A DNA stretch of 45,427 nucleotides, taken from a virus. The notes below the pieces were generated by a model, which had not been told where the DNA came from, searched no databases, and saw nothing but the letters and a program-made list of their open reading frames with translations. The DNA lies in IMG/VR virus record IMGVR_UViG_3300045988_086513, positions 1 to 45,427 of that record. The stretch is one strand, 5' to 3'. Of this stretch, positions 1 through 45,427 are shown in pieces. How positions within the stretch are numbered: the first letter of the stretch is position 1; each line of letters opens with the position of its first letter. A program made the translations under genes and the position numbers.

Positions 1-119
1 ATCTAAAACTCCCAGATTCATTGAATGTTATATGTTGGAGTTTGCAGGATGCACAGAGAAGCGGAGGATATTTTATTTTAGGAAAATATTCCACCAAAGA
101 AAAAGCTATAAAGGTACTG
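1..119. repeat. Terminal overlap, copy 1 (identical to 45309-45427)
   Basis: Read base by base, 1-119 equals 45309-45427. This is consistent with a circular-assembly overlap or terminal redundancy. Confidence 0.9.
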
Positions 120-230
120 GATATGATTCAGGATGCATATTGTAAATTTATGTCGGTAAAAAACGATGATGCTTGGGGCGGAAAAGAATCCGCGTTTTAT
201 ATGCCAGAGGATAGCGAGGTGGAAGTATGA
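1..230 (+). CDS. 3' part of the junction-spanning CDS that starts at 45251 (95-aa small protein, paralogue of 41881..42225)
   Basis: The frame is continuous across the 119-nt overlap. The protein ends ...PEDSEVEV, with a stop at 228-230. Confidence 0.6.
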   Translation, partial: LKLPDSLNVICWSLQDAQRSGGYFILGKYSTKEKAIKVLDMIQDAYCKFMSVKNDDAWGGKESAFYMPEDSEVEV

Positions 231-445
231 GGTATAAATGCGTGAAAGCGCTCACGTTAGATACATGCGATGATGATGGATTTTACGTTGACGGATACAT
301 GGAAATTGAGGTAGGCGAAGTTTACGAAGTTGGAAATGAAAAAATTATTGATGGAGAAATTCATCTTGACGGAGTAAATGTTAACAAATGGATTGAAATA
401 TCGAAAGAAATGTTAGAAAAGCATTTTGTAGAGGTGGAAGGATGA
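227..445 (+). CDS. Hypothetical protein (72 aa)
   Basis: ATGA start/stop overlap with the upstream gene. A GAGGTGGAAG RBS lies just upstream. Confidence 0.55.
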   Translation: MRYKCVKALTLDTCDDDGFYVDGYMEIEVGEVYEVGNEKIIDGEIHLDGVNVNKWIEISKEMLEKHFVEVEG

Positions 446-855
446 GCCATATCAGAGACAGATTAATTCAATTGAAGAATGAGTTGGAAAGCACAGGGAA
501 CGGAGCTTATTTCTCGAAAAATAATATCTCAAAAATTGTAGAATTACTTCTTACTGATCTGAAACAAGATGAGAAAGAAAATGGTTGGATTCCAGTCAGT
601 GAGAGATTGCCGGAAGAATGTATGCCTGTAAATATTGTATGGATAAATCGGAATCCGGAGACTTATTACTCAAAAATAAAAAATGTTCCGTTTTCTGCGA
701 CCGGAATTTACTACAATGGAAATTGGTATTGGTATTCCTCCACTTGTGTTGATTATCTGGCAGAATACGGGAAATGCGAATGGGACTTGGTTGATAAAGC
801 AGTTGATATTACTCATTGGCAACCATTACCAGAGCCATCACATATGAAGGACTAG
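442..855 (+). CDS. DUF551-like phage protein (137 aa)
   Basis: Contains the WIPVSERLPEE motif typical of DUF551. ATGA overlap with the upstream gene. Confidence 0.55.
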   Translation: MSHIRDRLIQLKNELESTGNGAYFSKNNISKIVELLLTDLKQDEKENGWIPVSERLPEECMPVNIVWINRNPETYYSKIKNVPFSATGIYYNGNWYWYSSTCVDYLAEYGKCEWDLVDKAVDITHWQPLPEPSHMKD

Positions 856-858
856 AGC

Positions 859-1026
859 ATGGTAAAAATAACGCAATGCCAAGGCGAGGGACAGGGAAGT
901 TGTAAACGATGCAACGATAAGGGAATCCAGAACATAAATTGGAGGTGTTTCCTGTACAGGATAGAAGGGCTTGAAGGCTGCTACTGTAGAAAATGCGTAA
1001 AAGAAATAATGCGTGAGGAGGACTAA
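859..1026 (+). CDS. Small Cys-rich protein (55 aa, below the ORF-track cutoff)
   Basis: Hand-translated as MVKITQCQGEGQGSCKRCNDKG...CYCRKCVKEIMREED. It fills the gap between neighbouring genes. Confidence 0.4.
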   Translation: MVKITQCQGEGQGSCKRCNDKGIQNINWRCFLYRIEGLEGCYCRKCVKEIMREED

Positions 1027-1194
1027 ATGGGATATTGTAAAATAGAATGTCCAGACGGCGAAACAGAGTGCTGCATCTGCTGCGAGAAGCAGGATTCCTG
1101 TCAGTGCAGATGTGATGATATGGACAGTTATGAATATGCGGAGGAATGCGAAGATTACGTTGTGGAGGAGGAGAAAGATGGGCAGATTAATTGA
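1027..1194 (+). CDS. Small acidic Cys-rich protein (55 aa)
   Basis: Hand-translated as MGYCKIECPDGETECCICCEKQDSCQCRCDD.... The ATG immediately follows the previous stop. Confidence 0.4.
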   Translation: MGYCKIECPDGETECCICCEKQDSCQCRCDDMDSYEYAEECEDYVVEEEKDGQIN

Positions 1195-1459
1195 TGCAGA
1201 TAAATTGAAACATGCGATACATTGTGCATATTCTGATGATTTAGGGATTCTTGAAAAGATTGACGAACAGCCAACAGCTTTTGGTGTGGATGAAGTTGTA
1301 AGACGAATCAAAGATATAAAAGATAAGGAATACACAGCTTGCTTAGGGCCAGAATGCGGATATTGCAGATATCTTAGCACTTGCTCATATGGAGGCAAAG
1401 CAGATAAACTTGCTTTAGAAAAGACAATCGAAATCGTAAAAGGTGGTGGAGTTGAATGA
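1178..1459 (+). CDS. Hypothetical phage protein (93 aa, MGRLIDADKL...)
   Basis: The internal ATG at 1178 is preceded by a GGAGGAGGAGAAAG RBS. The track start at 1112 would overlap the previous gene. Confidence 0.55.
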   Translation: MGRLIDADKLKHAIHCAYSDDLGILEKIDEQPTAFGVDEVVRRIKDIKDKEYTACLGPECGYCRYLSTCSYGGKADKLALEKTIEIVKGGGVE

Positions 1460-1956
1460 GAGAAAATCTTTTCAAGGCAAAGCGGATTGATAATGGAAAA
1501 TGGGTCGAGGGATATCTTTTTGACAATGGATTTGGCGGAGAAGAGAAAAAATATTTCATAGGTGGTTTGATTATTGAGAAATACAATGGAACTGCTTGCG
1601 ATGAGTGGGATATTACAGGAATTGATTTTTGCGAGATTGACCCAGAAACTCTCTGCCGGTTCACAGGATGTTGCGATAAAAGCGGAAATAAAATCTGGAA
1701 GAACGATATTTTGATGTGTCATGGAAATTCAGAAGACCTTGTAAAAGTGGCATTTGGAGAATTTGGTGTAAGAAATATTGAAACCGGGTCCATAGTAGAT
1801 AGAGCTATCGGATGGCATTACGAAGTTATTCCGACAGATGCAATCAGCAAGTGTGAACCATTCTGCTGGTCAATGCCACTGACAGAAGATTATATTGACA
1901 GGTGCGAAATGGAAGTGTTTGACAATCCAGAATTATTACAGGAGGTTCCGGAATGA
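1456..1956 (+). CDS. YopX-family protein
   Basis: N-terminus LFKAKRIDNGKWVEGYL is typical of YopX. ATGA overlap with the upstream gene. Confidence 0.7.
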   Translation: MRENLFKAKRIDNGKWVEGYLFDNGFGGEEKKYFIGGLIIEKYNGTACDEWDITGIDFCEIDPETLCRFTGCCDKSGNKIWKNDILMCHGNSEDLVKVAFGEFGVRNIETGSIVDRAIGWHYEVIPTDAISKCEPFCWSMPLTEDYIDRCEMEVFDNPELLQEVPE

Positions 1957-2252
1957 GTAAATCAGTATTGGTGATTGATACGCCAAAAAACTGCTATGAA
2001 TGCCCATTCGGAACTGAATACTGCGGCAATCTTGAATATGAGGGATGCTGTGAATTAGCTGACTGCTTAGATTATGATGCAATTCTGATGACAGAAGAAC
2101 TTTATGATTATGAATGCGAATCAAGACCAGATTGGTGTCCACTTATGGATTTGCCAGAGAAAGACAATGGAGATTATCCGGCTAATACATTTGATGCCGG
2201 ATTTGCAGAAGGACGGAATGAGTGCATTGATGAGATTGCAGGAGAACCATGA
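1953..2252 (+). CDS. Cys-rich hypothetical protein (99 aa)
   Basis: ATGA overlap, GGAGG RBS and multiple CxxC-type pairs. Confidence 0.5.
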   Translation: MSKSVLVIDTPKNCYECPFGTEYCGNLEYEGCCELADCLDYDAILMTEELYDYECESRPDWCPLMDLPEKDNGDYPANTFDAGFAEGRNECIDEIAGEP

Positions 2253-2854
2253 ACGGTCAAATAACAATCTTTGAATGGATGGAGCATCGGGAACGCCCTA
2301 AAATAGCAATGGGATGTGAAGAATGTTATTGTAAAAACTGCCTGTACTGGTGGTCTTCCAGATGTCCTTATGGCGACTGTTGGGACGATCACCGGGCAAA
2401 GGCGAAACCGTTTTGTAAACTTTTTCCAGATCAGACACCGCGAACATTGTGGAGTGACTGGAAGAATCCCGGAGAGCAGGAACATTGGTGCAGAGGCGGT
2501 ACATTTTATCCTGAGCGAAAATGTGAGTATTATGTAGAATATGAAGGACAGACCGTAGAATGGTGTGTCAGGGCAAATATAAGTATTTTTCAGGACGGAT
2601 ATATAATGTGTACTCTCAAGGAATCTATTGGATGTGATGCTTGTATAGCTGAATCCGAGGGAAGAAAAATCAATGAATATGCCTGTGAGTACATGAGAGA
2701 TACTGGATGTGAGCGGATGTTCACGGCAAAGAGCATGATTCTGGATGCGATTCTGGCGGGTGAAGACATTGAACCTTGCACAGAACAATGTTGCATTGGT
2801 TGTAATAGGACGTGTGGATATAGATGTGGTCAAGGAATAGCAAAGAGAAAATAA
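2249..2854 (+). CDS. Cys-rich hypothetical protein (201 aa, more than 25 Cys)
   Basis: ATGA overlap. Dense Cys clusters such as CEECYCKNC and CCIGCNRTCGYRC. Confidence 0.55.
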   Translation: MNGQITIFEWMEHRERPKIAMGCEECYCKNCLYWWSSRCPYGDCWDDHRAKAKPFCKLFPDQTPRTLWSDWKNPGEQEHWCRGGTFYPERKCEYYVEYEGQTVEWCVRANISIFQDGYIMCTLKESIGCDACIAESEGRKINEYACEYMRDTGCERMFTAKSMILDAILAGEDIEPCTEQCCIGCNRTCGYRCGQGIAKRK

Positions 2855-2875
2855 CGATAAGAAGAGGTGAAGTAG

Positions 2876-3181
2876 ATGGAAAGATTAACAGAAAGATATG
2901 GTATTGCACCAGACGGAGAATCAGATGTCTGGGTTAAACAGCACGATTACATTTCGGTAGCACGAAAACTCTGCGATTACGAAGACTTAGAAGAACAGGG
3001 CCTGCTTGTGAGATTACCGTGTAAGGTTGGAGCAGAAGTTTATTACATTTTAGGTATTCCGAATAAGACACCATGCACAATCGACAAATGCGTGTTTGAG
3101 TTGTCAGACATACATAAAATCGGTAAATCATTATTCCTCACCCGTGAAGAAGCTGAGAGGAAGTTGGAGGAGATGAAATGA
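2876..3181 (+). CDS. Hypothetical phage protein (101 aa, MERLTERYG...)
   Basis: AGAGGTGAAG RBS. The protein looks like a recurrent small protein of Firmicutes phages. Confidence 0.55.
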   Translation: MERLTERYGIAPDGESDVWVKQHDYISVARKLCDYEDLEEQGLLVRLPCKVGAEVYYILGIPNKTPCTIDKCVFELSDIHKIGKSLFLTREEAERKLEEMK

Positions 3182-3378
3182 CAATTGGTAAGAGAATCAG
3201 AGAAGTACGCTTGCAAAATGATATGTCTCTCAGAGATTTCGCAAAACTTATCGGAGTTTCTGACACTACAGTTATGAAGTGGGAGAAAGACGAGCGAAAA
3301 ATGTCATTTGAGAATGCAATTAAGATATGCGATCAGTTCGATGTAAAGCTGAGTTGGTTGGCAGGCTTGGAAGATTAA
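3178..3378 (+). CDS. XRE-family HTH transcriptional regulator (66 aa)
   Basis: Contains MSLRDFAKLIGVSDTTVMKWEKDER, an HTH_3-like motif. ATGA overlap with the upstream gene. Confidence 0.75.
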   Translation: MTIGKRIREVRLQNDMSLRDFAKLIGVSDTTVMKWEKDERKMSFENAIKICDQFDVKLSWLAGLED

Positions 3379-3379
3379 A

Positions 3380-3411
3380 AAGGACGGCATCCAGAAATGG
3401 GTGTCGCCCTT
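3380..3411. terminator. Convergent (bidirectional) hairpin terminator between the HTH gene and hicB
   Basis: AAGGACGGCA (3380-3389) pairs with TGTCGCCCTT (3402-3411) at 9 of 10 positions. A U-run follows on the minus strand. Confidence 0.5.
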
Positions 3412-3425
3412 GTACTTTAATAGAG

Positions 3426-3827
3426 TTATGAACGTGTCTGGATCTTGGCAATCAATGCATCCTGTAAAACTTTTGAATAGTTGATACCATATTTTTCACA
3501 TGCGGTATTAAGCCATGCAGGAATGCTTAAAGTCTTTTTGACGGCTTTGTCGCTGTATGCACGGGCGAATTCATCCAGGTTGACGCAGATCAGGTTGACA
3601 AGTGCAGCGTCTTCATCTTTTTTGACCTTATCAATCGGAGTTGGATCAGGAAGAACATCACCGTCACGCAAGGATGTGAATAAATACAGACCACAAGCTT
3701 CCTGAGCCATTGCGAAAGCATCTGCAAGGTCATCTCCAAAAGTTGCCAGATCGTTGAGGTCTGGGAAGATGACAGAGTAACGTCCGTCCTCTTCTGGATA
3801 AAAAACAGCAGGATAAATATAATTCAT
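3426..3827 (-). CDS. hicB: HicB-family antitoxin (133 aa)
   Basis: MNYIYPAVFYPEEDGRYSVIFPDL... is a HicB N-domain, and the C-terminus is RHH-like. The RBS is AAAGGAG. The track ORF is extended upstream into hicA. Confidence 0.8.
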   Translation of the reverse strand: MNYIYPAVFYPEEDGRYSVIFPDLNDLATFGDDLADAFAMAQEACGLYLFTSLRDGDVLPDPTPIDKVKKDEDAALVNLICVNLDEFARAYSDKAVKKTLSIPAWLNTACEKYGINYSKVLQDALIAKIQTRS

Positions 3828-3859
3828 GGTAACGCTCCTTTCTTTATGGGTAGCAGGTC

Positions 3860-4042
3860 TCATTTGAGACCCGCCTGTTTGAGTATGGAGTTGACAACCC
3901 TTTGAGGTATGTCGCCTCGATGAAACGGGATTGTAACTCTTCCCGGTTTGGTTGGATGCTTGTATTGATGATGTGAACCACTCACATCTACCAACTTCCA
4001 ACCATCATTGAGGACTACTTTTTCAATTTCTCGAAATCTCAT
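3860..4042 (-). CDS. hicA: HicA-family mRNA-interferase toxin (60 aa)
   Basis: MRFREIEKVVLNDGWKLVDVSGSHHQYKHPTKPGRVTIPFH... The RBS is TAAGGAGG. Confidence 0.8.
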   Translation of the reverse strand: MRFREIEKVVLNDGWKLVDVSGSHHQYKHPTKPGRVTIPFHRGDIPQRVVNSILKQAGLK

Positions 4043-4068
4043 TTGTATTGTTTCCTCCTTACAAGTAT

Positions 4069-4119
4069 ATAATAACACGTAAAATACGTAATGTCAATAG
4101 AAAATACGTAAAATACGTA
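4069..4119 (-). promoter_or_regulatory. hicAB promoter with repeated ACGTA operator-like boxes
   Basis: On the minus strand: TTGACA (4097-4092), a 17-nt spacer, then TATTAT (4074-4069). AAAATACGTA is repeated at 4081-4090, 4101-4110 and 4111-4119, with a partial copy in the spacer. Confidence 0.55.
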
Positions 4120-4309
4120 AAAAATAATGAATTTAGAGGACTGGATTGAACCGGTTCTCTTTTTTTAACCTGTTTTTGTCTAGTGTTGTCTGATGTTATG
4201 TAGCTTTATCTATGTTCAACATGTCACCTCGGAAAGCCCACTCTGCATGATATGATATTGTGAGAAGTGATATTATGGCAAAATATTGCCTGAAAGCAGA
4301 GGTGATGAT

Positions 4310-4573
4310 ATGGCGAATTTAAAAGCAATCTTAAGGAAACTTCAAAAAGCTATATTGTCTACTGGGTTAATCATAAAAATTGGAGCATCACAGTTTTACA
4401 GCAGGGAACAGGGACGGCTCATCACAGTCACGATCATATCAACACCAGTGTTCAGACCAACGAAGCGAGGCGAATGGAAAGATTGTGATTATGAAATCTT
4501 ACGAACTGCATCTCAGTATGATGCGGTTATGTGTTTGAAGGAAATATGGGAGGCGTGCAAAGAATGGAAATAG
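4310..4573 (+). CDS. Hypothetical protein (87 aa) upstream of the terminase
   Basis: The ATG at 4310 follows AGAGGTGATGAT. The gene is co-oriented with the packaging genes. Confidence 0.5.
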   Translation: MANLKAILRKLQKAILSTGLIIKIGASQFYSREQGRLITVTIISTPVFRPTKRGEWKDCDYEILRTASQYDAVMCLKEIWEACKEWK

Positions 4574-4587
4574 ACAGGGGTGATTAG

Positions 4588-6225
4588 ATGGGATTAACGC
4601 CGAAGCAGAAAGCGTTTGCGGATGAATATATCAAGAATGGCGGAAATGCATCTGATGCCGCAATGAAAGCCGGATATTCAGCAACAGTTGCCAAGAATGC
4701 AAAGAAAAACATCTTGGAAAAACGTGGAGTTTTTGAATATATAGCGGAAAAGCAAACTCTTCTGGAAAAGCAAAAAGGCACTGACATCATGTCACTGGCA
4801 GAAATCCAGCAACGCCGTTCCATGATCGCAAGAGGTGAGCTGACCGATTCATTCGGATTCGCCCCGGATTTCTCCGATCAGCTGAAATCTATGAATGATC
4901 TGGAGAAAGCACTTGCCATCAAAGAAACAAAAGAAGAACAGCAGAGGATAGCAGAGAGAGCCAGACTGCAAGAAGTCTATCATCTTGATTTGAGTGTTGT
5001 TCCGGATGTATTCCACAGGATGATTCGGGATATCCGGGCAAAGAAGCATTCGGAGTATATTCTTCCGGGCGGACGTGGATCCATGAAGTCCTCAACTATA
5101 TCACTGGTCATCCCGGAGCTGATCAAAAACAATTCGAACATGCACGCACTGATCCTGAGAAAAGTAGGCAATACCATTAAAGATTCCGTTTACGCTCAGA
5201 TGAAATGGGCACTGGACAAGCTGAACCTGTCAGAGGAATTTACCTGTAAAGTATCTCCCATGGAGATTACATACAAGGCAACCGGACAGAAGATATACTT
5301 TCGTGGTGCTGATGATCCATTAAAGATTAAGTCCATCAAGCCGGAGTTTGGTTATATCGGCATTGTCTGGTTTGAGGAGCTTGACCAGTTTGCCGGTCCT
5401 GAGGAAATCCGAAACATTCAGCAGTCCGCTATTCGTGGTGGCAATGAGGCATATAAGTTTAAATCTTTCAACCCACCAAGGAGTAAGAATAACTGGGCAA
5501 ATGAGTACACAACACAGGCAAAAGAAAAAGATGAGAGTGCAATGGTTCAGCACAGCACATATCTTGATCTGGGAATAGAGCAGGAGTGGCTTGGGGACAT
5601 GTTCCTGAAAGATGCGGAACATCTGAAAGAAACGAATCCAGATGCCTATGACAACGAATATCTGGGACATGCTAACGGTAACGGGGGCAATGTTTTTGAG
5701 TACATTGAAGAGAGAACGATCACGGATGAAGAAATCAGCCACTTTGACAGAATCTATCAGGGCGTTGACTGGGGTTGGATGCCTGATAAATATGCTTTTG
5801 TTCGTCTTTACTATGATGCTGCACGGGAAACAATCTATTTCATTGACGAAATGTACGAGAACAAGAAATCAAATGAATGGACAGCAGGGGAAATCAAGCG
5901 GCGTGGATATGATGACTACGAGATCACTTGCGATTCAGCTGAGCCTAAATCCGTGACAGACTATAGAGACTATGGACTGGCTGCCAGATCTGCGATTAAA
6001 GGTCCAGGAAGTATTGAGTATTCAATGAAGTGGTGGCAGAGAAGAAAGCTCGTGTTTGATCCTGTCAGAACACCGAACGCACGGGATGAATTTAAGAAGT
6101 ATGAGTATGAACGAGATAAGGACGGGAATATTATCAGCGGCTATCCGGATAAAGACAATCACCTGATCGACGCAAGCCGATATGCCACAGAGAGATTATG
6201 GACGAGAAGGGGGCATAGTGCATAA
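4588..6225 (+). CDS. Terminase with fused small-subunit (Terminase_2-like) N-domain and PBSX/XtmB-type large subunit
   Basis: The N-terminus LTPKQKAFADEYIKNGGNASDAAMKAGYS is a TerS HTH. From about residue 150, ILPGGRGSMKSS (Walker A) and a PBSX-type TerL body follow. It is a single 545-aa ORF. Confidence 0.8.
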   Translation: MGLTPKQKAFADEYIKNGGNASDAAMKAGYSATVAKNAKKNILEKRGVFEYIAEKQTLLEKQKGTDIMSLAEIQQRRSMIARGELTDSFGFAPDFSDQLKSMNDLEKALAIKETKEEQQRIAERARLQEVYHLDLSVVPDVFHRMIRDIRAKKHSEYILPGGRGSMKSSTISLVIPELIKNNSNMHALILRKVGNTIKDSVYAQMKWALDKLNLSEEFTCKVSPMEITYKATGQKIYFRGADDPLKIKSIKPEFGYIGIVWFEELDQFAGPEEIRNIQQSAIRGGNEAYKFKSFNPPRSKNNWANEYTTQAKEKDESAMVQHSTYLDLGIEQEWLGDMFLKDAEHLKETNPDAYDNEYLGHANGNGGNVFEYIEERTITDEEISHFDRIYQGVDWGWMPDKYAFVRLYYDAARETIYFIDEMYENKKSNEWTAGEIKRRGYDDYEITCDSAEPKSVTDYRDYGLAARSAIKGPGSIEYSMKWWQRRKLVFDPVRTPNARDEFKKYEYERDKDGNIISGYPDKDNHLIDASRYATERLWTRRGHSA

Positions 6226-6416
6226 TGCAGGAATGTGAATTTTGTAAAAACTTAGACGCATGGAAAAGGAACCTTGCAGCAAGGAAAATAATAAAGTATG
6301 AATACGGCTGCATGTTATATGTGTGTCGGCGACACATGAAAGGGAGTATTACCTCTCAGCCGTTTGATCTTAACTATTGTCCGGTATGCGGAAAGAAGAT
6401 AGCAGCAGGTGAATAA
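6225..6416 (+). CDS. Small zinc-ribbon protein (63 aa)
   Basis: CEFC ... CPVC pairs. Its start overlaps the terminase stop. Confidence 0.5.
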   Translation: MQECEFCKNLDAWKRNLAARKIIKYEYGCMLYVCRRHMKGSITSQPFDLNYCPVCGKKIAAGE

Positions 6417-7868
6417 ATGGGAATCATATCAACAATTAAAAGGTGGATAGGAATGTTTTTCAAAAATCAAGCAGAACAGGACTTCCGGACAGAGGTGATT
6501 GAGTCTCCTGTGATGGAAGCATTGGTGCAGAAATGTGCGAATATTTACAGAGGTACACCGTACTGGGTAGATGAGGATAACAGGATCAAGACGATCAACT
6601 TTGCAAAGTCTGTTTGTTCTGAGACTGCCCGGCTCACAACGCTTGCGATCGGTATCCAGATTGACGGATCCGCAAGAGCGACATGGCTTCAGGAACAGAT
6701 GGATAAGATCTATTTCCAAATCCGGCACTGGGTGGAATATGGTTGTGCTTATGGAACGGTGTTTATCAAGCCAAATGGAGAAGGCTTCGATATGTTCACT
6801 CCACTCGATGTTCTTTTGACAGATTGTGATAATCAGGAAGTTCGTGGAATCATCTTCAAAGACCAGTACATGGAAGGTGATAAATACTATACGAGATTGG
6901 AATATCACAGGTTTGTAGACAGTGTGGTTGATGGAGTAAAAGTATCACCTTATTACATCAGCAACAGAGCTTATGTGTCAACCAGTGCGGATAATATCGG
7001 CAATCCTATCGAGATGAGCAAAACAAAATGGGCTGCCTTACTGCCGGACACTCCACCAATCATGAAGTCTAATAACGAGAGCCTTGACGGTCCAATGTTC
7101 GGAGTATTCCGCACTCCCCAGGCGAACAATGTAGATCTCAATACCGTTCTTGGGCTTCCAATCTATGCAGAAGCTATTGAGGAACTGAAAGATCTTGATA
7201 TTGCATACAGCCGTAATGCCGGAGAGATTTTTGACTCTGAGAAGATTATCCTTGCGGATGACAGACTGCTGATGCCCGATGGAGTTCCGATCAAGAATAG
7301 AGGCGGCAGCTACAGTGAGAGACACAAAAAGGAAATGAAGTTGCCTCACTACGTTAAGAATGTGTTTAGTGCGGGACCGAATGAGTTTTATCAGGAAATC
7401 AATCCACAGCTCAATACAGACACCCGTATAGGCGGCGTAAATGCCCTTTTAAGCCAGTTGGGCTACAAGATTGGATTCTCTAACGGATATTTTGTATTCA
7501 ATGAATCCAGCGGCATCCAGACGGCTACAGGAGTGGAAGCGGAACAGCAGAGGACAGTCCAGTTCATCAAAGACGTTCGAGATAAATTGGAATCCTGCCT
7601 TGACGGTGCCATCTATGCAATGAATGTGTATGCAGATCTGTATGGCCTTGCCCCGGTAGGAACTTATGAAGTGACTTATGATTTTGGGGACATCCTGTAT
7701 TCCTACCAGGAAGACAAGGCAAGATGGTGGCAGTATGTATCTACTGGGAAAGTGCCTTTCTGGTACTACCTCATGAAGTTTGAGGGAATGAGCGAGGAAG
7801 AGGCTCGCGCTCTTGCGGATGAGGCACAGCAGCAGAATATGAATAGTGGACTGTTTGGAGAGGAGTAA
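6417..7868 (+). CDS. Portal protein (SPP1 Gp6-like)
   Basis: 483 aa, positioned after the terminase. The N-terminus is typical of SPP1-type portals. Confidence 0.8.
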   Translation: MGIISTIKRWIGMFFKNQAEQDFRTEVIESPVMEALVQKCANIYRGTPYWVDEDNRIKTINFAKSVCSETARLTTLAIGIQIDGSARATWLQEQMDKIYFQIRHWVEYGCAYGTVFIKPNGEGFDMFTPLDVLLTDCDNQEVRGIIFKDQYMEGDKYYTRLEYHRFVDSVVDGVKVSPYYISNRAYVSTSADNIGNPIEMSKTKWAALLPDTPPIMKSNNESLDGPMFGVFRTPQANNVDLNTVLGLPIYAEAIEELKDLDIAYSRNAGEIFDSEKIILADDRLLMPDGVPIKNRGGSYSERHKKEMKLPHYVKNVFSAGPNEFYQEINPQLNTDTRIGGVNALLSQLGYKIGFSNGYFVFNESSGIQTATGVEAEQQRTVQFIKDVRDKLESCLDGAIYAMNVYADLYGLAPVGTYEVTYDFGDILYSYQEDKARWWQYVSTGKVPFWYYLMKFEGMSEEEARALADEAQQQNMNSGLFGEE

Positions 7869-7870
7869 AA

Positions 7871-8929
7871 ATGGCTACATTTAAAGGAATTATCACGGCA
7901 GATGGTCAAAAAAGGCTACTATCTTATTTGGACTTAGCTGATAAACCGGAAGCAGATTCTGCTCTGACCACTGAGGGCGGGTTTGCGGATGCAAAGGCAG
8001 TCGGACGCAAGTTTACAGAAACGACAGCAAATATGGGAAAACTTGAACAGCAGATTGGCGAACTGTCAAAAGGTGGCGCCGGAGGAACTGCAAGTCCGTC
8101 CGAAGTCAAAAAGATAGTGGACGAGTATCTGAAAGAAAACCCGAAGAATTTTCTGCCAGACAACATTGTACTGGTTGAAGAATCTGATGATGAGATTATG
8201 ACCGCGGATGCGATCATGGGAGAAATTCTGGATAAATTGGAATTAAAGACTGTGAACGATCAGACACTGGGCCTGTATATCGGCACAAAACTGATTAGCA
8301 GTGTAAAACTGGAAGAATTCAAGACATCTGAGATTATCTGCACAGGCATTACGCTGGATCCATCCAATACCACAGCTTACGGAAAGGCTACGATTGAAGT
8401 GATCGCAACCGCGACCCCACAGGATTGTACTCAGAAAATAAGATGGTTTACCACGGACGCAGATCTTGCGACGGTGAGTGATGGAACCGTAAAAACAACA
8501 GGTAAAAAGGGTGAGGTCACTATTTATGCGATTTGTGGAAATTACAGGGCAGAGTGCAAGGTCGTAATCACCGCATATGTATATCCTGAGTTCAATTTCC
8601 AGATAAGTCAGGTATTGGAAACTGTTGGAGCGGCATATTCCAGAACAGAAGATAGTGCAGAGATGAGAATATCATCTGACTATATGCAGACACCAGTAGA
8701 CACTGTAATTACGCTGACGGCTGGTGGAAGTTATCTGTATCAGTTATACAAGTACAAAGATGATAAATTGGATTCGTTTACCTCATGGATTAGTTGTGCA
8801 GGAACAATTAAGATTGCGTCAGAAGAATTTTCAGGCTTTGCGATTAAAATCCGTAAAAGCAACTATGGCAAATGGACAAGCGACGATATTGCAGCATTTA
8901 CCAAGACGGTAACGATTGAAAGTGCGTGA
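7871..8929 (+). CDS. Ig-like (Big_2) domain structural or decoration protein
   Basis: ITLDPSNTTAYGKATIEVIATATPQDCTQKIRWFTTDADLATVSDGTVKTTGKKGEVTIYA is Big_2-like. The N-terminus has a fibre-type motif, ALTTEGGFADAKAVG. Confidence 0.6.
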   Translation: MATFKGIITADGQKRLLSYLDLADKPEADSALTTEGGFADAKAVGRKFTETTANMGKLEQQIGELSKGGAGGTASPSEVKKIVDEYLKENPKNFLPDNIVLVEESDDEIMTADAIMGEILDKLELKTVNDQTLGLYIGTKLISSVKLEEFKTSEIICTGITLDPSNTTAYGKATIEVIATATPQDCTQKIRWFTTDADLATVSDGTVKTTGKKGEVTIYAICGNYRAECKVVITAYVYPEFNFQISQVLETVGAAYSRTEDSAEMRISSDYMQTPVDTVITLTAGGSYLYQLYKYKDDKLDSFTSWISCAGTIKIASEEFSGFAIKIRKSNYGKWTSDDIAAFTKTVTIESA

Positions 8930-8943
8930 GGAGAGAAGCAGTT

Positions 8944-10665
8944 ATGGGAAAAGTATTCAAAGATAAACAGGGGAACGTCATTACAAAACTGCTTCAATTT
9001 GTGGCAACCGATGCGCAGGTCAACCAAGCTATCACGGATTACCTTGATAAAAACGGGATTACTCTGGCTGAGGGCGTGGACTTGAAAAGAATGTCTTCTG
9101 ACCTTAGTAAAACCTTGTCAGATGTGGATGGTATCAAAGAAGCTATGTCAGATCTTCAGCAGGCACAGACAAACGTTCTGTTGCAATACAAGGATCACTT
9201 CATAGATACGTTTGAGGCGGGTTATATTGATGACAAGACGGGAACTGATACAGAGGTAGCAGGCTATATCCGCAGTGTTGGGCTTCAAAAAATCCAGACA
9301 CAGAACTCTGTCTTAATCGTGAACGCGCCAACAGGATACCAGTATGCTTGGTATTTCTATGACGAGAACCAGAAGTATCAGGGTGCTACTCAGTGGATGA
9401 CTAAAACAGATGCGTATAGAATTACAGATTCACAGGTCGGATGGTATGTAAGATGCGTCATGTACAGCAGTGGGACGTTGAGTATAGACGCTATTGATAT
9501 TATTCTGGCAGGATCAGCAGTCACGGATATTCTGGATCAGCTCATGGAACAGCAGGGATCCTCTGAATTACTGGGAGAGGAAGTACTGTCGTCAGCGGAT
9601 AAGTTGGAACTGAATGTCACAAAAGCATCCTTGCAGTCCGTGTGTGATGTGAACTGCATTGTCATTCCGTTTCTGACAGATCTGCATATAACATGCACAG
9701 CGGGGAAGACACCAGAGGAATTGGCAGAAGGAGCAACTAAGATTCGAAGACATATTGCCTGTTATAATCTGCTTGCAAAGGAGTTCGACTTCGATCTATG
9801 CGCCTATGGCGGTGACTACCTCAACAATTCATCCCAGACCAACAAAGAAACCGCTCTCAATGCACATAAGGCAGTCAGGCTCCTGTTGGACAAAACTGAT
9901 AAGTCAGTGCCGGCAATCGTAGGCAAAGGGAATCATGATGATAATACCATGTATACGGACTATAAGAATGGTTATGTGGATTCTCAGAACCTGTACAAGC
10001 TGGTTACTGGAAAAGATTCGAGAAAGTCAAAGAGGGACGCAGAATTCCTTGAGCGATCATATGGTTATTATGACATACCCAATAAAAAAGTCCGGGTGTT
10101 CATGCTTAACAGTGACGATGTTCCAACTTCGGTGACATCAGATAACAAGCTCCTGTACGGCGGGCAAAACAACTCAGGATTCAGCCAGGAACAGATTCGG
10201 TTTGTAGCAGATCATCTTCTTTTTGATGAAAGCGGCTGGCAGGTAATATTTTTCAGTCATCATCCTTTGAAAACATTCGTGAATGGAGACGCAGAAGCAT
10301 CTGGCTATTCATGTAGCGGCGTGACTGCAACGCACGGTGGTCAGGCAATGCTTGACCTGATTACCGCTTTCAAAAATAAGGAGCAGGGAGCTGTAAAAAA
10401 TGTGGCGGCAGATTTTGAGGTATCTGTGGATTATGATTTTACTCAGAATAAATCGAACACAGTGATTGCCAGCATATGCGGGCATACTCATGTGTACTGT
10501 CATAAGCAGGAAGATGGCATACATTACATTGCAACCAGAGCGGTTCTGGGGCATCCGACTTATAACTATATCTCTACCAGTTGTTATATAGTCATCAACC
10601 GCAAATACAGGAAATTACATCTGATAGCCAATGGTGATGGGGACGATTATACATATTCTTATTAA
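8944..10665 (+). CDS. Calcineurin-like metallophosphoesterase with a long N-terminal extension (573 aa)
   Basis: Metallophosphoesterase motifs appear in order: LTDLH, GGDYLNN, GKGNHDDN, FSHHPL and GHTHV. The RBS is GAGGAGAG. Confidence 0.7.
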   Translation: MGKVFKDKQGNVITKLLQFVATDAQVNQAITDYLDKNGITLAEGVDLKRMSSDLSKTLSDVDGIKEAMSDLQQAQTNVLLQYKDHFIDTFEAGYIDDKTGTDTEVAGYIRSVGLQKIQTQNSVLIVNAPTGYQYAWYFYDENQKYQGATQWMTKTDAYRITDSQVGWYVRCVMYSSGTLSIDAIDIILAGSAVTDILDQLMEQQGSSELLGEEVLSSADKLELNVTKASLQSVCDVNCIVIPFLTDLHITCTAGKTPEELAEGATKIRRHIACYNLLAKEFDFDLCAYGGDYLNNSSQTNKETALNAHKAVRLLLDKTDKSVPAIVGKGNHDDNTMYTDYKNGYVDSQNLYKLVTGKDSRKSKRDAEFLERSYGYYDIPNKKVRVFMLNSDDVPTSVTSDNKLLYGGQNNSGFSQEQIRFVADHLLFDESGWQVIFFSHHPLKTFVNGDAEASGYSCSGVTATHGGQAMLDLITAFKNKEQGAVKNVAADFEVSVDYDFTQNKSNTVIASICGHTHVYCHKQEDGIHYIATRAVLGHPTYNYISTSCYIVINRKYRKLHLIANGDGDDYTYSY

Positions 10666-10683
10666 CCGAAAAGGAGTTAAGTT

Positions 10684-10761
10684 ATGGCAAATAAACCAAT
10701 TACACGAGAAGAAAAGTATCGCGCATATCTGACAGGAGTATCAGATGACCAGGATAAATAG
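10684..10761 (+). CDS. Possible micro-ORF (25 aa)
   Basis: Strong AAAGGAG RBS, but the ORF is very short and overlaps the next gene by 17 nt. Confidence 0.2.
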   Translation: MANKPITREEKYRAYLTGVSDDQDK

Positions 10762-11179
10762 CCATGTCGGCGGTGTACATATTAAATTTGACACAAAGCG
10801 AATCGATGGGAATTTGAAAGAAGCTCAGAAAAAACTGAATATGCAGATTGTTGCAGACTGCGAGCCTTATGTACCATTCCGACAGGGAGCGTTGAGAAGT
10901 AGCGTCCGGTTTCCACAAGGCATAGATGGTGGCGAAATCCAATACAATACGCCGTACGCACACTATCTTTACATCGGAGAGATTTATGGTCCGAACATCC
11001 CCATCAAGGATGCACAGGGTAATATTATTGGCTGGCAATCTCCGCCTAAGAAATCACCGACCGGAAGACGATTGCAATATCATGCTCCAGGAACCACCGA
11101 TCATTGGTTTGAAGAGGCAAAGCGGAACCACTTACGAGATTGGGTACAGCTGGTAAAAAGAACGGTAGGTGAGGAATAA
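10745..11179 (+). CDS. Putative minor capsid or head-tail structural protein (144 aa)
   Basis: CEPYVPFRQGALRSS...NTPYAHYLY...HWFEEAK resembles small minor-capsid or gp10-like proteins. Confidence 0.5.
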   Translation: MTRINSHVGGVHIKFDTKRIDGNLKEAQKKLNMQIVADCEPYVPFRQGALRSSVRFPQGIDGGEIQYNTPYAHYLYIGEIYGPNIPIKDAQGNIIGWQSPPKKSPTGRRLQYHAPGTTDHWFEEAKRNHLRDWVQLVKRTVGEE

Positions 11180-12417
11180 TGTTGCCACCAGAATATTTTC
11201 ATGGAAAAGAAAGAAGGATCTTGTCGCTCTATCAGGAATTGGAAGATTTTATAATGACGGATATATCCAGACGCATTCTCCAGACAGGCGGTATGACGGC
11301 AACAGCTGATCGGCTCATCTGGAGATTAACCCAGATGGGAGAGAGCCGGGCGGCAATCGAGCAGAAACTGCAGAGCCTTACCAAACTGTCACAACAAGAG
11401 CTGAGAAAGATCTTGCAGAATGCTGTGCTGACATCGTGGGACAACGACAAGGATATACTGCTTGGAATCAACGAGAATATCAGTCCGCCATTGGAAAATC
11501 CAGAAGTCATTGCGGTGATGGATGCGGAATTTAAGAAAACGCTTGGAGAACTGGCAAATCTGACAAGAACAACGTTGGATCAGTCGCAGAAAGATCTCAT
11601 CAGTCTGCTTGACGAGGTGGATATACGGATTACATCCGGAATGCAGTCTTATAGCGCTGCTGTAAGTGATGTTCTGGATAATTATGCCGGTAAGGGACTT
11701 ATGGTAGATTACCCAACCGGTGCAAGACGGACACTGGAATCGGCTGTGAGGTGTTGCGTGGTGACGAGTATGAACCAGACAGCGGCACAAGTGACGAATC
11801 AGTACATCACACAGGCTCAGACCAATTATGCCCTTATATCGGCACATCTGGGCGCGAGAACCGGGAAAGATGAACATTCCAACCATGCAGGTTGGCAGGG
11901 CAAAGCGTATCGTTTAAGGGGAGCAGAGCCGGGCTATCCGAACTTGGCAGAACATACAGGTTATGACATTGACCCGGCAACAGGGCAGGGGACTGTTCTG
12001 AATCCGACCGGTCTTCACGGGTGGAATTGTCGTCATAGTCACCAACCATGGGCGAAAGGTTTACGGAATCCGTGGGAAGATGAACACAAGGTTGATTCTG
12101 AGGAGAATAAGAAAGTTTATGAGAATACTCAGAAGCAGAGAGCGATGGAACGAGCCATCAGGAAGACCAAGCGGCGGCTGATTGAGAAGCAGCAGATCCT
12201 GAACTCTGACAATATCCCTGGTGAGGTCAAGAAAGATATCCGGGCAGAATATGACCGTTTGGCGTATCGACTGACTGAACAGAACGGGGCTTATAATTCT
12301 TTCTGTAAGGATAACAACCTCACTGCACAGTATGATCGCAACAAAGTAGCTGATTTCGGCTACAGTCAGCAGTCAAAAGCAAATGCCGGAGCAAAACGGT
12401 ATATGAAAGGACATTAA
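11179..12417 (+). CDS. Minor capsid (head morphogenesis) protein, SPP1 gp7 / Mu F-like
   Basis: The N-terminus is like phage minor capsid protein 2. The C-terminus has the GWNCRHS motif. Confidence 0.7.
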   Translation: MLPPEYFHGKERRILSLYQELEDFIMTDISRRILQTGGMTATADRLIWRLTQMGESRAAIEQKLQSLTKLSQQELRKILQNAVLTSWDNDKDILLGINENISPPLENPEVIAVMDAEFKKTLGELANLTRTTLDQSQKDLISLLDEVDIRITSGMQSYSAAVSDVLDNYAGKGLMVDYPTGARRTLESAVRCCVVTSMNQTAAQVTNQYITQAQTNYALISAHLGARTGKDEHSNHAGWQGKAYRLRGAEPGYPNLAEHTGYDIDPATGQGTVLNPTGLHGWNCRHSHQPWAKGLRNPWEDEHKVDSEENKKVYENTQKQRAMERAIRKTKRRLIEKQQILNSDNIPGEVKKDIRAEYDRLAYRLTEQNGAYNSFCKDNNLTAQYDRNKVADFGYSQQSKANAGAKRYMKGH

Positions 12418-12420
12418 CCA

Positions 12421-12726
12421 ATGAATGCAGCAGAATTTATTCAATTTTTTCTTACTATCTGTGGTGGTATCTCCATCGTAGGTGGTGCGGCGGCAGTGAT
12501 CGTGAAATGGATCGCCCCGGCGTTCCGGCTTAATCGGCGAGTGGAAGTACTGGAAGACCACGACCGCCGTGATTTTGAAACGCTCAAGAGGATTGCCGAC
12601 CGGGATTCCCTGATCCTTGAGGTCTTGTCAACGATGCTGGACAGCCAGATCTCCGGGAACAATGTCGAGGAATTAAAAAAAACAAAGCAGAAACTCACGG
12701 AGTATCTGACAGCGAATCAGCGTTGA
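12421..12726 (+). CDS. Membrane-anchored coiled-coil protein (101 aa)
   Basis: N-terminal TM segment FIQFFLTICGGISIVGGAAAVIV followed by a charged helical tail. Confidence 0.5.
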   Translation: MNAAEFIQFFLTICGGISIVGGAAAVIVKWIAPAFRLNRRVEVLEDHDRRDFETLKRIADRDSLILEVLSTMLDSQISGNNVEELKKTKQKLTEYLTANQR

Positions 12727-13103
12727 GGTAGGGGAAAACATGTCACCTCATTTTTGCTTGCTTTCTGATAGAATAAGATTGCAGGTGAGGTGTAACCCGC
12801 AAGGGTTGTCTATAGTCATTTTATTTCCTCCTTTCTTATGGGTACGTGTCCTTAATAGAAACAGATATGGTGCAATCTGGAGGTTCAAAAGCGGATGCAA
12901 TTTCCGGCACGTATCATCGCCGTTCACACGCAGGCGGCGAGATCTCCTTTATCTTTATAGGTTTGTATGAAAACTAAATAGTGGAACTCAACCCAGTACA
13001 GAGGCAGCACTGACCGTTACAGGCGGCATTGACGTTAGTCCAAAACGACACGTGGCAGGCATGACACGTAAAACACCTTGCTAACCCGGGAATCCGGGTT
13101 CTG

Positions 13104-13175
13104 CGGAATGTGCAAGTAACTGGGAACGGCCTGGTCGTAGACTAGGTCTTGATGGTTCGAATCCATCCATTCCGC
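13104..13175 (+). tRNA. tRNA-like element (canonical acceptor and T arm, non-canonical D and anticodon arms)
   Basis: Acceptor CGGAATG/CATTCCG and T arm GATGG-TTCGAAT-CCATC. There is no pairable D stem. The loop is TCGTAGA and lacks U33. If read as an anticodon it would be GTA. Confidence 0.4.
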
Positions 13176-13334
13176 TTGTTTGGAGACTGAAAGTTTGGTG
13201 GCAGGAAAAGCGCAGGGCAGTACGTAGGAATGTATAACCGAGTTCCGAATACGTGCTGTTTATCGGTGATATAGTGACTTCCTCTAGTAGTCAATAAGTG
13301 AACGTGCTGAAATGGTTCTTCCAAACATGTACAT

Positions 13335-13406
13335 CGCAGGATAGAGAAACGGAATCTCGCAAGGTTCATACCCTTGAGACTGGCGGTTCGAATCCGTCTC
13401 CTGCAA
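13335..13406 (+). tRNA. tRNA-Met (CAT) with initiator-like features
   Basis: A full cloverleaf folds by hand: D stem GAGA/TCTC, anticodon arm CAAGG-TTCATAC-CCTTG, T arm GGCGG-TTCGAAT-CCGTC. It has a C1-A72 mismatch and A11:U24. Confidence 0.8.
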
Positions 13407-13530
13407 TTTATCTGCTCAAAGCTATGCTGTTTGTTCACAGGCGGTCTATGACTTGGGTGGATTGCCCTCCCATGGGGGAATGGTTATTGCTTATCCTGAT
13501 GACTGCTGTGCGGTCCGAAAAGCATAATAA

Positions 13531-13614
13531 TGTGGCTTCGCCAAGTGGTAAGGCACCGGGCTTTGATCCCGGGAGAGGAACACTCATTCATTGGTTCGAA
13601 TCCAATAGCCACAG
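13531..13614 (+). tRNA. tRNA-Gln (TTG) with a 17-nt variable region
   Basis: Acceptor TGTGGCT/AGCCACA, D arm GCCAAGTGGTAAGGC, anticodon arm CCGGG-CTTTGAT-CCCGG and T arm ATTGG-TTCGAAT-CCAAT. There are 17 nt between the anticodon and T stems. Confidence 0.7.
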
Positions 13615-13690
13615 CTACCCCGCCGGAGGTTTACCCGGCTTAATCCATTACCGCTGACGGGCGGTTAATAATCACGTTTAGGAGGATGTT

Positions 13691-14359
13691 ATGCAGAATT
13701 ATGAACAGATTTTACAGGAACTCGGTATTGCGGTTCCAGAGGACAAGAAAAGTGATCTGAAAAAGAAAATGGACGAAAATTACCGTACAAAATCAGATTA
13801 CGACAAAGTTGTCCAGAAAAGAGATGAGTATAAGACTTCTCTCGATGATGTCCAGACTAAACTGGATGGATTCAAAGATGTTGATGTGGATGATCTGAAA
13901 GCCCAGATCGCAACGCTTACCACTCAGCTTAATGACGAGAAAACAGCACGCGCGGCTGATGCCCGGAAAGTTGAGCTTGAGAAAACAGTGAATGAATTCC
14001 TTGCGTCTACAGACGATAAAGGAGAAAAACTGTATGAATTTCTCAATGATATCACTGAGAATCATTACCGGGAAGAACTGACAAAAGCATTGGATTCTGA
14101 TTCTGCAAAGGGAAAATCCATTGCGGATATTTTCAAAGGTATGATTGTTGACAAAGATGGGAAAACAAAAGCAGGAATTTTTGTTGACAAGAAGCAGACA
14201 CAGGCACAGCAGAATGCAGCCAGATTTACAACCTCTATCCAGAAAGGCAGTGGAACCGGCGGCACTCTCACAAAAGAGGACTTCAAGAAGATGAATCTGG
14301 ACGAACGTCTGAAGCTCAAACAGTCAGACCCGGATCTCTTCACGGCACTTAGTAAATAA
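13691..14359 (+). CDS. Capsid scaffolding protein (GP20-type)
   Basis: A charged coiled-coil protein of 222 aa lying directly upstream of the major capsid gene. The RBS is AGGAGG. Confidence 0.75.
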   Translation: MQNYEQILQELGIAVPEDKKSDLKKKMDENYRTKSDYDKVVQKRDEYKTSLDDVQTKLDGFKDVDVDDLKAQIATLTTQLNDEKTARAADARKVELEKTVNEFLASTDDKGEKLYEFLNDITENHYREELTKALDSDSAKGKSIADIFKGMIVDKDGKTKAGIFVDKKQTQAQQNAARFTTSIQKGSGTGGTLTKEDFKKMNLDERLKLKQSDPDLFTALSK

Positions 14360-14363
14360 TCAG

Positions 14364-14399
14364 TAACCGGCTATGCATTTGGAACATAGCTGCTGACCT
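14364..14399 (+). promoter_or_regulatory. Conserved hairpin motif upstream of the major capsid gene (copy 1 of 2)
   Basis: TAACCGGCTATG-loop-CATAGCTGCTGACCT with an 8-bp stem (14368-75/14385-92). The same motif occurs at 19563-19596. Confidence 0.5.
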
Positions 14400-14475
14400 G
14401 AACCCAAACAATTACAGGTAGATGGGACTTTTTTCATTTCTGAATTAGTCCTGCTCTACGGAAAGGACTATATCT

Positions 14476-15498
14476 ATGGCAAGAACTGGAGCATTTGGCG
14501 GTTTTTCCTTTGATCCGGAAGTATTCTCCGGTTACATGGCAGAGCAGCCAACATGGAACGATGCAATTATCAATTCTGGCATTCTCGTCCAGGATTCCAC
14601 AATTATGGACTTGATCGGAGAAAAAGGTAATGTATGTACAATGCCTTTTTACGTTCCGATTGACGAAAACGATGATCCGGCACTCAATAACGATGGTGAA
14701 ACCAACAATACACCGTCTGAGATTTCCGGAAAGAAACAGACAGCCATGCTTATCCAGCGTATGAAAGCATGGAGAGCACAGGACTTCACAAAGGAACTTA
14801 CCGGAGCGGATCCGATGACCCACGTTGCAAACTCTGTGGCAGGATATTACAGGCAGGTGCGTGTTCGCGATCTTATGGCTATCGTAGATGCGGTGCTGTC
14901 TCTGAAAGGCATGGAAAATCATATCACTGACCTGTCCGAACAGACTGGAACAGGAGCTGTAACCGACGCGAACAAAGTGGATGAAACCACACTTATTTTC
15001 GCACAGCAGAAAGCACTTGGAGATTCCTCTGAAAAGATGGGACTTCTGTTCCTGCATTCTTACATGTATGCGAAATACAAAGCACTTGGTCTGGTAGACT
15101 ACAACAAGTATACCGTAACCAACGCACTTGCGGGAGACGTGAATCTTCCATCTATCGGAGGCTTTATTCCGGTTGTATCTGACAGATTTACCGCGGACAC
15201 AAGCAAACAGAACGTAGTGTACAAGACGTACATGATCGGAGCAGGTTCTATCCTGACTTGCGACAAAACCAACTATGAGGATCCGTACTATGCAGATTAC
15301 GATCCGGAGACAAAAGCCGGTATCAGAAAGCTGTACACCAAGCAGGGCTATGTCCTCCATCCGAACGGCTTTTCTATTGATGCGAATAAGATCGCAAAAG
15401 AATCTCCGACCAACGCAGAGCTTGGAAACAAGGCGAACTGGTCTCTGACTTACAACCAGAAGAATATCCGTATGGGTATGATTAAATCCAACGGTTGA
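14476..15498 (+). CDS. Major capsid protein
   Basis: 340 aa, positioned after the scaffold gene. The N-terminus MARTGAFGGFSFDPEVFSGYM is typical of SPP1-like capsid proteins. Confidence 0.8.
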   Translation: MARTGAFGGFSFDPEVFSGYMAEQPTWNDAIINSGILVQDSTIMDLIGEKGNVCTMPFYVPIDENDDPALNNDGETNNTPSEISGKKQTAMLIQRMKAWRAQDFTKELTGADPMTHVANSVAGYYRQVRVRDLMAIVDAVLSLKGMENHITDLSEQTGTGAVTDANKVDETTLIFAQQKALGDSSEKMGLLFLHSYMYAKYKALGLVDYNKYTVTNALAGDVNLPSIGGFIPVVSDRFTADTSKQNVVYKTYMIGAGSILTCDKTNYEDPYYADYDPETKAGIRKLYTKQGYVLHPNGFSIDANKIAKESPTNAELGNKANWSLTYNQKNIRMGMIKSNG

Positions 15499-15516
15499 TT
15501 AAAGGAGTTATCTGGC

Positions 15517-16014
15517 ATGGCTTATGCAGATTATGATTTTTACACAACATATTTCGGCTCAGTTGTGCCAGAAAAGGACTTCCCAAGACTGGCAGAGAGA
15601 GCCAGTGATTTCATTGACACAATGACGTTTGACAGTCTGCTGTATGGAATGCCGAGTGACGCACGATCACAGAAACGTATCAAAAAGGCGGTCTGTTCGT
15701 TGACAGAGATAATATATCAGATCGAGCTTGCTGAAAAGAATGCAGTCAGTCAAGCGTCTGCAAGTGCGACCGACATTTGTGTCGGCGGCAAATCAACAGG
15801 CGTTGTAACTTCTGTAAGTTCCGGCAGCGAATCCATCTCTTACGCAACGCCTCAGCAGATTGGGGCAAGTGCAAAAGAGTGGAGCGCGGTATATGCCGCC
15901 GCCGGAGATGCAAAGAAAACAAATGACTTACTCTTAAAGACTGCTTTGCCGCTGTTAATGGGAGTAAGAACGGACGAAGGGATACCGATTTTATATGCAG
16001 GATTTCAAGGTTAA
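15517..16014 (+). CDS. Putative head-tail adaptor/connector protein
   Basis: AYADYDFYTTYFG...FPRLAERASDFID is typical of gp6/gp15-like connector proteins. It lies after the capsid gene. Confidence 0.5.
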   Translation: MAYADYDFYTTYFGSVVPEKDFPRLAERASDFIDTMTFDSLLYGMPSDARSQKRIKKAVCSLTEIIYQIELAEKNAVSQASASATDICVGGKSTGVVTSVSSGSESISYATPQQIGASAKEWSAVYAAAGDAKKTNDLLLKTALPLLMGVRTDEGIPILYAGFQG

Positions 16015-16348
16015 TATCTTAGGCTCTGAATGGAGCGTGAAGTTCGGAAACGAGGAAGAATATCCGAATCTGACAAATGTAGATGGCTATACTGATTTAT
16101 CAACACGGGAAATTGTGGTTGATGATATGGAGGCATCACAGGGACAGATTGGAGCAAAAGCAGACCTTGAAAGCTATCAGAAACAGGTTGTTAGACACGA
16201 AATCATTCATGCATTTCTGCTTGAATCTGGACTTGATTCCAATTCGAACAGTGCTGACAGTTGGGCTGTGAACGAAGAAATGGTTGACTGGTTTGCTATT
16301 CAGTCACCAAAAATTTTTAAAGTATTCAATGAACTTAAATTGATGTGA
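15995..16348 (+). CDS. Small HExxH metallopeptidase-like protein (117 aa)
   Basis: VVRHEIIHAFLLESG carries the HExxH motif, preceded by YTDLSTREIVV. Confidence 0.6.
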   Translation: MQDFKVNILGSEWSVKFGNEEEYPNLTNVDGYTDLSTREIVVDDMEASQGQIGAKADLESYQKQVVRHEIIHAFLLESGLDSNSNSADSWAVNEEMVDWFAIQSPKIFKVFNELKLM

Positions 16349-16380
16349 ATACCAGTTTTGTATACAGGAGTGTAATTGAT

Positions 16381-16896
16381 ATGAATTTTAAAGAAGCGTT
16401 TAAACTTATGAAACAGGGAGTAAAAGTAAAACTCCCGGGTTGGAATGGCTACTGGTGTTGGGATGATGATAAACAGACGATTATGATTCATTGCAGACCG
16501 AAAGATTCTGATGAAGGTCAGGGAGAAGTTCTCGATATCCGCGAAACGCAGAGTGTGGAATACACTTTCATGCACACGCAGAGAGATGACTGGATGATTG
16601 CTGATGAGAATAACTGTGGTGTTCTTGGCGGTCAGTCAACATTTGGATTTGGTGATGCTATCCGTTATCTAAAAAGGGGGCTCAAAGTGGCTCGTAAAGG
16701 TTGGAATAGGAAGAAACAGTATATTCAGCTTGCAACCGGTATTTCTTACAAGACAGCGGATGGTGAAGTTGTGAATTGCGAACATGATGCAATCGGAAAC
16801 AAAGCAGTGGCTTTTGTGGGAACATCTGGTGTACAGATGGGATGGCTTGCTTCACAGGCAGATATGTTAGCAGAGGATTGGATTTTCGCAGAATAG
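16381..16896 (+). CDS. Tandem DUF2829 (Tad2-family, anti-Thoeris-like) protein (171 aa)
   Basis: Repeat 1 runs MNFKEAFKLMKQGVKVKLPGWNG...DDWMIAD. Repeat 2 runs FGDAIRYLKRGLKVARKGWN...GWLASQADMLAEDWIF. The start at 16381 was chosen over the GTG at 16345. Confidence 0.7.
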   Translation: MNFKEAFKLMKQGVKVKLPGWNGYWCWDDDKQTIMIHCRPKDSDEGQGEVLDIRETQSVEYTFMHTQRDDWMIADENNCGVLGGQSTFGFGDAIRYLKRGLKVARKGWNRKKQYIQLATGISYKTADGEVVNCEHDAIGNKAVAFVGTSGVQMGWLASQADMLAEDWIFAE

Positions 16897-16910
16897 GAGG
16901 TATCCAGATA

Positions 16911-17180
16911 ATGGACATTTCAACATTAGGCTCATGTATAGCAATCGTTATGATTTGCTACATCGTAGGAATGGGCTGTAAAGCATCAAAAAGAGTCTCC
17001 GATGAATGGATTCCAGTAATCATGGCGGTTATTGGTGGAATTCTCGGAGCAGTCGGAATGGGAGTTATCCCGGACTTCCCAGCAACAGATTATATCACAG
17101 CAGTTGCGGTCGGTATGTTTAACGGGCTGTCGGCTACTGGTGTGAATCAGCTGATCAAACAGAATATTATGAAAGAGTAA
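16911..17180 (+). CDS. Holin (Hol44-like phage holin family)
   Basis: 89 aa with 2-3 TM segments. KASKRVSDEWIPVIMAVIGGILG...GLSATGVNQLIKQ is typical of this holin family. The RBS is GGAGG. Confidence 0.7.
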   Translation: MDISTLGSCIAIVMICYIVGMGCKASKRVSDEWIPVIMAVIGGILGAVGMGVIPDFPATDYITAVAVGMFNGLSATGVNQLIKQNIMKE

Positions 17181-17184
17181 GCTC

Positions 17185-17574
17185 ATGGGCGGTCGAGGAT
17201 CGTCAAGTGGTATGAGCGACAAAGGGAAGCCGTATGGAACGGAATATGAAACATTGTATCAGTTCGGAAACATCAAGTATGTCAGATACAAAGACGGATC
17301 AACAACGGCTCCCATGGAAACGATGACGAAAAACAGGATATATGCAACGATTGACCGCAAGGGAAATGTGAAACATATATCCTTTCATGGCAAAGAAAAT
17401 AAACGACGTAAACAAATTGATCTTGACCATTATCACACAGTTAATGGCAAGAAAGAAAAGCCACATTCGCATTATGGATATCTGCATGATGAGAACGGTA
17501 CCAGAAAGCCAGATGCGAGCGACAGGGCAATCATTGACAAAGTTAATAGAATATGGCAGAATAAAGGAAAGTAG
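17185..17574 (+). CDS. His-rich hypothetical protein (129 aa, MGGRGSSSG...)
   Basis: A well-sized ORF co-oriented with its neighbours. It contains HYHTVNGKKEKPHSHYGYLHDENG. Confidence 0.5.
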   Translation: MGGRGSSSGMSDKGKPYGTEYETLYQFGNIKYVRYKDGSTTAPMETMTKNRIYATIDRKGNVKHISFHGKENKRRKQIDLDHYHTVNGKKEKPHSHYGYLHDENGTRKPDASDRAIIDKVNRIWQNKGK

Positions 17575-17729
17575 TAGTTTAAGAGGGAAAACAGGTACCA
17601 AAACTGTGGCTTTGAGCTACAAATAAAATTCCATGTCAGATTCGCTAAGCAATCCTGTAATAGATAGTCTTTTATAGACTGCGCTGTCTGACCTCAATAG
17701 AGTTTTATTGTTTTGGAAGAATACAAGAT

Positions 17730-17754
17730 TCCGGTTCAAATCCGGACGCTTGCC
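17730..17754 (+). other. Orphan tRNA 3' fragment (T arm plus 3' acceptor strand)
   Basis: TCCGG-TTCAAAT-CCGGA followed by CGCTTGC-C. No complementary 5' acceptor strand lies within 180 nt upstream. Confidence 0.4.
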
Positions 17755-17760
17755 GAACGA

Positions 17761-17799
17761 GAGATGCCATATCAGAAACGATGTGGCGTCTCTTTTTTT
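17761..17799 (+). terminator. Rho-independent terminator
   Basis: A 9-bp stem, GAGATGCCA (17761-69) with TGGCGTCTC (17784-92), followed by T7 (17793-99). Confidence 0.75.
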
Positions 17800-17816
17800 G
17801 CTATAGGAAGGTAACT

Positions 17817-18458
17817 ATGGCAGATAAATCAACTAGCATAGCTTACGAAAATCTAAACCGCCGCATCTTTGAAGGTGTTGGGGAATACGGTATACCGCAG
17901 ATTAAACCGACTGTATTTACAGACGGTTGTGAATTTATTGGATTCAACTACGCCAGGGGAAAGTGCAGCAATCCAGAAGAGAAAGCTGTTCATTTCTTTT
18001 TGGACGATTACCAGTTTGATGCGCTATGGAGAAATCCAGACAGGTATGTGGACAAGCTGAGCAGATTCCGGTACATTCTGACACCGGACTTTAGTACTTA
18101 CACCGATTTCCCTAAAGCTATCCAGATATACAACCATTACCGCAAACACTGGATTGGTGCGTATCTGCAAGAATATGGTTGCCGTGTGATCCCGACAATC
18201 TCATGGAGTACACCAGATTCCTATGATTGGTGCTTTGACGGAGAACCGGACGGTGGAACGGTGGCAGTGTCTTCTGTTGGTTGCATGAACAGTAAGGGCA
18301 AAAAATGCCTATTCTTATCAGGATACAATGCCATGATTGAGCGGTTGCATCCGGAAAGCATTATCTTTTACGGAAAAGTGCCGGAAGAGTGCAAAGGTAA
18401 TATTGTTAGAATCAAAGCATTCCACGATAAATTCACGAAAACAATATGCGAGGGATAG
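17817..18458 (+). CDS. DUF4417-like protein (213 aa)
   Basis: VHFFLDDYQFDALWRNPDRY...LTPDFSTYTDFPKAIQIYNHYRKHWIGAY matches my recollection of DUF4417. Confidence 0.6.
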   Translation: MADKSTSIAYENLNRRIFEGVGEYGIPQIKPTVFTDGCEFIGFNYARGKCSNPEEKAVHFFLDDYQFDALWRNPDRYVDKLSRFRYILTPDFSTYTDFPKAIQIYNHYRKHWIGAYLQEYGCRVIPTISWSTPDSYDWCFDGEPDGGTVAVSSVGCMNSKGKKCLFLSGYNAMIERLHPESIIFYGKVPEECKGNIVRIKAFHDKFTKTICEG

Positions 18459-18467
18459 GAGGGTATT

Positions 18468-18935
18468 ATGTATAGCAAAACAGTGACAGTTTTTAATTAT
18501 CACGAAGATTCCGCAACGGGTGAAGCATACTGGTATCCTCATGTGCTTTCCAACGTTGATCTTAACACCGACAGAGGAGCGATTATCAAGAAGTATGGAC
18601 ATGACGCCGCCGATAAGGCGCAGCTTCACATTTTGTACGGAACTGATCAGACCGGACAAAAAGTAATTCCGGACAAGGATGGCAATGCTGTTCCATGGCT
18701 ACCGCCAAAAGAATGGCAGAAGCAGGAAGGCGACCGATTGATGAATTCCCTTACATTTTCCCTGGAGTCAGACTTCTTCTGGGAGGGTTCCTGGGAAGGT
18801 GGAGTAGTAGCTGACAGTGATTATCGTGGTGGTTTCTATCAGTACATGAATAACAATGAGGATAATGTGTTTAAGATTACCAGTGTGGGCGGACCATATG
18901 ATCTGATACCACATTTTGAGATTTTGGCAAAGTAG
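18468..18935 (+). CDS. Putative neck/head-closure protein
   Basis: Assigned from its position upstream of the major tail gene. MYSKTVTVFNYHED...WYPHVL is recurrent in siphovirus neck modules. Confidence 0.45.
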   Translation: MYSKTVTVFNYHEDSATGEAYWYPHVLSNVDLNTDRGAIIKKYGHDAADKAQLHILYGTDQTGQKVIPDKDGNAVPWLPPKEWQKQEGDRLMNSLTFSLESDFFWEGSWEGGVVADSDYRGGFYQYMNNNEDNVFKITSVGGPYDLIPHFEILAK

Positions 18936-18947
18936 CAAGGAGCAGTT

Positions 18948-19454
18948 ATGGCAGATCTAAAGAAGCCCATCGGCAAAGATGCCACCGGATATGAAATCCT
19001 GACAGAGGCCATGAAAGCACTTCTGAATCAGTATCCTGGTCTGGAGAAGGGCGAAAGAATCAAGTATGAAGAACTTGCCTCGGATGGCGGTATTTCCTTT
19101 TACGCTGACACCGGAGCATTGATCTATTCGGAAAAAGAGGATGTGTGCGGAACGATGCATCAGGTATGCCAGTATCCGTTTCTTGTGGTGTATCGTACGG
19201 CATCCGGCAGAGAGCGGCAGAAACTTTCTATCCAGAAATTTCTGGACAACCTTGGCAAGTGGATATGCCGGGAACCAGTAATTATAAATGGTTTCGAGAC
19301 ACACTTATCTGCTTTCCCGGAGCTTTCGCAGGGGCGGAAGATAAAACGTATCACTCGTGATAACTCTTACGGCACAGAGCCGCAGGAGAGCGGCGTACAG
19401 GACTGGTTGTTACCGATTACAGTCAAGTACGAATACGAGTGGGAGAACTGGTAA
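18948..19454 (+). CDS. Putative tail completion/terminator protein
   Basis: Position only: it is the last gene before the major tail protein. Confidence 0.4.
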   Translation: MADLKKPIGKDATGYEILTEAMKALLNQYPGLEKGERIKYEELASDGGISFYADTGALIYSEKEDVCGTMHQVCQYPFLVVYRTASGRERQKLSIQKFLDNLGKWICREPVIINGFETHLSAFPELSQGRKIKRITRDNSYGTEPQESGVQDWLLPITVKYEYEWENW

Positions 19455-19468
19455 AACTCGTAAGAAAT

Positions 19469-19596
19469 ATTGTCGGAGGTAGTAAATTTCGTTGCAACTA
19501 TACACCCTATGGGTTAAAAGAGATGCAGGAGTGGCGACGCCTGCCCGACAATAAATAGCAATTAACCGGCTATCAATCAGAGATAGTCGCTAACCT
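19469..19596 (+). promoter_or_regulatory. Structured leader upstream of the major tail gene, including copy 2 of the TAACCGGCTAT hairpin
   Basis: Long-range helix ATTGTCGG (19469-76) with CCGACAAT (19545-52). Inner hairpin GCAGG/CCTGC (19525-44). Conserved hairpin at 19567-74/19582-89. Confidence 0.45.
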
Positions 19597-19636
19597 ACAA
19601 GGCCTTTTGAAAATTATGGGCAGAAAGGACATTTCT

Positions 19637-20137
19637 ATGGCAGTTACAGGCAAGATTGATCGTAAATATATGGCTCATTTCATTGATGCGGGTTCCCTTT
19701 GCGGTGGATCCACACCAAAATATGAGCGTCTTGGAAAGGATCTGGAAGAGTACAATATTGAACTCAACCCGGATACCGAAACATCTAAAAATATTCTTGG
19801 AGAATCCACATTCAAACATAACGGCTACGAAGTTTCTTCTGATGCTGATCCGTTCTATGCAGATACCACATCAGATCTGTTCGAAAAGCTTCAGCAGATT
19901 GTAGATGAACGTCTTAAAGATGACAATCTGAAAACAAGTGCAGTTGAAGTACATCTCTGGAAAGAAGCAACAGCCGGTAAATACGAAGCATACAAGCAGG
20001 ATTGTCATGTTGTGCCGACTTCCTACGGCGGTGACACATCCGGCTATCAGATTCCGTTTACCGTGAACTATGTTGGTGAGCGTGTAAAAGGAAAATTCGA
20101 CATCTCTACAAAAGCATTTACAGCAGACAGCGAATGA
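19637..20137 (+). CDS. Major tail protein
   Basis: MAVTGKIDRKYMAHFIDA... is a typical siphovirus major tail protein N-terminus. The start is uncertain (19616 or 19637). 19637 has an AAAGGA RBS. Confidence 0.7.
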   Translation: MAVTGKIDRKYMAHFIDAGSLCGGSTPKYERLGKDLEEYNIELNPDTETSKNILGESTFKHNGYEVSSDADPFYADTTSDLFEKLQQIVDERLKDDNLKTSAVEVHLWKEATAGKYEAYKQDCHVVPTSYGGDTSGYQIPFTVNYVGERVKGKFDISTKAFTADSE

Positions 20138-20159
20138 TCTCGCAAGGAGGACGAACTGA

Positions 20160-20585
20160 ATGGCAAAAACGATCAATACCAAAATTGATGATGGAATTCT
20201 CATCTTTACTTTCACAAACAATCAGGATGAAATTTTCTCTTCTTTTAAAATGAACCCAACTGATGTCAATGTAGCAGCCAGGGCAGAAGAACTGGCAGAC
20301 TACTTCGAACAGCTCAAAGAATCCATTCAGAAAGTTACCTCCGGCAAGGAGATGGCAGAGCTGAATAAGCAGATTGAGGATAAGATCAACTACCTGCTTG
20401 GCTATGAAGCGTCTAAAGACCTGTTTAAAGAACCAATCACAGCAACCACCGTATTCGGAAATGGTCAGGTGTTTGCATACATCGTTCTGGATAAGATCAG
20501 CGAAGCTATCAAGCCGGAAATCGAAAAAAGAAAAAAGAAAATGCAGGCGACCGTCAATAAGTACACAGAGAAGTATACAAAATGA
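20160..20585 (+). CDS. Tail assembly chaperone (gp14-like)
   Basis: Assigned from its position between the major tail protein and the Gp15-like protein. The RBS is AAGGAGG. Confidence 0.5.
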   Translation: MAKTINTKIDDGILIFTFTNNQDEIFSSFKMNPTDVNVAARAEELADYFEQLKESIQKVTSGKEMAELNKQIEDKINYLLGYEASKDLFKEPITATTVFGNGQVFAYIVLDKISEAIKPEIEKRKKKMQATVNKYTEKYTK

Positions 20586-21154
20586 CCGCTTATGAGCTTC
20601 CCACCTCACTCAATATCAGTGGGGTGGATTTTTCTATCAGAACAGATTTCCGTGCGATCATTGATATTCTCATTGCCTTCAATGATCCAGAGCTGAACGA
20701 TTATGCCAGGAAGATCGTCATGGTAAAAATCCTCTACGAAGACTGGCAGAGTATACCAATTGAGCATCTGGAGGAAGCTTGTCAAAAGGCTTGTGAGTTT
20801 ATCGACTGTGGACAGTCAGAGGATGATCCAAACCATCCTAAACCCCGTCTGATGGACTGGGAGCAGGACGGCGATATGATTATCCCGGCGGTGAACAAAG
20901 CAGCTCATCAAGAAGTAAGAGCAGCGCCATATATGCATTGGTGGACTTTCTTTTCTTATTTTATGGAATCTGGTGAATGCCTTTTTAACACAGTGGTTGG
21001 AATCCGCTCTAAAAAGGCAAAAGGCGAGAAACTGGATAAATGGGAAGAGAAGTTTTACAAGGAAAACAGGAAAACCATTGATATAAAAACACGTCTCAGC
21101 GACGAGGAGCAAGCGTACAAGGATGCGCTGAATGAGATGTTGAACCTCAAATAG
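20582..21154 (+). CDS. Bacteriophage Gp15-family tail assembly protein
   Basis: LPTSLNISGVDFSIRTDFRAIIDILIAFNDPEL is typical of the Gp15 family. ATGA overlap with the upstream gene. Confidence 0.65.
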   Translation: MTAYELPTSLNISGVDFSIRTDFRAIIDILIAFNDPELNDYARKIVMVKILYEDWQSIPIEHLEEACQKACEFIDCGQSEDDPNHPKPRLMDWEQDGDMIIPAVNKAAHQEVRAAPYMHWWTFFSYFMESGECLFNTVVGIRSKKAKGEKLDKWEEKFYKENRKTIDIKTRLSDEEQAYKDALNEMLNLK

Positions 21155-21169
21155 TTAGGAGGTGGATAC

Positions 21170-24016
21170 ATGGCTGCTGATGGCTCAATCATTATTGATA
21201 CCCGGCTTGATACGTCTGGCATTGATAATGGAGTGTCGAGAATCAAACAGTCATTTGACGGCCTTGGCAGTGCTGTAAAAAAAATCGGAATACTCATCGG
21301 CAGTGCATTCGCCGTCGGTAAGCTGGTACAGTTCAGCCGGGAGTGTATAGCGCTTGGCTCTGACCTTGCCGAAGTACAGAACGTTGTAGATGTCACATTT
21401 ACAACCATGTCCGATAAGGTCAACGAATTTGCCAAGAATGCCATGACTTCCGCAGGTCTGTCGGAAACGATGGCAAAGCAGTATGTCGGCACGTTCGGAG
21501 CGATGTCCAAGTCGTTTGGTTTCTCAGAAGCACAGGCTTATGATATGTCAACAGCTTTGACACAGCTGACTGGTGATGTAGCTTCTTTTTATAACATCAG
21601 CCAGGATTTGGCATATATCAAGCTGAAATCAGTCTTCACGGGTGAGACTGAGACGCTGAAAGACCTCGGCGTGGTAATGACCCAGTCGGCACTCGATCAG
21701 TATGCACTGGCAAATGGCTACGGTAAAACCACATCTGCCATGACGGAGCAGGAGAAAGTAGCTCTCCGTCTCAAATTCGTACAGGATCAGCTTTCAGCAG
21801 CATCTGGTGATTTTGTCCGTACTTCTGATTCTTGGGCGAACCAGGTCAGAGTAATGCAGTTACAGCTGCAATCTCTCAAGGCGACCATTGGACAAGGGTT
21901 AATCAATGTATTTACCCCTGTTATCCGTGTAATCAACATTCTTCTCGGCAAGTTGGCAACTCTGGCGAATGCTTTCAAATCATTCACGGAACTGATTACC
22001 GGAAAGAAATCATCCGGCAGTACCGGGGCGAGTGGAGCAGGGCTGACCGGCACAGATGCGGTAGCTGATACAGTAGATGCCTACGGTGATGCAGCGGATA
22101 ATGCGGAGAAGCTGGCAGATGCCAACAAAGACAATGCTACAGCTACGAAAAAGGCTGAAAAAGAAACCAAGAATTATCTTTCTGTCCTGGACGAAATTTC
22201 CAAAGTATCATCTACGTCTGATGGAAGTACATCCACTCCATCTACATCTGGAAGCAGTGGTGGAACAGGATCCAGTCTGCCAAGTGCAGTCGGAAATGTG
22301 GACTATGGCAGTCTGGCAGAAGGCGAGACCGCGCTGGACAAGATCAGCGAATCCGCTCAGAAACTTGCCGACCTGCTTAAGAAGCTGTGGAAGCCATTCC
22401 AGGATGCCTGGAAAAAAGAAGGCAAGAATACCATTGATGCCGCACAGTTTGCCTTTTCCAGTCTCGGAACACTTGCCAAAAGTGTAGGCAAAAGTATCGT
22501 TGAAGTCTGGACAAATGGAACTGGCACAACGATGCTGGAAACTATGCTCCGGATCGCTCAGAATGTCCTTAAAACCATTGGAAACATTGCGAAAGGCTTC
22601 GCGGATGCATGGAACAAGAACAATGTCGGAACTCAGATTATCCAGAACATTGCAGATGCTCTTGTGGTGGTCATGCAGTTTGTTGAGAAGATTGCAGAAG
22701 ATACGGCAACATGGGCTGCGAATCTGGATTTCTATCCGTTATTGGAATCTATCAGTAATCTGACAGCAACTTTTGCGCCAATTCTGGAAGCAATTGGAAA
22801 TGTTCTGGAAGGAATTTACAATAACATCGTCCTTCCGATGCTCACATGGGCGATTGAAACCGGACTTCCAACTGTAATCAATCTGGTGTCAAATCTCCTT
22901 GGATTCTTTGCGGATCATCAGTCGATCATTGAAGCATTCGGTGCAGCTTTGATTGGAGCATTTGCGGCGGTTCAAATCGGCGAAGCTGTAACATCCATAA
23001 TGGGACTTATTACCACACTCGGAGAGGGAATCAGTGGACTTATAGCACTGATGACTGGATCCGGTGGAATCATTGGAGGCTTGACAGCGATAGCAACAGC
23101 TATTGGACCAGGAGGACTTGTGATTGCCGCCATTGCAGCAGCTATTGCTGCAGGAGTACTGTTATATAAAAACTGGGACAAGGTCAAGGAAGTTGCAGGA
23201 ATCGTAGCATCTGCTGTTGTTGGCTTTTTTAAAGCAATGGGCGAGGGTGTGAGTGCACTTCTTACTGATTTAAAAGATGCCTTTGTAGGAATTTGGGATG
23301 CAATAAGCAAACTTACATCGTCTGTCTGGAAAGCAGTTTCCGGATTCGTAGTTTCCAAAACACGTGAAATGGCAGAAGCAGCGACTAGGAAAATCAGGGA
23401 CATGGGAGGAAAGATTTCGACGTTGTGGAACAGCATAAAAACCAATGCAGAACAAATCTGGAAAAACATTGTAACGACTGTAGGAAATAAGGTTTCAGAT
23501 ATTTACACGGGAATTGTCAATAAGTTTACGTCTGCCAAGGACAGAGTAGTAGAAATTTTCGGAGGCATCCGTGATACCATCCGGGACATTCTCAACAAAG
23601 TTATCGGCATCGTTAACGGAGCAATCGGAACTGTTAACAGTGCGATCGGAGGCATCGAATCCGCGTTTTCCTTCGGTCCGTGGAAAGTGCCGACTCCGTT
23701 CGGCTCAAGAACCATCGGATTTACCGCAAGTTTTCCAAGAGTTCCAACAGTTCCGTATCTGGCTAAAGGTGCAGTCATTCCGCCAAGATCTGAATTTCTT
23801 GCAGTACTTGGAGATCAGAAGAATGGACGGAACCTGGAAGCACCTGAGGGTGTGATCCGGGAGATCATCGAAGATGCCCTTGCCAAGAATCAGGGCGGCG
23901 GTGGCGATACCAGATTGACAGTACTGCTTAATCGCAGAGTACTGTTTGACGAATTTATCAAAGAAGCAAGGACAAGAAGAGATTCAAGTGGTGTCAACCC
24001 ATTTGAACTGGCGTAG
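21170..24016 (+). CDS. Tape measure protein (948 aa)
   Basis: Assigned from size, position, and the Gly/Ala-rich TM-like central region. Confidence 0.85.
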   Translation: MAADGSIIIDTRLDTSGIDNGVSRIKQSFDGLGSAVKKIGILIGSAFAVGKLVQFSRECIALGSDLAEVQNVVDVTFTTMSDKVNEFAKNAMTSAGLSETMAKQYVGTFGAMSKSFGFSEAQAYDMSTALTQLTGDVASFYNISQDLAYIKLKSVFTGETETLKDLGVVMTQSALDQYALANGYGKTTSAMTEQEKVALRLKFVQDQLSAASGDFVRTSDSWANQVRVMQLQLQSLKATIGQGLINVFTPVIRVINILLGKLATLANAFKSFTELITGKKSSGSTGASGAGLTGTDAVADTVDAYGDAADNAEKLADANKDNATATKKAEKETKNYLSVLDEISKVSSTSDGSTSTPSTSGSSGGTGSSLPSAVGNVDYGSLAEGETALDKISESAQKLADLLKKLWKPFQDAWKKEGKNTIDAAQFAFSSLGTLAKSVGKSIVEVWTNGTGTTMLETMLRIAQNVLKTIGNIAKGFADAWNKNNVGTQIIQNIADALVVVMQFVEKIAEDTATWAANLDFYPLLESISNLTATFAPILEAIGNVLEGIYNNIVLPMLTWAIETGLPTVINLVSNLLGFFADHQSIIEAFGAALIGAFAAVQIGEAVTSIMGLITTLGEGISGLIALMTGSGGIIGGLTAIATAIGPGGLVIAAIAAAIAAGVLLYKNWDKVKEVAGIVASAVVGFFKAMGEGVSALLTDLKDAFVGIWDAISKLTSSVWKAVSGFVVSKTREMAEAATRKIRDMGGKISTLWNSIKTNAEQIWKNIVTTVGNKVSDIYTGIVNKFTSAKDRVVEIFGGIRDTIRDILNKVIGIVNGAIGTVNSAIGGIESAFSFGPWKVPTPFGSRTIGFTASFPRVPTVPYLAKGAVIPPRSEFLAVLGDQKNGRNLEAPEGVIREIIEDALAKNQGGGGDTRLTVLLNRRVLFDEFIKEARTRRDSSGVNPFELA

Positions 24017-24019
24017 GAG

Positions 24020-24424
24020 GTGACAGTGTTGGCAAACATAAGCAAGGATGAAAAAATCCAGATGAATGGCACTGTCATCTGGCAGCCTGACAAAGACATG
24101 GCGTATTCCTTTGCAACGACCTATTCAGAGGGCAGCAACCGGACGCAGTACGGTGTAGGACGGTTTACACCGCTGTTTACGGTTGAGCAGTATGGATATG
24201 CTGCTAAGAATATTCCTCTGGCAGAAGTAACAAAGATTCTGAAGATTATAGCAAAAGGACATAACTTTACGCTGCATCATTTTTCTTTATATCATGGTGC
24301 ATGGAGAAATGATCCTTTCTATGTTGGGAAATCCGGAAGCATAACTATCGGGGAGTTGTCACCTGATGGCAAATACATATCAAATCTATCTTTCAATATG
24401 ACGGGGGTGAATCCTATTGATTAA
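24020..24424 (+). CDS. Putative distal tail protein (small, 134 aa)
   Basis: Lies immediately after the tape measure gene. The start is non-ATG (GTG at 24020, GTG at 24026 or TTG at 24029), so the exact start is uncertain. Confidence 0.45.
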   Translation: MTVLANISKDEKIQMNGTVIWQPDKDMAYSFATTYSEGSNRTQYGVGRFTPLFTVEQYGYAAKNIPLAEVTKILKIIAKGHNFTLHHFSLYHGAWRNDPFYVGKSGSITIGELSPDGKYISNLSFNMTGVNPID

Positions 24425-27401
24425 TGTAAGTAATGCATTCGAACAGAAAATAGAAAGTGGTTTTCCCGTCACGGAGGAAGTGCAGATCACATTTGCAAAC
24501 GGTGTGGTTAAGACGGTCAGAGACGAGATTCTGAATGCTGATAACGAGATCGCAGACGGCATTGATGGAAATTCGTTCCCGATCGGAACCACGGTGTGCA
24601 AAACCTGTGGGCTTGCACTGGACAATTCTTCGGAGCAGTGGAAAGATTATGATTTCTTCGGCGCAAAGCTGAAAGTCCGGTTAAAAATGACGCTGGACGA
24701 TGGGACCGTGGAAACCATCAACAAAGGCACATATACAGTTACTGTGCCGGAAGAATACGGAGAAGATGTGGAGCTGACGGCTCTGGACGATATGTACAAA
24801 GCCAACAAGACTTACACCACAAACTTACAGTTTCCGCAGACCGCTTTTTCTGTGCTTCGGGATGCCTGCCAGACCTGCGGTATCTCGCTTGGAGTAACAT
24901 CTATGGTTCACGGTGATGTGCAGATTTCGGCAATTCCAGAAGGTGTGACCTTCCGCGTTGTGATCGGATGTATTGCAATGCTGGATTCAGCCAATGCAAG
25001 AATCGATACAGATGGATATCTGCAGTTCCTCAAGTGGGATTTTTCAGACATCGAGGACACGGACAACGCGGCAGTGGTCAATTCTGATGGATTTGTTACC
25101 TTTGATGGCGGTTCAAACAGTGATCCCGATGATTATGTAATACCGACAGGAACCTGGGTGATTGATTCCGCCGGGTACCTTCACCTGCAGGGCAAGAAAA
25201 CAGAATCCATAGATGCGGAGCTGAGAGAATATATAAGCTCTCCAACGCTTTCCACGGACGATATTGTCATTACCGGCATCCGTGTAAAAAGCGGTGACGC
25301 TTCTTATTTATACGGCAAGACTGGATATGTTATTGAGTTGGAAAATAATCTTTTGCAGTCTGATCAGGTACAGACTGTAGCAAGTTGGATTGGTGATAAC
25401 CTTATTGGCATCAGATTCCGAAGCATGGAAGGAGATCTTCTGTATAATCCACTCATAGAGTTTGGAGATATGGCACGGACCTATGACCGGAAAGGAAATT
25501 CCTACATCACGCCGATCACTTATGCAGCAAGTCCGTTAAATGGAAAAACCACCCTGAAAACACAGGCGGAGAGTCCGATCCGCGGAACCAGTAAGTATTA
25601 TTCAGAAAATACAAAGACAGTTGTGGAAGCGAGAAAGCTTGTGCAGCAGGAAAAGTCTGCAAGGAATAAAGCTCTGAAAGAACTGAAAGAAGGTCTTACG
25701 GATGGATCTGGTATGTACGAAACCTCTGTCAAGCAAGAGGACGGAAGTGTTATATCATATGTCCACGATAAGCCGACAATTGAGAAATCAAAGATTGTGA
25801 TCAAACTCACTTCTAATGCGATCGGCATCAGCAATGACGGTGGTCAGACGTATCCATGTGGTTTTATCTTCAACGGGACGCTTATCACGAAAATATTGGC
25901 AGCTGAAGGGATTAATGCGGATTACATCGATACCGGTGCACTTACAGTTAAGGATGAGAAAGGAAACATCATTTTCCAGGCAGACATTGACAACAAGACA
26001 GTCCGGATATCCAGTGACTGCATCATGATTGGTGATCGTGCTCTTACAAAAGCATTCGAAGACATGGAAAATACGGTTGCAGAAAGCAAGAACATGAGCG
26101 TTCAGCTGAGTAATGAGTACCAGGCAATTCCTGCCGACGCAAAGGGCAATATTATAGGTGCATTTCCGGAAGTAAAAACCACGGTATCTGTGCTGTACGG
26201 AACTACAGATATCAGTAATGATTGTTCTTATACTGTACAGAAATCCGACACTGTGACAGGCTACTGGGGGTTGAAAGATCATACATACACCGTCACAGCT
26301 CTTACGGGGGATTCTGGGTGGGTTGATATTCGTGTAACTTACTTGCAGACACTGTCCATCACTAAGAGATTTACCGTGATCAAACAGCGCGGAGGAAAGC
26401 CAGGTAGGACTTACATCCTAGAACCGTCTTGCAATGTCGTAAAGCGTAGTGCGGATAAGGTGCTGTGTCCTAATTTCCTGGAATTTAAGGCATATTACAT
26501 GGACGGCGATTCCACCCAGAGAGTTGCGTACAAAGGCAGAATGGTCATTGAGCAGACTACCGATGGCGAGAAATGGACGACCATATACACCAGCTCCACA
26601 GATGAGGATGCTGTAAAACGCTATCTTGATGATACGGCACTGGATATCACGAATATCCGGTGTAGGCTGTATGCAGCAGGCGGAACTACTGATATGCTGG
26701 ACATGCAGAGTGTGACGATTGTCATAGATGTAGAAGCACTGACAGCAGAGCAAATCGTAGATATCCTGACCAATAAGGGTGAATGGAAAGGACTGTATTA
26801 CCTGAACGGACACCTTTATATCAGTTTTGATGCCGCTCTTGGAGGCGTGCTGACATTAGGGGGCGAATACAATGGAGATGGTCGAATGATAATGCGTAGA
26901 AGTGACGGTACACCTTTTGGGAGTATTGATAATGACGGGATTACTTTCTTCCAGTCTTATACAGAAAACGATACATCCTATGATTATGAAGGGTATCGCC
27001 TGACAAAAGATGGAGTAAAGAAAGTAAGCGGAATCAAGAGCACGGATGTATCTATACCAGATATTGTAACAAATGACGATTTTGTTATTGATTTTAATAA
27101 GATTCGCAAATATTCAGGTAAGATGCTATTGCAGACAAGTACTGTCACGCTGAGCGTTCCGAGTTTTAAGCCATCAGTTACTCGGCCGGTATCGGCAACA
27201 TTTTCGAAGTTGTCAGATGCTGCTGAATGCGTAGCTATATTTCAGGGTGTGACAGGGGCGGCAGGAAAGATTAGTTGTTGCAATTACAATGTAGAAGGAA
27301 ACAAGATATCAGCAGTGTTTGCCAATCTCGGAGATGAGGTATTGGGCGGTACAGCAGTATTCCAGGTTTTGCAGTATGGATATATCGGAGAAGAATATTA
27401 A
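24417..27401 (+). CDS. Tail tip / receptor-binding tail protein (994 aa)
   Basis: A large protein after the Dit-like gene with a TTG start and a GGGGTG RBS. The N-terminus is typical of prophage tail proteins. Confidence 0.65.
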   Translation: MINVSNAFEQKIESGFPVTEEVQITFANGVVKTVRDEILNADNEIADGIDGNSFPIGTTVCKTCGLALDNSSEQWKDYDFFGAKLKVRLKMTLDDGTVETINKGTYTVTVPEEYGEDVELTALDDMYKANKTYTTNLQFPQTAFSVLRDACQTCGISLGVTSMVHGDVQISAIPEGVTFRVVIGCIAMLDSANARIDTDGYLQFLKWDFSDIEDTDNAAVVNSDGFVTFDGGSNSDPDDYVIPTGTWVIDSAGYLHLQGKKTESIDAELREYISSPTLSTDDIVITGIRVKSGDASYLYGKTGYVIELENNLLQSDQVQTVASWIGDNLIGIRFRSMEGDLLYNPLIEFGDMARTYDRKGNSYITPITYAASPLNGKTTLKTQAESPIRGTSKYYSENTKTVVEARKLVQQEKSARNKALKELKEGLTDGSGMYETSVKQEDGSVISYVHDKPTIEKSKIVIKLTSNAIGISNDGGQTYPCGFIFNGTLITKILAAEGINADYIDTGALTVKDEKGNIIFQADIDNKTVRISSDCIMIGDRALTKAFEDMENTVAESKNMSVQLSNEYQAIPADAKGNIIGAFPEVKTTVSVLYGTTDISNDCSYTVQKSDTVTGYWGLKDHTYTVTALTGDSGWVDIRVTYLQTLSITKRFTVIKQRGGKPGRTYILEPSCNVVKRSADKVLCPNFLEFKAYYMDGDSTQRVAYKGRMVIEQTTDGEKWTTIYTSSTDEDAVKRYLDDTALDITNIRCRLYAAGGTTDMLDMQSVTIVIDVEALTAEQIVDILTNKGEWKGLYYLNGHLYISFDAALGGVLTLGGEYNGDGRMIMRRSDGTPFGSIDNDGITFFQSYTENDTSYDYEGYRLTKDGVKKVSGIKSTDVSIPDIVTNDDFVIDFNKIRKYSGKMLLQTSTVTLSVPSFKPSVTRPVSATFSKLSDAAECVAIFQGVTGAAGKISCCNYNVEGNKISAVFANLGDEVLGGTAVFQVLQYGYIGEEY

Positions 27402-27414
27402 ACAGGAGGTACAT

Positions 27415-29064
27415 ATGCAGAAAAATAACATCGAAGTACTGAGAAAAATTCTTTATGCGGTAGAAAGCGGCGGTCAGGTTTATGGCTGCCAGAATTATGC
27501 AGCATTCATCGGAGCGGGCGCAAATTGTGCAAATGAGAAAGCAATTACGATCGGAGCTGGTCAGTGGTATGCTGGAGAAGCAAAAAAACTCTTGCAGAAA
27601 ATTCAGAGGGCAGATCCGGCGCAGTTCAAGAAGCTCGACACGCAGAGTATTGAGTCAGATCTACTCAAAAAGGACTGGTCTACATATGCGATTGCCGCAA
27701 CTTCCGCAAAGGCGAAGTGTATTGTTGCGATCATCAACTCAACGACTGGCAAAAAATGTCAGGATGAACTGATGGACGAGCAGATTACCGAATATGCTGC
27801 CAGCATTGCAAAGACCTATGGCTCTATGCCGGACACCGCTATGATGGAGTGTATCAATATCATTCATCAGGGCGGCTCATCTGCGCTGAAAAGGATCCTT
27901 GCTAAGACCGCAAAACCTTACACAGCCAAGAGTATCTACGCGGCTCTGAATACAGACCCCGCCGATCCGCGTACCAATCAGGTCGGAGATTATACCACGC
28001 GCCAGAAAAAGGTATATGAATTTATTACAAAATATGCTTTAGATACAGCAACCGGAGCAGCTACCACAACAGAAAACAAGAAGGAGGAAAGCACAATGTC
28101 AACAGCACAGCAGAGAATCGACAAGGCTATTACCTGGATGGAAGAAACCGCAAAGGATGACAGACACGGATATTGCCAGGATCATCGTTGGGGCGAAGAT
28201 GGAGACTACGATTGTTCTTCTGCTGTAATCACGGCATGGGAACAGGCGGGCGTGCCGGTAAAGAGTAAAGGGGCAACCTACACCGGAAATATGCTGTCAG
28301 TATTCAAAGCGAACGGATTTGTAGACATGACAGCACAGGTCAACAGATCTACAGGCGCAGGCTTGAAACGCGGTGATGTGCTGCTGAATACCGTGCATCA
28401 TACCGCCATGTATTGCGGTGATGGGAAAGAAGTCGAAGCTTCCATCAACGAGAAAGGCACAGCCCACGGCGGTACACCGGGTGATCAGACAGGAAAAGAG
28501 TTCCTGATTCGTACATATCGTAATTATCCATGGACAAATGTTCTAAGATATATCGGAGGAAACAGCGCAACAGCTACAACCAAGAATTATCTTGAAATTG
28601 GAGATTCAGGAGCAGCAGTAAAGACCATGCAGCTCATGCTGATCGAATGCGGTTATTCTTGTGGAACGGCAGGAGCAGACGGTGAGTTTGGATCCGGAAC
28701 AGATGCCGCTCTGAGAAAATTCCAGAAAGATAACAGTCTTGTCGTAGATGGTCAGTACGGACCAGCATCCAAGATGAGACTGACTGCACTCCATAATGCG
28801 AAAGCCAGTGGGAATGGGTCTGAAAACAAAACTCCATCCAAGACACCGAAATGGGTAGGAGCTGTCAATACAAATGAGCTCAATGTTCGCACCGGAGCCG
28901 GGACAAAAAATCCAAAACTTATCGCTTATCCGCTCCTGAGACAGCATAATCTTGTCGATGTGTGTGATACTGTTCGTGCTACTGACGGCACGGACTGGTA
29001 CTATATCCGTATTGCAGGCAAGTACTATGGTTATGTATGCGGAAAGTATATCAGCAGAGTATAG
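27415..29064 (+). CDS. Multidomain endolysin (N-terminal lysozyme/transglycosylase-like, NlpC/P60-like, PG_binding_1, SH3)
   Basis: Four regions: AVESGG in the N-domain; DCSSAV...HHTAMY in a Cys/His peptidase-like core; LEIGDSGAAVKTMQLML...DGEFG (PG_binding_1); and an SH3-like C-terminus. The RBS is AGGAGG. Confidence 0.8.
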   Translation: MQKNNIEVLRKILYAVESGGQVYGCQNYAAFIGAGANCANEKAITIGAGQWYAGEAKKLLQKIQRADPAQFKKLDTQSIESDLLKKDWSTYAIAATSAKAKCIVAIINSTTGKKCQDELMDEQITEYAASIAKTYGSMPDTAMMECINIIHQGGSSALKRILAKTAKPYTAKSIYAALNTDPADPRTNQVGDYTTRQKKVYEFITKYALDTATGAATTTENKKEESTMSTAQQRIDKAITWMEETAKDDRHGYCQDHRWGEDGDYDCSSAVITAWEQAGVPVKSKGATYTGNMLSVFKANGFVDMTAQVNRSTGAGLKRGDVLLNTVHHTAMYCGDGKEVEASINEKGTAHGGTPGDQTGKEFLIRTYRNYPWTNVLRYIGGNSATATTKNYLEIGDSGAAVKTMQLMLIECGYSCGTAGADGEFGSGTDAALRKFQKDNSLVVDGQYGPASKMRLTALHNAKASGNGSENKTPSKTPKWVGAVNTNELNVRTGAGTKNPKLIAYPLLRQHNLVDVCDTVRATDGTDWYYIRIAGKYYGYVCGKYISRV

Positions 29065-29077
29065 TATAAAGAAAAAT

Positions 29078-29100
29078 CCCGGCAGGTACCCACTGCCGGG
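29078..29100. terminator. Hairpin terminator between the endolysin and the integrase module
   Basis: CCCGGCAG (29078-85) pairs with CTGCCGGG (29093-100). A U-rich tract follows on the minus strand and an A-run precedes on the plus strand. Confidence 0.6.
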
Positions 29101-29130
29101 AGGATATTGTATCATCTGTTTCACCATTAT

Positions 29131-29395
29131 ATAGAACGATGTAGATTATTACCGTTAGTCACAGGTTAGTCACAAAACAATTATGATGCAAGTCTGGAAC
29201 ACCGCAAAAACAAGGGATTTCGCTAAAAATGGAAAATAAAGTACATTAAGTATGAGATAAAATAAGCAAGCATTGGAAAACACCCGCAAAATGTGGAAAA
29301 AGCCTGTAAAATCAATGGTTTGCAAGTGACTGATAGAACGATTTAAAGTGAATAAATGCAAGATAAACAGGAACGGTTAGTCACAGTTAGTCACA
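29131..29395. promoter_or_regulatory. attP-like region with integrase arm-type repeats
   Basis: Tandem GTTAGTCACA at 29154-63 and 29165-74, and again at 29376-85 and 29386-95. ATAGAACGAT at 29131-40 and 29333-42. The core is AT-rich. Confidence 0.5.
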
Positions 29396-30554
29396 AAAAT
29401 GGAACCTTTATTTTTTCGATTTCCGTGCGGAGTTCTTCCAGAGTCCTATGCCCATATACGGCGTTTGTGATATCATTTCCAAAAGAATGCCCAAGCATTC
29501 GTTTACGATCATTTTCACGAACGCCGTATTTTTCACATAAAGCAGAAAAAGTGTGCCGGCAGTCATGAGGAGTGTGCTTCGGGTTTCCGACAATTCCCAA
29601 TCGTTCCAATGTTGGATAGAAATGTGCACGCCGGTGATGCGTCTGTGTGTAAGGATAGAGTTTTCCATTTTGAGACAAAACTTTTTGCTTGGCAAAATCA
29701 TAAATTGCAGGATGAATTGGAACAACTCTGTTTTTTCCAGACTTTGTCTTGATACCGCCCTGAAAATAATGTTCTTCAAGGTTAGTTGTTAATTTAAGGA
29801 CTTCACCAATTCTCCAGCCAGAATAACACATAATGAGAATAAGCTGCACTTCTGGATCATCCGTATTGCACCACAGGATCTGCAGTTCCTGATCAGAAAA
29901 AGGCGTTCCGTGTTCCACGTCATCCTTTGAGTTTATAGTTACATACAATGCTTTATTTTCAGAGACGATTTCTGCATAGATGGCATATTTGTACATTTGC
30001 TTAAAAAGTATCAAGAGTGCGGAGAGACTCGACTTTTTCAGTGTGCAGTCATCAATCACCTTTTGCAGATCAGGGGCTTTCAGGTCTTCAAATATGCATT
30101 CGTGGATAGAGGCAGTTCTTTTGTATGCAGACTGGTAAGATGCTTTGGAACTACGGGATAATTCAGTATCTTCTGGAAATTTCCATGCCATAAACTGTTC
30201 GTATACTTCAGAGAATGTAAATTTATGTATTTCCGGATGCTTTTCTTCCACACCTTTAATTGTATTGTAATCTGAGATAATACGATGTATGAGAGAATCT
30301 ACATCTGTTGTAGGAGATATTTCAAGGGTTTCTTCCATGCCTGGCTGATATGTACCAGCTTTATAGGCAGTAAGAACCGTAAATCCTTTCAGATAATCAT
30401 CCACATAACAGATTGCCGGTGGACGGACTGTTTTTCCGGTTTTATCAATGGTAGCTGGTGGATGCACGGCATAACAATTTCGCCGCCCTTTACCAAGATA
30501 CCGGATGCTCCCGAAGTTATTTGGCAGTTTGGGATATTTCTTTCTTTTTGCCAT
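29391..30554 (-). CDS. int: Tyrosine integrase (387 aa)
   Basis: The C-terminus HDCRHTF...LGHS...VYGH carries the R-H-R-Y catalytic signature. The start MAKRKKYPK has an AAGGAAG RBS. Confidence 0.85.
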   Translation of the reverse strand: MAKRKKYPKLPNNFGSIRYLGKGRRNCYAVHPPATIDKTGKTVRPPAICYVDDYLKGFTVLTAYKAGTYQPGMEETLEISPTTDVDSLIHRIISDYNTIKGVEEKHPEIHKFTFSEVYEQFMAWKFPEDTELSRSSKASYQSAYKRTASIHECIFEDLKAPDLQKVIDDCTLKKSSLSALLILFKQMYKYAIYAEIVSENKALYVTINSKDDVEHGTPFSDQELQILWCNTDDPEVQLILIMCYSGWRIGEVLKLTTNLEEHYFQGGIKTKSGKNRVVPIHPAIYDFAKQKVLSQNGKLYPYTQTHHRRAHFYPTLERLGIVGNPKHTPHDCRHTFSALCEKYGVRENDRKRMLGHSFGNDITNAVYGHRTLEELRTEIEKIKVPFL

Positions 30555-30613
30555 AATATCATCTTCCTTTCTTAAAATTGGGTACAAAAATAACAGACAC
30601 ACAAATGTTCTGG

Positions 30614-30715
30614 TTGTATGTCTGCTCCGAAGATGATACAATATGTTTGCGTTTGAAGCATCTCTTCGGAGATTCTTGAGCCGTCCTTGTGCTGGTAACA
30701 CAGGGGCGGTTTTTT
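30614..30715 (+). ncRNA. Candidate plus-strand small RNA antisense to the int leader
   Basis: TTGTAT (30614-19), a 17-nt spacer, then TACAAT (30637-42). A UUCG hairpin lies at 30660-73. An 11-bp terminator stem (30681-91/30699-709) is followed by T6. Its G-U pairs make it specific to the plus strand. Confidence 0.4.
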
Positions 30716-30716
30716 A

Positions 30717-32204
30717 TTATAATTTTCTCAAATTGTTGCGAGGGCCTTTGAACAGGCAGACTGTGTATGGATCAGGCATTTCGTAATCGCCCCACAGAGT
30801 ATGCAAGATATCCGATGTTCTGATCTCAGGATCAGTAGCAGAACTGAGTGGGATATCGAGTTCAGCAGACTGACGAAATTCTTCTGCGAGCATAGTTTTA
30901 TTGAATTCGGCTGTTGGATCAATAGAAAGCACCAATCGCTCCAAGTCATCAATATTTACTTTAAAAAATTCTTTTCGAAGATTTACTTTATTAAGTCGTT
31001 GCTCATTTAGCATATCATGCATTTTTTTCTCAAGTCCGACAGCATCTTTTGAAAAAATAAAGCTGTGAACATCGAATTTAAACGGAACACTTGCACTTCC
31101 CAGTTCGTTCACTCTGTCTTGAGGATCTAGTCGGCGGGTCATACCTATTTTGAATACATCTTTACCGAAAGAACCTAAGTTACTAATGATGTATACATTA
31201 CCTGCTTTTCCATTCTGGAGATTAGTAATCTCTTCTTTTTTAACAGCTACACCAGATAATTGATGTTGAAGTTCTAAAATTTTGGCTTTTAATTTATCAA
31301 CTTCTTCGCTTGAAGATGCCTGTTCTAAGGAAGTTTTTACTTTTTCAATTTCAGCGACATATTTACTTTCTTCTTTTTCAATTTTCTTTCGTTCAAGTTC
31401 AAGAGCCTTTCGCTCTTCTGCCTCTTGTCGCATTTGCTCTTTTAAAGCCATTTGTTCCTGTCGAGCCTGTTCTCTTTTGACATAATAGTTATATTCAATT
31501 TTCACTGCATTAATAAAGAGATATTCAATTTCTCCGACGAACTTGGTAAGTGTGCCAGCTATGCTCTGATTTCCCTCACCTGCGATTTTTAAATATTTTG
31601 CAGTGACGGAATGGACATCATCAATTGACTTCTCAAGTTTTTCATATTTTAAATTGTAAAGAATATTCTGTAATTCTGCTCGTAAAGCGATTACCATTAG
31701 TGAATAAATAGATTTGTTTGCTTTGGTTGTATAGCGAGATTCGTATAAACTAAGCAATTTATCTATTTGTTTCTCATTGTCTTTGTACGCCTTTCTGAGT
31801 TCCTTTACGTCCATAGAATGTAATTGTAAGATTACAGATGGGGCAAGACAATCGAAATCACTTTTATCGTGAGGATTTAAGCGGCAGTTATTGTATGGTA
31901 TGTTAGATGATAAAAAGGTATCTAATGCATATTCTACACTTCGATATAGCTCCTTGTACCGAGATAGTTTATTGGCCTGAGTGGTTACTTGCTTATCTAG
32001 TTTTTGCTGTTGAGCTGATAAAGAGGAAATTTCTTCCCGTTGTTTGGATAAGATTGAATTATTATCAGAAATTTCCTGATTCATTTTGTCAAGGCGTTCA
32101 CTAATTTGAAAATATTCATCTGCGTGCAAAAGTTGTAGTTTTCGTTTTAAGGCTTCATTTTCTTCCTTGATTTTGCCAACTCTAAAAAAATCCAAAAATC
32201 CCAT
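30717..32204 (-). CDS. DUF4041 / T5orf172 (GIY-YIG-superfamily-like) protein, 495 aa
   Basis: A long coiled-coil N-region is followed by NVYIISNLGSFGKDVFKIGMTRRLDPQDRVNELGSASVPFKFDVH, which resembles T5orf172. The RBS is AAAGGAG. Confidence 0.75.
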   Translation of the reverse strand: MGFLDFFRVGKIKEENEALKRKLQLLHADEYFQISERLDKMNQEISDNNSILSKQREEISSLSAQQQKLDKQVTTQANKLSRYKELYRSVEYALDTFLSSNIPYNNCRLNPHDKSDFDCLAPSVILQLHSMDVKELRKAYKDNEKQIDKLLSLYESRYTTKANKSIYSLMVIALRAELQNILYNLKYEKLEKSIDDVHSVTAKYLKIAGEGNQSIAGTLTKFVGEIEYLFINAVKIEYNYYVKREQARQEQMALKEQMRQEAEERKALELERKKIEKEESKYVAEIEKVKTSLEQASSSEEVDKLKAKILELQHQLSGVAVKKEEITNLQNGKAGNVYIISNLGSFGKDVFKIGMTRRLDPQDRVNELGSASVPFKFDVHSFIFSKDAVGLEKKMHDMLNEQRLNKVNLRKEFFKVNIDDLERLVLSIDPTAEFNKTMLAEEFRQSAELDIPLSSATDPEIRTSDILHTLWGDYEMPDPYTVCLFKGPRNNLRKL

Positions 32205-32226
32205 ACGCTTTTTTCTCCTTTGTTTT

Positions 32227-32691
32227 TTATCCAGCAGAAATTATTCGCATAACCGCGAACGGTTCAAAATAAATAACATAATTGTCAACAGCAACACACA
32301 CGCCGTATTTAGATCTGTAGCATCGAATAGCTTCTCTCAGGTATTCTTCTGTAGCATCCAGAAAATCTGCCATCTCATATAGATTTCTGCATCCGGCTTC
32401 ATAGGCTCTGGTCAGACCGGTTAATCCGATCTTGAGGTTATAACCGTATAATCTGGCACGGTATTCCTGCTTCTGTTTCATAATATTATCCTGATCCAAA
32501 ATATCCCCGGAACTGGTACGATCATGTCCAATCTCTTCGGCAAGCACGCAAGATTTCTCGGCTTGTGTTTCTATATCTTTTCGGATTGCTATCCGTTTTC
32601 CTTTAAGCAGACCGTCATGTTTGGTAAGTTTTTTCTCTTTTACCAATAGACCATCCTGATCGGCAGCAGTCAGTAACTGTTCATATGTCAA
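32227..32691 (-). CDS. ImmA/IrrE-like metallopeptidase-family protein (154 aa)
   Basis: GKRIAIRKDI...CVLAEEIGHDRTS...YEAGCRNLYEMADFLD is typical of prophage ImmA-like proteins. The motif here is AEEIGH, not HExxH. Confidence 0.65.
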   Translation of the reverse strand: MTYEQLLTAADQDGLLVKEKKLTKHDGLLKGKRIAIRKDIETQAEKSCVLAEEIGHDRTSSGDILDQDNIMKQKQEYRARLYGYNLKIGLTGLTRAYEAGCRNLYEMADFLDATEEYLREAIRCYRSKYGVCVAVDNYVIYFEPFAVMRIISAG

Positions 32692-32722
32692 TAAGCATCA
32701 CTCCTTAAACGGAAATAAAAAA

Positions 32723-33001
32723 TCAACAATAGAAGCTGATATTTTTGAAGGTTGCATACCAGAGATCAAGAATATCCTTGCTTCGAGCTTCTATGGTTTG
32801 CATGATAAAGCGGAGCTGTTTTGCAGGAATTTTGGATTTATTATGGCAAAGTAGACATTTACCATTTTGGGTAATCCAAATCTTGGTTGCAGTAGGTGAA
32901 GGAACTCCTTCACACACATGAACATGTACTGGTTCTAAAGGATCGTTTTCGTTCATCCAAAAATATATAACATATGAGCCAATCTTAAAAACTCGAGGCA
33001 T
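32723..33001 (-). CDS. DUF4160-family protein (92 aa)
   Basis: IYFWMNENDPLEPVHVHV... is characteristic of DUF4160. Confidence 0.7.
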   Translation of the reverse strand: MPRVFKIGSYVIYFWMNENDPLEPVHVHVCEGVPSPTATKIWITQNGKCLLCHNKSKIPAKQLRFIMQTIEARSKDILDLWYATFKNISFYC

Positions 33002-33275
33002 CGTCTATTCCTCCTTCAAAACCGCCTTCACGTGCTAACTGCATAATGATGTGGGCTACAGAAGATAAAAAATCCTGAAAATATTTAATTTCTTCGTCAG
33101 AAAAACCTTCTATATTTTCCCATCTATATTCTGGAAGCCAACAGGTAGCAGAATGAAAGCCGCCATAAACAGGTTTTTCAATACGCACTTCTACTTGCTC
33201 TTTTCCATCTTTTTCGATGGATTCAGAGTGAACTATTTCTGTGTTATCGTTAAGAGTCATAAATGGATACATCAT
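32985..33275 (-). CDS. Hypothetical protein (96 aa)
   Basis: The start at 33275 follows an AAAGGAG RBS. The gene overlaps the DUF4160 gene by 17 nt. Confidence 0.5.
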   Translation of the reverse strand: MMYPFMTLNDNTEIVHSESIEKDGKEQVEVRIEKPVYGGFHSATCWLPEYRWENIEGFSDEEIKYFQDFLSSVAHIIMQLAREGGFEGGIDDASSF

Positions 33276-33291
33276 AATAAAAATCTCCTTT

Positions 33292-33783
33292 CTATTCCCA
33301 TTCTGAATCATCATTCATAATATCAAGATCATGCTGAACACCCTCAGGTGTCTGCGCAACGTCTGTACGGGCATGGGCGGCGAGAACATCGATAGTAGTA
33401 ATGTTATCTGATTCTTCGGATGGTTCCTCTATCTGTGGAGCAGAATCACGAAGTTCGATAATATGATCGTATTCTTTCTGGAGAACTGTAGTAACCATAT
33501 CTTTACCGTGAGCATCAAGTTCGCGGTATTTTTTTATTATATTTTCAAATTCCTCTGGGGACGCTTCATTTTTATATAATTGTTTAGTCTCATCTTGAAA
33601 GAGGTAATTTGCATCACAATGTAAAATATCGAACAAATCATATAAAAGAGTTGCACGAGGGGAATTAACATCTGTTTCCCAACTTCCAATAGCACTTTGA
33701 CTAACGCCCAATCTTTCAGCTAATGCTGGCTGTGTAATACCAAGTTCTTTACGCTTATCCCTTAATCTACTTCCAAAACTCAT
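33292..33783 (-). CDS. XRE-family (CI-like) phage repressor (163 aa)
   Basis: LRDKRKELGITQPALAERLGVSQSAIGSWE is an HTH motif. The gene is divergent from a cro-like gene. Confidence 0.8.
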   Translation of the reverse strand: MSFGSRLRDKRKELGITQPALAERLGVSQSAIGSWETDVNSPRATLLYDLFDILHCDANYLFQDETKQLYKNEASPEEFENIIKKYRELDAHGKDMVTTVLQKEYDHIIELRDSAPQIEEPSEESDNITTIDVLAAHARTDVAQTPEGVQHDLDIMNDDSEWE

Positions 33784-33805
33784 CGTCCTACCTCCTTATA
33801 TTGAG

Positions 33806-33918
33806 ATATTACTACAAAAAAATGGTACAGTCAATAAAAAACCAGAAAAACTGATAAAAACATATTGACAAACCAGAAAAAAACTGATATAATATGCAGA
33901 TGTACCAGAAAAACAGGT
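33806..33918. promoter_or_regulatory. Genetic switch: back-to-back promoters with three ACCAGAAAAA operators
   Basis: Rightward promoter: TTGACA (33865-70), 17 nt, TATAAT (33888-93). Leftward promoter: TTGACT (33834-29), 17 nt, TAATAT (33811-06). Operator repeats lie at 33841-55, 33872-88 and 33904-18. Confidence 0.65.
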
Positions 33919-33939
33919 AAAGAAAGGAGGAAAACCAGA

Positions 33940-34167
33940 ATGACTATTGCCGAAGCAAATGAACCTTTATCAAACGGGTTAAAAATCATCATAGCTCAAA
34001 AAGGTTTAAAAAATTTGTATGTTGCAGAGAGTGCTGGTTATACACCACAAGAGTTGAGCGATATGCTCAATGGCAGACGTTTGATTAAGGCGTGCGACAT
34101 TCCAAGAATTGCAAAAGCTCTTGGCGTAGAAATAAATTACCTTTTTGGAATAGAGAAGGGAGCGTAG
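33940..34167 (+). CDS. Cro-like HTH regulator (75 aa)
   Basis: An HTH-like protein (...YTPQELSDMLNGRRLIKACDIPRIAKALGV...). It is the first gene of the rightward operon. The RBS is AAAGGAGG. Confidence 0.7.
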   Translation: MTIAEANEPLSNGLKIIIAQKGLKNLYVAESAGYTPQELSDMLNGRRLIKACDIPRIAKALGVEINYLFGIEKGA

Positions 34168-34172
34168 AGGAG

Positions 34173-34313
34173 ATGCTTGAAAAACTTTCTACAAAAGAAT
34201 TAGTAGAAGAGTTAAAGAAAAGAGAAGGTGTAAAAACAGAATATGCCGAACCGCATCAGGACAAGAAGTTGTCCGTCAATGGTTCGGCAGTGATCTTGGT
34301 TGTTGTTGATTAG
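34173..34313 (+). CDS. BC1881-like small protein (46 aa)
   Basis: STKELVEELKKREGVKTEYAEPHQDKKLSVNGSAVILVVVD matches the BC1881 family pattern. Confidence 0.55.
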   Translation: MLEKLSTKELVEELKKREGVKTEYAEPHQDKKLSVNGSAVILVVVD

Positions 34314-34516
34314 CCAATACGTCTATATGGATAAACGCCTTTTACATGAGAAGCTAAATAGCTTCCATGCGAAGAAGCTGACATAAGTCCACGGTAAACA
34401 GATTCTGGTACTCCTGAATACGCATACAATCCACCACGATTGAATGCAACATAAAGAGTGCCGTTCTCATAGCCAACGCTTGCGATATTGGAAGAAGAAA
34501 CAGGAATCATATTCAT
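34310..34516 (-). CDS. KTSC-domain protein (68 aa)
   Basis: VSSSNIASVGYENGTLYVAFNRGGLYAYSGVPESVYRGLMSASSHGSY is a KTSC domain. Confidence 0.75.
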   Translation of the reverse strand: MNMIPVSSSNIASVGYENGTLYVAFNRGGLYAYSGVPESVYRGLMSASSHGSYLASHVKGVYPYRRIG

Positions 34517-34711
34517 TGGTAAACACCACCTTTTCTATTAGGATTTCGAACGTTCTAATAGAATAGTACTATAAAAATACCTATATGTCAATATATTGTA
34601 GAGAATAAATGTTCGTATACCATATGTTGAAATAAGAGATTTAATACCAGAAAGGAGTGATGTAGACTGAGTCGTGCAGAGACTGAATATTTATTTGATT
34701 ATGTAAGAGAT

Positions 34712-34915
34712 TTGCAGAGGCAGGTAAATCAATTAAAAGTAGCAGTCCTTACCGGGAAAGCAAACGGATTAGAGATTCCGAAGCCTATCCATTTAGAACC
34801 CGGTGCAAGGATACCACTTGGACATCTTGCAGATGATCTACTTGATACAGAATCTCAAAATAATGGAAACGATGCTCGTAATGAGAGCATAGCACAGATT
34901 TTAGAAGATGAATAG
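34712..34915 (+). CDS. Hypothetical protein (about 67 aa, start uncertain)
   Basis: TTG start in the track. The frame is open from 34661, and an AAAGGAG lies at 34652-57. Confidence 0.35.
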   Translation: MQRQVNQLKVAVLTGKANGLEIPKPIHLEPGARIPLGHLADDLLDTESQNNGNDARNESIAQILEDE

Positions 34916-34949
34916 AAAAATGGTTTAAGACCAGAAAGGAGTGAGAACA

Positions 34950-35099
34950 ATGTGGATTTCCAGAAAGAAATTCCGAAGTTTAGAAAAAAGAATTGCTGAC
35001 CTCGAAAAAGCAGTTCGAAGTCAGCAAAAAGTGATTATTTCTTCAAATCCGTATGAAGACGTAAAGCGAGCTTTTGCAGAAGCCTTTCATCAGAAGTAA
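34950..35099 (+). CDS. Small coiled-coil protein (49 aa)
   Basis: Hand-translated as MWISRKKFRSLEKRIADLEKAV.... The RBS is AAAGGAG. It overlaps the 3' end of the minus-strand ORF by 65 nt. Confidence 0.35.
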   Translation: MWISRKKFRSLEKRIADLEKAVRSQQKVIISSNPYEDVKRAFAEAFHQK

Positions 35100-35316
35100 T
35101 GTCGATTATGCCAGAGGATTCAAGCAAATCTAAGACAATTTGAGTTGCTAGATCAGTAGAAAGTGTTATGGAATTCAAAATCATATTAACGTATATTTGA
35201 TCTTTATTCATATCAGAAGTGACATTGTTCATTAAAATATCTTCGAATTGCGAGTTTGAATCTTGAACGACGCTTTGAACATATAAACTTATGAGTTCTT
35301 TGGCTTTATCAGTCAT
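35035..35316 (-). CDS. Hypothetical protein (93 aa)
   Basis: A minus-strand ORF with a weak AAAGGA RBS. A possible TTGACT promoter lies at 35396-35391. Confidence 0.45.
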   Translation of the reverse strand: MTDKAKELISLYVQSVVQDSNSQFEDILMNNVTSDMNKDQIYVNMILNSITLSTDLATQIVLDLLESSGIIDITSDERLLQKLALRLHTDLKK

Positions 35317-35433
35317 GTTCTGTTGTTTCCTTTCTTTAATACTCAGCCTGGCAGGGCTGGCAATTAAAAGATAGGAGATAAGTAAGAAAAAGTCAATAGT
35401 TTAAGACTAGAAAACAGGGTAGGAGGTGGAGAT

Positions 35434-35616
35434 ATGACATCAATTATCGCAACAGGGATAAGTCTTATAGCAACAGCAATAAATGTTGGAATTTTGATTT
35501 ATTCATCAAACAAAAGAATTGCTGACCTTGAAAGTAAAATCCAAGATCAGCAGGAAAAAATCATGTTGCTGAAAGAAGCAACAGTCACTGGAAAGAAAAA
35601 TGATTTTGTATCATAA
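35434..35616 (+). CDS. Small membrane/coiled-coil protein (60 aa)
   Basis: GGAGGTGGAG RBS and an N-terminal TM segment. It shares KRIADLE with the 34950 ORF. Confidence 0.5.
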   Translation: MTSIIATGISLIATAINVGILIYSSNKRIADLESKIQDQQEKIMLLKEATVTGKKNDFVS

Positions 35617-35805
35617 CTTCTCCAAAATACTTTTTGTGATTGAAGATATTAGAGCAGGAATGGAATCGTGAATTGCATTGGCTTTGGCATGACCCGGCAA
35701 TTCATTGGAATGATTTGAAAGATTCTTCTTATATTCTTTTTCAAATTCTTCCGTACATTCTTTTGTTACCTGTTCAGTGATTTTCTCAATCTTATCTTTT
35801 TTCAC
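35611..35805 (-). CDS. Hypothetical protein (64 aa, GTG start)
   Basis: The GTG at 35805 is preceded by an AAGGGAGG RBS. Confidence 0.45.
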   Translation of the reverse strand: MKKDKIEKITEQVTKECTEEFEKEYKKNLSNHSNELPGHAKANAIHDSIPALISSITKSILEKL

Positions 35806-35867
35806 ATTATCGCCTCCCTTCACTGGGAAATTATACCACAAATAAAAAGAATAAGAGGTGACAAGAA

Positions 35868-36203
35868 GTGGAAGTTAAGCCAATTATCACAATGAAAAAC
35901 TTCAAAAGAGGTACAAGAGTAGAGCTGTTGGGTATTGATATCAGTACAGCCTTAACTAACTTTGATTACTCGACACAGGGAGAGGGATCAGGAAATAATG
36001 CAGTTACTCTTGAGATTAACATCGAGGAATTAACTAAGATTCTGTGTGGAATCACGTCGGAAGACATCAAGGACGCGAAAGAAATTCTTGCTCCGTACAA
36101 GAAAGCCTATGATCACGATAAAGAAATTCTCGCTGGTTGTAAAACAACGTTTAAGATAGGCAGACGAAAACTGTTTGAACAGAAAACAATCGAAAAGCAG
36201 TAG
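35868..36203 (+). CDS. Hypothetical protein (111 aa)
   Basis: GTG start after AAGAGGTGA. An alternative ATG lies at 35892. Confidence 0.5.
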   Translation: MEVKPIITMKNFKRGTRVELLGIDISTALTNFDYSTQGEGSGNNAVTLEINIEELTKILCGITSEDIKDAKEILAPYKKAYDHDKEILAGCKTTFKIGRRKLFEQKTIEKQ

Positions 36204-36220
36204 AAAGAGGTGAGAGACAT

Positions 36221-36505
36221 ATGGTGGAGTATCGGGAGTATCGGGACGCTCTGGGAGTGAAGCGCGTCGAGATAGAAACAACTACAGAAGCCTGGGATAG
36301 ATTACTGGAATCTGGTCACTGGGATGAAGTTGTAAAGGTCCTTAATGACGAAGAAGAACCAGAAAGCGAAGAAATTCAAGAAGAGGTGAGAGGAGTGGAC
36401 AAGGTACTGACGATCATAAACTTTATCGCTATGGCGGTAAATATCGGATGCACAATTTACAATATATGGATTTATTTAAAGCTACGCAAGTGGTCAAAGA
36501 AATAA
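36221..36505 (+). CDS. Hypothetical protein with a C-terminal TM segment (94 aa)
   Basis: AAGAGGTGAGAG RBS and a hydrophobic tail, LTIINFIAMAVNIGCTIYNIWIYL. Confidence 0.5.
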   Translation: MVEYREYRDALGVKRVEIETTTEAWDRLLESGHWDEVVKVLNDEEEPESEEIQEEVRGVDKVLTIINFIAMAVNIGCTIYNIWIYLKLRKWSKK

Positions 36506-36552
36506 AGCCCTGTGATGCACCTGAGAAAATTATGAGAAAGGAGTGAAAGAGC

Positions 36553-36894
36553 ATGAGTGTGGTAGATGACTATATTAAACAAAACGCGGAACTTCACCAG
36601 TTTGCGGCAGAGGTCGCAAGGATCATCTCGGGAATCCCGCCGATGCCAGAGTTCTCAACAGAACGCCTGACGGTAGATGATGTAAGCAAGATGATAGGGA
36701 TTCCGACATCATCAGTTCGAGCAGGAATCGTATACGGATGGCTTCCGATCGGAACTGCCACTCGAAACAACAAGGTTGTAAAAAGTCTTACTGGAGAAAA
36801 AACATCTTTTTTTATATCGCCACGGAAGTTGTATGAAGAAACCGGCTATGTATGGAAGGGTAAGGCCGCATTGTCAGGAAAGGAGACAACATGA
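36553..36894 (+). CDS. Hypothetical protein (113 aa)
   Basis: AAAGGAGTGA RBS. Confidence 0.5.
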   Translation: MSVVDDYIKQNAELHQFAAEVARIISGIPPMPEFSTERLTVDDVSKMIGIPTSSVRAGIVYGWLPIGTATRNNKVVKSLTGEKTSFFISPRKLYEETGYVWKGKAALSGKETT

Positions 36895-37049
36895 AAGATT
36901 TAATTGATTCCGCTCTGATCGGGACCTTGGCTACATACTTGCCATTCTGGATCATCGACAGCACCGTTCAGAGAATCGTTTTGGCAATAGGATTATCCAT
37001 TATGGTTTATGCCGGCAAGCTGTGGCTGATGGAACAGGCAGAAAAGTAA
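36891..37049 (+). CDS. Small membrane protein (52 aa, below the track cutoff)
   Basis: ATGA overlap with the upstream gene. Hand-translated as MKDLIDSALIGTLATYLPFWIID...IGLSIMVYAGKLWL. Confidence 0.45.
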   Translation: MKDLIDSALIGTLATYLPFWIIDSTVQRIVLAIGLSIMVYAGKLWLMEQAEK

Positions 37050-37145
37050 TAATAGAAAAGGATCCTCAGAGCAACAATTCATAAGGATCCAAAAAGTAAT
37101 AGTTTATCACCCTCTTATTGTATGAGGGTGGAAAGAAAAAGTCAA
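37050..37145 (-). ncRNA. Candidate minus-strand promoter plus terminator pair (short RNA of about 55-60 nt)
   Basis: On the minus strand: TTGACT (37145-40), 17 nt, TACAAT (37122-17). Hairpin GGATCCT/AGGATCC (37060-66/37084-90) is followed on the minus strand by TTTTCTATT. Confidence 0.3.
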
Positions 37146-37164
37146 TAAAGATAAGGAGAAAATT

Positions 37165-37446
37165 ATGTTCGAGAAAGAAATCGAAGAACTGTTCAAGCTG
37201 AGCATGCGAGTAATAAATGAGACCCCTGCTTTTGTTGAGTTCGATGTACTGTCTCATGTTCATATTTGTCATATCAATATTATGGATGCAGGATGGGACT
37301 GTAAAGCAGAATATGATGGAAATTATTGCATTTACTTTGATGGCAAATGTCCAGAAGATTCTAAGAAAGACTATGAAGTTGCAAAAGCACATTTGCTGAG
37401 ACTTCTTGCTAATGGCAAGTGCCCACTAAATCTTGAGGAGGAATGA
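37165..37446 (+). CDS. Hypothetical protein (93 aa)
   Basis: AAGGAG RBS. Confidence 0.5.
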   Translation: MFEKEIEELFKLSMRVINETPAFVEFDVLSHVHICHINIMDAGWDCKAEYDGNYCIYFDGKCPEDSKKDYEVAKAHLLRLLANGKCPLNLEEE

Positions 37447-37450
37447 ATAA

Positions 37451-38389
37451 ATGAAATTAAACAAACTGGTGTCTACATTAAATATGGAACATAGCACATG
37501 GTTGAAATACCGACGTAAGGGAGTCGGTGGCTCCGATGCAGGAAGCATTTGTGGGCTGAATCCTTATTCCACAGCTATCGCAGTATTCCAGGATAAAGTG
37601 CAGCAGTTACCTGAGAAAGAGGATAACGAATCCATGAGACAGGGGCGCGATCTGGAAGAATATGTAGCCCGCCGTTTTATGGAAGAGACAGGAAAAAAGG
37701 TCCGTAGGGCAAATGCAATCTTCTACAAAGAAGAACAGCCATTTATGCTTGCAAATGTTGACCGTCTGATTGTTGGTGAAAATGCCGGATTGGAGTGTAA
37801 GACGGCTTCTGCATATTCTGCAGATAAATGGAAGAACGGACATATTCCAGAATCTTACGAAATCCAGTGCCATCACTATATGGCAGTTACCGGGGCAGAT
37901 GCCTGGTACATCGCATGTGTGGTCCTTGGAAAAGAGTTTATCTGGCATAAGATCGAGCGCGATGAGGAAATCATTCAGATGCTAATCAGCGTAGAATCTG
38001 ATTTCTGGAACAACAATGTGCTTGCAAACAAGATGCCGGCACCGGACGGAAGTAAGGCAGCCGAAGAATTACTTTCGAAATATTACAAGGATTCTGATCC
38101 AGACAAGATGATTTCACTGGTTGGATTCGATGAAAAATTGAAGAGAAGAGCAGAGATTGCTGCTCTTCAGGAAAAACTGGAAAAAGAGAAGAAGCAGATT
38201 GAGCAGGAAATCAAGGTTTATATGGAAGATGCTGAGAAAGCAGATTCTGACAGTTATTCGGTTACATGGAAATCGGTGACTTCGAGCCGCGTAGATACAA
38301 AGAAACTGCAGTCGGTCTATCCGGAAGTTTATAAAGAGTGCATGAAAACTTCTCAGAGCAGAAGATTTACAGTAAAAGAAATTGCATAG
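37451..38389 (+). CDS. YqaJ-like (lambda Exo-type) recombination exonuclease
   Basis: WLKYRRKGVGGSDAGSICGLNPYST is typical of YqaJ. The gene lies upstream of recT. Confidence 0.8.
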   Translation: MKLNKLVSTLNMEHSTWLKYRRKGVGGSDAGSICGLNPYSTAIAVFQDKVQQLPEKEDNESMRQGRDLEEYVARRFMEETGKKVRRANAIFYKEEQPFMLANVDRLIVGENAGLECKTASAYSADKWKNGHIPESYEIQCHHYMAVTGADAWYIACVVLGKEFIWHKIERDEEIIQMLISVESDFWNNNVLANKMPAPDGSKAAEELLSKYYKDSDPDKMISLVGFDEKLKRRAEIAALQEKLEKEKKQIEQEIKVYMEDAEKADSDSYSVTWKSVTSSRVDTKKLQSVYPEVYKECMKTSQSRRFTVKEIA

Positions 38390-38402
38390 GAGGATGAATA
38401 AA

Positions 38403-39230
38403 ATGGGAGTAAAAGATGCATTAGCAGAGAAAACAGAGAGCAAGGGTTCTGTAAAGTTGACAAAATCTATGAGTATCGCAGACATGATTAAGGCTATGGA
38501 GCCTGAGATCAAGAAAGCATTACCGCAGGTGATCACGCCAGAACGTTTTACCAGAATGGCATTATCAGCACTGAATACTACGCCAAAACTTGCTGAGTGC
38601 AGCCAGATGTCGTTTCTTGGAGCGTTAATGAATGCGGCACAACTTGGTTTAGAGCCGAATACTCCTCTGGGACAGGCGTATCTGATCCCTTATCGAAACA
38701 AAGGAAAACTGGAATGCCAGTTCCAGATCGGATACAAAGGTCTGATTGATATGGTCTATCGCAATGACAATATCCAGACAGTGCAGGCGCAGTGTGTGTA
38801 TGAGAATGATGTATTTGAGTATGAACTGGGTTTAGAGCCGAAATTGGTACATAAACCGGCAATGAAGGACAGGGGCGAACTTATTCTTGTATACGCACTC
38901 TGGAAAGCAAAGAACGGCGGATATGGCTTTGAGGTGATGAGCAAGGAAGATATTGATAACCATGCAAGAAAGTATAGTCAGAGCTTTGCCAGCAGCTACA
39001 GTCCGTGGAAAACGAACTATGAGGAAATGGCAAAGAAGACAGTTATTAAGAAATGTCTGAAATATGCTCCGGTGAAATCAGATTTCGTTATGCAGGTATC
39101 CAATGATGAGACCGTTAAGTCAGAACTTAGCGTAGATATGTCCGAGGTTGCCGATGAACAGGAAACTGTTATTGACGCAGATTATAACGAAGTTGCTTCG
39201 GATTCGGAATCATCTGGAGCAGAAGCATAA
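38403..39230 (+). CDS. recT: RecT-family single-strand annealing protein
   Basis: SFLGALMNAAQLGLEPNTPLGQAYLIPY...FQIGYKGLIDM is characteristic of RecT. Confidence 0.85.
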   Translation: MGVKDALAEKTESKGSVKLTKSMSIADMIKAMEPEIKKALPQVITPERFTRMALSALNTTPKLAECSQMSFLGALMNAAQLGLEPNTPLGQAYLIPYRNKGKLECQFQIGYKGLIDMVYRNDNIQTVQAQCVYENDVFEYELGLEPKLVHKPAMKDRGELILVYALWKAKNGGYGFEVMSKEDIDNHARKYSQSFASSYSPWKTNYEEMAKKTVIKKCLKYAPVKSDFVMQVSNDETVKSELSVDMSEVADEQETVIDADYNEVASDSESSGAEA

Positions 39231-39335
39231 AACCGTAATGATGCTTTAGAGAATCCATCAAAAGCATTAGATATATCACACGATTTTCTCTCAGGGAGTG
39301 ACCTGTTATAGCTTCCTGAGAGGGAAAGGAGATAC

Positions 39336-39686
39336 ATGAATAGCAGAAGTAAGGGAGCTGCTGCAGAGAGGGAAGTCGCCGGTATCCTTCGCGGGTACGG
39401 CTATAAGGCAAGACGAGGACAGCAGTATTGCGGATCCAATGGAGATGCGGATGTAGTTGGTCTTCCTGGTATCCATATCGAAGTTAAGAGACGAGAAAAA
39501 CTGAATATATACGAGGCTGTAGATCAGTCGAAGAGAGACCGGAAACCGGATGAACTTCCGGCGGTGTTCCACAGGAAGAACCATTGTGAGTGGCTGGTTA
39601 CGATGCCGCTTGATGAATGGATGAAGATATACGGGGAATGGGAGGCTGGTTATGGATTACGTGAAGATCAGCAGGAAAATCCTTGA
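39336..39686 (+). CDS. PD-(D/E)xK Holliday-junction-resolvase-like endonuclease (116 aa)
   Basis: SKGAAAEREVAGILRGYGY...GDADVVGLPGIHIEVKRRE carries a D...ExK motif. Confidence 0.6.
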   Translation: MNSRSKGAAAEREVAGILRGYGYKARRGQQYCGSNGDADVVGLPGIHIEVKRREKLNIYEAVDQSKRDRKPDELPAVFHRKNHCEWLVTMPLDEWMKIYGEWEAGYGLREDQQENP

Positions 39687-40410
39687 CTGGGAATGGTACA
39701 CAGACATCAATACGAAAGTGCTGTTCCTGCATATCTTGTTAAAGGCAAACTGGAAAGACGGACGTTTCCAGGGGATAGAGATCCCTAGAGGTTCATTTGT
39801 TACATCGTACCAGTCTTTGTCAGATGAAACTGGTCTGACAATTAGGAATGTAAGAACCGCAATAAAACATTTGGAAAATACAGAGGAAGTGACAGTCAAC
39901 CGACACGCTAAATTCAGCGTAATTACGGTAAAAAACTACAATCAGTATCAGACAAGTGACAAGCAAGTGACAGTCAACCGACAGGGAAGTGACAGTCAAG
40001 TGACAACAATAGAAGAAGGGAAGAAGGAAAGAAAGGAAGAATATAATAAATCTCCTAAAGGAGATTATGAGAGTGGAACTCCTGAAAACAGCATCTATGC
40101 CACGATTCGTGAATTATACAATTCCGTTTGTGGGTCGTATCCCCGCCTGGTAAAGATGTCTGAGGCAAGGAAGAAAGCCATTAATGCCAGAATGAGAGCA
40201 GGCTACACTCTTGATGACTTCCGGACTTTGTTCGAAAAAGCGGAGGCTTCTGACTTCTTGAAAGGCGCGAACAAGCGCAATTGGCGAGCGACATTTGACT
40301 GGCTGATCAGCGATACCAACATGGCAAAGGTCCTTGACGGAAACTACGATGCAAGAAAGGAAGCGGCGACGAATGAACCAGAACCAACCAATGCAGTCAA
40401 ACTCTGGTGA
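39652..40410 (+). CDS. Replisome organizer / replication initiator (N-terminal wHTH, conserved phage C-terminal domain)
   Basis: YVKISRKILDWEWYTD...SFVTSYQSLSDETGLTIRNVRTAIKHLE at the N-terminus. The C-terminus contains RNWRATFDWLISDTNMAKVLDGNYD. Confidence 0.7.
   Translation: MDYVKISRKILDWEWYTDINTKVLFLHILLKANWKDGRFQGIEIPRGSFVTSYQSLSDETGLTIRNVRTAIKHLENTEEVTVNRHAKFSVITVKNYNQYQTSDKQVTVNRQGSDSQVTTIEEGKKERKEEYNKSPKGDYESGTPENSIYATIRELYNSVCGSYPRLVKMSEARKKAINARMRAGYTLDDFRTLFEKAEASDFLKGANKRNWRATFDWLISDTNMAKVLDGNYDARKEAATNEPEPTNAVKLW
39887..40005 (+). repeat. Iteron array inside the replisome-organizer gene (candidate ori)
   Basis: AAGTGACAGTCAACCGACA at 39887-905 and 39965-983. AAGTGACAGTCAAG at 39987-40000. 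AAGTGACA also at 39954-61 and 39998-40005. Confidence 0.6.
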
Positions 40411-41137
40411 ATGCCCTGTATGCCACGGGACAGGATGGGAAACGTATTATGCCACGGTTTACGATTACGGCCTTCCGGAAGAAATTCAATATGCCCGGAA
40501 GTGCCCGAAGTGCAAAGGCGGTTACAGAGCGCAGGATCGTACTGGCGTCCCAAAAGAGTACCACGAGGCAGATCTGGGAAAATTTAATTTTGGCATTTAC
40601 AGCAACGATATGACAAAGCTGCAGAACCTGTGCACCAATTTTCTGAACCATTTCCAGAAGTGGGAAATGGCAGGAAAAGGGTTGTATCTGTACAGCAAGA
40701 CACCGGGAAGTGGAAAAACCTTTCTGGCGTGTTGCTTGGCAAAGTCGGTGATGATGAAATACGATCTGCAAATGCGCTTCGTGACTGCACCAGACTACAT
40801 AAGTGCTGTTGGTGATAGCTACAAGCGCGATCGAGGAGAAGAGGATCCCAGTCAGGTATACCGGGATTGCAAGCTTCTTGTTCTGGACGACATTGGCGCA
40901 CAGGCAGACAAGGAATGGCAGCGGCAGGAAATGTTCCGTCTGATCAACAAGCGCATGGAGGACGGAAACATTACAATCTACACTTCCAACATGAGCACCG
41001 ATAATCTGAATGTGGACACCAGGACCAGAGACCGGATCATCAAGACCTGTGTAGAGTTACAGATGCCGGAGGAAGGCATTCGAAAGAAAAAAGCAGCAGG
41101 AGAACAGAGACAGTTCCTTGCGAGCGTGATGGGATAG
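40373..41137 (+). CDS. DnaC/IstB-like AAA+ helicase loader with an N-terminal zinc ribbon
   Basis: CPVCHGTG...CPKCKG, then TPGSGKTFLA (Walker A) and LLVLDDIG (Walker B). Confidence 0.75.
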   Translation: MNQNQPMQSNSGECPVCHGTGWETYYATVYDYGLPEEIQYARKCPKCKGGYRAQDRTGVPKEYHEADLGKFNFGIYSNDMTKLQNLCTNFLNHFQKWEMAGKGLYLYSKTPGSGKTFLACCLAKSVMMKYDLQMRFVTAPDYISAVGDSYKRDRGEEDPSQVYRDCKLLVLDDIGAQADKEWQRQEMFRLINKRMEDGNITIYTSNMSTDNLNVDTRTRDRIIKTCVELQMPEEGIRKKKAAGEQRQFLASVMG

Positions 41138-41147
41138 AGGAGAGAAG

Positions 41148-41471
41148 ATGGCTAAGCAGATACTTACAAGAATCAAGGATGAGTTAAAGACAATGCAGCA
41201 GTCCAGAGATCAGGAATACATCCAAACTGAGATTAAATGGAATAACAAGAGGTCATTCAGTGTGGAGTGTTTCCGAAAAGGTGATTCTGACGAGATAAGG
41301 GATGCAGACGGAAACATTATCTATGATGACCTGGATTCTGCAGGCGAAGTAATACAGTTCGAGGTCTATTACCTCGTAAAAGGCATAGATACAGATTGCT
41401 GCACACTTACCGCAGAACTTACCGATAAGGACATGCACGATCTGAAAGAATTTGTGGATATGTACCGATAG
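41148..41471 (+). CDS. Hypothetical protein (107 aa)
   Basis: GAGGAGAGAAG RBS. Confidence 0.5.
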   Translation: MAKQILTRIKDELKTMQQSRDQEYIQTEIKWNNKRSFSVECFRKGDSDEIRDADGNIIYDDLDSAGEVIQFEVYYLVKGIDTDCCTLTAELTDKDMHDLKEFVDMYR

Positions 41472-41482
41472 GGAGAAAACTA

Positions 41483-41867
41483 ATGAACAAAATGCGTGAA
41501 TACGAGCGAGGTCGTGAAGATGGTCTTGACCTTGCTCTCAGGATAGTGAAGCAGGGGGGGGATTGAAGCACTGGAGAAGGAGATAAAGTTCCGGAATATT
41601 ACAGGTGTGCACACATCCCTTGCGACAAAGGATTTGGACAAGGCATCCCAGAAGATCAAGGAGATGACCTTGGACACATTTACGATTCTGGGAATTGCAG
41701 TATTGCATGATACATTTGGCTTCGGTCAGATACGCTGTCAGAGATTTATGGATGGCATGGACAAGGGAGCTGAGTATCTTGCGGATAATCTGGCGACATG
41801 GCCGGATTATATCAACAGCATCAAGGAACAGTTGGGAATTGATCTGGAGATCAGATGGAATAATTGA
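41483..41867 (+). pseudogene. Gene split by a frameshift at a G8 homopolymer (27-aa head plus about 100-aa body)
   Basis: MNKMREYERGREDGLDLALRIVKQGG stops at 41564-66. The sequence after the G-run (41554-61) continues as IEALEKEIKFRNITGVH... in the +1 frame. Seven Gs would give one 127-aa ORF. Confidence 0.55.
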
Positions 41868-41880
41868 GGAGGAAAATGAG

Positions 41881-42225
41881 ATGTTAATCAGAAGTCAGGA
41901 CAGAGAAACATTAGTCAATTTGGATAATTCAGCAGTGATCGATATTATGGATATCGAAGGAGCTATTAAAGTTGTCTGCTCTTATTCGTGTGAAGATTAT
42001 ATCATCGGGCGTTATTCGACCAAAGAAAAAGCCCTCAAGGTGTTGGATATGATTGAGGAAGCCTATACCAAAACTGGGTTTGCGAAAGCCATTGTATCAG
42101 AAATGGCAAAAGTATTAGGCGGAGCATCGGCAGGAATAGATGATGAACTTGCGAAATCCGCAGGCGAAGCACTTGTGAAGCTGATGTGTTTCCAGATGCC
42201 AGCAGATAACGAAGTAGAAGTATAA
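41881..42225 (+). CDS. Small protein (114 aa), paralogue of the junction-spanning gene 45251->230
   Basis: Shared MLIRSQD..., GRYSTKEKALKVLDMIEEAY and ...NEVEV. The track ORF start at 41695 is an upstream extension. Confidence 0.55.
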   Translation: MLIRSQDRETLVNLDNSAVIDIMDIEGAIKVVCSYSCEDYIIGRYSTKEKALKVLDMIEEAYTKTGFAKAIVSEMAKVLGGASAGIDDELAKSAGEALVKLMCFQMPADNEVEV

Positions 42226-42316
42226 CACAGAAAGGAGCCAGCCTCCGGCCGGGGCAAAGGTATACCGGGCTTCTTGGAGAGATGAAGAAAGAATTAACCA
42301 CAGAAGAGTGGAAAAT

Positions 42317-42347
42317 AAAAAAAGAGAAGCGTTAACTCCTCTTTTTT
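42317..42347. terminator. Candidate bidirectional terminator between convergent genes
   Basis: AAAAAAAGAGAAG-CGTTAA-CTCCTCTTTTTT. The stem has one A-C mismatch and is flanked by A and T runs. Confidence 0.45.
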
Positions 42348-42361
42348 CGAAACAAATACGG

Positions 42362-42580
42362 TTATAGTTCTTCGCCGGTATCATTCATTGTAATCGTACC
42401 CTTATAGGTGCAGTTGAGCTTCTGGGAAATTTCCAACATTTCTTTTTCTTGGAAATTATCTCGAGAGAGCTTATTAGTCAGGTTTTGGCGACTGGTGCCA
42501 AGTAGAGCAGCCAACTCAGTTACAGTCATATTACGGCGTTTTAACAACACTTTTACTTTTTCTCCAAATGATAATGGCAT
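42362..42580 (-). CDS. XRE-family HTH regulator (72 aa)
   Basis: LLKRRNMTVTELAALLGTSRQNLTNKLSRDN is an HTH motif. The ATG at 42580 follows GGGAGGTG. Confidence 0.7.
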   Translation of the reverse strand: MPLSFGEKVKVLLKRRNMTVTELAALLGTSRQNLTNKLSRDNFQEKEMLEISQKLNCTYKGTITMNDTGEEL

Positions 42581-42607
42581 ATGATTCACCTCCCTTGTTA
42601 TGTATGA

Positions 42608-42706
42608 ATTATAACACTATATAGTTTACAATGCAATTAAAAAGTTTAAAAAGAAATATAATAATGTAAAATATATATTGACAAAAGAAACTAAAACGTG
42701 TACAAT
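42608..42706. promoter_or_regulatory. Divergent near-consensus promoters
   Basis: Rightward promoter: TTGACA (42678-83), 17 nt, TACAAT (42701-06). Leftward promoter: TTGCAT (42636-31), 17 nt, TATAAT (42613-08). Confidence 0.6.
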
Positions 42707-42737
42707 GCAAACATAAAATCAATTGGAGGTAGTAAGA

Positions 42738-43253
42738 ATGTATGAAGTAATCAACGAAAAACTGAAACTGGAAGCTTGTGGTATCGGTGATTTAACACTG
42801 GAGACTGTAAGCGGGATGTTAAAGCAATGGAACGATGGAAGCAGCATATCAACGCTGACGGTATTTTATGTACCGGCAAGAGACACGGTTGTAATTAATC
42901 GCGATCATGTGAATTATGATACATACCGTGCATTCACTGAGCGATATTTGAGTAGTAACGAACGTGTACGCCGGAAAATCAGTGAAAAATACGGAAACGA
43001 TAAAAGCGCCATAGCAGAAATAATAAGAGTTTTGGACAGAGCTATCAGACATCGAAAGAATTTAGAAAATATTTTTATTTTGAAGAATCAGCCAGAAATG
43101 GAAGATGATGATACCCTTAGTATTTCACTGATGAATGAGATTATGAAAGCCACAGGCGATCAGCACTTTTCGATGTACAAGGCTTTCCAGTACGGAGTAA
43201 TGCAGGGAAAGCGTTTGGAGAGACGTAAAAAAAGACAATCCGCAACAGCCTGA
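42738..43253 (+). CDS. Hypothetical protein (171 aa) with a basic C-terminal tail
   Basis: GGAGG RBS. No family was recognised. The C-terminus reads FQYGVMQGKRLERRKKRQ. Confidence 0.55.
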   Translation: MYEVINEKLKLEACGIGDLTLETVSGMLKQWNDGSSISTLTVFYVPARDTVVINRDHVNYDTYRAFTERYLSSNERVRRKISEKYGNDKSAIAEIIRVLDRAIRHRKNLENIFILKNQPEMEDDDTLSISLMNEIMKATGDQHFSMYKAFQYGVMQGKRLERRKKRQSATA

Positions 43254-43280
43254 TCAGCACAGAGGATTGTCTTAAACACA

Positions 43281-43323
43281 AGGAGTACCTTGTGAAGATA
43301 AGTATAAGGTACTCCACATTTTT
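43281..43323 (+). terminator. Rho-independent terminator
   Basis: A 10-bp stem, GGAGTACCTT (43281-90) with AAGGTACTCC (43305-14), followed by ACATTTTTA. Confidence 0.75.
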
Positions 43324-43350
43324 AATCAAGAGAAAAAGGAAAAAAAATAG

Positions 43351-44058
43351 ATGAACGAATTAAAAATTTTCAATTCAGTAGAGTTTGGAGAAATCCGAAC
43401 AGTAACAATTGATAGAGAACCGTGGTTCGCCGGTAAAGACGTTGCAATAGCTCTGGGATACAAAGATACTGCTAAAACATTAAAAGTTCACGTAGACGAT
43501 GATGATAAACGCTTAGTCAAGGTGGGCGAAATGTCCACCTTGAAGATTAAGAGCAATTATGGACTTACTTTTATCAATGAATCTGGCTTATATGCCCTCA
43601 TCTTCGGAAGCAAACTCGATTCCGCTAAGAGATTCAAACATTGGGTAACAAGTGAAGTTCTCCCATCCATCCACAAGACAGGTTCTTATAAACCAATGAC
43701 CATCCCGGAACAGATTCAGCTGCTCGCTCAGGGTAATGCAAACCATGAGGAACGAATTGTGAAACTTGAAAACACCATGACCATTGATTATGGACAGCAG
43801 AAGTCTATCAGTGATCTGGTATCAAGTATTGTAATCACTCATCTTGGTGGAAAAGAGTCCAATGCTTATAAAGAAATCAGCAAAAAGGTATTTGCGGAAT
43901 GTAACAGGGATATTAAGACGTACTTCTCTGTAAATGCCCGAAACAATATTCCGAAGCTGAGATTTTCAGAAGCAATGGAGTATGTCAGAAATTGGCATCC
44001 TTGTACAAATACAGCAATGATGATTCGAGATTGTAATGCTCAGATGAGTATTAGCTAA
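43351..44058 (+). CDS. Bro-N / ORF6C-type antirepressor
   Basis: IFNSVEFGEIRTVTIDREPWFAGKDVAIALGY...FINESGLYALIFGSKLDSAKRFKHWVTSEVLPSI is a BRO-N domain. Confidence 0.8.
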   Translation: MNELKIFNSVEFGEIRTVTIDREPWFAGKDVAIALGYKDTAKTLKVHVDDDDKRLVKVGEMSTLKIKSNYGLTFINESGLYALIFGSKLDSAKRFKHWVTSEVLPSIHKTGSYKPMTIPEQIQLLAQGNANHEERIVKLENTMTIDYGQQKSISDLVSSIVITHLGGKESNAYKEISKKVFAECNRDIKTYFSVNARNNIPKLRFSEAMEYVRNWHPCTNTAMMIRDCNAQMSIS

Positions 44059-44095
44059 AGCGGAGGCATCTATTAATGTCAGAAAGGGCGAAATT

Positions 44096-44284
44096 ATGGA
44101 CAAACCATTGTTTGAGATAGCAACAGAATTTATTACGGAATTAACAGAAGCACCATTAGATGATCATTTGCAGACCAAATTAATGATGCTTTCAGCAACC
44201 AGATCAAAAGCGGCAGATGTGCTTTTACATAGAATATTTCAGATAGCGGAAGAAAGAAGACCATTGCTGATTGAAGCGAACTGA
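44096..44284 (+). CDS. Hypothetical protein (62 aa)
   Basis: An ORF with a weak GAAAGGG RBS. Confidence 0.45.
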   Translation: MDKPLFEIATEFITELTEAPLDDHLQTKLMMLSATRSKAADVLLHRIFQIAEERRPLLIEAN

Positions 44285-44347
44285 GTTGCGCGGGCGCAAA
44301 ATCACATACAACAAGAATCATCCGGACAAATAAGAGAGGAGAATATC

Positions 44348-44650
44348 ATGCTGACAAGGCACAAGCACTTGAGAGATTACGGGATCCCGGCAGACGACAT
44401 TGAAAAACTGAATAATATGCTCAATGACTTCCCGGAAGAATACACAGACGTTCTCCAGAGTGCTGCCCTGTCAGCCTGCCCCAAGGGGCTTGCGGAGCTG
44501 ATAACTTACGGCATCTTACACCAGAAGGGGTATGACAGTATGACACTTGAAAGATATGTCCCGATTAACCGCAGAGATTTTTTTGCGTACAAGCGTAAGA
44601 CTATAGCGGAATGGTACAACCAGATGCGGTTGTTCGGATTATGGAAATAG
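44348..44650 (+). CDS. Hypothetical protein (100 aa)
   Basis: AGAGGAG RBS. Confidence 0.5.
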   Translation: MLTRHKHLRDYGIPADDIEKLNNMLNDFPEEYTDVLQSAALSACPKGLAELITYGILHQKGYDSMTLERYVPINRRDFFAYKRKTIAEWYNQMRLFGLWK

Positions 44651-44661
44651 GAGGATGCAAA

Positions 44662-45099
44662 ATGAGAAGCTACAGAATAAGACTTCCGAGAGGACTGGAA
44701 GTAGATATTTTTAATTTGCCGGAGGATTTCAAAGAACAGGTTGAACAGGCATTTGAAAAGTATACATCTGAAACAGCAAAAGCGTATATGTACGTTGACA
44801 AGTTAGGATTTGTTGATCGCTGTATTGAATTTCTAAACGGTGGTAAAGATTCAGATGATGCTGTAAATTCACTGATTGAAGAAATGATGATTGCCGAATG
44901 GAGAAATAATGGTGAAATTATTAAGGAAGATGATATATACAGTTTTGAATTTATGGAAGATTGCTACAGAGCAGGAAGAGAGCATTCGAGTTTGCGCTCT
45001 CATTTCGGAAATGACGATCATCACATCTACGATCAGATCCAGAAAGTTCTGGTGCAGGTAATTACAATTGTAATGAATTATGAGGATAAGGAGGATTAG
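44662..45099 (+). CDS. Hypothetical protein (145 aa)
   Basis: The ATG at 44662 follows AGGAGG. The track start at 44611 overlaps the previous gene. Confidence 0.5.
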   Translation: MRSYRIRLPRGLEVDIFNLPEDFKEQVEQAFEKYTSETAKAYMYVDKLGFVDRCIEFLNGGKDSDDAVNSLIEEMMIAEWRNNGEIIKEDDIYSFEFMEDCYRAGREHSSLRSHFGNDDHHIYDQIQKVLVQVITIVMNYEDKED

Positions 45100-45105
45100 T
45101 GCAAA

Positions 45106-45237
45106 ATGTTTTATTGCTGTAACGAATGTAAAAACAAAGAATGTCCCGTGAACTATCACAATAGAAAGAAAGGCGAGCCACTGTTTGTGAAAGCATACTG
45201 TGGAACCAAAAAGTGCAAAGGATATAAAAGACCATAA
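45106..45237 (+). CDS. Small Cys-rich protein (43 aa, below the track cutoff)
   Basis: Hand-translated as MFYCCNECKNKECPVNYHNRKKGEPLFVKAYCGTKKCKGYKRP. An AAGGAGG lies upstream. Confidence 0.35.
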   Translation: MFYCCNECKNKECPVNYHNRKKGEPLFVKAYCGTKKCKGYKRP

Positions 45238-45250
45238 AGGAGGATCCAAA

Positions 45251-45427
45251 ATGTTAATCAGAAGTCAGGATAAAACAGCGCTGGTAAAGTTTGAAAACAT
45301 TGTAGTCAATCTAAAACTCCCAGATTCATTGAATGTTATATGTTGGAGTTTGCAGGATGCACAGAGAAGCGGAGGATATTTTATTTTAGGAAAATATTCC
45401 ACCAAAGAAAAAGCTATAAAGGTACTG
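45251..45427 (+). CDS. 5' part of the junction-spanning CDS (continues at 120..230 of the window)
   Basis: AAGGAGG RBS. MLIRSQDKTALVKFENIVVNLKLPDSLNVICWSLQDAQRSGGYFILGKYSTKEKAIKVL... Confidence 0.6.
   Translation, partial: MLIRSQDKTALVKFENIVVNLKLPDSLNVICWSLQDAQRSGGYFILGKYSTKEKAIKVL
45309..45427. repeat. Terminal overlap, copy 2 (identical to 1-119)
   Basis: Same 119-nt string as the window start. Confidence 0.9.

Follow-up and report, generated by a model that had tools for sequence, protein, structure and literature searches.

What occupies almost a kilobase of non-coding DNA in the middle of a phage head operon? The window analysed here is the whole 45,427-nt viral record IMGVR_UViG_3300045988_086513 from IMG/VR, in which a 964-nt non-coding gap (12727-13690) lies between a membrane-protein ORF ending at 12726 and the scaffold ORF starting at 13691. 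The original prediction read this gap as a highly structured RNA island, conceivably a single large ornate RNA of the ROOL or GOLLD kind with tRNAs embedded in it. Our analysis indicates that the gap is probably a modular, same-strand island of separate RNA genes, the transcript of which would be punctuated by tRNAs and processed into small RNAs.

A non-coding gap at a cargo site in the head operon

The list of ORFs bore out both the coordinates and the size of the gap, and PHROGs assignments place it among genes for a minor head protein (11179-12417), the scaffold (13691-14359) and the major head protein (14476-15498). It is by far the largest junction of the structural module, where the other genes overlap or lie <25 nt apart, as had been predicted, except for five junctions of 79-206 nt. 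The small membrane-protein ORF on its 5' side (12421-12726, + strand) matches no PHROG and no Pfam family, and is kept in 72 loci at ~75% nucleotide identity. It has no counterpart in Blautia phage Montmirail, in which a 40-aa hypothetical ORF is the only one annotated between the minor head and scaffold genes, whereas in relatives such as L138 five more ORFs lie between these two genes and precede the RNA island; none of these five cargo ORFs, which lie beside RAGATH-21, belongs to a Pfam family. The RNA island and the small membrane-protein gene that accompanies it as cargo occupy an accessory-cargo hot spot at the minor-head/scaffold junction of a temperate, Blautia-type gut phage related to Montmirail, the host assignment being drawn solely from the 82% identity between the major capsid proteins of the two phages. 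A prophage-host search with an invariant 20-mer from elemD (see below) against 185,579 species genomes returned two chance matches only.

The ORFs within the gap had been dismissed as low-complexity, and they are indeed not genes, since they either overlap RNA genes or lose their frame in the nearest relative: the ORF at 13298-13657 crosses both tRNAs, and that at 12740-12970 crosses RAGATH-21, with a 2-nt indel putting the closest relative out of frame. A conserved protein-coding frame across the gap, which would have spoken against an RNA island, was found on neither strand among the ORFs examined. Two minus-strand candidates were considered and rejected. One, of 23 aa, has a perfect Shine-Dalgarno (SD) sequence (AGGAGG, spacing 7 nt, ATG at 12816), does not keep its frame from the window to L004 and has no peptide in common with L001 or L003; the other, of 98 aa, runs over elemD and is broken in homologues by indels of 1-3 nt.

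A RAGATH-21 RNA in a conserved setting

Positions 12841-12915 (+ strand) are a full-length member of RAGATH-21 (RF03097), already catalogued in Rfam as an orphan RNA. The match scores 78.8 bits against a gathering threshold of 70.3 and covers model positions 1-76 of 76 (E = 9e-14 for the whole window), and homologues in relatives score 79-93 bits. Aligned to the consensus, the element has the three-stem junction of the family, with a 10-bp P1, inner stems and the conserved junction nucleotides CCUUAAUAGAAAC and GGAGGUU.AAAAGCGGAUGCAAUUUCCG, its two non-canonical pairs both lying in the variable hairpin. An 8-bp long-range helix predicted by eye (12841-48 with 12908-15) turned out to be P1, the closing stem of the Rfam model, which stays paired throughout despite sequence change among relatives (GGUACGUG/CACGUAUC vs GUGAAUAUG/CAUAUUCAU). 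RAGATH-21 is an orphan candidate RNA that reportedly came from the comparative screens of Breaker and Weinberg; it was not found by name in the literature searched.

The element here is the same as the family, and what appears conserved beyond the 76-nt model is its setting: a -10 box and leader hairpin upstream, CCUCCUU boxes on both sides, a trailing hairpin, and elemC with a tRNA downstream. The putative extended -10 box, TGATAGAAT (TGnTAnnnT; 12766-12774, + strand), is suggested as a promoter by its positional conservation, a TGnTAnnnT / TATAAT box lying 66-85 nt 5' of RAGATH-21 in 23 out of 23 distinct upstream flanks despite their differing surroundings. It has no recognisable -35 element, which explains why a consensus scanner is silent on it. 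The leader hairpin AACCC-GCAA-GGGUU (12794-12807, + strand) is present in the sequence as predicted, and hairpins of other sequence (AAGCAGAAAUGCUU, AAGUGGUUGCCGCCACUU, CAAGG..CCUUG) take the same position in relatives. Between it and RAGATH-21, ending 3 nt 5' of the latter, lies a pyrimidine box, CCUCCUUUCUU (12827-12837, + strand), identical to the Firmicute 16S rRNA 3' tail; all distinct variants have, 2-7 nt 5' of P1, either CCUCCUUUC or a form that differs from it by one base, and the minus-strand SD and ATG that correspond to the box open no conserved frame. On the 3' side, a hairpin UCGCCG...CGGCGA followed by a CUCCUUU box (12917-12950, + strand) was called a terminator-like site by the scanner and has a poor U tract, and in relatives this slot holds a hairpin whose sequence is unrelated, with (A)CCUCCUU behind it. 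The predicted hairpins at 12794-12807 and 12918-12939 therefore both recur in the same places with different sequences. The next 89 nt or so, a variable spacer that we call gapB (12951-13039, + strand), have no supported structure, are restricted to the closest relatives and show a fold z of +0.42 (12916-13039).

elemC and a decayed tRNA

Downstream of the spacer, conservation across loci defines elemC (..GUGGCAGGCAUGACACG..UUGCU; 13040-13102, + strand), a pre-tRNA element that ends in a hairpin, AACCCGG-GAAU-CCGGGUU (13083-13100), 2 nt 5' of a tRNA-like element. It occurs in 87 loci with a median identity of 90%, and a tRNA or tRNA-like element consistently follows 2-3 nt 3' of it, whether or not RAGATH-21 or elemD is present. 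Its terminal hairpin, predicted at 13084-13099, has an invariant stem among relatives and a variable loop.

The tRNA-like element itself (13103-13175, + strand) is a decayed tRNA with an 8-bp acceptor stem and a T arm (fold z = -2.93), in which a D stem is missing and a 9-bp hairpin with a GUA triloop replaces the anticodon arm. ARAGORN makes no call at 13103-13175 and no Rfam model reaches its gathering threshold there, the best match being tRNA-Sec at 20 bits (E = 0.59); we call the element tRNA-like because it does not have the D stem and 7-nt anticodon loop of a cloverleaf. In other phages the same slot is taken by tRNA-Tyr(GUA), Thr, Ile, Met or other degenerate tRNAs.

elemD, a pseudoknotted RNA between tRNAs

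The tRNA-like element is followed by elemD, a structured RNA of about 158 nt (13176-13334, + strand) delineated by homologue alignment and covariation. Its proposed fold comprises P1 (13177-13184 with 13320-13327), P2 (13185-13189 with 13288-13292), P3 (13203-13207 with 13279-13283), a P4 hairpin (13216-13231 with 13242-13260), a pseudoknot (13237-13241 with 13263-13267) and P5 (13300-13303 with 13315-13318). When this fold was tested, 99.5% of cells were paired, compared with 32-45% in slid controls; seven pairs had changed on both sides, and 0 of 500 shuffles reached the observed values. The seven covarying pairs come from closely related sequences, in which P1, P3 and P5 never vary. Substitutions are compensatory and concentrated in one stem, with invariant loops, and ~95 of the 158 positions, including most 'unpaired' ones, are invariant across several phage lineages. 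The 13-bp bulged hairpin that had been predicted at 13218-13258 is the core of elemD and holds five covarying pairs. Many G-U pairs of the fold would become A-C mismatches on the opposite strand. Coding is excluded by indels of 1-3 nt among homologues together with stops within 20 codons in all three plus-strand frames. Excess thermodynamic structure is not significant in elemD (fold z = -1.39), and it is the comparison of homologues that indicates a plus-strand structured RNA, pseudoknot included, with covariation support. No Rfam model matched elemD at E<=10 with lax filters, in a search of either 12500-13900 or 13170-13340, and it is the new, uncatalogued item of the island.

Searches with nhmmer gave 108 matches to elemD in human-gut phage contigs, 38 of them distinct full-length copies. 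Median identity was ~96% for elemD, against ~86% for the adjoining tRNA-Met and 75% for the neighbouring protein gene, a level to which recent horizontal spread or gene conversion among gut phages could have contributed besides constraint. In most of the 38 distinct contexts elemD exactly fills the interval between two tRNAs, starting at the discriminator base of the preceding tRNA or tRNA-like element and running up to the 5' end of the following tRNA. The tRNA on its 5' side varies (Tyr, Thr, Ile, Met or degenerate), and that on its 3' side has a mismatch or A-U at position 1:72, never G-C, throughout the 38 contexts. A divergent subgroup has a linker of 3-4 nt after the upstream tRNA, and in L139 and L151-L153 the downstream tRNA is reduced to a 5' fragment, so that RNase P would be unable to define the 3' end of elemD there.

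The window holds a single copy, which scores 196 bits with a covariance model built here; the same model found no second copy in the window, and nothing in 38 loci without a known copy, which comprised distant head-gene relatives, the 14-kb Montmirail region and chance pattern matches. When 12400-13900 was compared by blastn with 50,697 phage records, the matches were confined to a handful of gut-phage entries, a Dulem virus and a Xanthomonas phage; elemD was covered by just one of these, the unverified gut-phage contig MT838775, and T4 was not matched. When the ORFs of 62 elemD loci were clustered, no protein partner recurred across phage groups, the sole universal 'family' being the spurious antisense ORF over elemD and the others tracking phage lineage. 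Complementarity to plus-strand transcripts of the window, as expected of a trans target, was at chance level (best 12 nt, ~0.4 expected), and a keyword search of the literature on structured RNAs in phage tRNA arrays yielded nothing resembling elemD.

Two tRNAs and the downstream spacers

The prediction of two clean tRNAs besides the tRNA-like element, which is real, was confirmed by calls of tRNA-Met and tRNA-Gln, both of which have the cloverleaf and 7-nt anticodon loop of a tRNA (RF00005 / ARAGORN). The first, an initiator-like tRNA-Met(CAU) at 13335-13406 (13334-13407 in ARAGORN; + strand), scores 56.8 bits in Rfam and has a C1 x A72 mismatch and A11:U24. The second, tRNA-Gln(UUG) at 13531-13615 (13531-13614 in Rfam; + strand), is called by ARAGORN, scores 57 bits in Rfam, has a 17-nt variable region (a 15-nt insertion in the Rfam alignment) and is 98-100% identical in 11 loci. 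Neither gene encodes CCA. The two are separated by a structured spacer, gapE (13408-13530, + strand; fold z = -1.81), of moderate conservation: 15 loci cover >=60% of its length at 75-99% identity, and its helices are mostly still paired in L001. Behind tRNA-Gln, gapF (13616-13690, + strand; 25 loci, ~75% identity) holds hairpins at 13622-13639 and 13650-13665 and then the scaffold SD, AGGAGG, at 13680-13685. Its stems are kept with changed sequence in L001 (CCGG/CCGG to CCAG/CUGG, and ACCGC/GCGGU to ACCUGC/GCAGGU), and it contains no U-tract terminator.

One large RNA or separate RNA genes

The helix coordinates of the original prediction were all correct base for base; comparison gave no support to its set of three mutually exclusive pairing partners. 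The description of the island as highly structured needs to be divided: its folding energy as a whole is not above chance (z = -1.0 on the plus strand, a fold equalled by 3 of 20 shuffles, with 0.0 for the minus strand; single modules range from -2.9 to +0.4), and the helices are supported by comparison, module by module. That the region is non-coding and holds structured RNAs besides tRNAs, oriented with the transcribed strand, is upheld. The remaining part of the prediction, a single large RNA of the ROOL/GOLLD kind covering all 964 nt, has genomic precedent, in that both classes adjoin or interleave with phage tRNAs (PMC5737381, PMC12286853), and a true ROOL (384-389 bits) directly follows the tRNA after elemD in phages L118 and L122. 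Recovery of these two by the same search shows that the test works. ROOL (RF03087; 574 positions, gathering threshold 99.1 bits) was unmatched at its gathering threshold in the whole window, and even at E<=10 with lax filters in 12500-13900 and 13170-13340, as was GOLLD. Of the Rfam models that the prediction had singled out, neither these two nor tmRNA or introns matched, self-cleaving ribozyme and group I/II intron models being without a match at E<=10. The island is also not one folded unit of ~580 or >800 nt. Its centroid fold has no long-range helices that span modules, its spacers gapA and gapB are poorly conserved, and it splits into modules of 63-158 nt that recombine freely between phages: RAGATH-21, elemC and a tRNA occur without elemD in L002 and L003; elemC, the tRNA-like element, elemD and tRNA-Met occur without RAGATH-21 inside tRNA arrays of 5-8 genes in L083-L112; and L119 has island modules in a different order. 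A single large RNA is thus extremely unlikely, and what survives of the ROOL proposal is the genomic niche, including the ROOL that adjoins the elemD-tRNA unit, rather than membership.

At the opposite extreme, the island might be merely a small tRNA cluster, the rest being non-functional spacer or tRNA debris. The clearly decayed state of the tRNA-like element, the variable and unstructured gapB and the mosaic nature of phage tRNA arrays would all fit, yet RAGATH-21 is a curated family matched above threshold, elemC is kept in 87 loci, and elemD outdoes its adjoining tRNAs in conservation (96% vs 86%) with compensatory changes in one stem and invariant loops. As these elements are real, the island does not reduce to tRNAs plus spacers, and we rate such a cluster as very improbable. 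Somewhat more can be said for a cis-acting leader of the scaffold/capsid operon, which would act through antitermination, stability or translation control and yield no free-standing products: the island is on the operon strand, directly 5' of the scaffold RBS with no terminator intervening, SD-like and anti-SD-like boxes surround RAGATH-21, and the gapF hairpins, kept with different sequences, adjoin the scaffold SD. Against this, elemC, elemD and the tRNAs also occur in tRNA arrays of unrelated, larger phages with no scaffold gene behind them, Montmirail expresses the same operon without the island, and tRNA processing would sever the leader from its mRNA, all of which leave the leader distinctly unlikely. 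Conservation of elemD as a DNA site, e.g. a recombination anchor, packaging/integration site or homing target, would account for its extreme conservation, its sharp boundaries at the flanking tRNAs and the cassette shuffling on its upstream side. Its pairing, however, is kept through G-U intermediates workable on the plus strand only, tRNA processing sites frame it precisely, it lies far from the integrase (29391-30701) and terminase genes, and it is free of the inverted or direct repeats that typify such sites, so that a DNA site is highly improbable. We give almost no credence to a permuted or two-piece tmRNA made up of the tRNA-like element, elemD and tRNA-Met. Relaxed ARAGORN settings do call 'tmRNAp' over tRNA-Tyr/elemD/tRNA-Met in several loci, with the tag ERAEMVLPNMYIAG*, but in these relatives the tag extends into the tRNA-Met gene, which marks the calls as spurious, and neither ARAGORN at default settings nor Rfam finds a tmRNA. 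Moreover, the tag has no hydrophobic alanine-rich end such as tmRNA tags carry, the acceptor stem lacks G3:U70, the mark for alanine charging, and the flanking tRNAs are complete by themselves.

A proposed transcript punctuated by tRNAs

The reading that we prefer, a modular island of separate RNA genes, follows the order of elements on the plus strand: the -10-like box, leader hairpin, RAGATH-21, a hairpin, elemC, the tRNA-like element and elemD, then the initiator-like tRNA-Met, the structured spacer, tRNA-Gln, two hairpins and the scaffold RBS, each module recurring independently in other phages. Transcription of the island would occur late, starting at its extended -10 promoter and/or reading through from the head operon, and, as no terminator intervenes, would run on into the scaffold and capsid genes. 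This one transcript would be punctuated by the tRNAs, the decayed one included: RNase P would cut at every tRNA 5' end and, as the tRNAs have no encoded CCA, RNase Z would cut after each discriminator. Predicted products are a RAGATH-21/elemC RNA of ~320 nt with its 3' end at 13102, an elemD RNA of 157-158 nt (13177-13334), the tRNA-like piece, two tRNAs and the scaffold mRNA. On this reading, the decayed tRNA would have been retained for processing rather than decoding.

Relation to known RNAs

T4 RNAC and RNAD (species 1 and 2 RNAs) are encoded among the T4 tRNA genes and released by host processing enzymes from tRNA-containing precursors. Small, stable RNAs made late and of unknown function (PMC9697503), they share one feature of location with elemD, which lies on the same strand between tRNA genes and, in most contexts, ends at tRNA processing sites. 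The likeness is one of arrangement and not homology, as host phylum and phage type differ. Precedents for punctuation itself are the tRNA punctuation model of mitochondria and MALAT1-mascRNA. In plant mitochondria, tRNA-like t-elements punctuate transcripts (PMC1920247). As in these systems, a non-decoding, tRNA-shaped element (acceptor stem and T arm) here sits exactly at the junction of two RNAs; those systems are eukaryotic or organellar with demonstrated cleavage, whereas here cleavage is predicted from geometry. Like tmRNA, the island joins a tRNA-like acceptor/T-arm module to a structured, pseudoknot-containing RNA; it differs from tmRNA in that standard detection is negative, G3:U70 and a credible tag frame are absent, and the tRNA-like part, a cloverleaf remnant closed in itself, stands apart instead of being formed by the two ends of one molecule.

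ROOL and GOLLD, the latter often >800 nt, are found near phage tRNA islands with which they may be co-transcribed (PMC5737381, a 2017 survey of 224 candidate RNA motifs; PMC12286853). The island shares this niche, in a phage, beside and between tRNA genes and probably co-transcribed with them, without any match in sequence or structure; elemD has 158 nt where ROOL has ~580, and its sequence hardly varies, in contrast to that of ROOL with its few highly conserved nucleotides. To the RNAs of tRNA islands (ROOL, GOLLD, T4 RNAC/RNAD), elemD adds one that is compact (158 nt), tightly conserved and abundant in human-gut phages of Lachnospiraceae type, with ends seemingly defined by tRNA processing. 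Its small size puts chemical probing, structure determination and genetics within reach, and phage Montmirail, a relative of the island-bearing phage, forms a cultured pair with its host Blautia coccoides. RAGATH-21, for its part, gains a defined setting, with a putative promoter box, anti-Shine-Dalgarno-like boxes that resemble the 16S 3' tail and a tRNA at its 3' side, which makes hypotheses about it testable. For annotation, 'hypothetical protein' ORFs across such gaps are artefacts, and a tRNA that has decayed may be retained as a signal for processing.

What elemD might do

It is tempting to speculate that elemD has a conserved binding partner in the translation or tRNA machinery of the host, given that its unpaired nucleotides are near-invariant and that it is paired with an initiator-type tRNA, resides in tRNA arrays and sometimes sits beside ROOL. 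A bolder proposal, which we hold to be unlikely though conceivable, is that elemD may be a complex-folded phage RNA of a new class, with its own biochemical job. Such a job could be docking to a host component of translation initiation or tRNA metabolism, perhaps together with the initiator-type tRNA; alternatively, elemD could act as a decoy against host defences that target tRNAs, or as a ribozyme. Its invariant positions, pseudoknotted three-way architecture and absence from Rfam are consistent with a job of this kind, as are the want of a recurring protein partner and the ROOL neighbour in some phages.

Genomic setting of the RNA island

The 964-nt gap reported in the original prediction is real, separating the end of the membrane-protein ORF (12726) from the start of the scaffold ORF (13691). 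PHROGs placed this gap (12727–13690, + strand) in a structural module encoding terminase (4588–6225), portal (6417–7868), minor head proteins (10745–11179 and 11179–12417), scaffold (13691–14359) and major head protein (14476–15498), where gene junctions overlap or are shorter than 25 nt, as had been claimed, except for five of 79–206 nt. An integrase gene (29391–30701, − strand; PHROG 1, E = 6e-36) identifies the phage as temperate. The ORFs within the gap were rightly suspected not to be genes: 13298–13657 crosses both tRNAs, and 12740–12970 crosses RAGATH-21, and in the nearest relative a 2-nt indel shifts its frame. Every helix previously noted by eye was recovered in its place. The description of the island as highly structured failed by folding energy (z = −1.0 on the + strand, 0.0 on the − strand); as the energy is ordinary, the case for structure must rest on comparison with related phages. 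We sampled 80 loci via the minor head protein and ~110 more via short words from the island, and these show the island to be modular.

In the nearest cultured phage, Blautia phage Montmirail (82% capsid protein identity), the minor head and scaffold genes are separated by a single annotated 40-aa hypothetical ORF, identifying the membrane-protein gene and RNA island as accessory cargo. Many head-gene relatives carry ~3 kb between the membrane-protein gene and RAGATH-21. We listed the ORFs of this stretch in one locus (L138, 4345–6979, − strand), where five extra ORFs (159, 73, 259, 140 and 189 aa), none with a Pfam family, precede tRNA-Tyr, elemD (the structured RNA described below), tRNA-Met, tRNA-Gln and the scaffold gene. 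The site between the minor head and scaffold genes is a hot spot for cargo.

Catalogued RNAs and modularity

An Rfam scan of the whole window gave four matches above gathering score: RAGATH-21 (RF03097, 12841–12915; 78.8 bits against a gathering score of 70.3), two tRNAs and skipping-rope RNA. The 8-bp long-range helix proposed previously is real, and is exactly P1, the closing stem of RAGATH-21, and so already catalogued. Non-coding RNAs besides tRNAs do occupy the gap. The observation is confirmed, and its interpretation is partly supported. Kinship with ROOL or GOLLD was not upheld, with no match to either, or to tmRNA, introns or ribozymes, at E ≤ 10 in permissive scans of 12500–13900 and 13170–13340. 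Nor is the island one large RNA, since its modules occur in other combinations in related phages. Two loci (L002 and L003) carry RAGATH-21, elemC (a conserved pre-tRNA element, 13040–13102) and a normal tRNA without elemD, and at least 30 contigs of 45–90 kb carry elemC, the tRNA-like element, elemD and tRNA-Met without RAGATH-21, embedded in arrays of 5–8 tRNA genes.

A conserved 158-nt RNA between tRNAs

Copies of elemD (13176–13334) were found 108 times in the fetched loci with nhmmer, 38 of them distinct and full-length, all from human-gut assemblies where a source was named. Median identity to the window copy was 96% for elemD, 90% for elemC and 86% for the abutting tRNA-Met, compared with 75% for spacers and the neighbouring protein gene. 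Of the 158 positions, 95 are invariant among the copies, and variation falls mainly in a single stem and a short loop. We tested a fold comprising P1, P2, P3, a long bulged hairpin (P4), a pseudoknot between a loop and the 3′ flank, and P5. Standard pairs filled 99.5% of 1595 cells, falling to 32–45% when partners were slid by 1–3 columns, and none of 500 shuffles equalled any observed measure. Of the seven pairs altered on both sides, P4 contributed five, P2 one (AU/UG/CG) and the pseudoknot one (AU in 27 copies, GC in 7, other in 4); P1, P3 and P5 are invariant, confining covariation to P4, P2 and the pseudoknot. Many pairs are G-U, restricting the structure to the + strand. A coding role was rejected, with stops in all three + frames and 1–3-nt indels among homologues.

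No Rfam family matched elemD, including in permissive scans (E ≤ 10), and it occurred in one of 50,697 GenBank phage records, an unverified gut contig. Although the phage is temperate, an invariant elemD 20-mer was absent, bar two chance matches, from 185,579 species or representative genomes. A covariance model scored the window copy at 196 bits and detected neither a second copy in the window nor further copies in 38 other loci. elemD seems to form a new RNA family, one of a known kind, the phage tRNA-island RNAs.

Flanking tRNAs and proposed biogenesis

ARAGORN and Rfam agreed on the two previously noted tRNAs, tRNA-Met(CAU) at 13334/5–13406/7 and tRNA-Gln(UUG) at 13531–13615. The tRNA-like element upstream of elemD (13103–13175; fold z = −2.9) has an 8-bp acceptor stem and standard T arm, lacks a D stem, and carries a 9-bp hairpin with a GUA triloop at the anticodon-arm position; its best Rfam score, to tRNA-Sec, was only 20 bits. 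In other phages this slot holds a class-II tRNA-Tyr(GUA), tRNA-Thr, tRNA-Ile, tRNA-Met or degenerate forms, one of which has lost three anticodon-loop bases. Acceptor stem and T arm together form the recognition site for RNase P, RNase Z and the CCA-adding enzyme, and we interpret the element as a tRNA that has decayed but is retained as a processing signal.

The tRNA 3′ of elemD belongs to one homologous family across 38 loci, with position 1:72 occupied by C.A, A.A, G.A, C.U, A-U or U-A; G-C occurs in no variant. In the window tRNA-Met (13335–13406), 1:72 is C×A and 11:24 is A-U; such a 1:72 state together with A11:U24 is a signature of bacterial initiator tRNAs, and the tRNA-Met looks initiator-like. 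In a divergent elemD subgroup (L137, L184 and L192), the downstream tRNA keeps an initiator-type acceptor stem with anticodon CCU, and in L139 and L151–L153 it is reduced to a 5′ fragment that continues into unrelated sequence.

The tRNA-Gln has a 17-nt class-II-like variable region and retains U1-A72 and G73, which are typical of tRNA-Gln; it is 98–100% identical in 11 loci, and tRNA-Gln in other arrays is normal (72–74 nt). Two elemD-bearing arrays (L132 and L144) contain 72-nt tRNAs with anticodon UCA (ARAGORN, relaxed threshold); these look like opal suppressors, a hint of possible UGA recoding in some of these gut phages.

In most of 38 contexts, the discriminator of the preceding tRNA or tRNA-like element marks the start of elemD, with P1 at the next base (3–4 nt intervene in a divergent subgroup), and elemD ends ~7 nt past P1, at +1 of the downstream tRNA. 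No island tRNA encodes CCA. For tRNA precursors of this type, Firmicutes use RNase Z to cleave on the 3′ side of the discriminator and RNase P to cleave at +1. Such processing would free elemD as a 157–158-nt RNA and would also set the 3′ end of a RAGATH-21/elemC RNA at 13102. Two hairpins, both kept with different sequence in a related locus (L001), lie between tRNA-Gln and the scaffold ribosome-binding site, with no U-tract terminator; transcription probably runs on into the scaffold and capsid genes. We infer this whole pathway from sequence, and the subgroup retaining only a 5′ tRNA fragment is its main exception.

Possible function of elemD

No protein family recurred beside elemD across phage groups, and no above-chance complementarity to it was found in the window. 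Its invariant loops, compensating stem and pseudoknot, along with its constant association with an initiator-type tRNA, its location in tRNA arrays and a ROOL neighbour in two loci, suggest that elemD could bind some conserved piece of host machinery, with translation or tRNA metabolism the most plausible setting, a view we hold loosely. Those loci are phage contigs of 49–75 kb encoding bona fide ROOL RNAs (384–389 bits; L118, 5842–6400, and L122, 2277–2834, both − strand) in the order tRNA-Tyr, elemD, tRNA-Met, ROOL, tRNA-Ser. The closest analogies are ROOL and GOLLD and the T4 RNAs RNAC and RNAD, the latter two encoded in the T4 tRNA region. RNAC and RNAD are late RNAs of unknown function (PMC9697503), and ROOL and GOLLD, also of unknown function, lie near phage tRNA islands (PMC5737381, PMC12286853).

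The RAGATH-21 unit and a second orphan RNA

Comparison of RAGATH-21 flanks across 23–26 distinct variants revealed elements that keep their place and differ in sequence: a TGnTAnnnT/TATAAT box (12766–12774) 66–85 nt upstream of RAGATH-21; a leader hairpin (12794–12807), in other variants AAGCAGAAAUGCUU, AAGUGGUUGCCGCCACUU or CAAGG..CCUUG; a CCUCCUUUC box (12827–12837) 2–7 nt before P1; a post-P1 hairpin (12917–12940) unrelated in sequence between variants; and, 3′ of it, an (A)CCUCCUU box (12944–12950). elemC ends, 2–3 nt before the first tRNA, in a hairpin whose stem (AACCCGG/CCGGGUU) is invariant and whose loop varies. The two boxes, in the window CCUCCUUUCUU and CUCCUUU, flank RAGATH-21 in every variant seen, and resemble the 16S rRNA 3′ tail of Firmicutes. 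RAGATH-21 itself contains GGAGGU, complementary to both, and the C-to-U changes that distinguish box variants would preserve pairing as G-U. The boxes may pair with this GGAGGU, or may act on ribosomes or mRNAs or as ribosome mimicry; among the variants, no compensatory change between boxes and GGAGGU was available.

On the minus strand, both boxes read as strong Shine-Dalgarno sites, and a perfect one (AGGAGG, 7-nt spacer, ATG) precedes a 23-aa ORF (12748–12816) that runs antisense to the leader. Minus-strand coding was rejected: the short ORFs behind the boxes are conserved neither in frame nor in sequence, and the 23-aa frame is lost even in a 91%-identical relative (L004), so we take this ORF to be incidental to the pyrimidine box.

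Outside the island, skipping-rope RNA (RF02924; 19469–19552, + strand; 60.2 bits against 36.7) is a second catalogued orphan RNA, located in a 152-nt gap between the tail-completion gene (18948–19454) and an ORF at 19607–20137, and also present in a related locus (L095).

Follow-up and report, generated by a model that had tools for sequence, protein, structure and literature searches.

The gene at 16381..16896 (+) of a gut phage genome encodes a 171-aa protein in which two Tad2-like domains of different subfamilies are joined, a divergent one at the N terminus (N-type) and a canonical one at the C terminus (C-type). Weighing sequence features and structural models, we assign a probability of about 0.6 to the reading that this protein is a nucleotide-signal sponge, with the type I Thoeris signal as the ligand of its C domain and with two protein chains probably forming a tetramer-like particle. 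Phages can disarm signalling immunity (Thoeris, CBASS, Pycsar), and Tad2 sponges, whose pockets lie between identical protomers, are a model of how they do so. A widespread natural heterodimer fusion of two Tad2 subfamilies would show a homo-oligomeric sponge diversifying by paralog specialisation, and might uncover ligand specificities not seen before. The finding further draws attention to an abundant, unannotated candidate for a counter-defence gene that is carried by prophages of dominant human-gut Clostridia (Blautia, Mediterraneibacter, Dorea).

Gene and domain organization

The window, by which we mean the whole stretch of DNA analysed, is the entire metagenomic contig ena:ERZ27229725:k119_89544 (45,427 bp), which is a complete circular genome because the contig ends share a 119-bp overlap. 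It belongs to a temperate, tailed phage of gut Clostridia and encodes structural genes (terminase, scaffold, major head protein, head-tail adaptor and tail genes) along with an endolysin, an integrase, an HTH repressor, RecT/YqaJ and a Bro-type antirepressor. The reading frame, whose stop codon occupies 16894-16896, translates without internal stops to exactly the 171-aa protein quoted in an earlier sequence-only reading of this DNA, and a Shine-Dalgarno AGGAG, read directly from the sequence, lies at 16366..16370 (+), 10 nt 5′ of the ATG. The whole protein matched PF11195 (Tad2-like, formerly DUF2829) in two stretches (85.8 bits, E = 2.9e-24) and matched phrog_1048, listed with "unknown function", over residues 1-170 (E = 3.7e-55). 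A full-length AF2 model, built as a monomer on 45 homologs, reached a pLDDT of 88.2 and a pTM of 0.71. We delimited the N-type domain at residues 1-76 (16381..16608, +) from Pfam, hhalign and the AF2/PDB fold match, and the C-type domain at residues 88-171 (16642..16893, +) from Pfam, phmmer, Foldseek and the mapping of contact residues. Between them, residues 77-87 (16609..16641, +) form an inter-domain linker with the family consensus xNCPxLGG that is ordered in the AF2 model.

The sequence-only reading had seen the DUF2829 pattern in each half, and Pfam searches with the separate halves bore this out, at 25.1 bits for the N half and 68.2 bits for the C half. For the C half the result (E = 9.5e-19) makes its identity as a canonical Tad2 domain unambiguous. 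Sequence searches of the C half against the PDB with phmmer recovered solved Tad2/AcrIIA7 chains at E values from 3e-10 to 7e-8, with AcrIIA7 entries on top (9kzr, E = 2.8e-10; 8kbi, E = 2.9e-9). A Foldseek search of the PDB with the full-length model returned 24 matches at E ≤ 1e-3, all of them Tad2/AcrIIA7, with a TM of up to 0.81 on the target, and the next match appeared only at E ~0.8. A fold search of BFVD agreed with the PDB result for the C half; it contained no full-length match to the tandem, the best TM on the query being 0.41. The C domain carries the motifs GWN (W108, N109) and GWLASQADMLAEDW (W155, A160, D161), which can also be written GWN...WLASQADML, and in sequence it shows what marks out type I Thoeris sponges.

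The N half is a more distant relative. Alone (residues 1-82), it scored just above the PF11195 gathering cut-off of 25 bits, a borderline match (E = 2.5e-5) that placed residues 1-73 on profile positions 1-72/73. Profile-profile comparison with hhalign, in which 26 N-type domains were set against ten experimentally studied single-domain Tad2 proteins, gave a probability of 96.9% over residues 1-23 only, a stretch that corresponds to helix α1, strand β1 and the G-W-x-G turn. AF2 modelled the isolated N half at a pLDDT of 92.8; the top PDB match of this model, and the only meaningful one, was SPO1 Tad2 (TM 0.59/0.59, E = 0.016, 18% identity), followed at E = 0.25 by an unrelated protein. In a multiple alignment, the conserved I53-R54 of the N half fell on the I63-K64 strand of SPO1 Tad2. 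The comparison of AF2 models with Tad2 structures, which the sequence-only reading had proposed as a check, thus matched both halves to the Tad2 fold, in which a helix at the N terminus packs against an antiparallel sheet and a short helix and a strand follow at the C terminus; the match of the N half was the weaker one. From sequence and models together we conclude that the N half is Tad2-like as well and represents a strongly diverged subfamily. Its signature is WxGYWxW / DIRET, or in longer form KVKLPgW-N/G-GYWxWD, LDIRET, VEYT and DDWxIAD. Annotation of anti-defence genes probably misses this subfamily, since Pfam barely detects it.

The same reading had described the first repeat as Cys/Trp-rich, which holds for tryptophan (W21 and W71 are invariant, W25 and W27 nearly so) and less so for cysteine, which is only partly conserved: among 45 tandem homologs, C38 was present in 34, C79 in 31 and C26 in 19. 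A metal site built by cysteines was considered and ruled out, as the family has no invariant Cys.

Fusion, distribution and mobility

The label of a duplicated domain was not borne out, if it is taken to mean that one domain was recently copied within the gene. The two halves could be aligned with each other over only ~20 residues (45% identity), and they belong to different subfamilies, each of which also exists as a standalone gene elsewhere, which points to a fusion of two distinct subfamilies. Standalone C-type genes with 60-68% identity are P0182, P0235 and P0158, with a further one in BFVD (A0A8S5QUV8) at 65%. Standalone N-type genes include gp24 of Ruminococcus phage RG-TP1, one in C. 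perfringens phage CP51, and P0319 and P0380; the 74-aa P0319 occurs in 26 collection blocks and has no C-type neighbour there. Because it also occurs alone, the N-type domain is not merely a partner of the C domain and may act independently. N-type proteins often lack a Pfam assignment in precomputed tables.

Several features suggest that, once joined, N and C form a fixed two-domain unit: the pTM of the full-length model, a conserved and apparently ordered linker, and the retention of the N-linker-C module inside the longer fusions P0145, P0152 and P0156. Among homologs, N78 of the linker is at least 90% conserved, and C79 and a proline at position 80 each occur in 31 of 45; residues 71-90 of the full-length model have a pLDDT of 91-93. 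A parallel with separate polypeptides is found in the phages SpaA1/BceA1 (Staphylococcus/Bacillus), where P60 and P61 are neighbouring DUF2829 genes, the stop codon of one overlapping the start codon of the other, in the same order as the halves of the fusion. SpaA1 P61 is a canonical Tad2, and P60 bears the N-type WGGYW signature (KVKRSIWGGYWF) but has neither the Asn nor a counterpart of W73. Since P60 keeps the canonical C-terminal helix (QADMLAEDW), it is intermediate between the N and C types. The arrangement in L055/L056, an N-type gene followed by a Tad2 gene, was also considered as a split pair and was rejected as an interrupted tandem, its N ORF ending within the linker and its C ORF lacking the first nine profile positions.

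The architecture is not unusual: it constitutes PHROG family 1048, with dozens of representatives at 50% identity, and is present in cultured phages and in many prophages of Clostridia. It is abundant and has an entry, as phrog_1048, that gives no function. An exhaustive search yielded 2,419 matches among representatives at 50% identity. In a large protein collection, the best 120 clusters at 90% identity were mostly ~170 aa long, with a query coverage of at least 89% and in nearly all cases 99-100%. Using local domain HMMs, we classified 269 sequences (268 homologs plus the query), of which 167 were N-then-C tandems; the set also contained three C-C tandems, one triple-domain protein and longer N-linker-C proteins. 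One apparent C-C tandem, P0121, has a mid-domain junction and no linker and probably reflects an artefact of assembly or recombination; P0153 and P0260 seem to be genuine C-C tandems. The N-type profile search of the large protein collection listed proteins of up to 135 aa, and no ratio of standalone to fused forms can be derived from it.

Full-length versions of the two-domain architecture are encoded by cultured phages, namely the R. gnavus phage phiRg507T2_3 (gp19, QOI66109.1, 72% identity) and Dorea phage DO134P1 (DO134P1_00011, WAX12350.1, 68% identity), where both are annotated as hypothetical proteins or proteins of unknown function. Prophage copies occur in Blautia species, other Lachnospiraceae, Merdimonas, Anaerobutyricum, R. 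bromii, Fimenecus, Clostridium and Eubacterium. We found no two-domain Tad2 described or tested in the searchable literature, where "tandem" appeared in unrelated contexts only, and a literature search for Thoeris in Lachnospiraceae or Blautia gave nothing usable.

Within the genome studied here, a variable island sits between the head-tail adaptor and tail-completion genes and contains a phrog_1233 HExxH protein, the Tad2 fusion, a Hol44-type holin, a phrog_9479 protein and a DUF4417 protein. The upstream neighbour (15995..16348, +) encodes the 117-aa phrog_1233 protein with its HExxH motif and lies in the island, outside the inserted cassette; this gene is present in the phage L012 (MT836350.1) and absent from L011 (MT835739.1). 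The downstream neighbour (16911..17180, +), the Hol44-type holin (PF16079), is 93-94% identical in L011 and L012 and forms the conserved flank of the hotspot. Nucleotide homology to L012, the closest related phage, stops at 16348 and resumes at 16908, and in L012 the holin gene follows directly after the HExxH gene. Because the homology breaks and restarts at these points, the insert consists of one gene and its ribosome-binding site, a single-gene moron cassette at 16349..16907 (+) that is absent from L012. In L011, another relative, the slot between adaptor and holin holds instead a 514-aa N6-adenine methyltransferase with an NPPY motif, a classic anti-restriction cargo.

The gene also moves between otherwise dissimilar phages. 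A homolog with 91% protein and 84% nucleotide identity occurs in a phage that shares only 27% identity with the present one in its major capsid protein, and the similarity there is confined to 16381-16890. The homolog sits there between the minor head and scaffold genes, its position in P0004-type phages, and in phiRg507T2_3 the gene lies between holin and endolysin, so that the fusion occupies at least three genomic positions across phages. In its presence here and absence from a close relative, its place in a cargo hotspot and the sharing of the bare ORF with an unrelated backbone, the Tad2 fusion behaves like a mobile accessory gene and not like a structural component.

Ligand-site residues and comparison with characterised Tad2 proteins

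Characterised Tad2 proteins had been described as single-domain and oligomeric, and those we found are indeed single-domain tetramers. They measure 89 aa (SPO1 Tad2), ~104 aa (HgmTad2), 88 aa (MoTad2) and 158 aa (pdAcrIIA7, which has a helical head) (10.1101/2023.05.01.538930, 10.1101/2023.11.15.567273, PMC13133391). The 17 Tad2 homologs and three controls (SPO1, Hgm, Mo) tabulated by Hadary et al. 2025 are likewise all single-domain (Table S2, 10.1101/2025.08.24.671296). SPO1 Tad2 (Gp34.65; PDB 8SME/8SMF/8SMG/8WJE), the Thoeris anti-defence 2 sponge, resembles our C domain in its fold (by Foldseek, E ~1e-5 with a TM on the target reaching 0.79-0.81), its Pfam family and the length of the β2-β4 insertion (~22-24 residues), and like the fusion it is a phage-encoded accessory gene. 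Unlike the fusion, which adds an N-type domain upstream, it consists of one domain of 89 aa, four copies of which assemble into a homotetramer whose two pockets are identical.

In SPO1 Tad2, the pocket for 1′′-3′ gcADPR sits between two protomers and is lined by W25, N26, W73 and D79 of both, by T78 of one and by I63/T65 of the other; the elements that form it are the β1-β2 loop, the β3-β4 loop and β4 from one protomer and the β1-β2 loop, the β4-α3 loop and α3 from its partner (10.1101/2023.05.01.538930). When aligned to these positions, the C domain kept six of seven contacts, five of them identical (W25 as W108, N26 as N109, T65 as T148, W73 as W155 and D79 as D161) and one conservative (I63 as V146), the sole change being T78 to A160. 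Across 45 tandems, the W108 position is W in 44, N109 is N in 34, W155 is W in 40 and D161 is D in all 45. The C domain thus retains the gcADPR contacts and the N domain does not. In the latter, only W21 (for W25) and I53 (for I63) are clearly kept, together with N22 (for N26) in this particular protein, a position that is Gly in 28 of 45 family members. T65 is replaced by E55, the counterpart of W73 is Phe here and Leu or Ile in most homologs, and R68 and D69 align, with uncertainty, to T78 and D79.

The losses in the N domain are not evenly spread over the pocket. Its best-conserved residues (W21, G23, Y24, W25, W27 and D52-I53-R54) map to the β1-β2 loop and β4, which one protomer contributes to the Tad2 pocket, and what its partner would supply has decayed; by alignment, helix α3 is four residues shorter. 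New in the N domain are a cluster of conserved aromatic residues (Y24, W25, W27) and a DIRET strand that is charged. We infer that such a pattern would fit a division of labour in a hetero-pocket.

Comparison with experimentally studied proteins is consistent with a Thoeris-type assignment for the C domain. Five proteins that combine GWN with WLASQ(T/A)DML, Tad2_70, 71, 82 and 83 and HgmTad2, were all positive on type I Thoeris (5/5, counting as positives only rows marked y/y/y, since rows marked "n, N/A, y" are ambiguous in meaning; 10.1101/2025.08.24.671296 Table S2). One of these, the 80-aa Tad2_82 from IMG/VR, which inhibits type I Thoeris, shares GWN and GWLASQADMLA-DW with our C domain, down to the Thr-to-Ala change, and the two are 42% identical over 85 residues; Tad2_82 differs in being a single domain and in its β2-β4 insertion. 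Among tested proteins, the one nearest to the C domain is Tad2_84 (62% identity), which showed no activity in any assay (10.1101/2025.08.24.671296); because it is a 60-aa truncated fragment, this inactivity says little. HgmTad2/AcrIIA7 (PDB 8KBI-8KBM, 9KZR), which gave the best PDB sequence matches, shares the gcADPR motif residues (W21/N22 and the S90/T92/D93 region). Its binding of cyclic dinucleotides, by contrast, depends on a 41-residue insertion (R31, S47, F70, N85; range 35-41, β2-β5) that is absent here, the C-domain insertion being ~22-24 residues long and not alignable with it. pdAcrIIA7 has a helical 48-residue head, whereas our protein has a second Tad2-like domain. Tad2 homologs vary in specificity, with His-ADPR, N7-cADPR, cUMP/cCMP and cyclic dinucleotides among their ligands; because they differ so widely, a ligand prediction based on motifs is only suggestive.

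To examine conservation within the family, we used 45 tandem homologs that are 38-86% identical to the query. Nine residues were invariant (M1, F3, W21, G23, W71, R105, D161, D166 and W167), and among the near-invariant positions were, for the N half with the linker, Y24, W25, W27, T33, D52, I53, R54, Y61, T62, A74 and N78, and, for the C half, F90, A93, K98, G100, W108 and A164. In close pairs, identity was 70% for the N domain versus 80% for the C domain; in divergent pairs it was 51% versus 36%, and the N domain was the better-conserved half in 89% of these. Moreover, the distant tandems P0147, P0151, P0166 and P0245 have lost GWN from the C domain and kept the N-type signature. This degeneration of C, with N maintained, suggests that it may be the N domain that carries the activity conserved across the family.

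Proposed function and alternative readings

As a phage counter-defence sponge, the protein would bind and sequester a nucleotide-derived immune signal of the host. Its C domain would act as a functional Tad2 half-site that receives 1′′-3′ gcADPR (3′cADPR), the signal of type I Thoeris, and because Tad2 pockets are built from two protomers, two fusion chains would probably assemble into a tetramer-like particle of four domains in which the N-type domain takes the place of half the protomers. The N domain, which keeps the pocket elements of one protomer (the Trp of the β1-β2 loop and the β4 strand with I53-R54), would then either complete an asymmetric, remodelled pocket with the C domain or have a separate binding specificity. 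The sequence-only reading had suggested that the tandem might bind two different signalling nucleotides or form a pseudo-oligomer, and both ideas stay hypothetical. The position in the late structural operon, adjoining capsid genes, would make sponge and capsid protein appear at the same time, and the capsid is implicated as the type I Thoeris trigger (10.64898/2026.06.04.730250, citing Roberts et al. 2025). Against the sponge reading, early expression is common among anti-defence genes, and no promoter of its own is evident for this one.

A more ambitious extension, which we regard as tentative and on balance doubtful, is that the N-type (WxGYWxW / DIRET) domain is a sponge subfamily in its own right. 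It would bind a ligand of its own, possibly an immune signal that no known phage sponge targets. Fusion would then create an asymmetric hetero-pocket or a dual-specificity sponge, with N supplying the core activity and C the adaptable part.

If the two halves worked separately, one chain would hold two independent inhibitors, N and C each self-associating and binding a different signal in a dual-specificity sponge. The standalone genes for each half would suit such an arrangement, as would the location of the top-conserved N residues on Tad2 pocket elements (the β1-β2 loop and β4) and the precedent of Tad2 proteins with two separate pockets and varied specificities. We nevertheless consider it unlikely. 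The ordered, conserved linker and the pTM of 0.71 suggest a fixed N-C interface and not beads on a string, and a canonical homotypic N-N pocket is improbable because most N domains of the family lack both the Asn of GWN and the W73 equivalent.

The prominence of AcrIIA7 among the PDB sequence matches (9kzr, 8kbi) raises another alternative, an RNA-binding anti-CRISPR in which the basic groove of the oligomer binds tracrRNA and blocks assembly of the Cas9 RNP. Headless AcrIIA7 binds tracrRNA via K58, K66, K71, K93 and R101 (PMC13133391), and three of these five basic residues align to K98, K106 and K111 of the C domain, which is predicted to be mildly basic (pI 8.8). The three lysines are general Tad2 features, however, and the other two residues lie in the long β2-β5 insertion that the C domain lacks. 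The whole protein is predicted to be acidic (pI 5.7), with a net charge of -5 on the N domain, and the anti-Cas9 activity of HgmTad2/AcrIIA7 was not reproduced by Li et al. A role of this kind is therefore very improbable.

To the remaining possibility, a virion- or lysis-associated accessory protein with no part in anti-defence, we give almost no weight. It takes its appeal from gene location, among head, connector and holin genes here, at holin and endolysin in phiRg507T2_3 and at minor head and scaffold genes in the P0004-type phages, and from the lack of an evident promoter of its own, a scan for a promoter or terminator around the gene having given 12 promoter-like sites against 11.7 expected. 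Insertion of morons in late operons is, however, common in temperate phages. The gene is missing from a close relative whose structural genes are otherwise syntenic, its position varies with the backbone, and it travels as a single ORF between unrelated phages. The only fold relatives of the protein, moreover, are soluble sponge proteins.

A variable accessory island in the head-tail module

The head-tail module contains a variable accessory island, spanning 15995-18458 in the window, 1372-2916 in the related phage L011 (MT835739.1) and 1524-3322 in a second relative, L012 (MT836350.1), which lacks the two-domain Tad2-like (DUF2829) gene, hereafter the Tad2 fusion. Comparing these three phages, we found that the cargo between the adaptor and holin genes differs: in L011 this interval carries a 514-aa N6-adenine DNA methyltransferase with an NPPY motif, and in L012 it holds the HExxH gene only. 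In the window, the HExxH gene (15995-16348) has a 20-nt overlap with the 3' end of the adaptor gene and encodes a 117-aa phrog_1233 protein with the motif VRHEIIHAF. This protein has no Pfam match and may act as a small accessory protein of metalloprotease-like type.

Further downstream in the island, the presence of phrog_9479 and DUF4417 also varies among the three phages. The 129-aa phrog_9479 protein (window 17185-17574) is replaced at the same position in L012 by a different, 164-aa protein (L012 2183-2677), and the sole similarity between the two is an MGGRG(S/G)SSG N-terminus, the remainder being divergent. Such a pattern resembles that of a polymorphic cargo whose leader is conserved. 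The DUF4417 gene (window 17817-18458) is closely preceded by the top-scoring promoter-like site of the region (17534-17562; TTGACA, a 17-nt spacer and a TG-extended CAGAAT) and by a terminator-like hairpin with a 15-bp stem and T-run (17759-17794). DUF4417 may form its own transcription unit.

Surroundings of Tad2-type genes in other phages

Across several unrelated gut phages, a DUF6275 gene (86-101 aa) repeatedly follows Tad2-type genes, either directly or at a distance of one gene. It occupies 10548-10817 in L005-L010, phages with a 91%-identical homolog of the Tad2 fusion, and 3531-3836 in L048-L052 and 3507-3767 in L055-L056, other gut phage loci with Tad2-type genes. DUF6275, for which a tblastn search of the window found no match, may travel with Tad2-type genes as an accessory or anti-defence candidate. 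In L005-L010, the second gene ahead of the Tad2 fusion homolog (~7859-9622) encodes the minor head protein (Phage_min_cap2), which carries a fused ADP-ribosyltransferase toxin domain, PF03496.

Two overlapping DUF2829 genes, P60 and P61, were located in phage SpaA1 (L047, 1277-1782). P61 is a canonical Tad2; P60 has a WGGYW signature, with neither the Asn nor a W73 equivalent. This suggests that Tad2 paralogs occur naturally as a pair of separate genes in Bacillus/Staphylococcus phages.

Genome ends, lysis genes and other features

The window is a complete circular phage genome of ~45.3 kb with a GC content of 42.6%, because the contig carries the identical 119 bp at both ends (1-119 and 45309-45427), a length equal to the assembler's k-mer size. 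Its Hol44-type holin gene (PF16079; 16911-17180) sits mid structural module, ~10 kb from the endolysin gene (27319-29064; ELLD, PG_binding_1 and amidase domains); in the cultured phage phiRg507T2_3, the Tad2 fusion is flanked by holin and endolysin.

The large terminase ORF (4588-6225) has Terminase_2, Terminase_3 and RNaseH-like (of Terminase_3) domains, with the small-subunit match (Terminase_2) at N-terminal residues 3-109, and on this domain layout may be a TerS-TerL fusion. A minus-strand gene at 30717-32204, which adjoins the integrase gene, has a 495-aa product bearing a T5orf172/MUG113 (GIY-YIG-like) domain and is a possible lysogeny-module moron. Two tRNA genes, Met-CAT (13334-13407) and Gln-TTG (13531-13615), are both flanked by minor capsid and scaffold genes, and tRNA-Met is also present in Dorea phage DO134P1, a cultured phage encoding a homolog of the Tad2 fusion.

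What the first reader, a model, noticed from the sequence alone, without database searches (positions are those of the whole stretch)
30717..32204. DUF4041/T5orf172 protein between integrase and immunity genes: candidate prophage-encoded defence
This is a 495-aa protein. It has a long coiled-coil region (EQARQEQMALKEQMRQEAEERKALELERKKIEKEE) and a C-terminal T5orf172-type domain of the GIY-YIG superfamily (NVYIISNLG...FKIGMTRRLDPQDRVNELG...PFKFDVH).

It occupies the classic lysogenic-conversion slot and is co-oriented with int, the ImmA-like gene and the repressor. No minus-strand terminator separates it from int. Single-gene nuclease-like proteins at this locus frequently act in superinfection exclusion or abortive infection, but I know of no defined mechanism for this architecture.
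Basis: partly seen in the sequence, partly recalled or inferred. Interest (0 to 1): 0.65.

Follow-up and report, generated by a model that had tools for sequence, protein, structure and literature searches.

The report
Phage-encoded SNIPE-like (PD-λ-1) defence nuclease
This gene of a temperate gut-bacterium phage is a divergent relative of SNIPE (PD-λ-1), a known bacterial nuclease that cuts the DNA of incoming phages as it is injected, so it is an ordinary although unusual-looking member of an already described defence family.

Summary
It is the last gene of the leftward repressor operon and lies next to the integrase in a complete circular siphovirus-like genome of a Lachnospiraceae host.

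It matches the PADLOC PD-Lambda-1 models (E 5e-77). Its linker helix and GIY-YIG/T5orf172 nuclease are 46% identical to E. coli SNIPE (PD-λ-1), including the catalytic Glu (SNIPE E414 = E392 here). A mechanism for this architecture was published in 2026: SNIPE is a membrane-anchored nuclease that cleaves phage DNA during injection and spares an induced resident prophage.

Two SNIPE modules are not demonstrably present. There is no transmembrane segment. Pfam DUF4041 is not detected, and the N-terminal 245 aa alone give no PD-Lambda-1 hit. The mid-domain is all-helical and resembles DUF4041 only weakly.

Sister proteins with the same core carry a TM anchor, a Zn-ribbon or a short MG[LF]F-type N-terminus like this one.

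The slot between repressor/ImmA and recombinase recurs in many Clostridia prophages and in phages EJ-1 and CDMH1.

Verdict: a new member, from a divergent TM-less subclade, of a known defence family. Its likely role is superinfection exclusion or defence in lysogens. No function was tested.

The parts
30717..32204 (-). CDS of the 495-aa SNIPE-like (PD-Lambda-1 family) protein, stop codon included
   Evidence: ORF list. PADLOC PD-Lambda-1 E 5e-77. PHROG 1847 E 8e-97. More than 7,500 homologues found.
32166..32204 (-). N-terminal motif MGFLDFFRVGKIK (aa 1-13). It stands where relatives carry a TM anchor. It is a candidate membrane- or partner-targeting peptide (inferred).
   Evidence: No TM: Kyte-Doolittle 19-aa maximum is 1.01, against 2.3-3.4 in SNIPE, EJ-1 and CDMH1. 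The motif is conserved in the clade. Among 84 full-length representatives the N-termini are TM 53, MGLF-type 14, Zn-ribbon 10 and other 7.
31908..32123 (-). Long N-terminal helix, aa 28-99
   Evidence: AF2 model with pLDDT 89-97 over this stretch.
31560..31907 (-). All-helical middle domain, aa 100-215, at the position of DUF4041. It is diverged, and its homology to DUF4041 is weak.
   Evidence: AF2 helices 111-120, 134-155, 161-183 and 190-211. Pfam PF13250 is absent. There is no PADLOC hit for aa 1-245 or 100-245. hhalign of mid-domain against mid-domain gives Prob 28%, P 6e-4 over 40 columns.
31215..31559 (-). Linker helices, aa 216-330 (EQARQEQMALKEQMRQEAEERK...), homologous to the SNIPE helix downstream of DUF4041
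   Evidence: BLASTP to SNIPE aligns from aa 254 onward at 46% identity. AF2 predicts helices 216-295 and 299-330.
30855..31202 (-). GIY-YIG-superfamily (T5orf172/MUG113) nuclease domain, aa 335-450. Key residues are Y338, K352-I353-G354, R357/R358, E392 (= SNIPE E414) and N405.
   Evidence: Pfam hits. Invariant and near-invariant columns in 76 sequences. E414 mapping. Domain model pLDDT 92. The best PDB fold hits are GIY-YIG proteins, but weak (E 0.3-1.6).
30720..30842 (-). Disordered C-terminal tail, aa 455-495. It is conserved in some close relatives and absent from the 467/468-aa ones.
   Evidence: pLDDT 42-57. Alignment A1.
32213..32221 (-). Shine-Dalgarno region (AAAGGAGAA) upstream of the ATG. 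Only 22 nt separate the ImmA stop from this ATG.
   Evidence: Sequence read directly.
30678..30712 (.). Stem-loop directly after the stop codon. It looks like a terminator on the + strand only (T-run on +). On the mRNA strand it is a hairpin without a U-tract.
   Evidence: Terminator scan. Sequence. RNA fold -15.2 kcal/mol, z -3.5.
32227..33783 (-). Upstream genes of the same tightly packed leftward operon: HTH repressor 33292..33783, orf109 32985..33314, DUF4160 32723..33001, ImmA-like metalloprotease 32227..32691
   Evidence: ORFs. Pfam HTH_3 and DUF4160. PHROG 87 metallo-protease and repressor PHROGs. All gaps are 31 nt or less, or the genes overlap.
33806..33834 (-). Promoter-like site upstream of the repressor. 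It faces a perfect-consensus + strand promoter at 33865..33893 for the cro-like gene.
   Evidence: Consensus scan. The total number of sites is not above the shuffled expectation, so this is suggestive only.
29391..30557 (-). Tyrosine integrase downstream (probable start MAKRKK...)
   Evidence: Pfam Phage_integrase. Sequence around the start.

Best explanation
The gene encodes a divergent, TM-less homologue of SNIPE (PD-λ-1), a single-protein anti-phage nuclease. It is carried by a temperate siphovirus-like phage of a Lachnospiraceae host.

It is the last gene of the repressor operon, so it would be expressed in the lysogen (inferred from gene packing). There the C-terminal GIY-YIG nuclease would cut the DNA of superinfecting phages as it enters the cell. 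The resident prophage's own induction would not be harmed, because its DNA is never injected.

The N-terminal MG[FL]LDFF peptide, long helix and helical middle domain would replace the TM anchor and DUF4041. They would position the nuclease at the injection site and keep it off the host chromosome.

Shown here: homology of the linker and nuclease, conservation of the catalytic residues, absence of a TM, and the conserved prophage slot.

Inferred: expression in lysogeny, defence activity, localisation, and action at injection.
For: - PADLOC PD-Lambda-1 hits: PDLC03976 at E 5e-77 and PDLC03977 at E 2e-71. For scale, SNIPE scores 658 bits, CDMH1 gp42 526, EJ-1 ORF3 371 and this protein 258.
- The reference L001:2176-3678 carries all nine residues mutated in the SNIPE paper at the same numbering.
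- BLASTP to that reference gives 46% identity over aa 254-446, E 4e-50.
- SNIPE's essential E414 aligns with E392, which is near-invariant in 76 sequences.
- Profile-profile alignment of the window clade against canonical SNIPEs is collinear over aa 9-478, E 4e-89.
- Sister proteins with the same core (45-67% identity) carry N-terminal TM anchors or lipoprotein+TM extensions. The clade as a whole therefore follows the membrane-tethered design.
- Context: among the genome-contig loci, the first large downstream gene is a tyrosine integrase in 26/74 and a serine recombinase in 7/74. The upstream neighbour carries HTH_3 in 30/75, Peptidase_S24 in 14/75 and Peptidase_M78 in 10/75.
- In 60 of 80 IMG/VR contigs the gene lies within 3.5 kb of the contig end.
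- The same order occurs in S. pneumoniae EJ-1 and C. difficile CDMH1.
- Literature: SNIPE cleaves λ DNA during injection, needs the nuclease Glu and DUF4041, and does not affect induction of a resident λ prophage (PMC13190303). A PD-Lambda-1 homologue protects S. thermophilus by more than 3 logs (PMC12322248).
- A decaying copy of the locus (L004) keeps the nuclease ORF intact at 98% identity, while ImmA/DUF4160 are deleted and orf109 carries a stop codon.
Against: - There is no TM segment. In E. coli, SNIPE lacking its TM goes to the nucleoid and is toxic (PMC13190303). This protein therefore needs another restraint that is not identified here.
- Pfam DUF4041 is absent.
- The N-terminal 245 aa alone give no PD-Lambda-1 hit, whereas SNIPE aa 1-270 give 268 bits.
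- Similarity of the mid-domains is weak: Prob 28%, and 1 of 60 block-shuffled controls reached the real score.
- The N-terminal peptide has only a moderate hydrophobic moment (0.45 over 11 aa) and a conserved Asp.
- Promoter calls are not above chance.
- There is no expression or phenotype data.
Confidence: 0.6

Rival explanations
1. It is a cytoplasmic sensor-nuclease acting as an abortive-infection or post-entry defence. On this view it has kept only the SNIPE effector (linker plus GIY-YIG). Its different helical N-terminal half senses a phage product inside the cell rather than acting at the membrane during injection.
For: There is no TM. The N-terminal half is not recognisably SNIPE-like. 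The middle domain is all-helical. TM-less SNIPE binds the nucleoid in E. coli (PMC13190303).
Against: The same core occurs with TM anchors in most sister proteins: 53 of 84 representatives. The N-terminal peptide is conserved exactly where those anchors sit. The profile alignment to SNIPE is collinear throughout.
Confidence: 0.2
2. It is a phage housekeeping or selfish nuclease with no role in defence. Candidates are a GIY-YIG/T5orf172 homing-type endonuclease, a recombination or replication factor, or a Bro-like DNA-binding regulator.
For: T5orf172/MUG113 domains also occur in homing-endonuclease-like and Bro-type viral proteins. The BFVD fold hits are mostly such proteins.
Against: The gene sits in the lysogeny operon next to int, not in the replication or late modules, and the phage already has RecE/RecT. 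Homology extends through the SNIPE-specific linker, not only the nuclease fold. The gene is retained in a decaying prophage.
Confidence: 0.08
3. It is an SMC/'chromosome segregation ATPase'-like structural protein, as some database records annotate its relatives.
For: Weak PADLOC JetC/MukB-like hits, E 3e-6 to 4e-5. Annotations such as 'chromosome segregation ATPase' appear in phage records.
Against: The hits cover only helical, low-complexity coiled-coil stretches. No ATPase motif or domain is detected by Pfam or NCBIfam.
Confidence: 0.01

Closest known systems
SNIPE (PD-λ-1) of E. coli (Vassallo et al. 2022, PMC9519451; Saxton et al. 2026, PMC13190303)
   Same: Both are single-gene systems of about 500 aa. 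Both have the order N-terminal targeting region, helical region, middle domain, long helix, C-terminal GIY-YIG/T5orf172 nuclease. The linker and nuclease are 46% identical and the catalytic Glu is conserved. Both are carried on prophages or other mobile elements: an E. coli phage, PhiR26_1, carries a copy.
   Different: This protein has no transmembrane anchor. Pfam DUF4041 is not detectable and the PADLOC models do not recognise the N-terminal half. Relative to SNIPE there is an 8-residue deletion where 'VEGSRAEG' sits, and the predicted middle domain is all-helical. The host is a Gram-positive-type Clostridia bacterium, so a ManYZ-type partner cannot be assumed.
DUF4041 proteins of Firmicute prophages: S. 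pneumoniae EJ-1 ORF3 and C. difficile CDMH1 gp42
   Same: They occupy the same slot and orientation: repressor, this gene, then integrase. They share the nuclease and linker, with 28-29% overall identity.
   Different: They have an N-terminal hydrophobic anchor and a Pfam-positive DUF4041. Their PADLOC scores are much higher, 371-526 bits.
TM-less SNIPE homologues described bioinformatically in Saxton et al. 2026
   Same: That paper reports that 34% of 474 homologues lack a predicted TM. Some of them have neither a TM nor a globular N-terminal domain.
   Different: The paper lists DivIVA-like, T3SS-ATPase-like, PH and DUF4428 N-termini. I did not find the short MG[LF]F-type peptide or the Pfam-negative middle domain of this Clostridia clade mentioned in the text or the held supplements. 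None of the TM-less forms was tested experimentally.
PD-Lambda-1 of Streptococcus thermophilus (PMC12322248)
   Same: It is a homologue in a Firmicute with experimentally shown protection against siphoviruses.
   Different: It is chromosomal at a native locus, not in a prophage lysogeny operon. Its sequence was not compared here.

Membership tests
SNIPE / PD-Lambda-1 | Significant match to the family's detection models (PADLOC PD-Lambda-1 HMMs) | tested here: met
   PDLC03976 gives E 5e-77, 258 bits, aa 14-450 against profile positions 38-473 of 491. PDLC03977 gives E 2e-71. The score comes from the C-terminal half, because aa 1-245 alone give no hit.
SNIPE / PD-Lambda-1 | C-terminal GIY-YIG (T5orf172) nuclease with the catalytic Glu (SNIPE E414) | tested here: met
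   Pfam T5orf172 3.7e-14 and MUG113 2.2e-19. E392 aligns with E414. Y338, G354, R357/R358 and N405 are invariant or near-invariant. Fold hits to GIY-YIG structures are only weak.
SNIPE / PD-Lambda-1 | Long α-helix linking the middle domain to the nuclease | tested here: met
   BLASTP alignment starts at aa 254 in the helix. AF2 predicts helices 216-295 and 299-330 at pLDDT 88-97.
SNIPE / PD-Lambda-1 | Central DUF4041 domain (Pfam PF13250), required for defence, DNA binding and tape-measure recognition in SNIPE | tested here: inconclusive
   PF13250 is not found at E<=10. A home-made DUF4041 HMM finds 41 proteins of the collected set but none from the window clade. There is no PADLOC hit for aa 100-245. 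hhalign of mid against mid gives P 6e-4 over 40 columns in the expected register. Reversed controls score 14-15 against 27.7, and 1 of 60 block shuffles reaches the real score. The full-length profile alignment is collinear.
SNIPE / PD-Lambda-1 | N-terminal transmembrane anchor (present in about 66% of homologues; essential for self-protection in E. coli SNIPE) | tested here: not met
   The best 19-aa Kyte-Doolittle window scores 1.01 and lies in the middle domain. SNIPE scores 3.37, EJ-1 2.27 and CDMH1 2.60, each at the N-terminus. No DeepTMHMM run was possible.
SNIPE / PD-Lambda-1 | Alternative membrane targeting in TM-less homologues | not testable with these tools
   Only indirect evidence is available. 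The MG[FL][FL]D[FL]F[RK] peptide is conserved. It recurs in 14 of 84 representatives in place of a TM. Its hydrophobic moment is moderate.
SNIPE / PD-Lambda-1 | Protection against phage by cleavage of DNA during injection | not testable with these tools
   This needs plaque assays, labelled-DNA injection assays and localisation experiments.
Prophage lysogeny-module 'moron' / superinfection-exclusion gene | Located in the immunity region, co-transcribed with the repressor, and dispensable for the lytic cycle | tested here: inconclusive
   The position and tight packing with repressor and ImmA are shown. The slot is conserved in related loci. Transcription and dispensability were not tested.

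The most novel reading that the evidence does not exclude
The large Clostridia prophage clade to which this protein belongs may be a distinct SNIPE-like subfamily. It would keep the SNIPE linker and nuclease but use a different all-helical recognition domain. In the TM-less members, a short N-terminal MG[LF]F-type peptide would dock the protein peripherally on the membrane or on a host or phage entry protein. If so, injection-coupled DNA cleavage would not need an integral membrane anchor or a canonical DUF4041. Alternatively, the effector may have been re-wired to a different trigger.
Probability: 0.3. Interest if true: 0.5.

Novelty: new member of a known kind. Interest (0 to 1): 0.3.

Why it matters
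The result places a SNIPE/PD-λ-1-type nuclease inside the immunity operon of a temperate phage of human-gut Lachnospiraceae. The same arrangement is widespread in Clostridia prophages. Injection-stage DNA cleavage is therefore probably a common prophage-encoded superinfection barrier in the gut microbiome.

The TM-less, Pfam-DUF4041-negative form is a natural test case for one question. How is a non-sequence-specific nuclease kept off the host chromosome and aimed at incoming DNA without an integral membrane anchor?

For annotation, these proteins are currently labelled 'hypothetical', 'helicase' or 'chromosome segregation ATPase'. They should be called PD-Lambda-1/SNIPE-like.

Tried and rejected
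- NCBIfam gave no hit.
- The PDB sequence search gave only chance-level hits to OXA β-lactamases, E 0.04-0.07.
- The PDB fold search with the full-length model returned only long-helix proteins, all E > 0.08. It is uninformative because the helices dominate the model.
- The BFVD search found T5orf172 proteins and one 372-aa SNIPE-like protein labelled 'helicase'. It did not resolve the middle domain.
- The PDB fold search with the nuclease domain alone ranked GIY-YIG proteins first (UPF0213, Slx1, HIGLE), but at E 0.3-1.6. This is consistent, not proof.
- JetC/SMC hits were rejected as coiled-coil composition matches.
- I tested whether orf109, which is co-conserved with the gene in L004, is a partner. 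It occurs in only 3 of 160 related loci and is a pseudogene in L004, so this was rejected.
- Single-query phmmer searches for integrase and repressor neighbours were too insensitive. I replaced them with Pfam scans of the neighbours.
- No close cultured phage relative exists in INPHARED. The only matches are human-faecal 'Bacteriophage sp.' contigs at about 81% identity over 13-20% of the query.
- Promoter scans are not enriched over shuffles, 17 sites against 18.1 expected. I make no promoter claim beyond the divergent pair at the repressor/cro junction.

Full report
**1. Observation**

The ORF is real. It runs 30717..32204 on the minus strand, is 495 aa long and starts with ATG. A GGAG Shine-Dalgarno lies 8-11 nt upstream, and only 22 nt separate it from the stop of the ImmA-like gene. 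Close homologues (73-97% identity) begin at the same Met.

Pfam finds T5orf172 (aa 336-425, 3.7e-14) and MUG113 (aa 351-425, 2.2e-19). It does not find DUF4041 (PF13250), even at E<=10. The 'DUF4041' in the title is therefore not verified directly.

The gene is co-oriented with the integrase (29391..30557), the ImmA-like metalloprotease (32227..32691; PHROG 87), a DUF4160 gene, a 109-aa ORF and an HTH repressor (33292..33783). All are packed with gaps of 31 nt or less, or overlap.

A 14-bp-stem hairpin lies 4 nt after the stop codon (30678..30712). Its T-run is on the + strand, so on the mRNA strand it is a stable stem-loop without a U-tract (-15.2 kcal/mol, z -3.5). 'No minus-strand terminator' is right only in the strict sense.

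**2. What the window is**

The first and last 119 nt are identical, which marks a circular assembly of about 45.3 kb. The genome encodes:
- terminase, portal, major head protein;
- a 948-aa tape measure protein and a 994-aa tail protein;
- an endolysin;
- RecE/RecT.

No ORF longer than 225 aa lies between the head gene and the tape measure gene. From general knowledge of sheath sizes, this argues for a non-contractile, siphovirus-like tail.

The closest relatives are uncultured human-faecal phage contigs. The nuclease gene occurs at 98% identity in a Lachnospiraceae MAG. It occurs at 51-69% identity in 80 genome loci, almost all from Lachnospiraceae, Oscillospiraceae or other Clostridia of gut origin.

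**3. Identity of the protein**

PADLOC models for PD-Lambda-1 match at E 5e-77 and 2e-71 over aa 14-450. PHROG 1847, of unknown function, matches at 8e-97.

PD-λ-1 was found in a functional selection in E. coli (PMC9519451). It was renamed SNIPE in 2026 (PMC13190303). That paper describes it as follows:
- an N-terminal TM anchor;
- a central DUF4041 that binds DNA and probably the tape measure protein;
- a long helix;
- a GIY-YIG nuclease with essential E414.

SNIPE cleaves phage DNA during injection. It does not affect a λ prophage induced inside the cell.

The PD-lambda-1 gene annotated in Escherichia phage PhiR26_1 (L001:2176-3678) has all nine residues mutated in that paper at the same positions. 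I used it as the SNIPE reference.

BLASTP of the window protein against this reference aligns only aa 254-446, at 46% identity and E 4e-50. SNIPE E414 corresponds to E392 here. In a 76-sequence alignment Y338, G354 and N405 are invariant, and R357/R358, E392 and H396 are nearly so.

**4. What differs from SNIPE**

(a) There is no TM. [quoted passage not shown] SNIPE, EJ-1 ORF3 and CDMH1 gp42 score 2.3-3.4 at their N-termini.

(b) The middle domain is not demonstrably DUF4041.
- PF13250 is present in those three proteins but absent from the window protein and its close relatives.
- An HMM I built from canonical DUF4041 regions finds 41 of the collected proteins and none of the window clade.
- The N-terminal 245 aa alone get no PD-Lambda-1 hit, whereas SNIPE aa 1-270 score 268 bits. 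The 258-bit full-length score therefore comes from the linker and nuclease.
- For calibration, SNIPE scores 658 bits, CDMH1 526 and EJ-1 371.
- Profile-profile comparison of the two middle regions gives a 40-column match in the expected register (window 163-202 against the helical half of DUF4041). It scores Prob 28% and P 6e-4. Reversed controls score 14-15 against 27.7, and 1 of 60 block-shuffled controls reached the real score.
- A full-length profile alignment is collinear over aa 9-478 with an 8-residue deletion, but its confidence is low N-terminal of about aa 235.

The AF2 model (pLDDT 85.4) shows:
- an N-terminal helix at 6-25;
- a long helix at 28-99;
- an all-helical middle domain at 111-211;
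- helices at 216-295 and 299-330;
- an α/β nuclease domain at 335-450;
- a disordered tail.

I conclude that the middle domain is either a strongly diverged DUF4041 or a replacement. These tools cannot settle which.

**5. The clade**

An exhaustive search found 2,925 cluster representatives at E<=1e-3. Proteins sharing the window's core motif (IYxLMVxALxAELQNIL) have highly variable N-termini. Among 84 full-length representatives (both canonical and window-type), a simple classification gives:
- TM: 53;
- Zn-ribbon (MAKCxxCGK...): 10;
- a short MG[LF]F-type peptide like the window's: 14;
- other: 7.

This mirrors the published picture of a variable N-terminal adapter, with 59% of homologues having one TM, 7% two and 34% none. 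The window's N-terminal peptide (MGFLDFFRVGKIK) is conserved in its subclade and moderately amphipathic. That it targets the membrane or an entry-associated partner is an inference. The argument is that it occupies the position of the anchor in sister proteins.

**6. Context**

In the genome loci, the first sizeable downstream gene is a tyrosine integrase in 26 of 74 and a serine recombinase in 7 of 74. The upstream neighbour has HTH_3 in 30, Peptidase_S24 in 14 and Peptidase_M78 in 10 of 75.

In 60 of 80 IMG/VR viral contigs the gene lies within 3.5 kb of the contig end, with a median of 1.8 kb. This fits a position next to int at a prophage end.

S. pneumoniae EJ-1 and C. difficile CDMH1 have the same order: repressor, DUF4041 protein, integrase.

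In the Lachnospiraceae MAG locus L004, a deletion between two 'YVIYF' repeats has removed most of DUF4160 and ImmA, and orf109 carries a stop codon. The nuclease ORF is nevertheless intact at 98% identity. This is one anecdote suggesting the gene is retained for its own sake.

**7. Mechanism proposed**

In the lysogen the gene is transcribed with the repressor (inferred). The protein waits in an inactive state and cleaves the DNA of superinfecting phages, probably long-tailed ones, as it enters (by analogy with SNIPE).

The prophage itself is safe on induction because its DNA is not injected. This was shown for SNIPE and λ, not for this protein.

The weak points are the missing anchor and the uncertain recognition domain. 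E. coli SNIPE lacking its TM is toxic, so this protein must be restrained in some other way.

A cytoplasmic, post-entry or abortive mode is the main rival. A housekeeping or homing nuclease is unlikely given the location and the SNIPE-specific linker homology. The SMC-like annotations are coiled-coil artefacts.

**8. Novelty and score**

PADLOC-type tools would call this PD-Lambda-1. The family, its prophage association and the existence of TM-less homologues are all published. PD-Lambda-1 has also been shown to protect a Firmicute (PMC12322248).

I therefore rate it a new member of a known kind, belonging to a divergent, abundant, uncharacterised Clostridia subclade. Interest is 0.3. The residual interest lies in how a TM-less, DUF4041-poor version is targeted and kept harmless.

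Noticed in passing
window 1-119 and 45309-45427: There is an exact 119-nt terminal overlap, so the window is a circular assembly of a complete phage genome of about 45.3 kb.
   Followed up: yes
window 13334-13407 and 13531-13615: tRNA-Met (CAT) and tRNA-Gln (TTG) genes sit on the + strand inside the head/packaging module.
   Followed up: no
window 4588-6225: One 545-aa ORF matches small-terminase PHROGs at aa 1-122 and large-terminase PHROGs at aa 137-543. It may be a TerS-TerL fusion or an ORF-calling artefact.
   Followed up: no
L004 7605-9668 versus window 30536-33295: In a Lachnospiraceae MAG the same nuclease gene (98% aa identity) sits in a degraded module. A deletion between two 'YVIYF' repeats fuses the DUF4160 N-terminus to the ImmA C-terminus, and orf109 has an in-frame stop. 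The flanks beyond this region are unrelated, which indicates mosaicism.
   Followed up: partly
window 30720-30842 (aa 455-495): The C-terminal tail (DILHTLWGDYEMPDPYTVCLFKGPRNNLRKL) is predicted disordered but is conserved in relatives of 76-87% identity. It is missing from the 467/468-aa relatives. Its function is unknown.
   Followed up: no
window 32723-33314: A DUF4160 gene and an overlapping 109-aa ORF without family hits lie between the repressor and ImmA. orf109 occurs in only 3 of 160 related loci, so it is not a conserved partner of the nuclease.
   Followed up: partly
window 30678-30712: The hairpin right after the nuclease stop codon has its T-run on the + strand. It would terminate transcription running antisense from the integrase side into the immunity operon. 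On the sense strand it may only stabilise the mRNA 3' end.
   Followed up: partly
window 33806-33893: A back-to-back promoter-like pair sits at the repressor/cro junction. The + strand site is a perfect TTGACA-17-TATAAT with an extended -10 TG. The listed cro-like ORF start (TTG at 33865) overlaps it, so the real start is probably the Met at about 33940.
   Followed up: no
window 34310-34516: A KTSC-domain ORF (Pfam 3.8e-21) lies on the minus strand inside the otherwise + strand early region.
   Followed up: no
L036, L056, L076: A few homologue-bearing contigs are binned as Muribaculaceae, Opitutales or Bacteroidales MAGs, although all other loci are from Clostridia. This probably reflects binning contamination of prophage contigs.
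   Followed up: no
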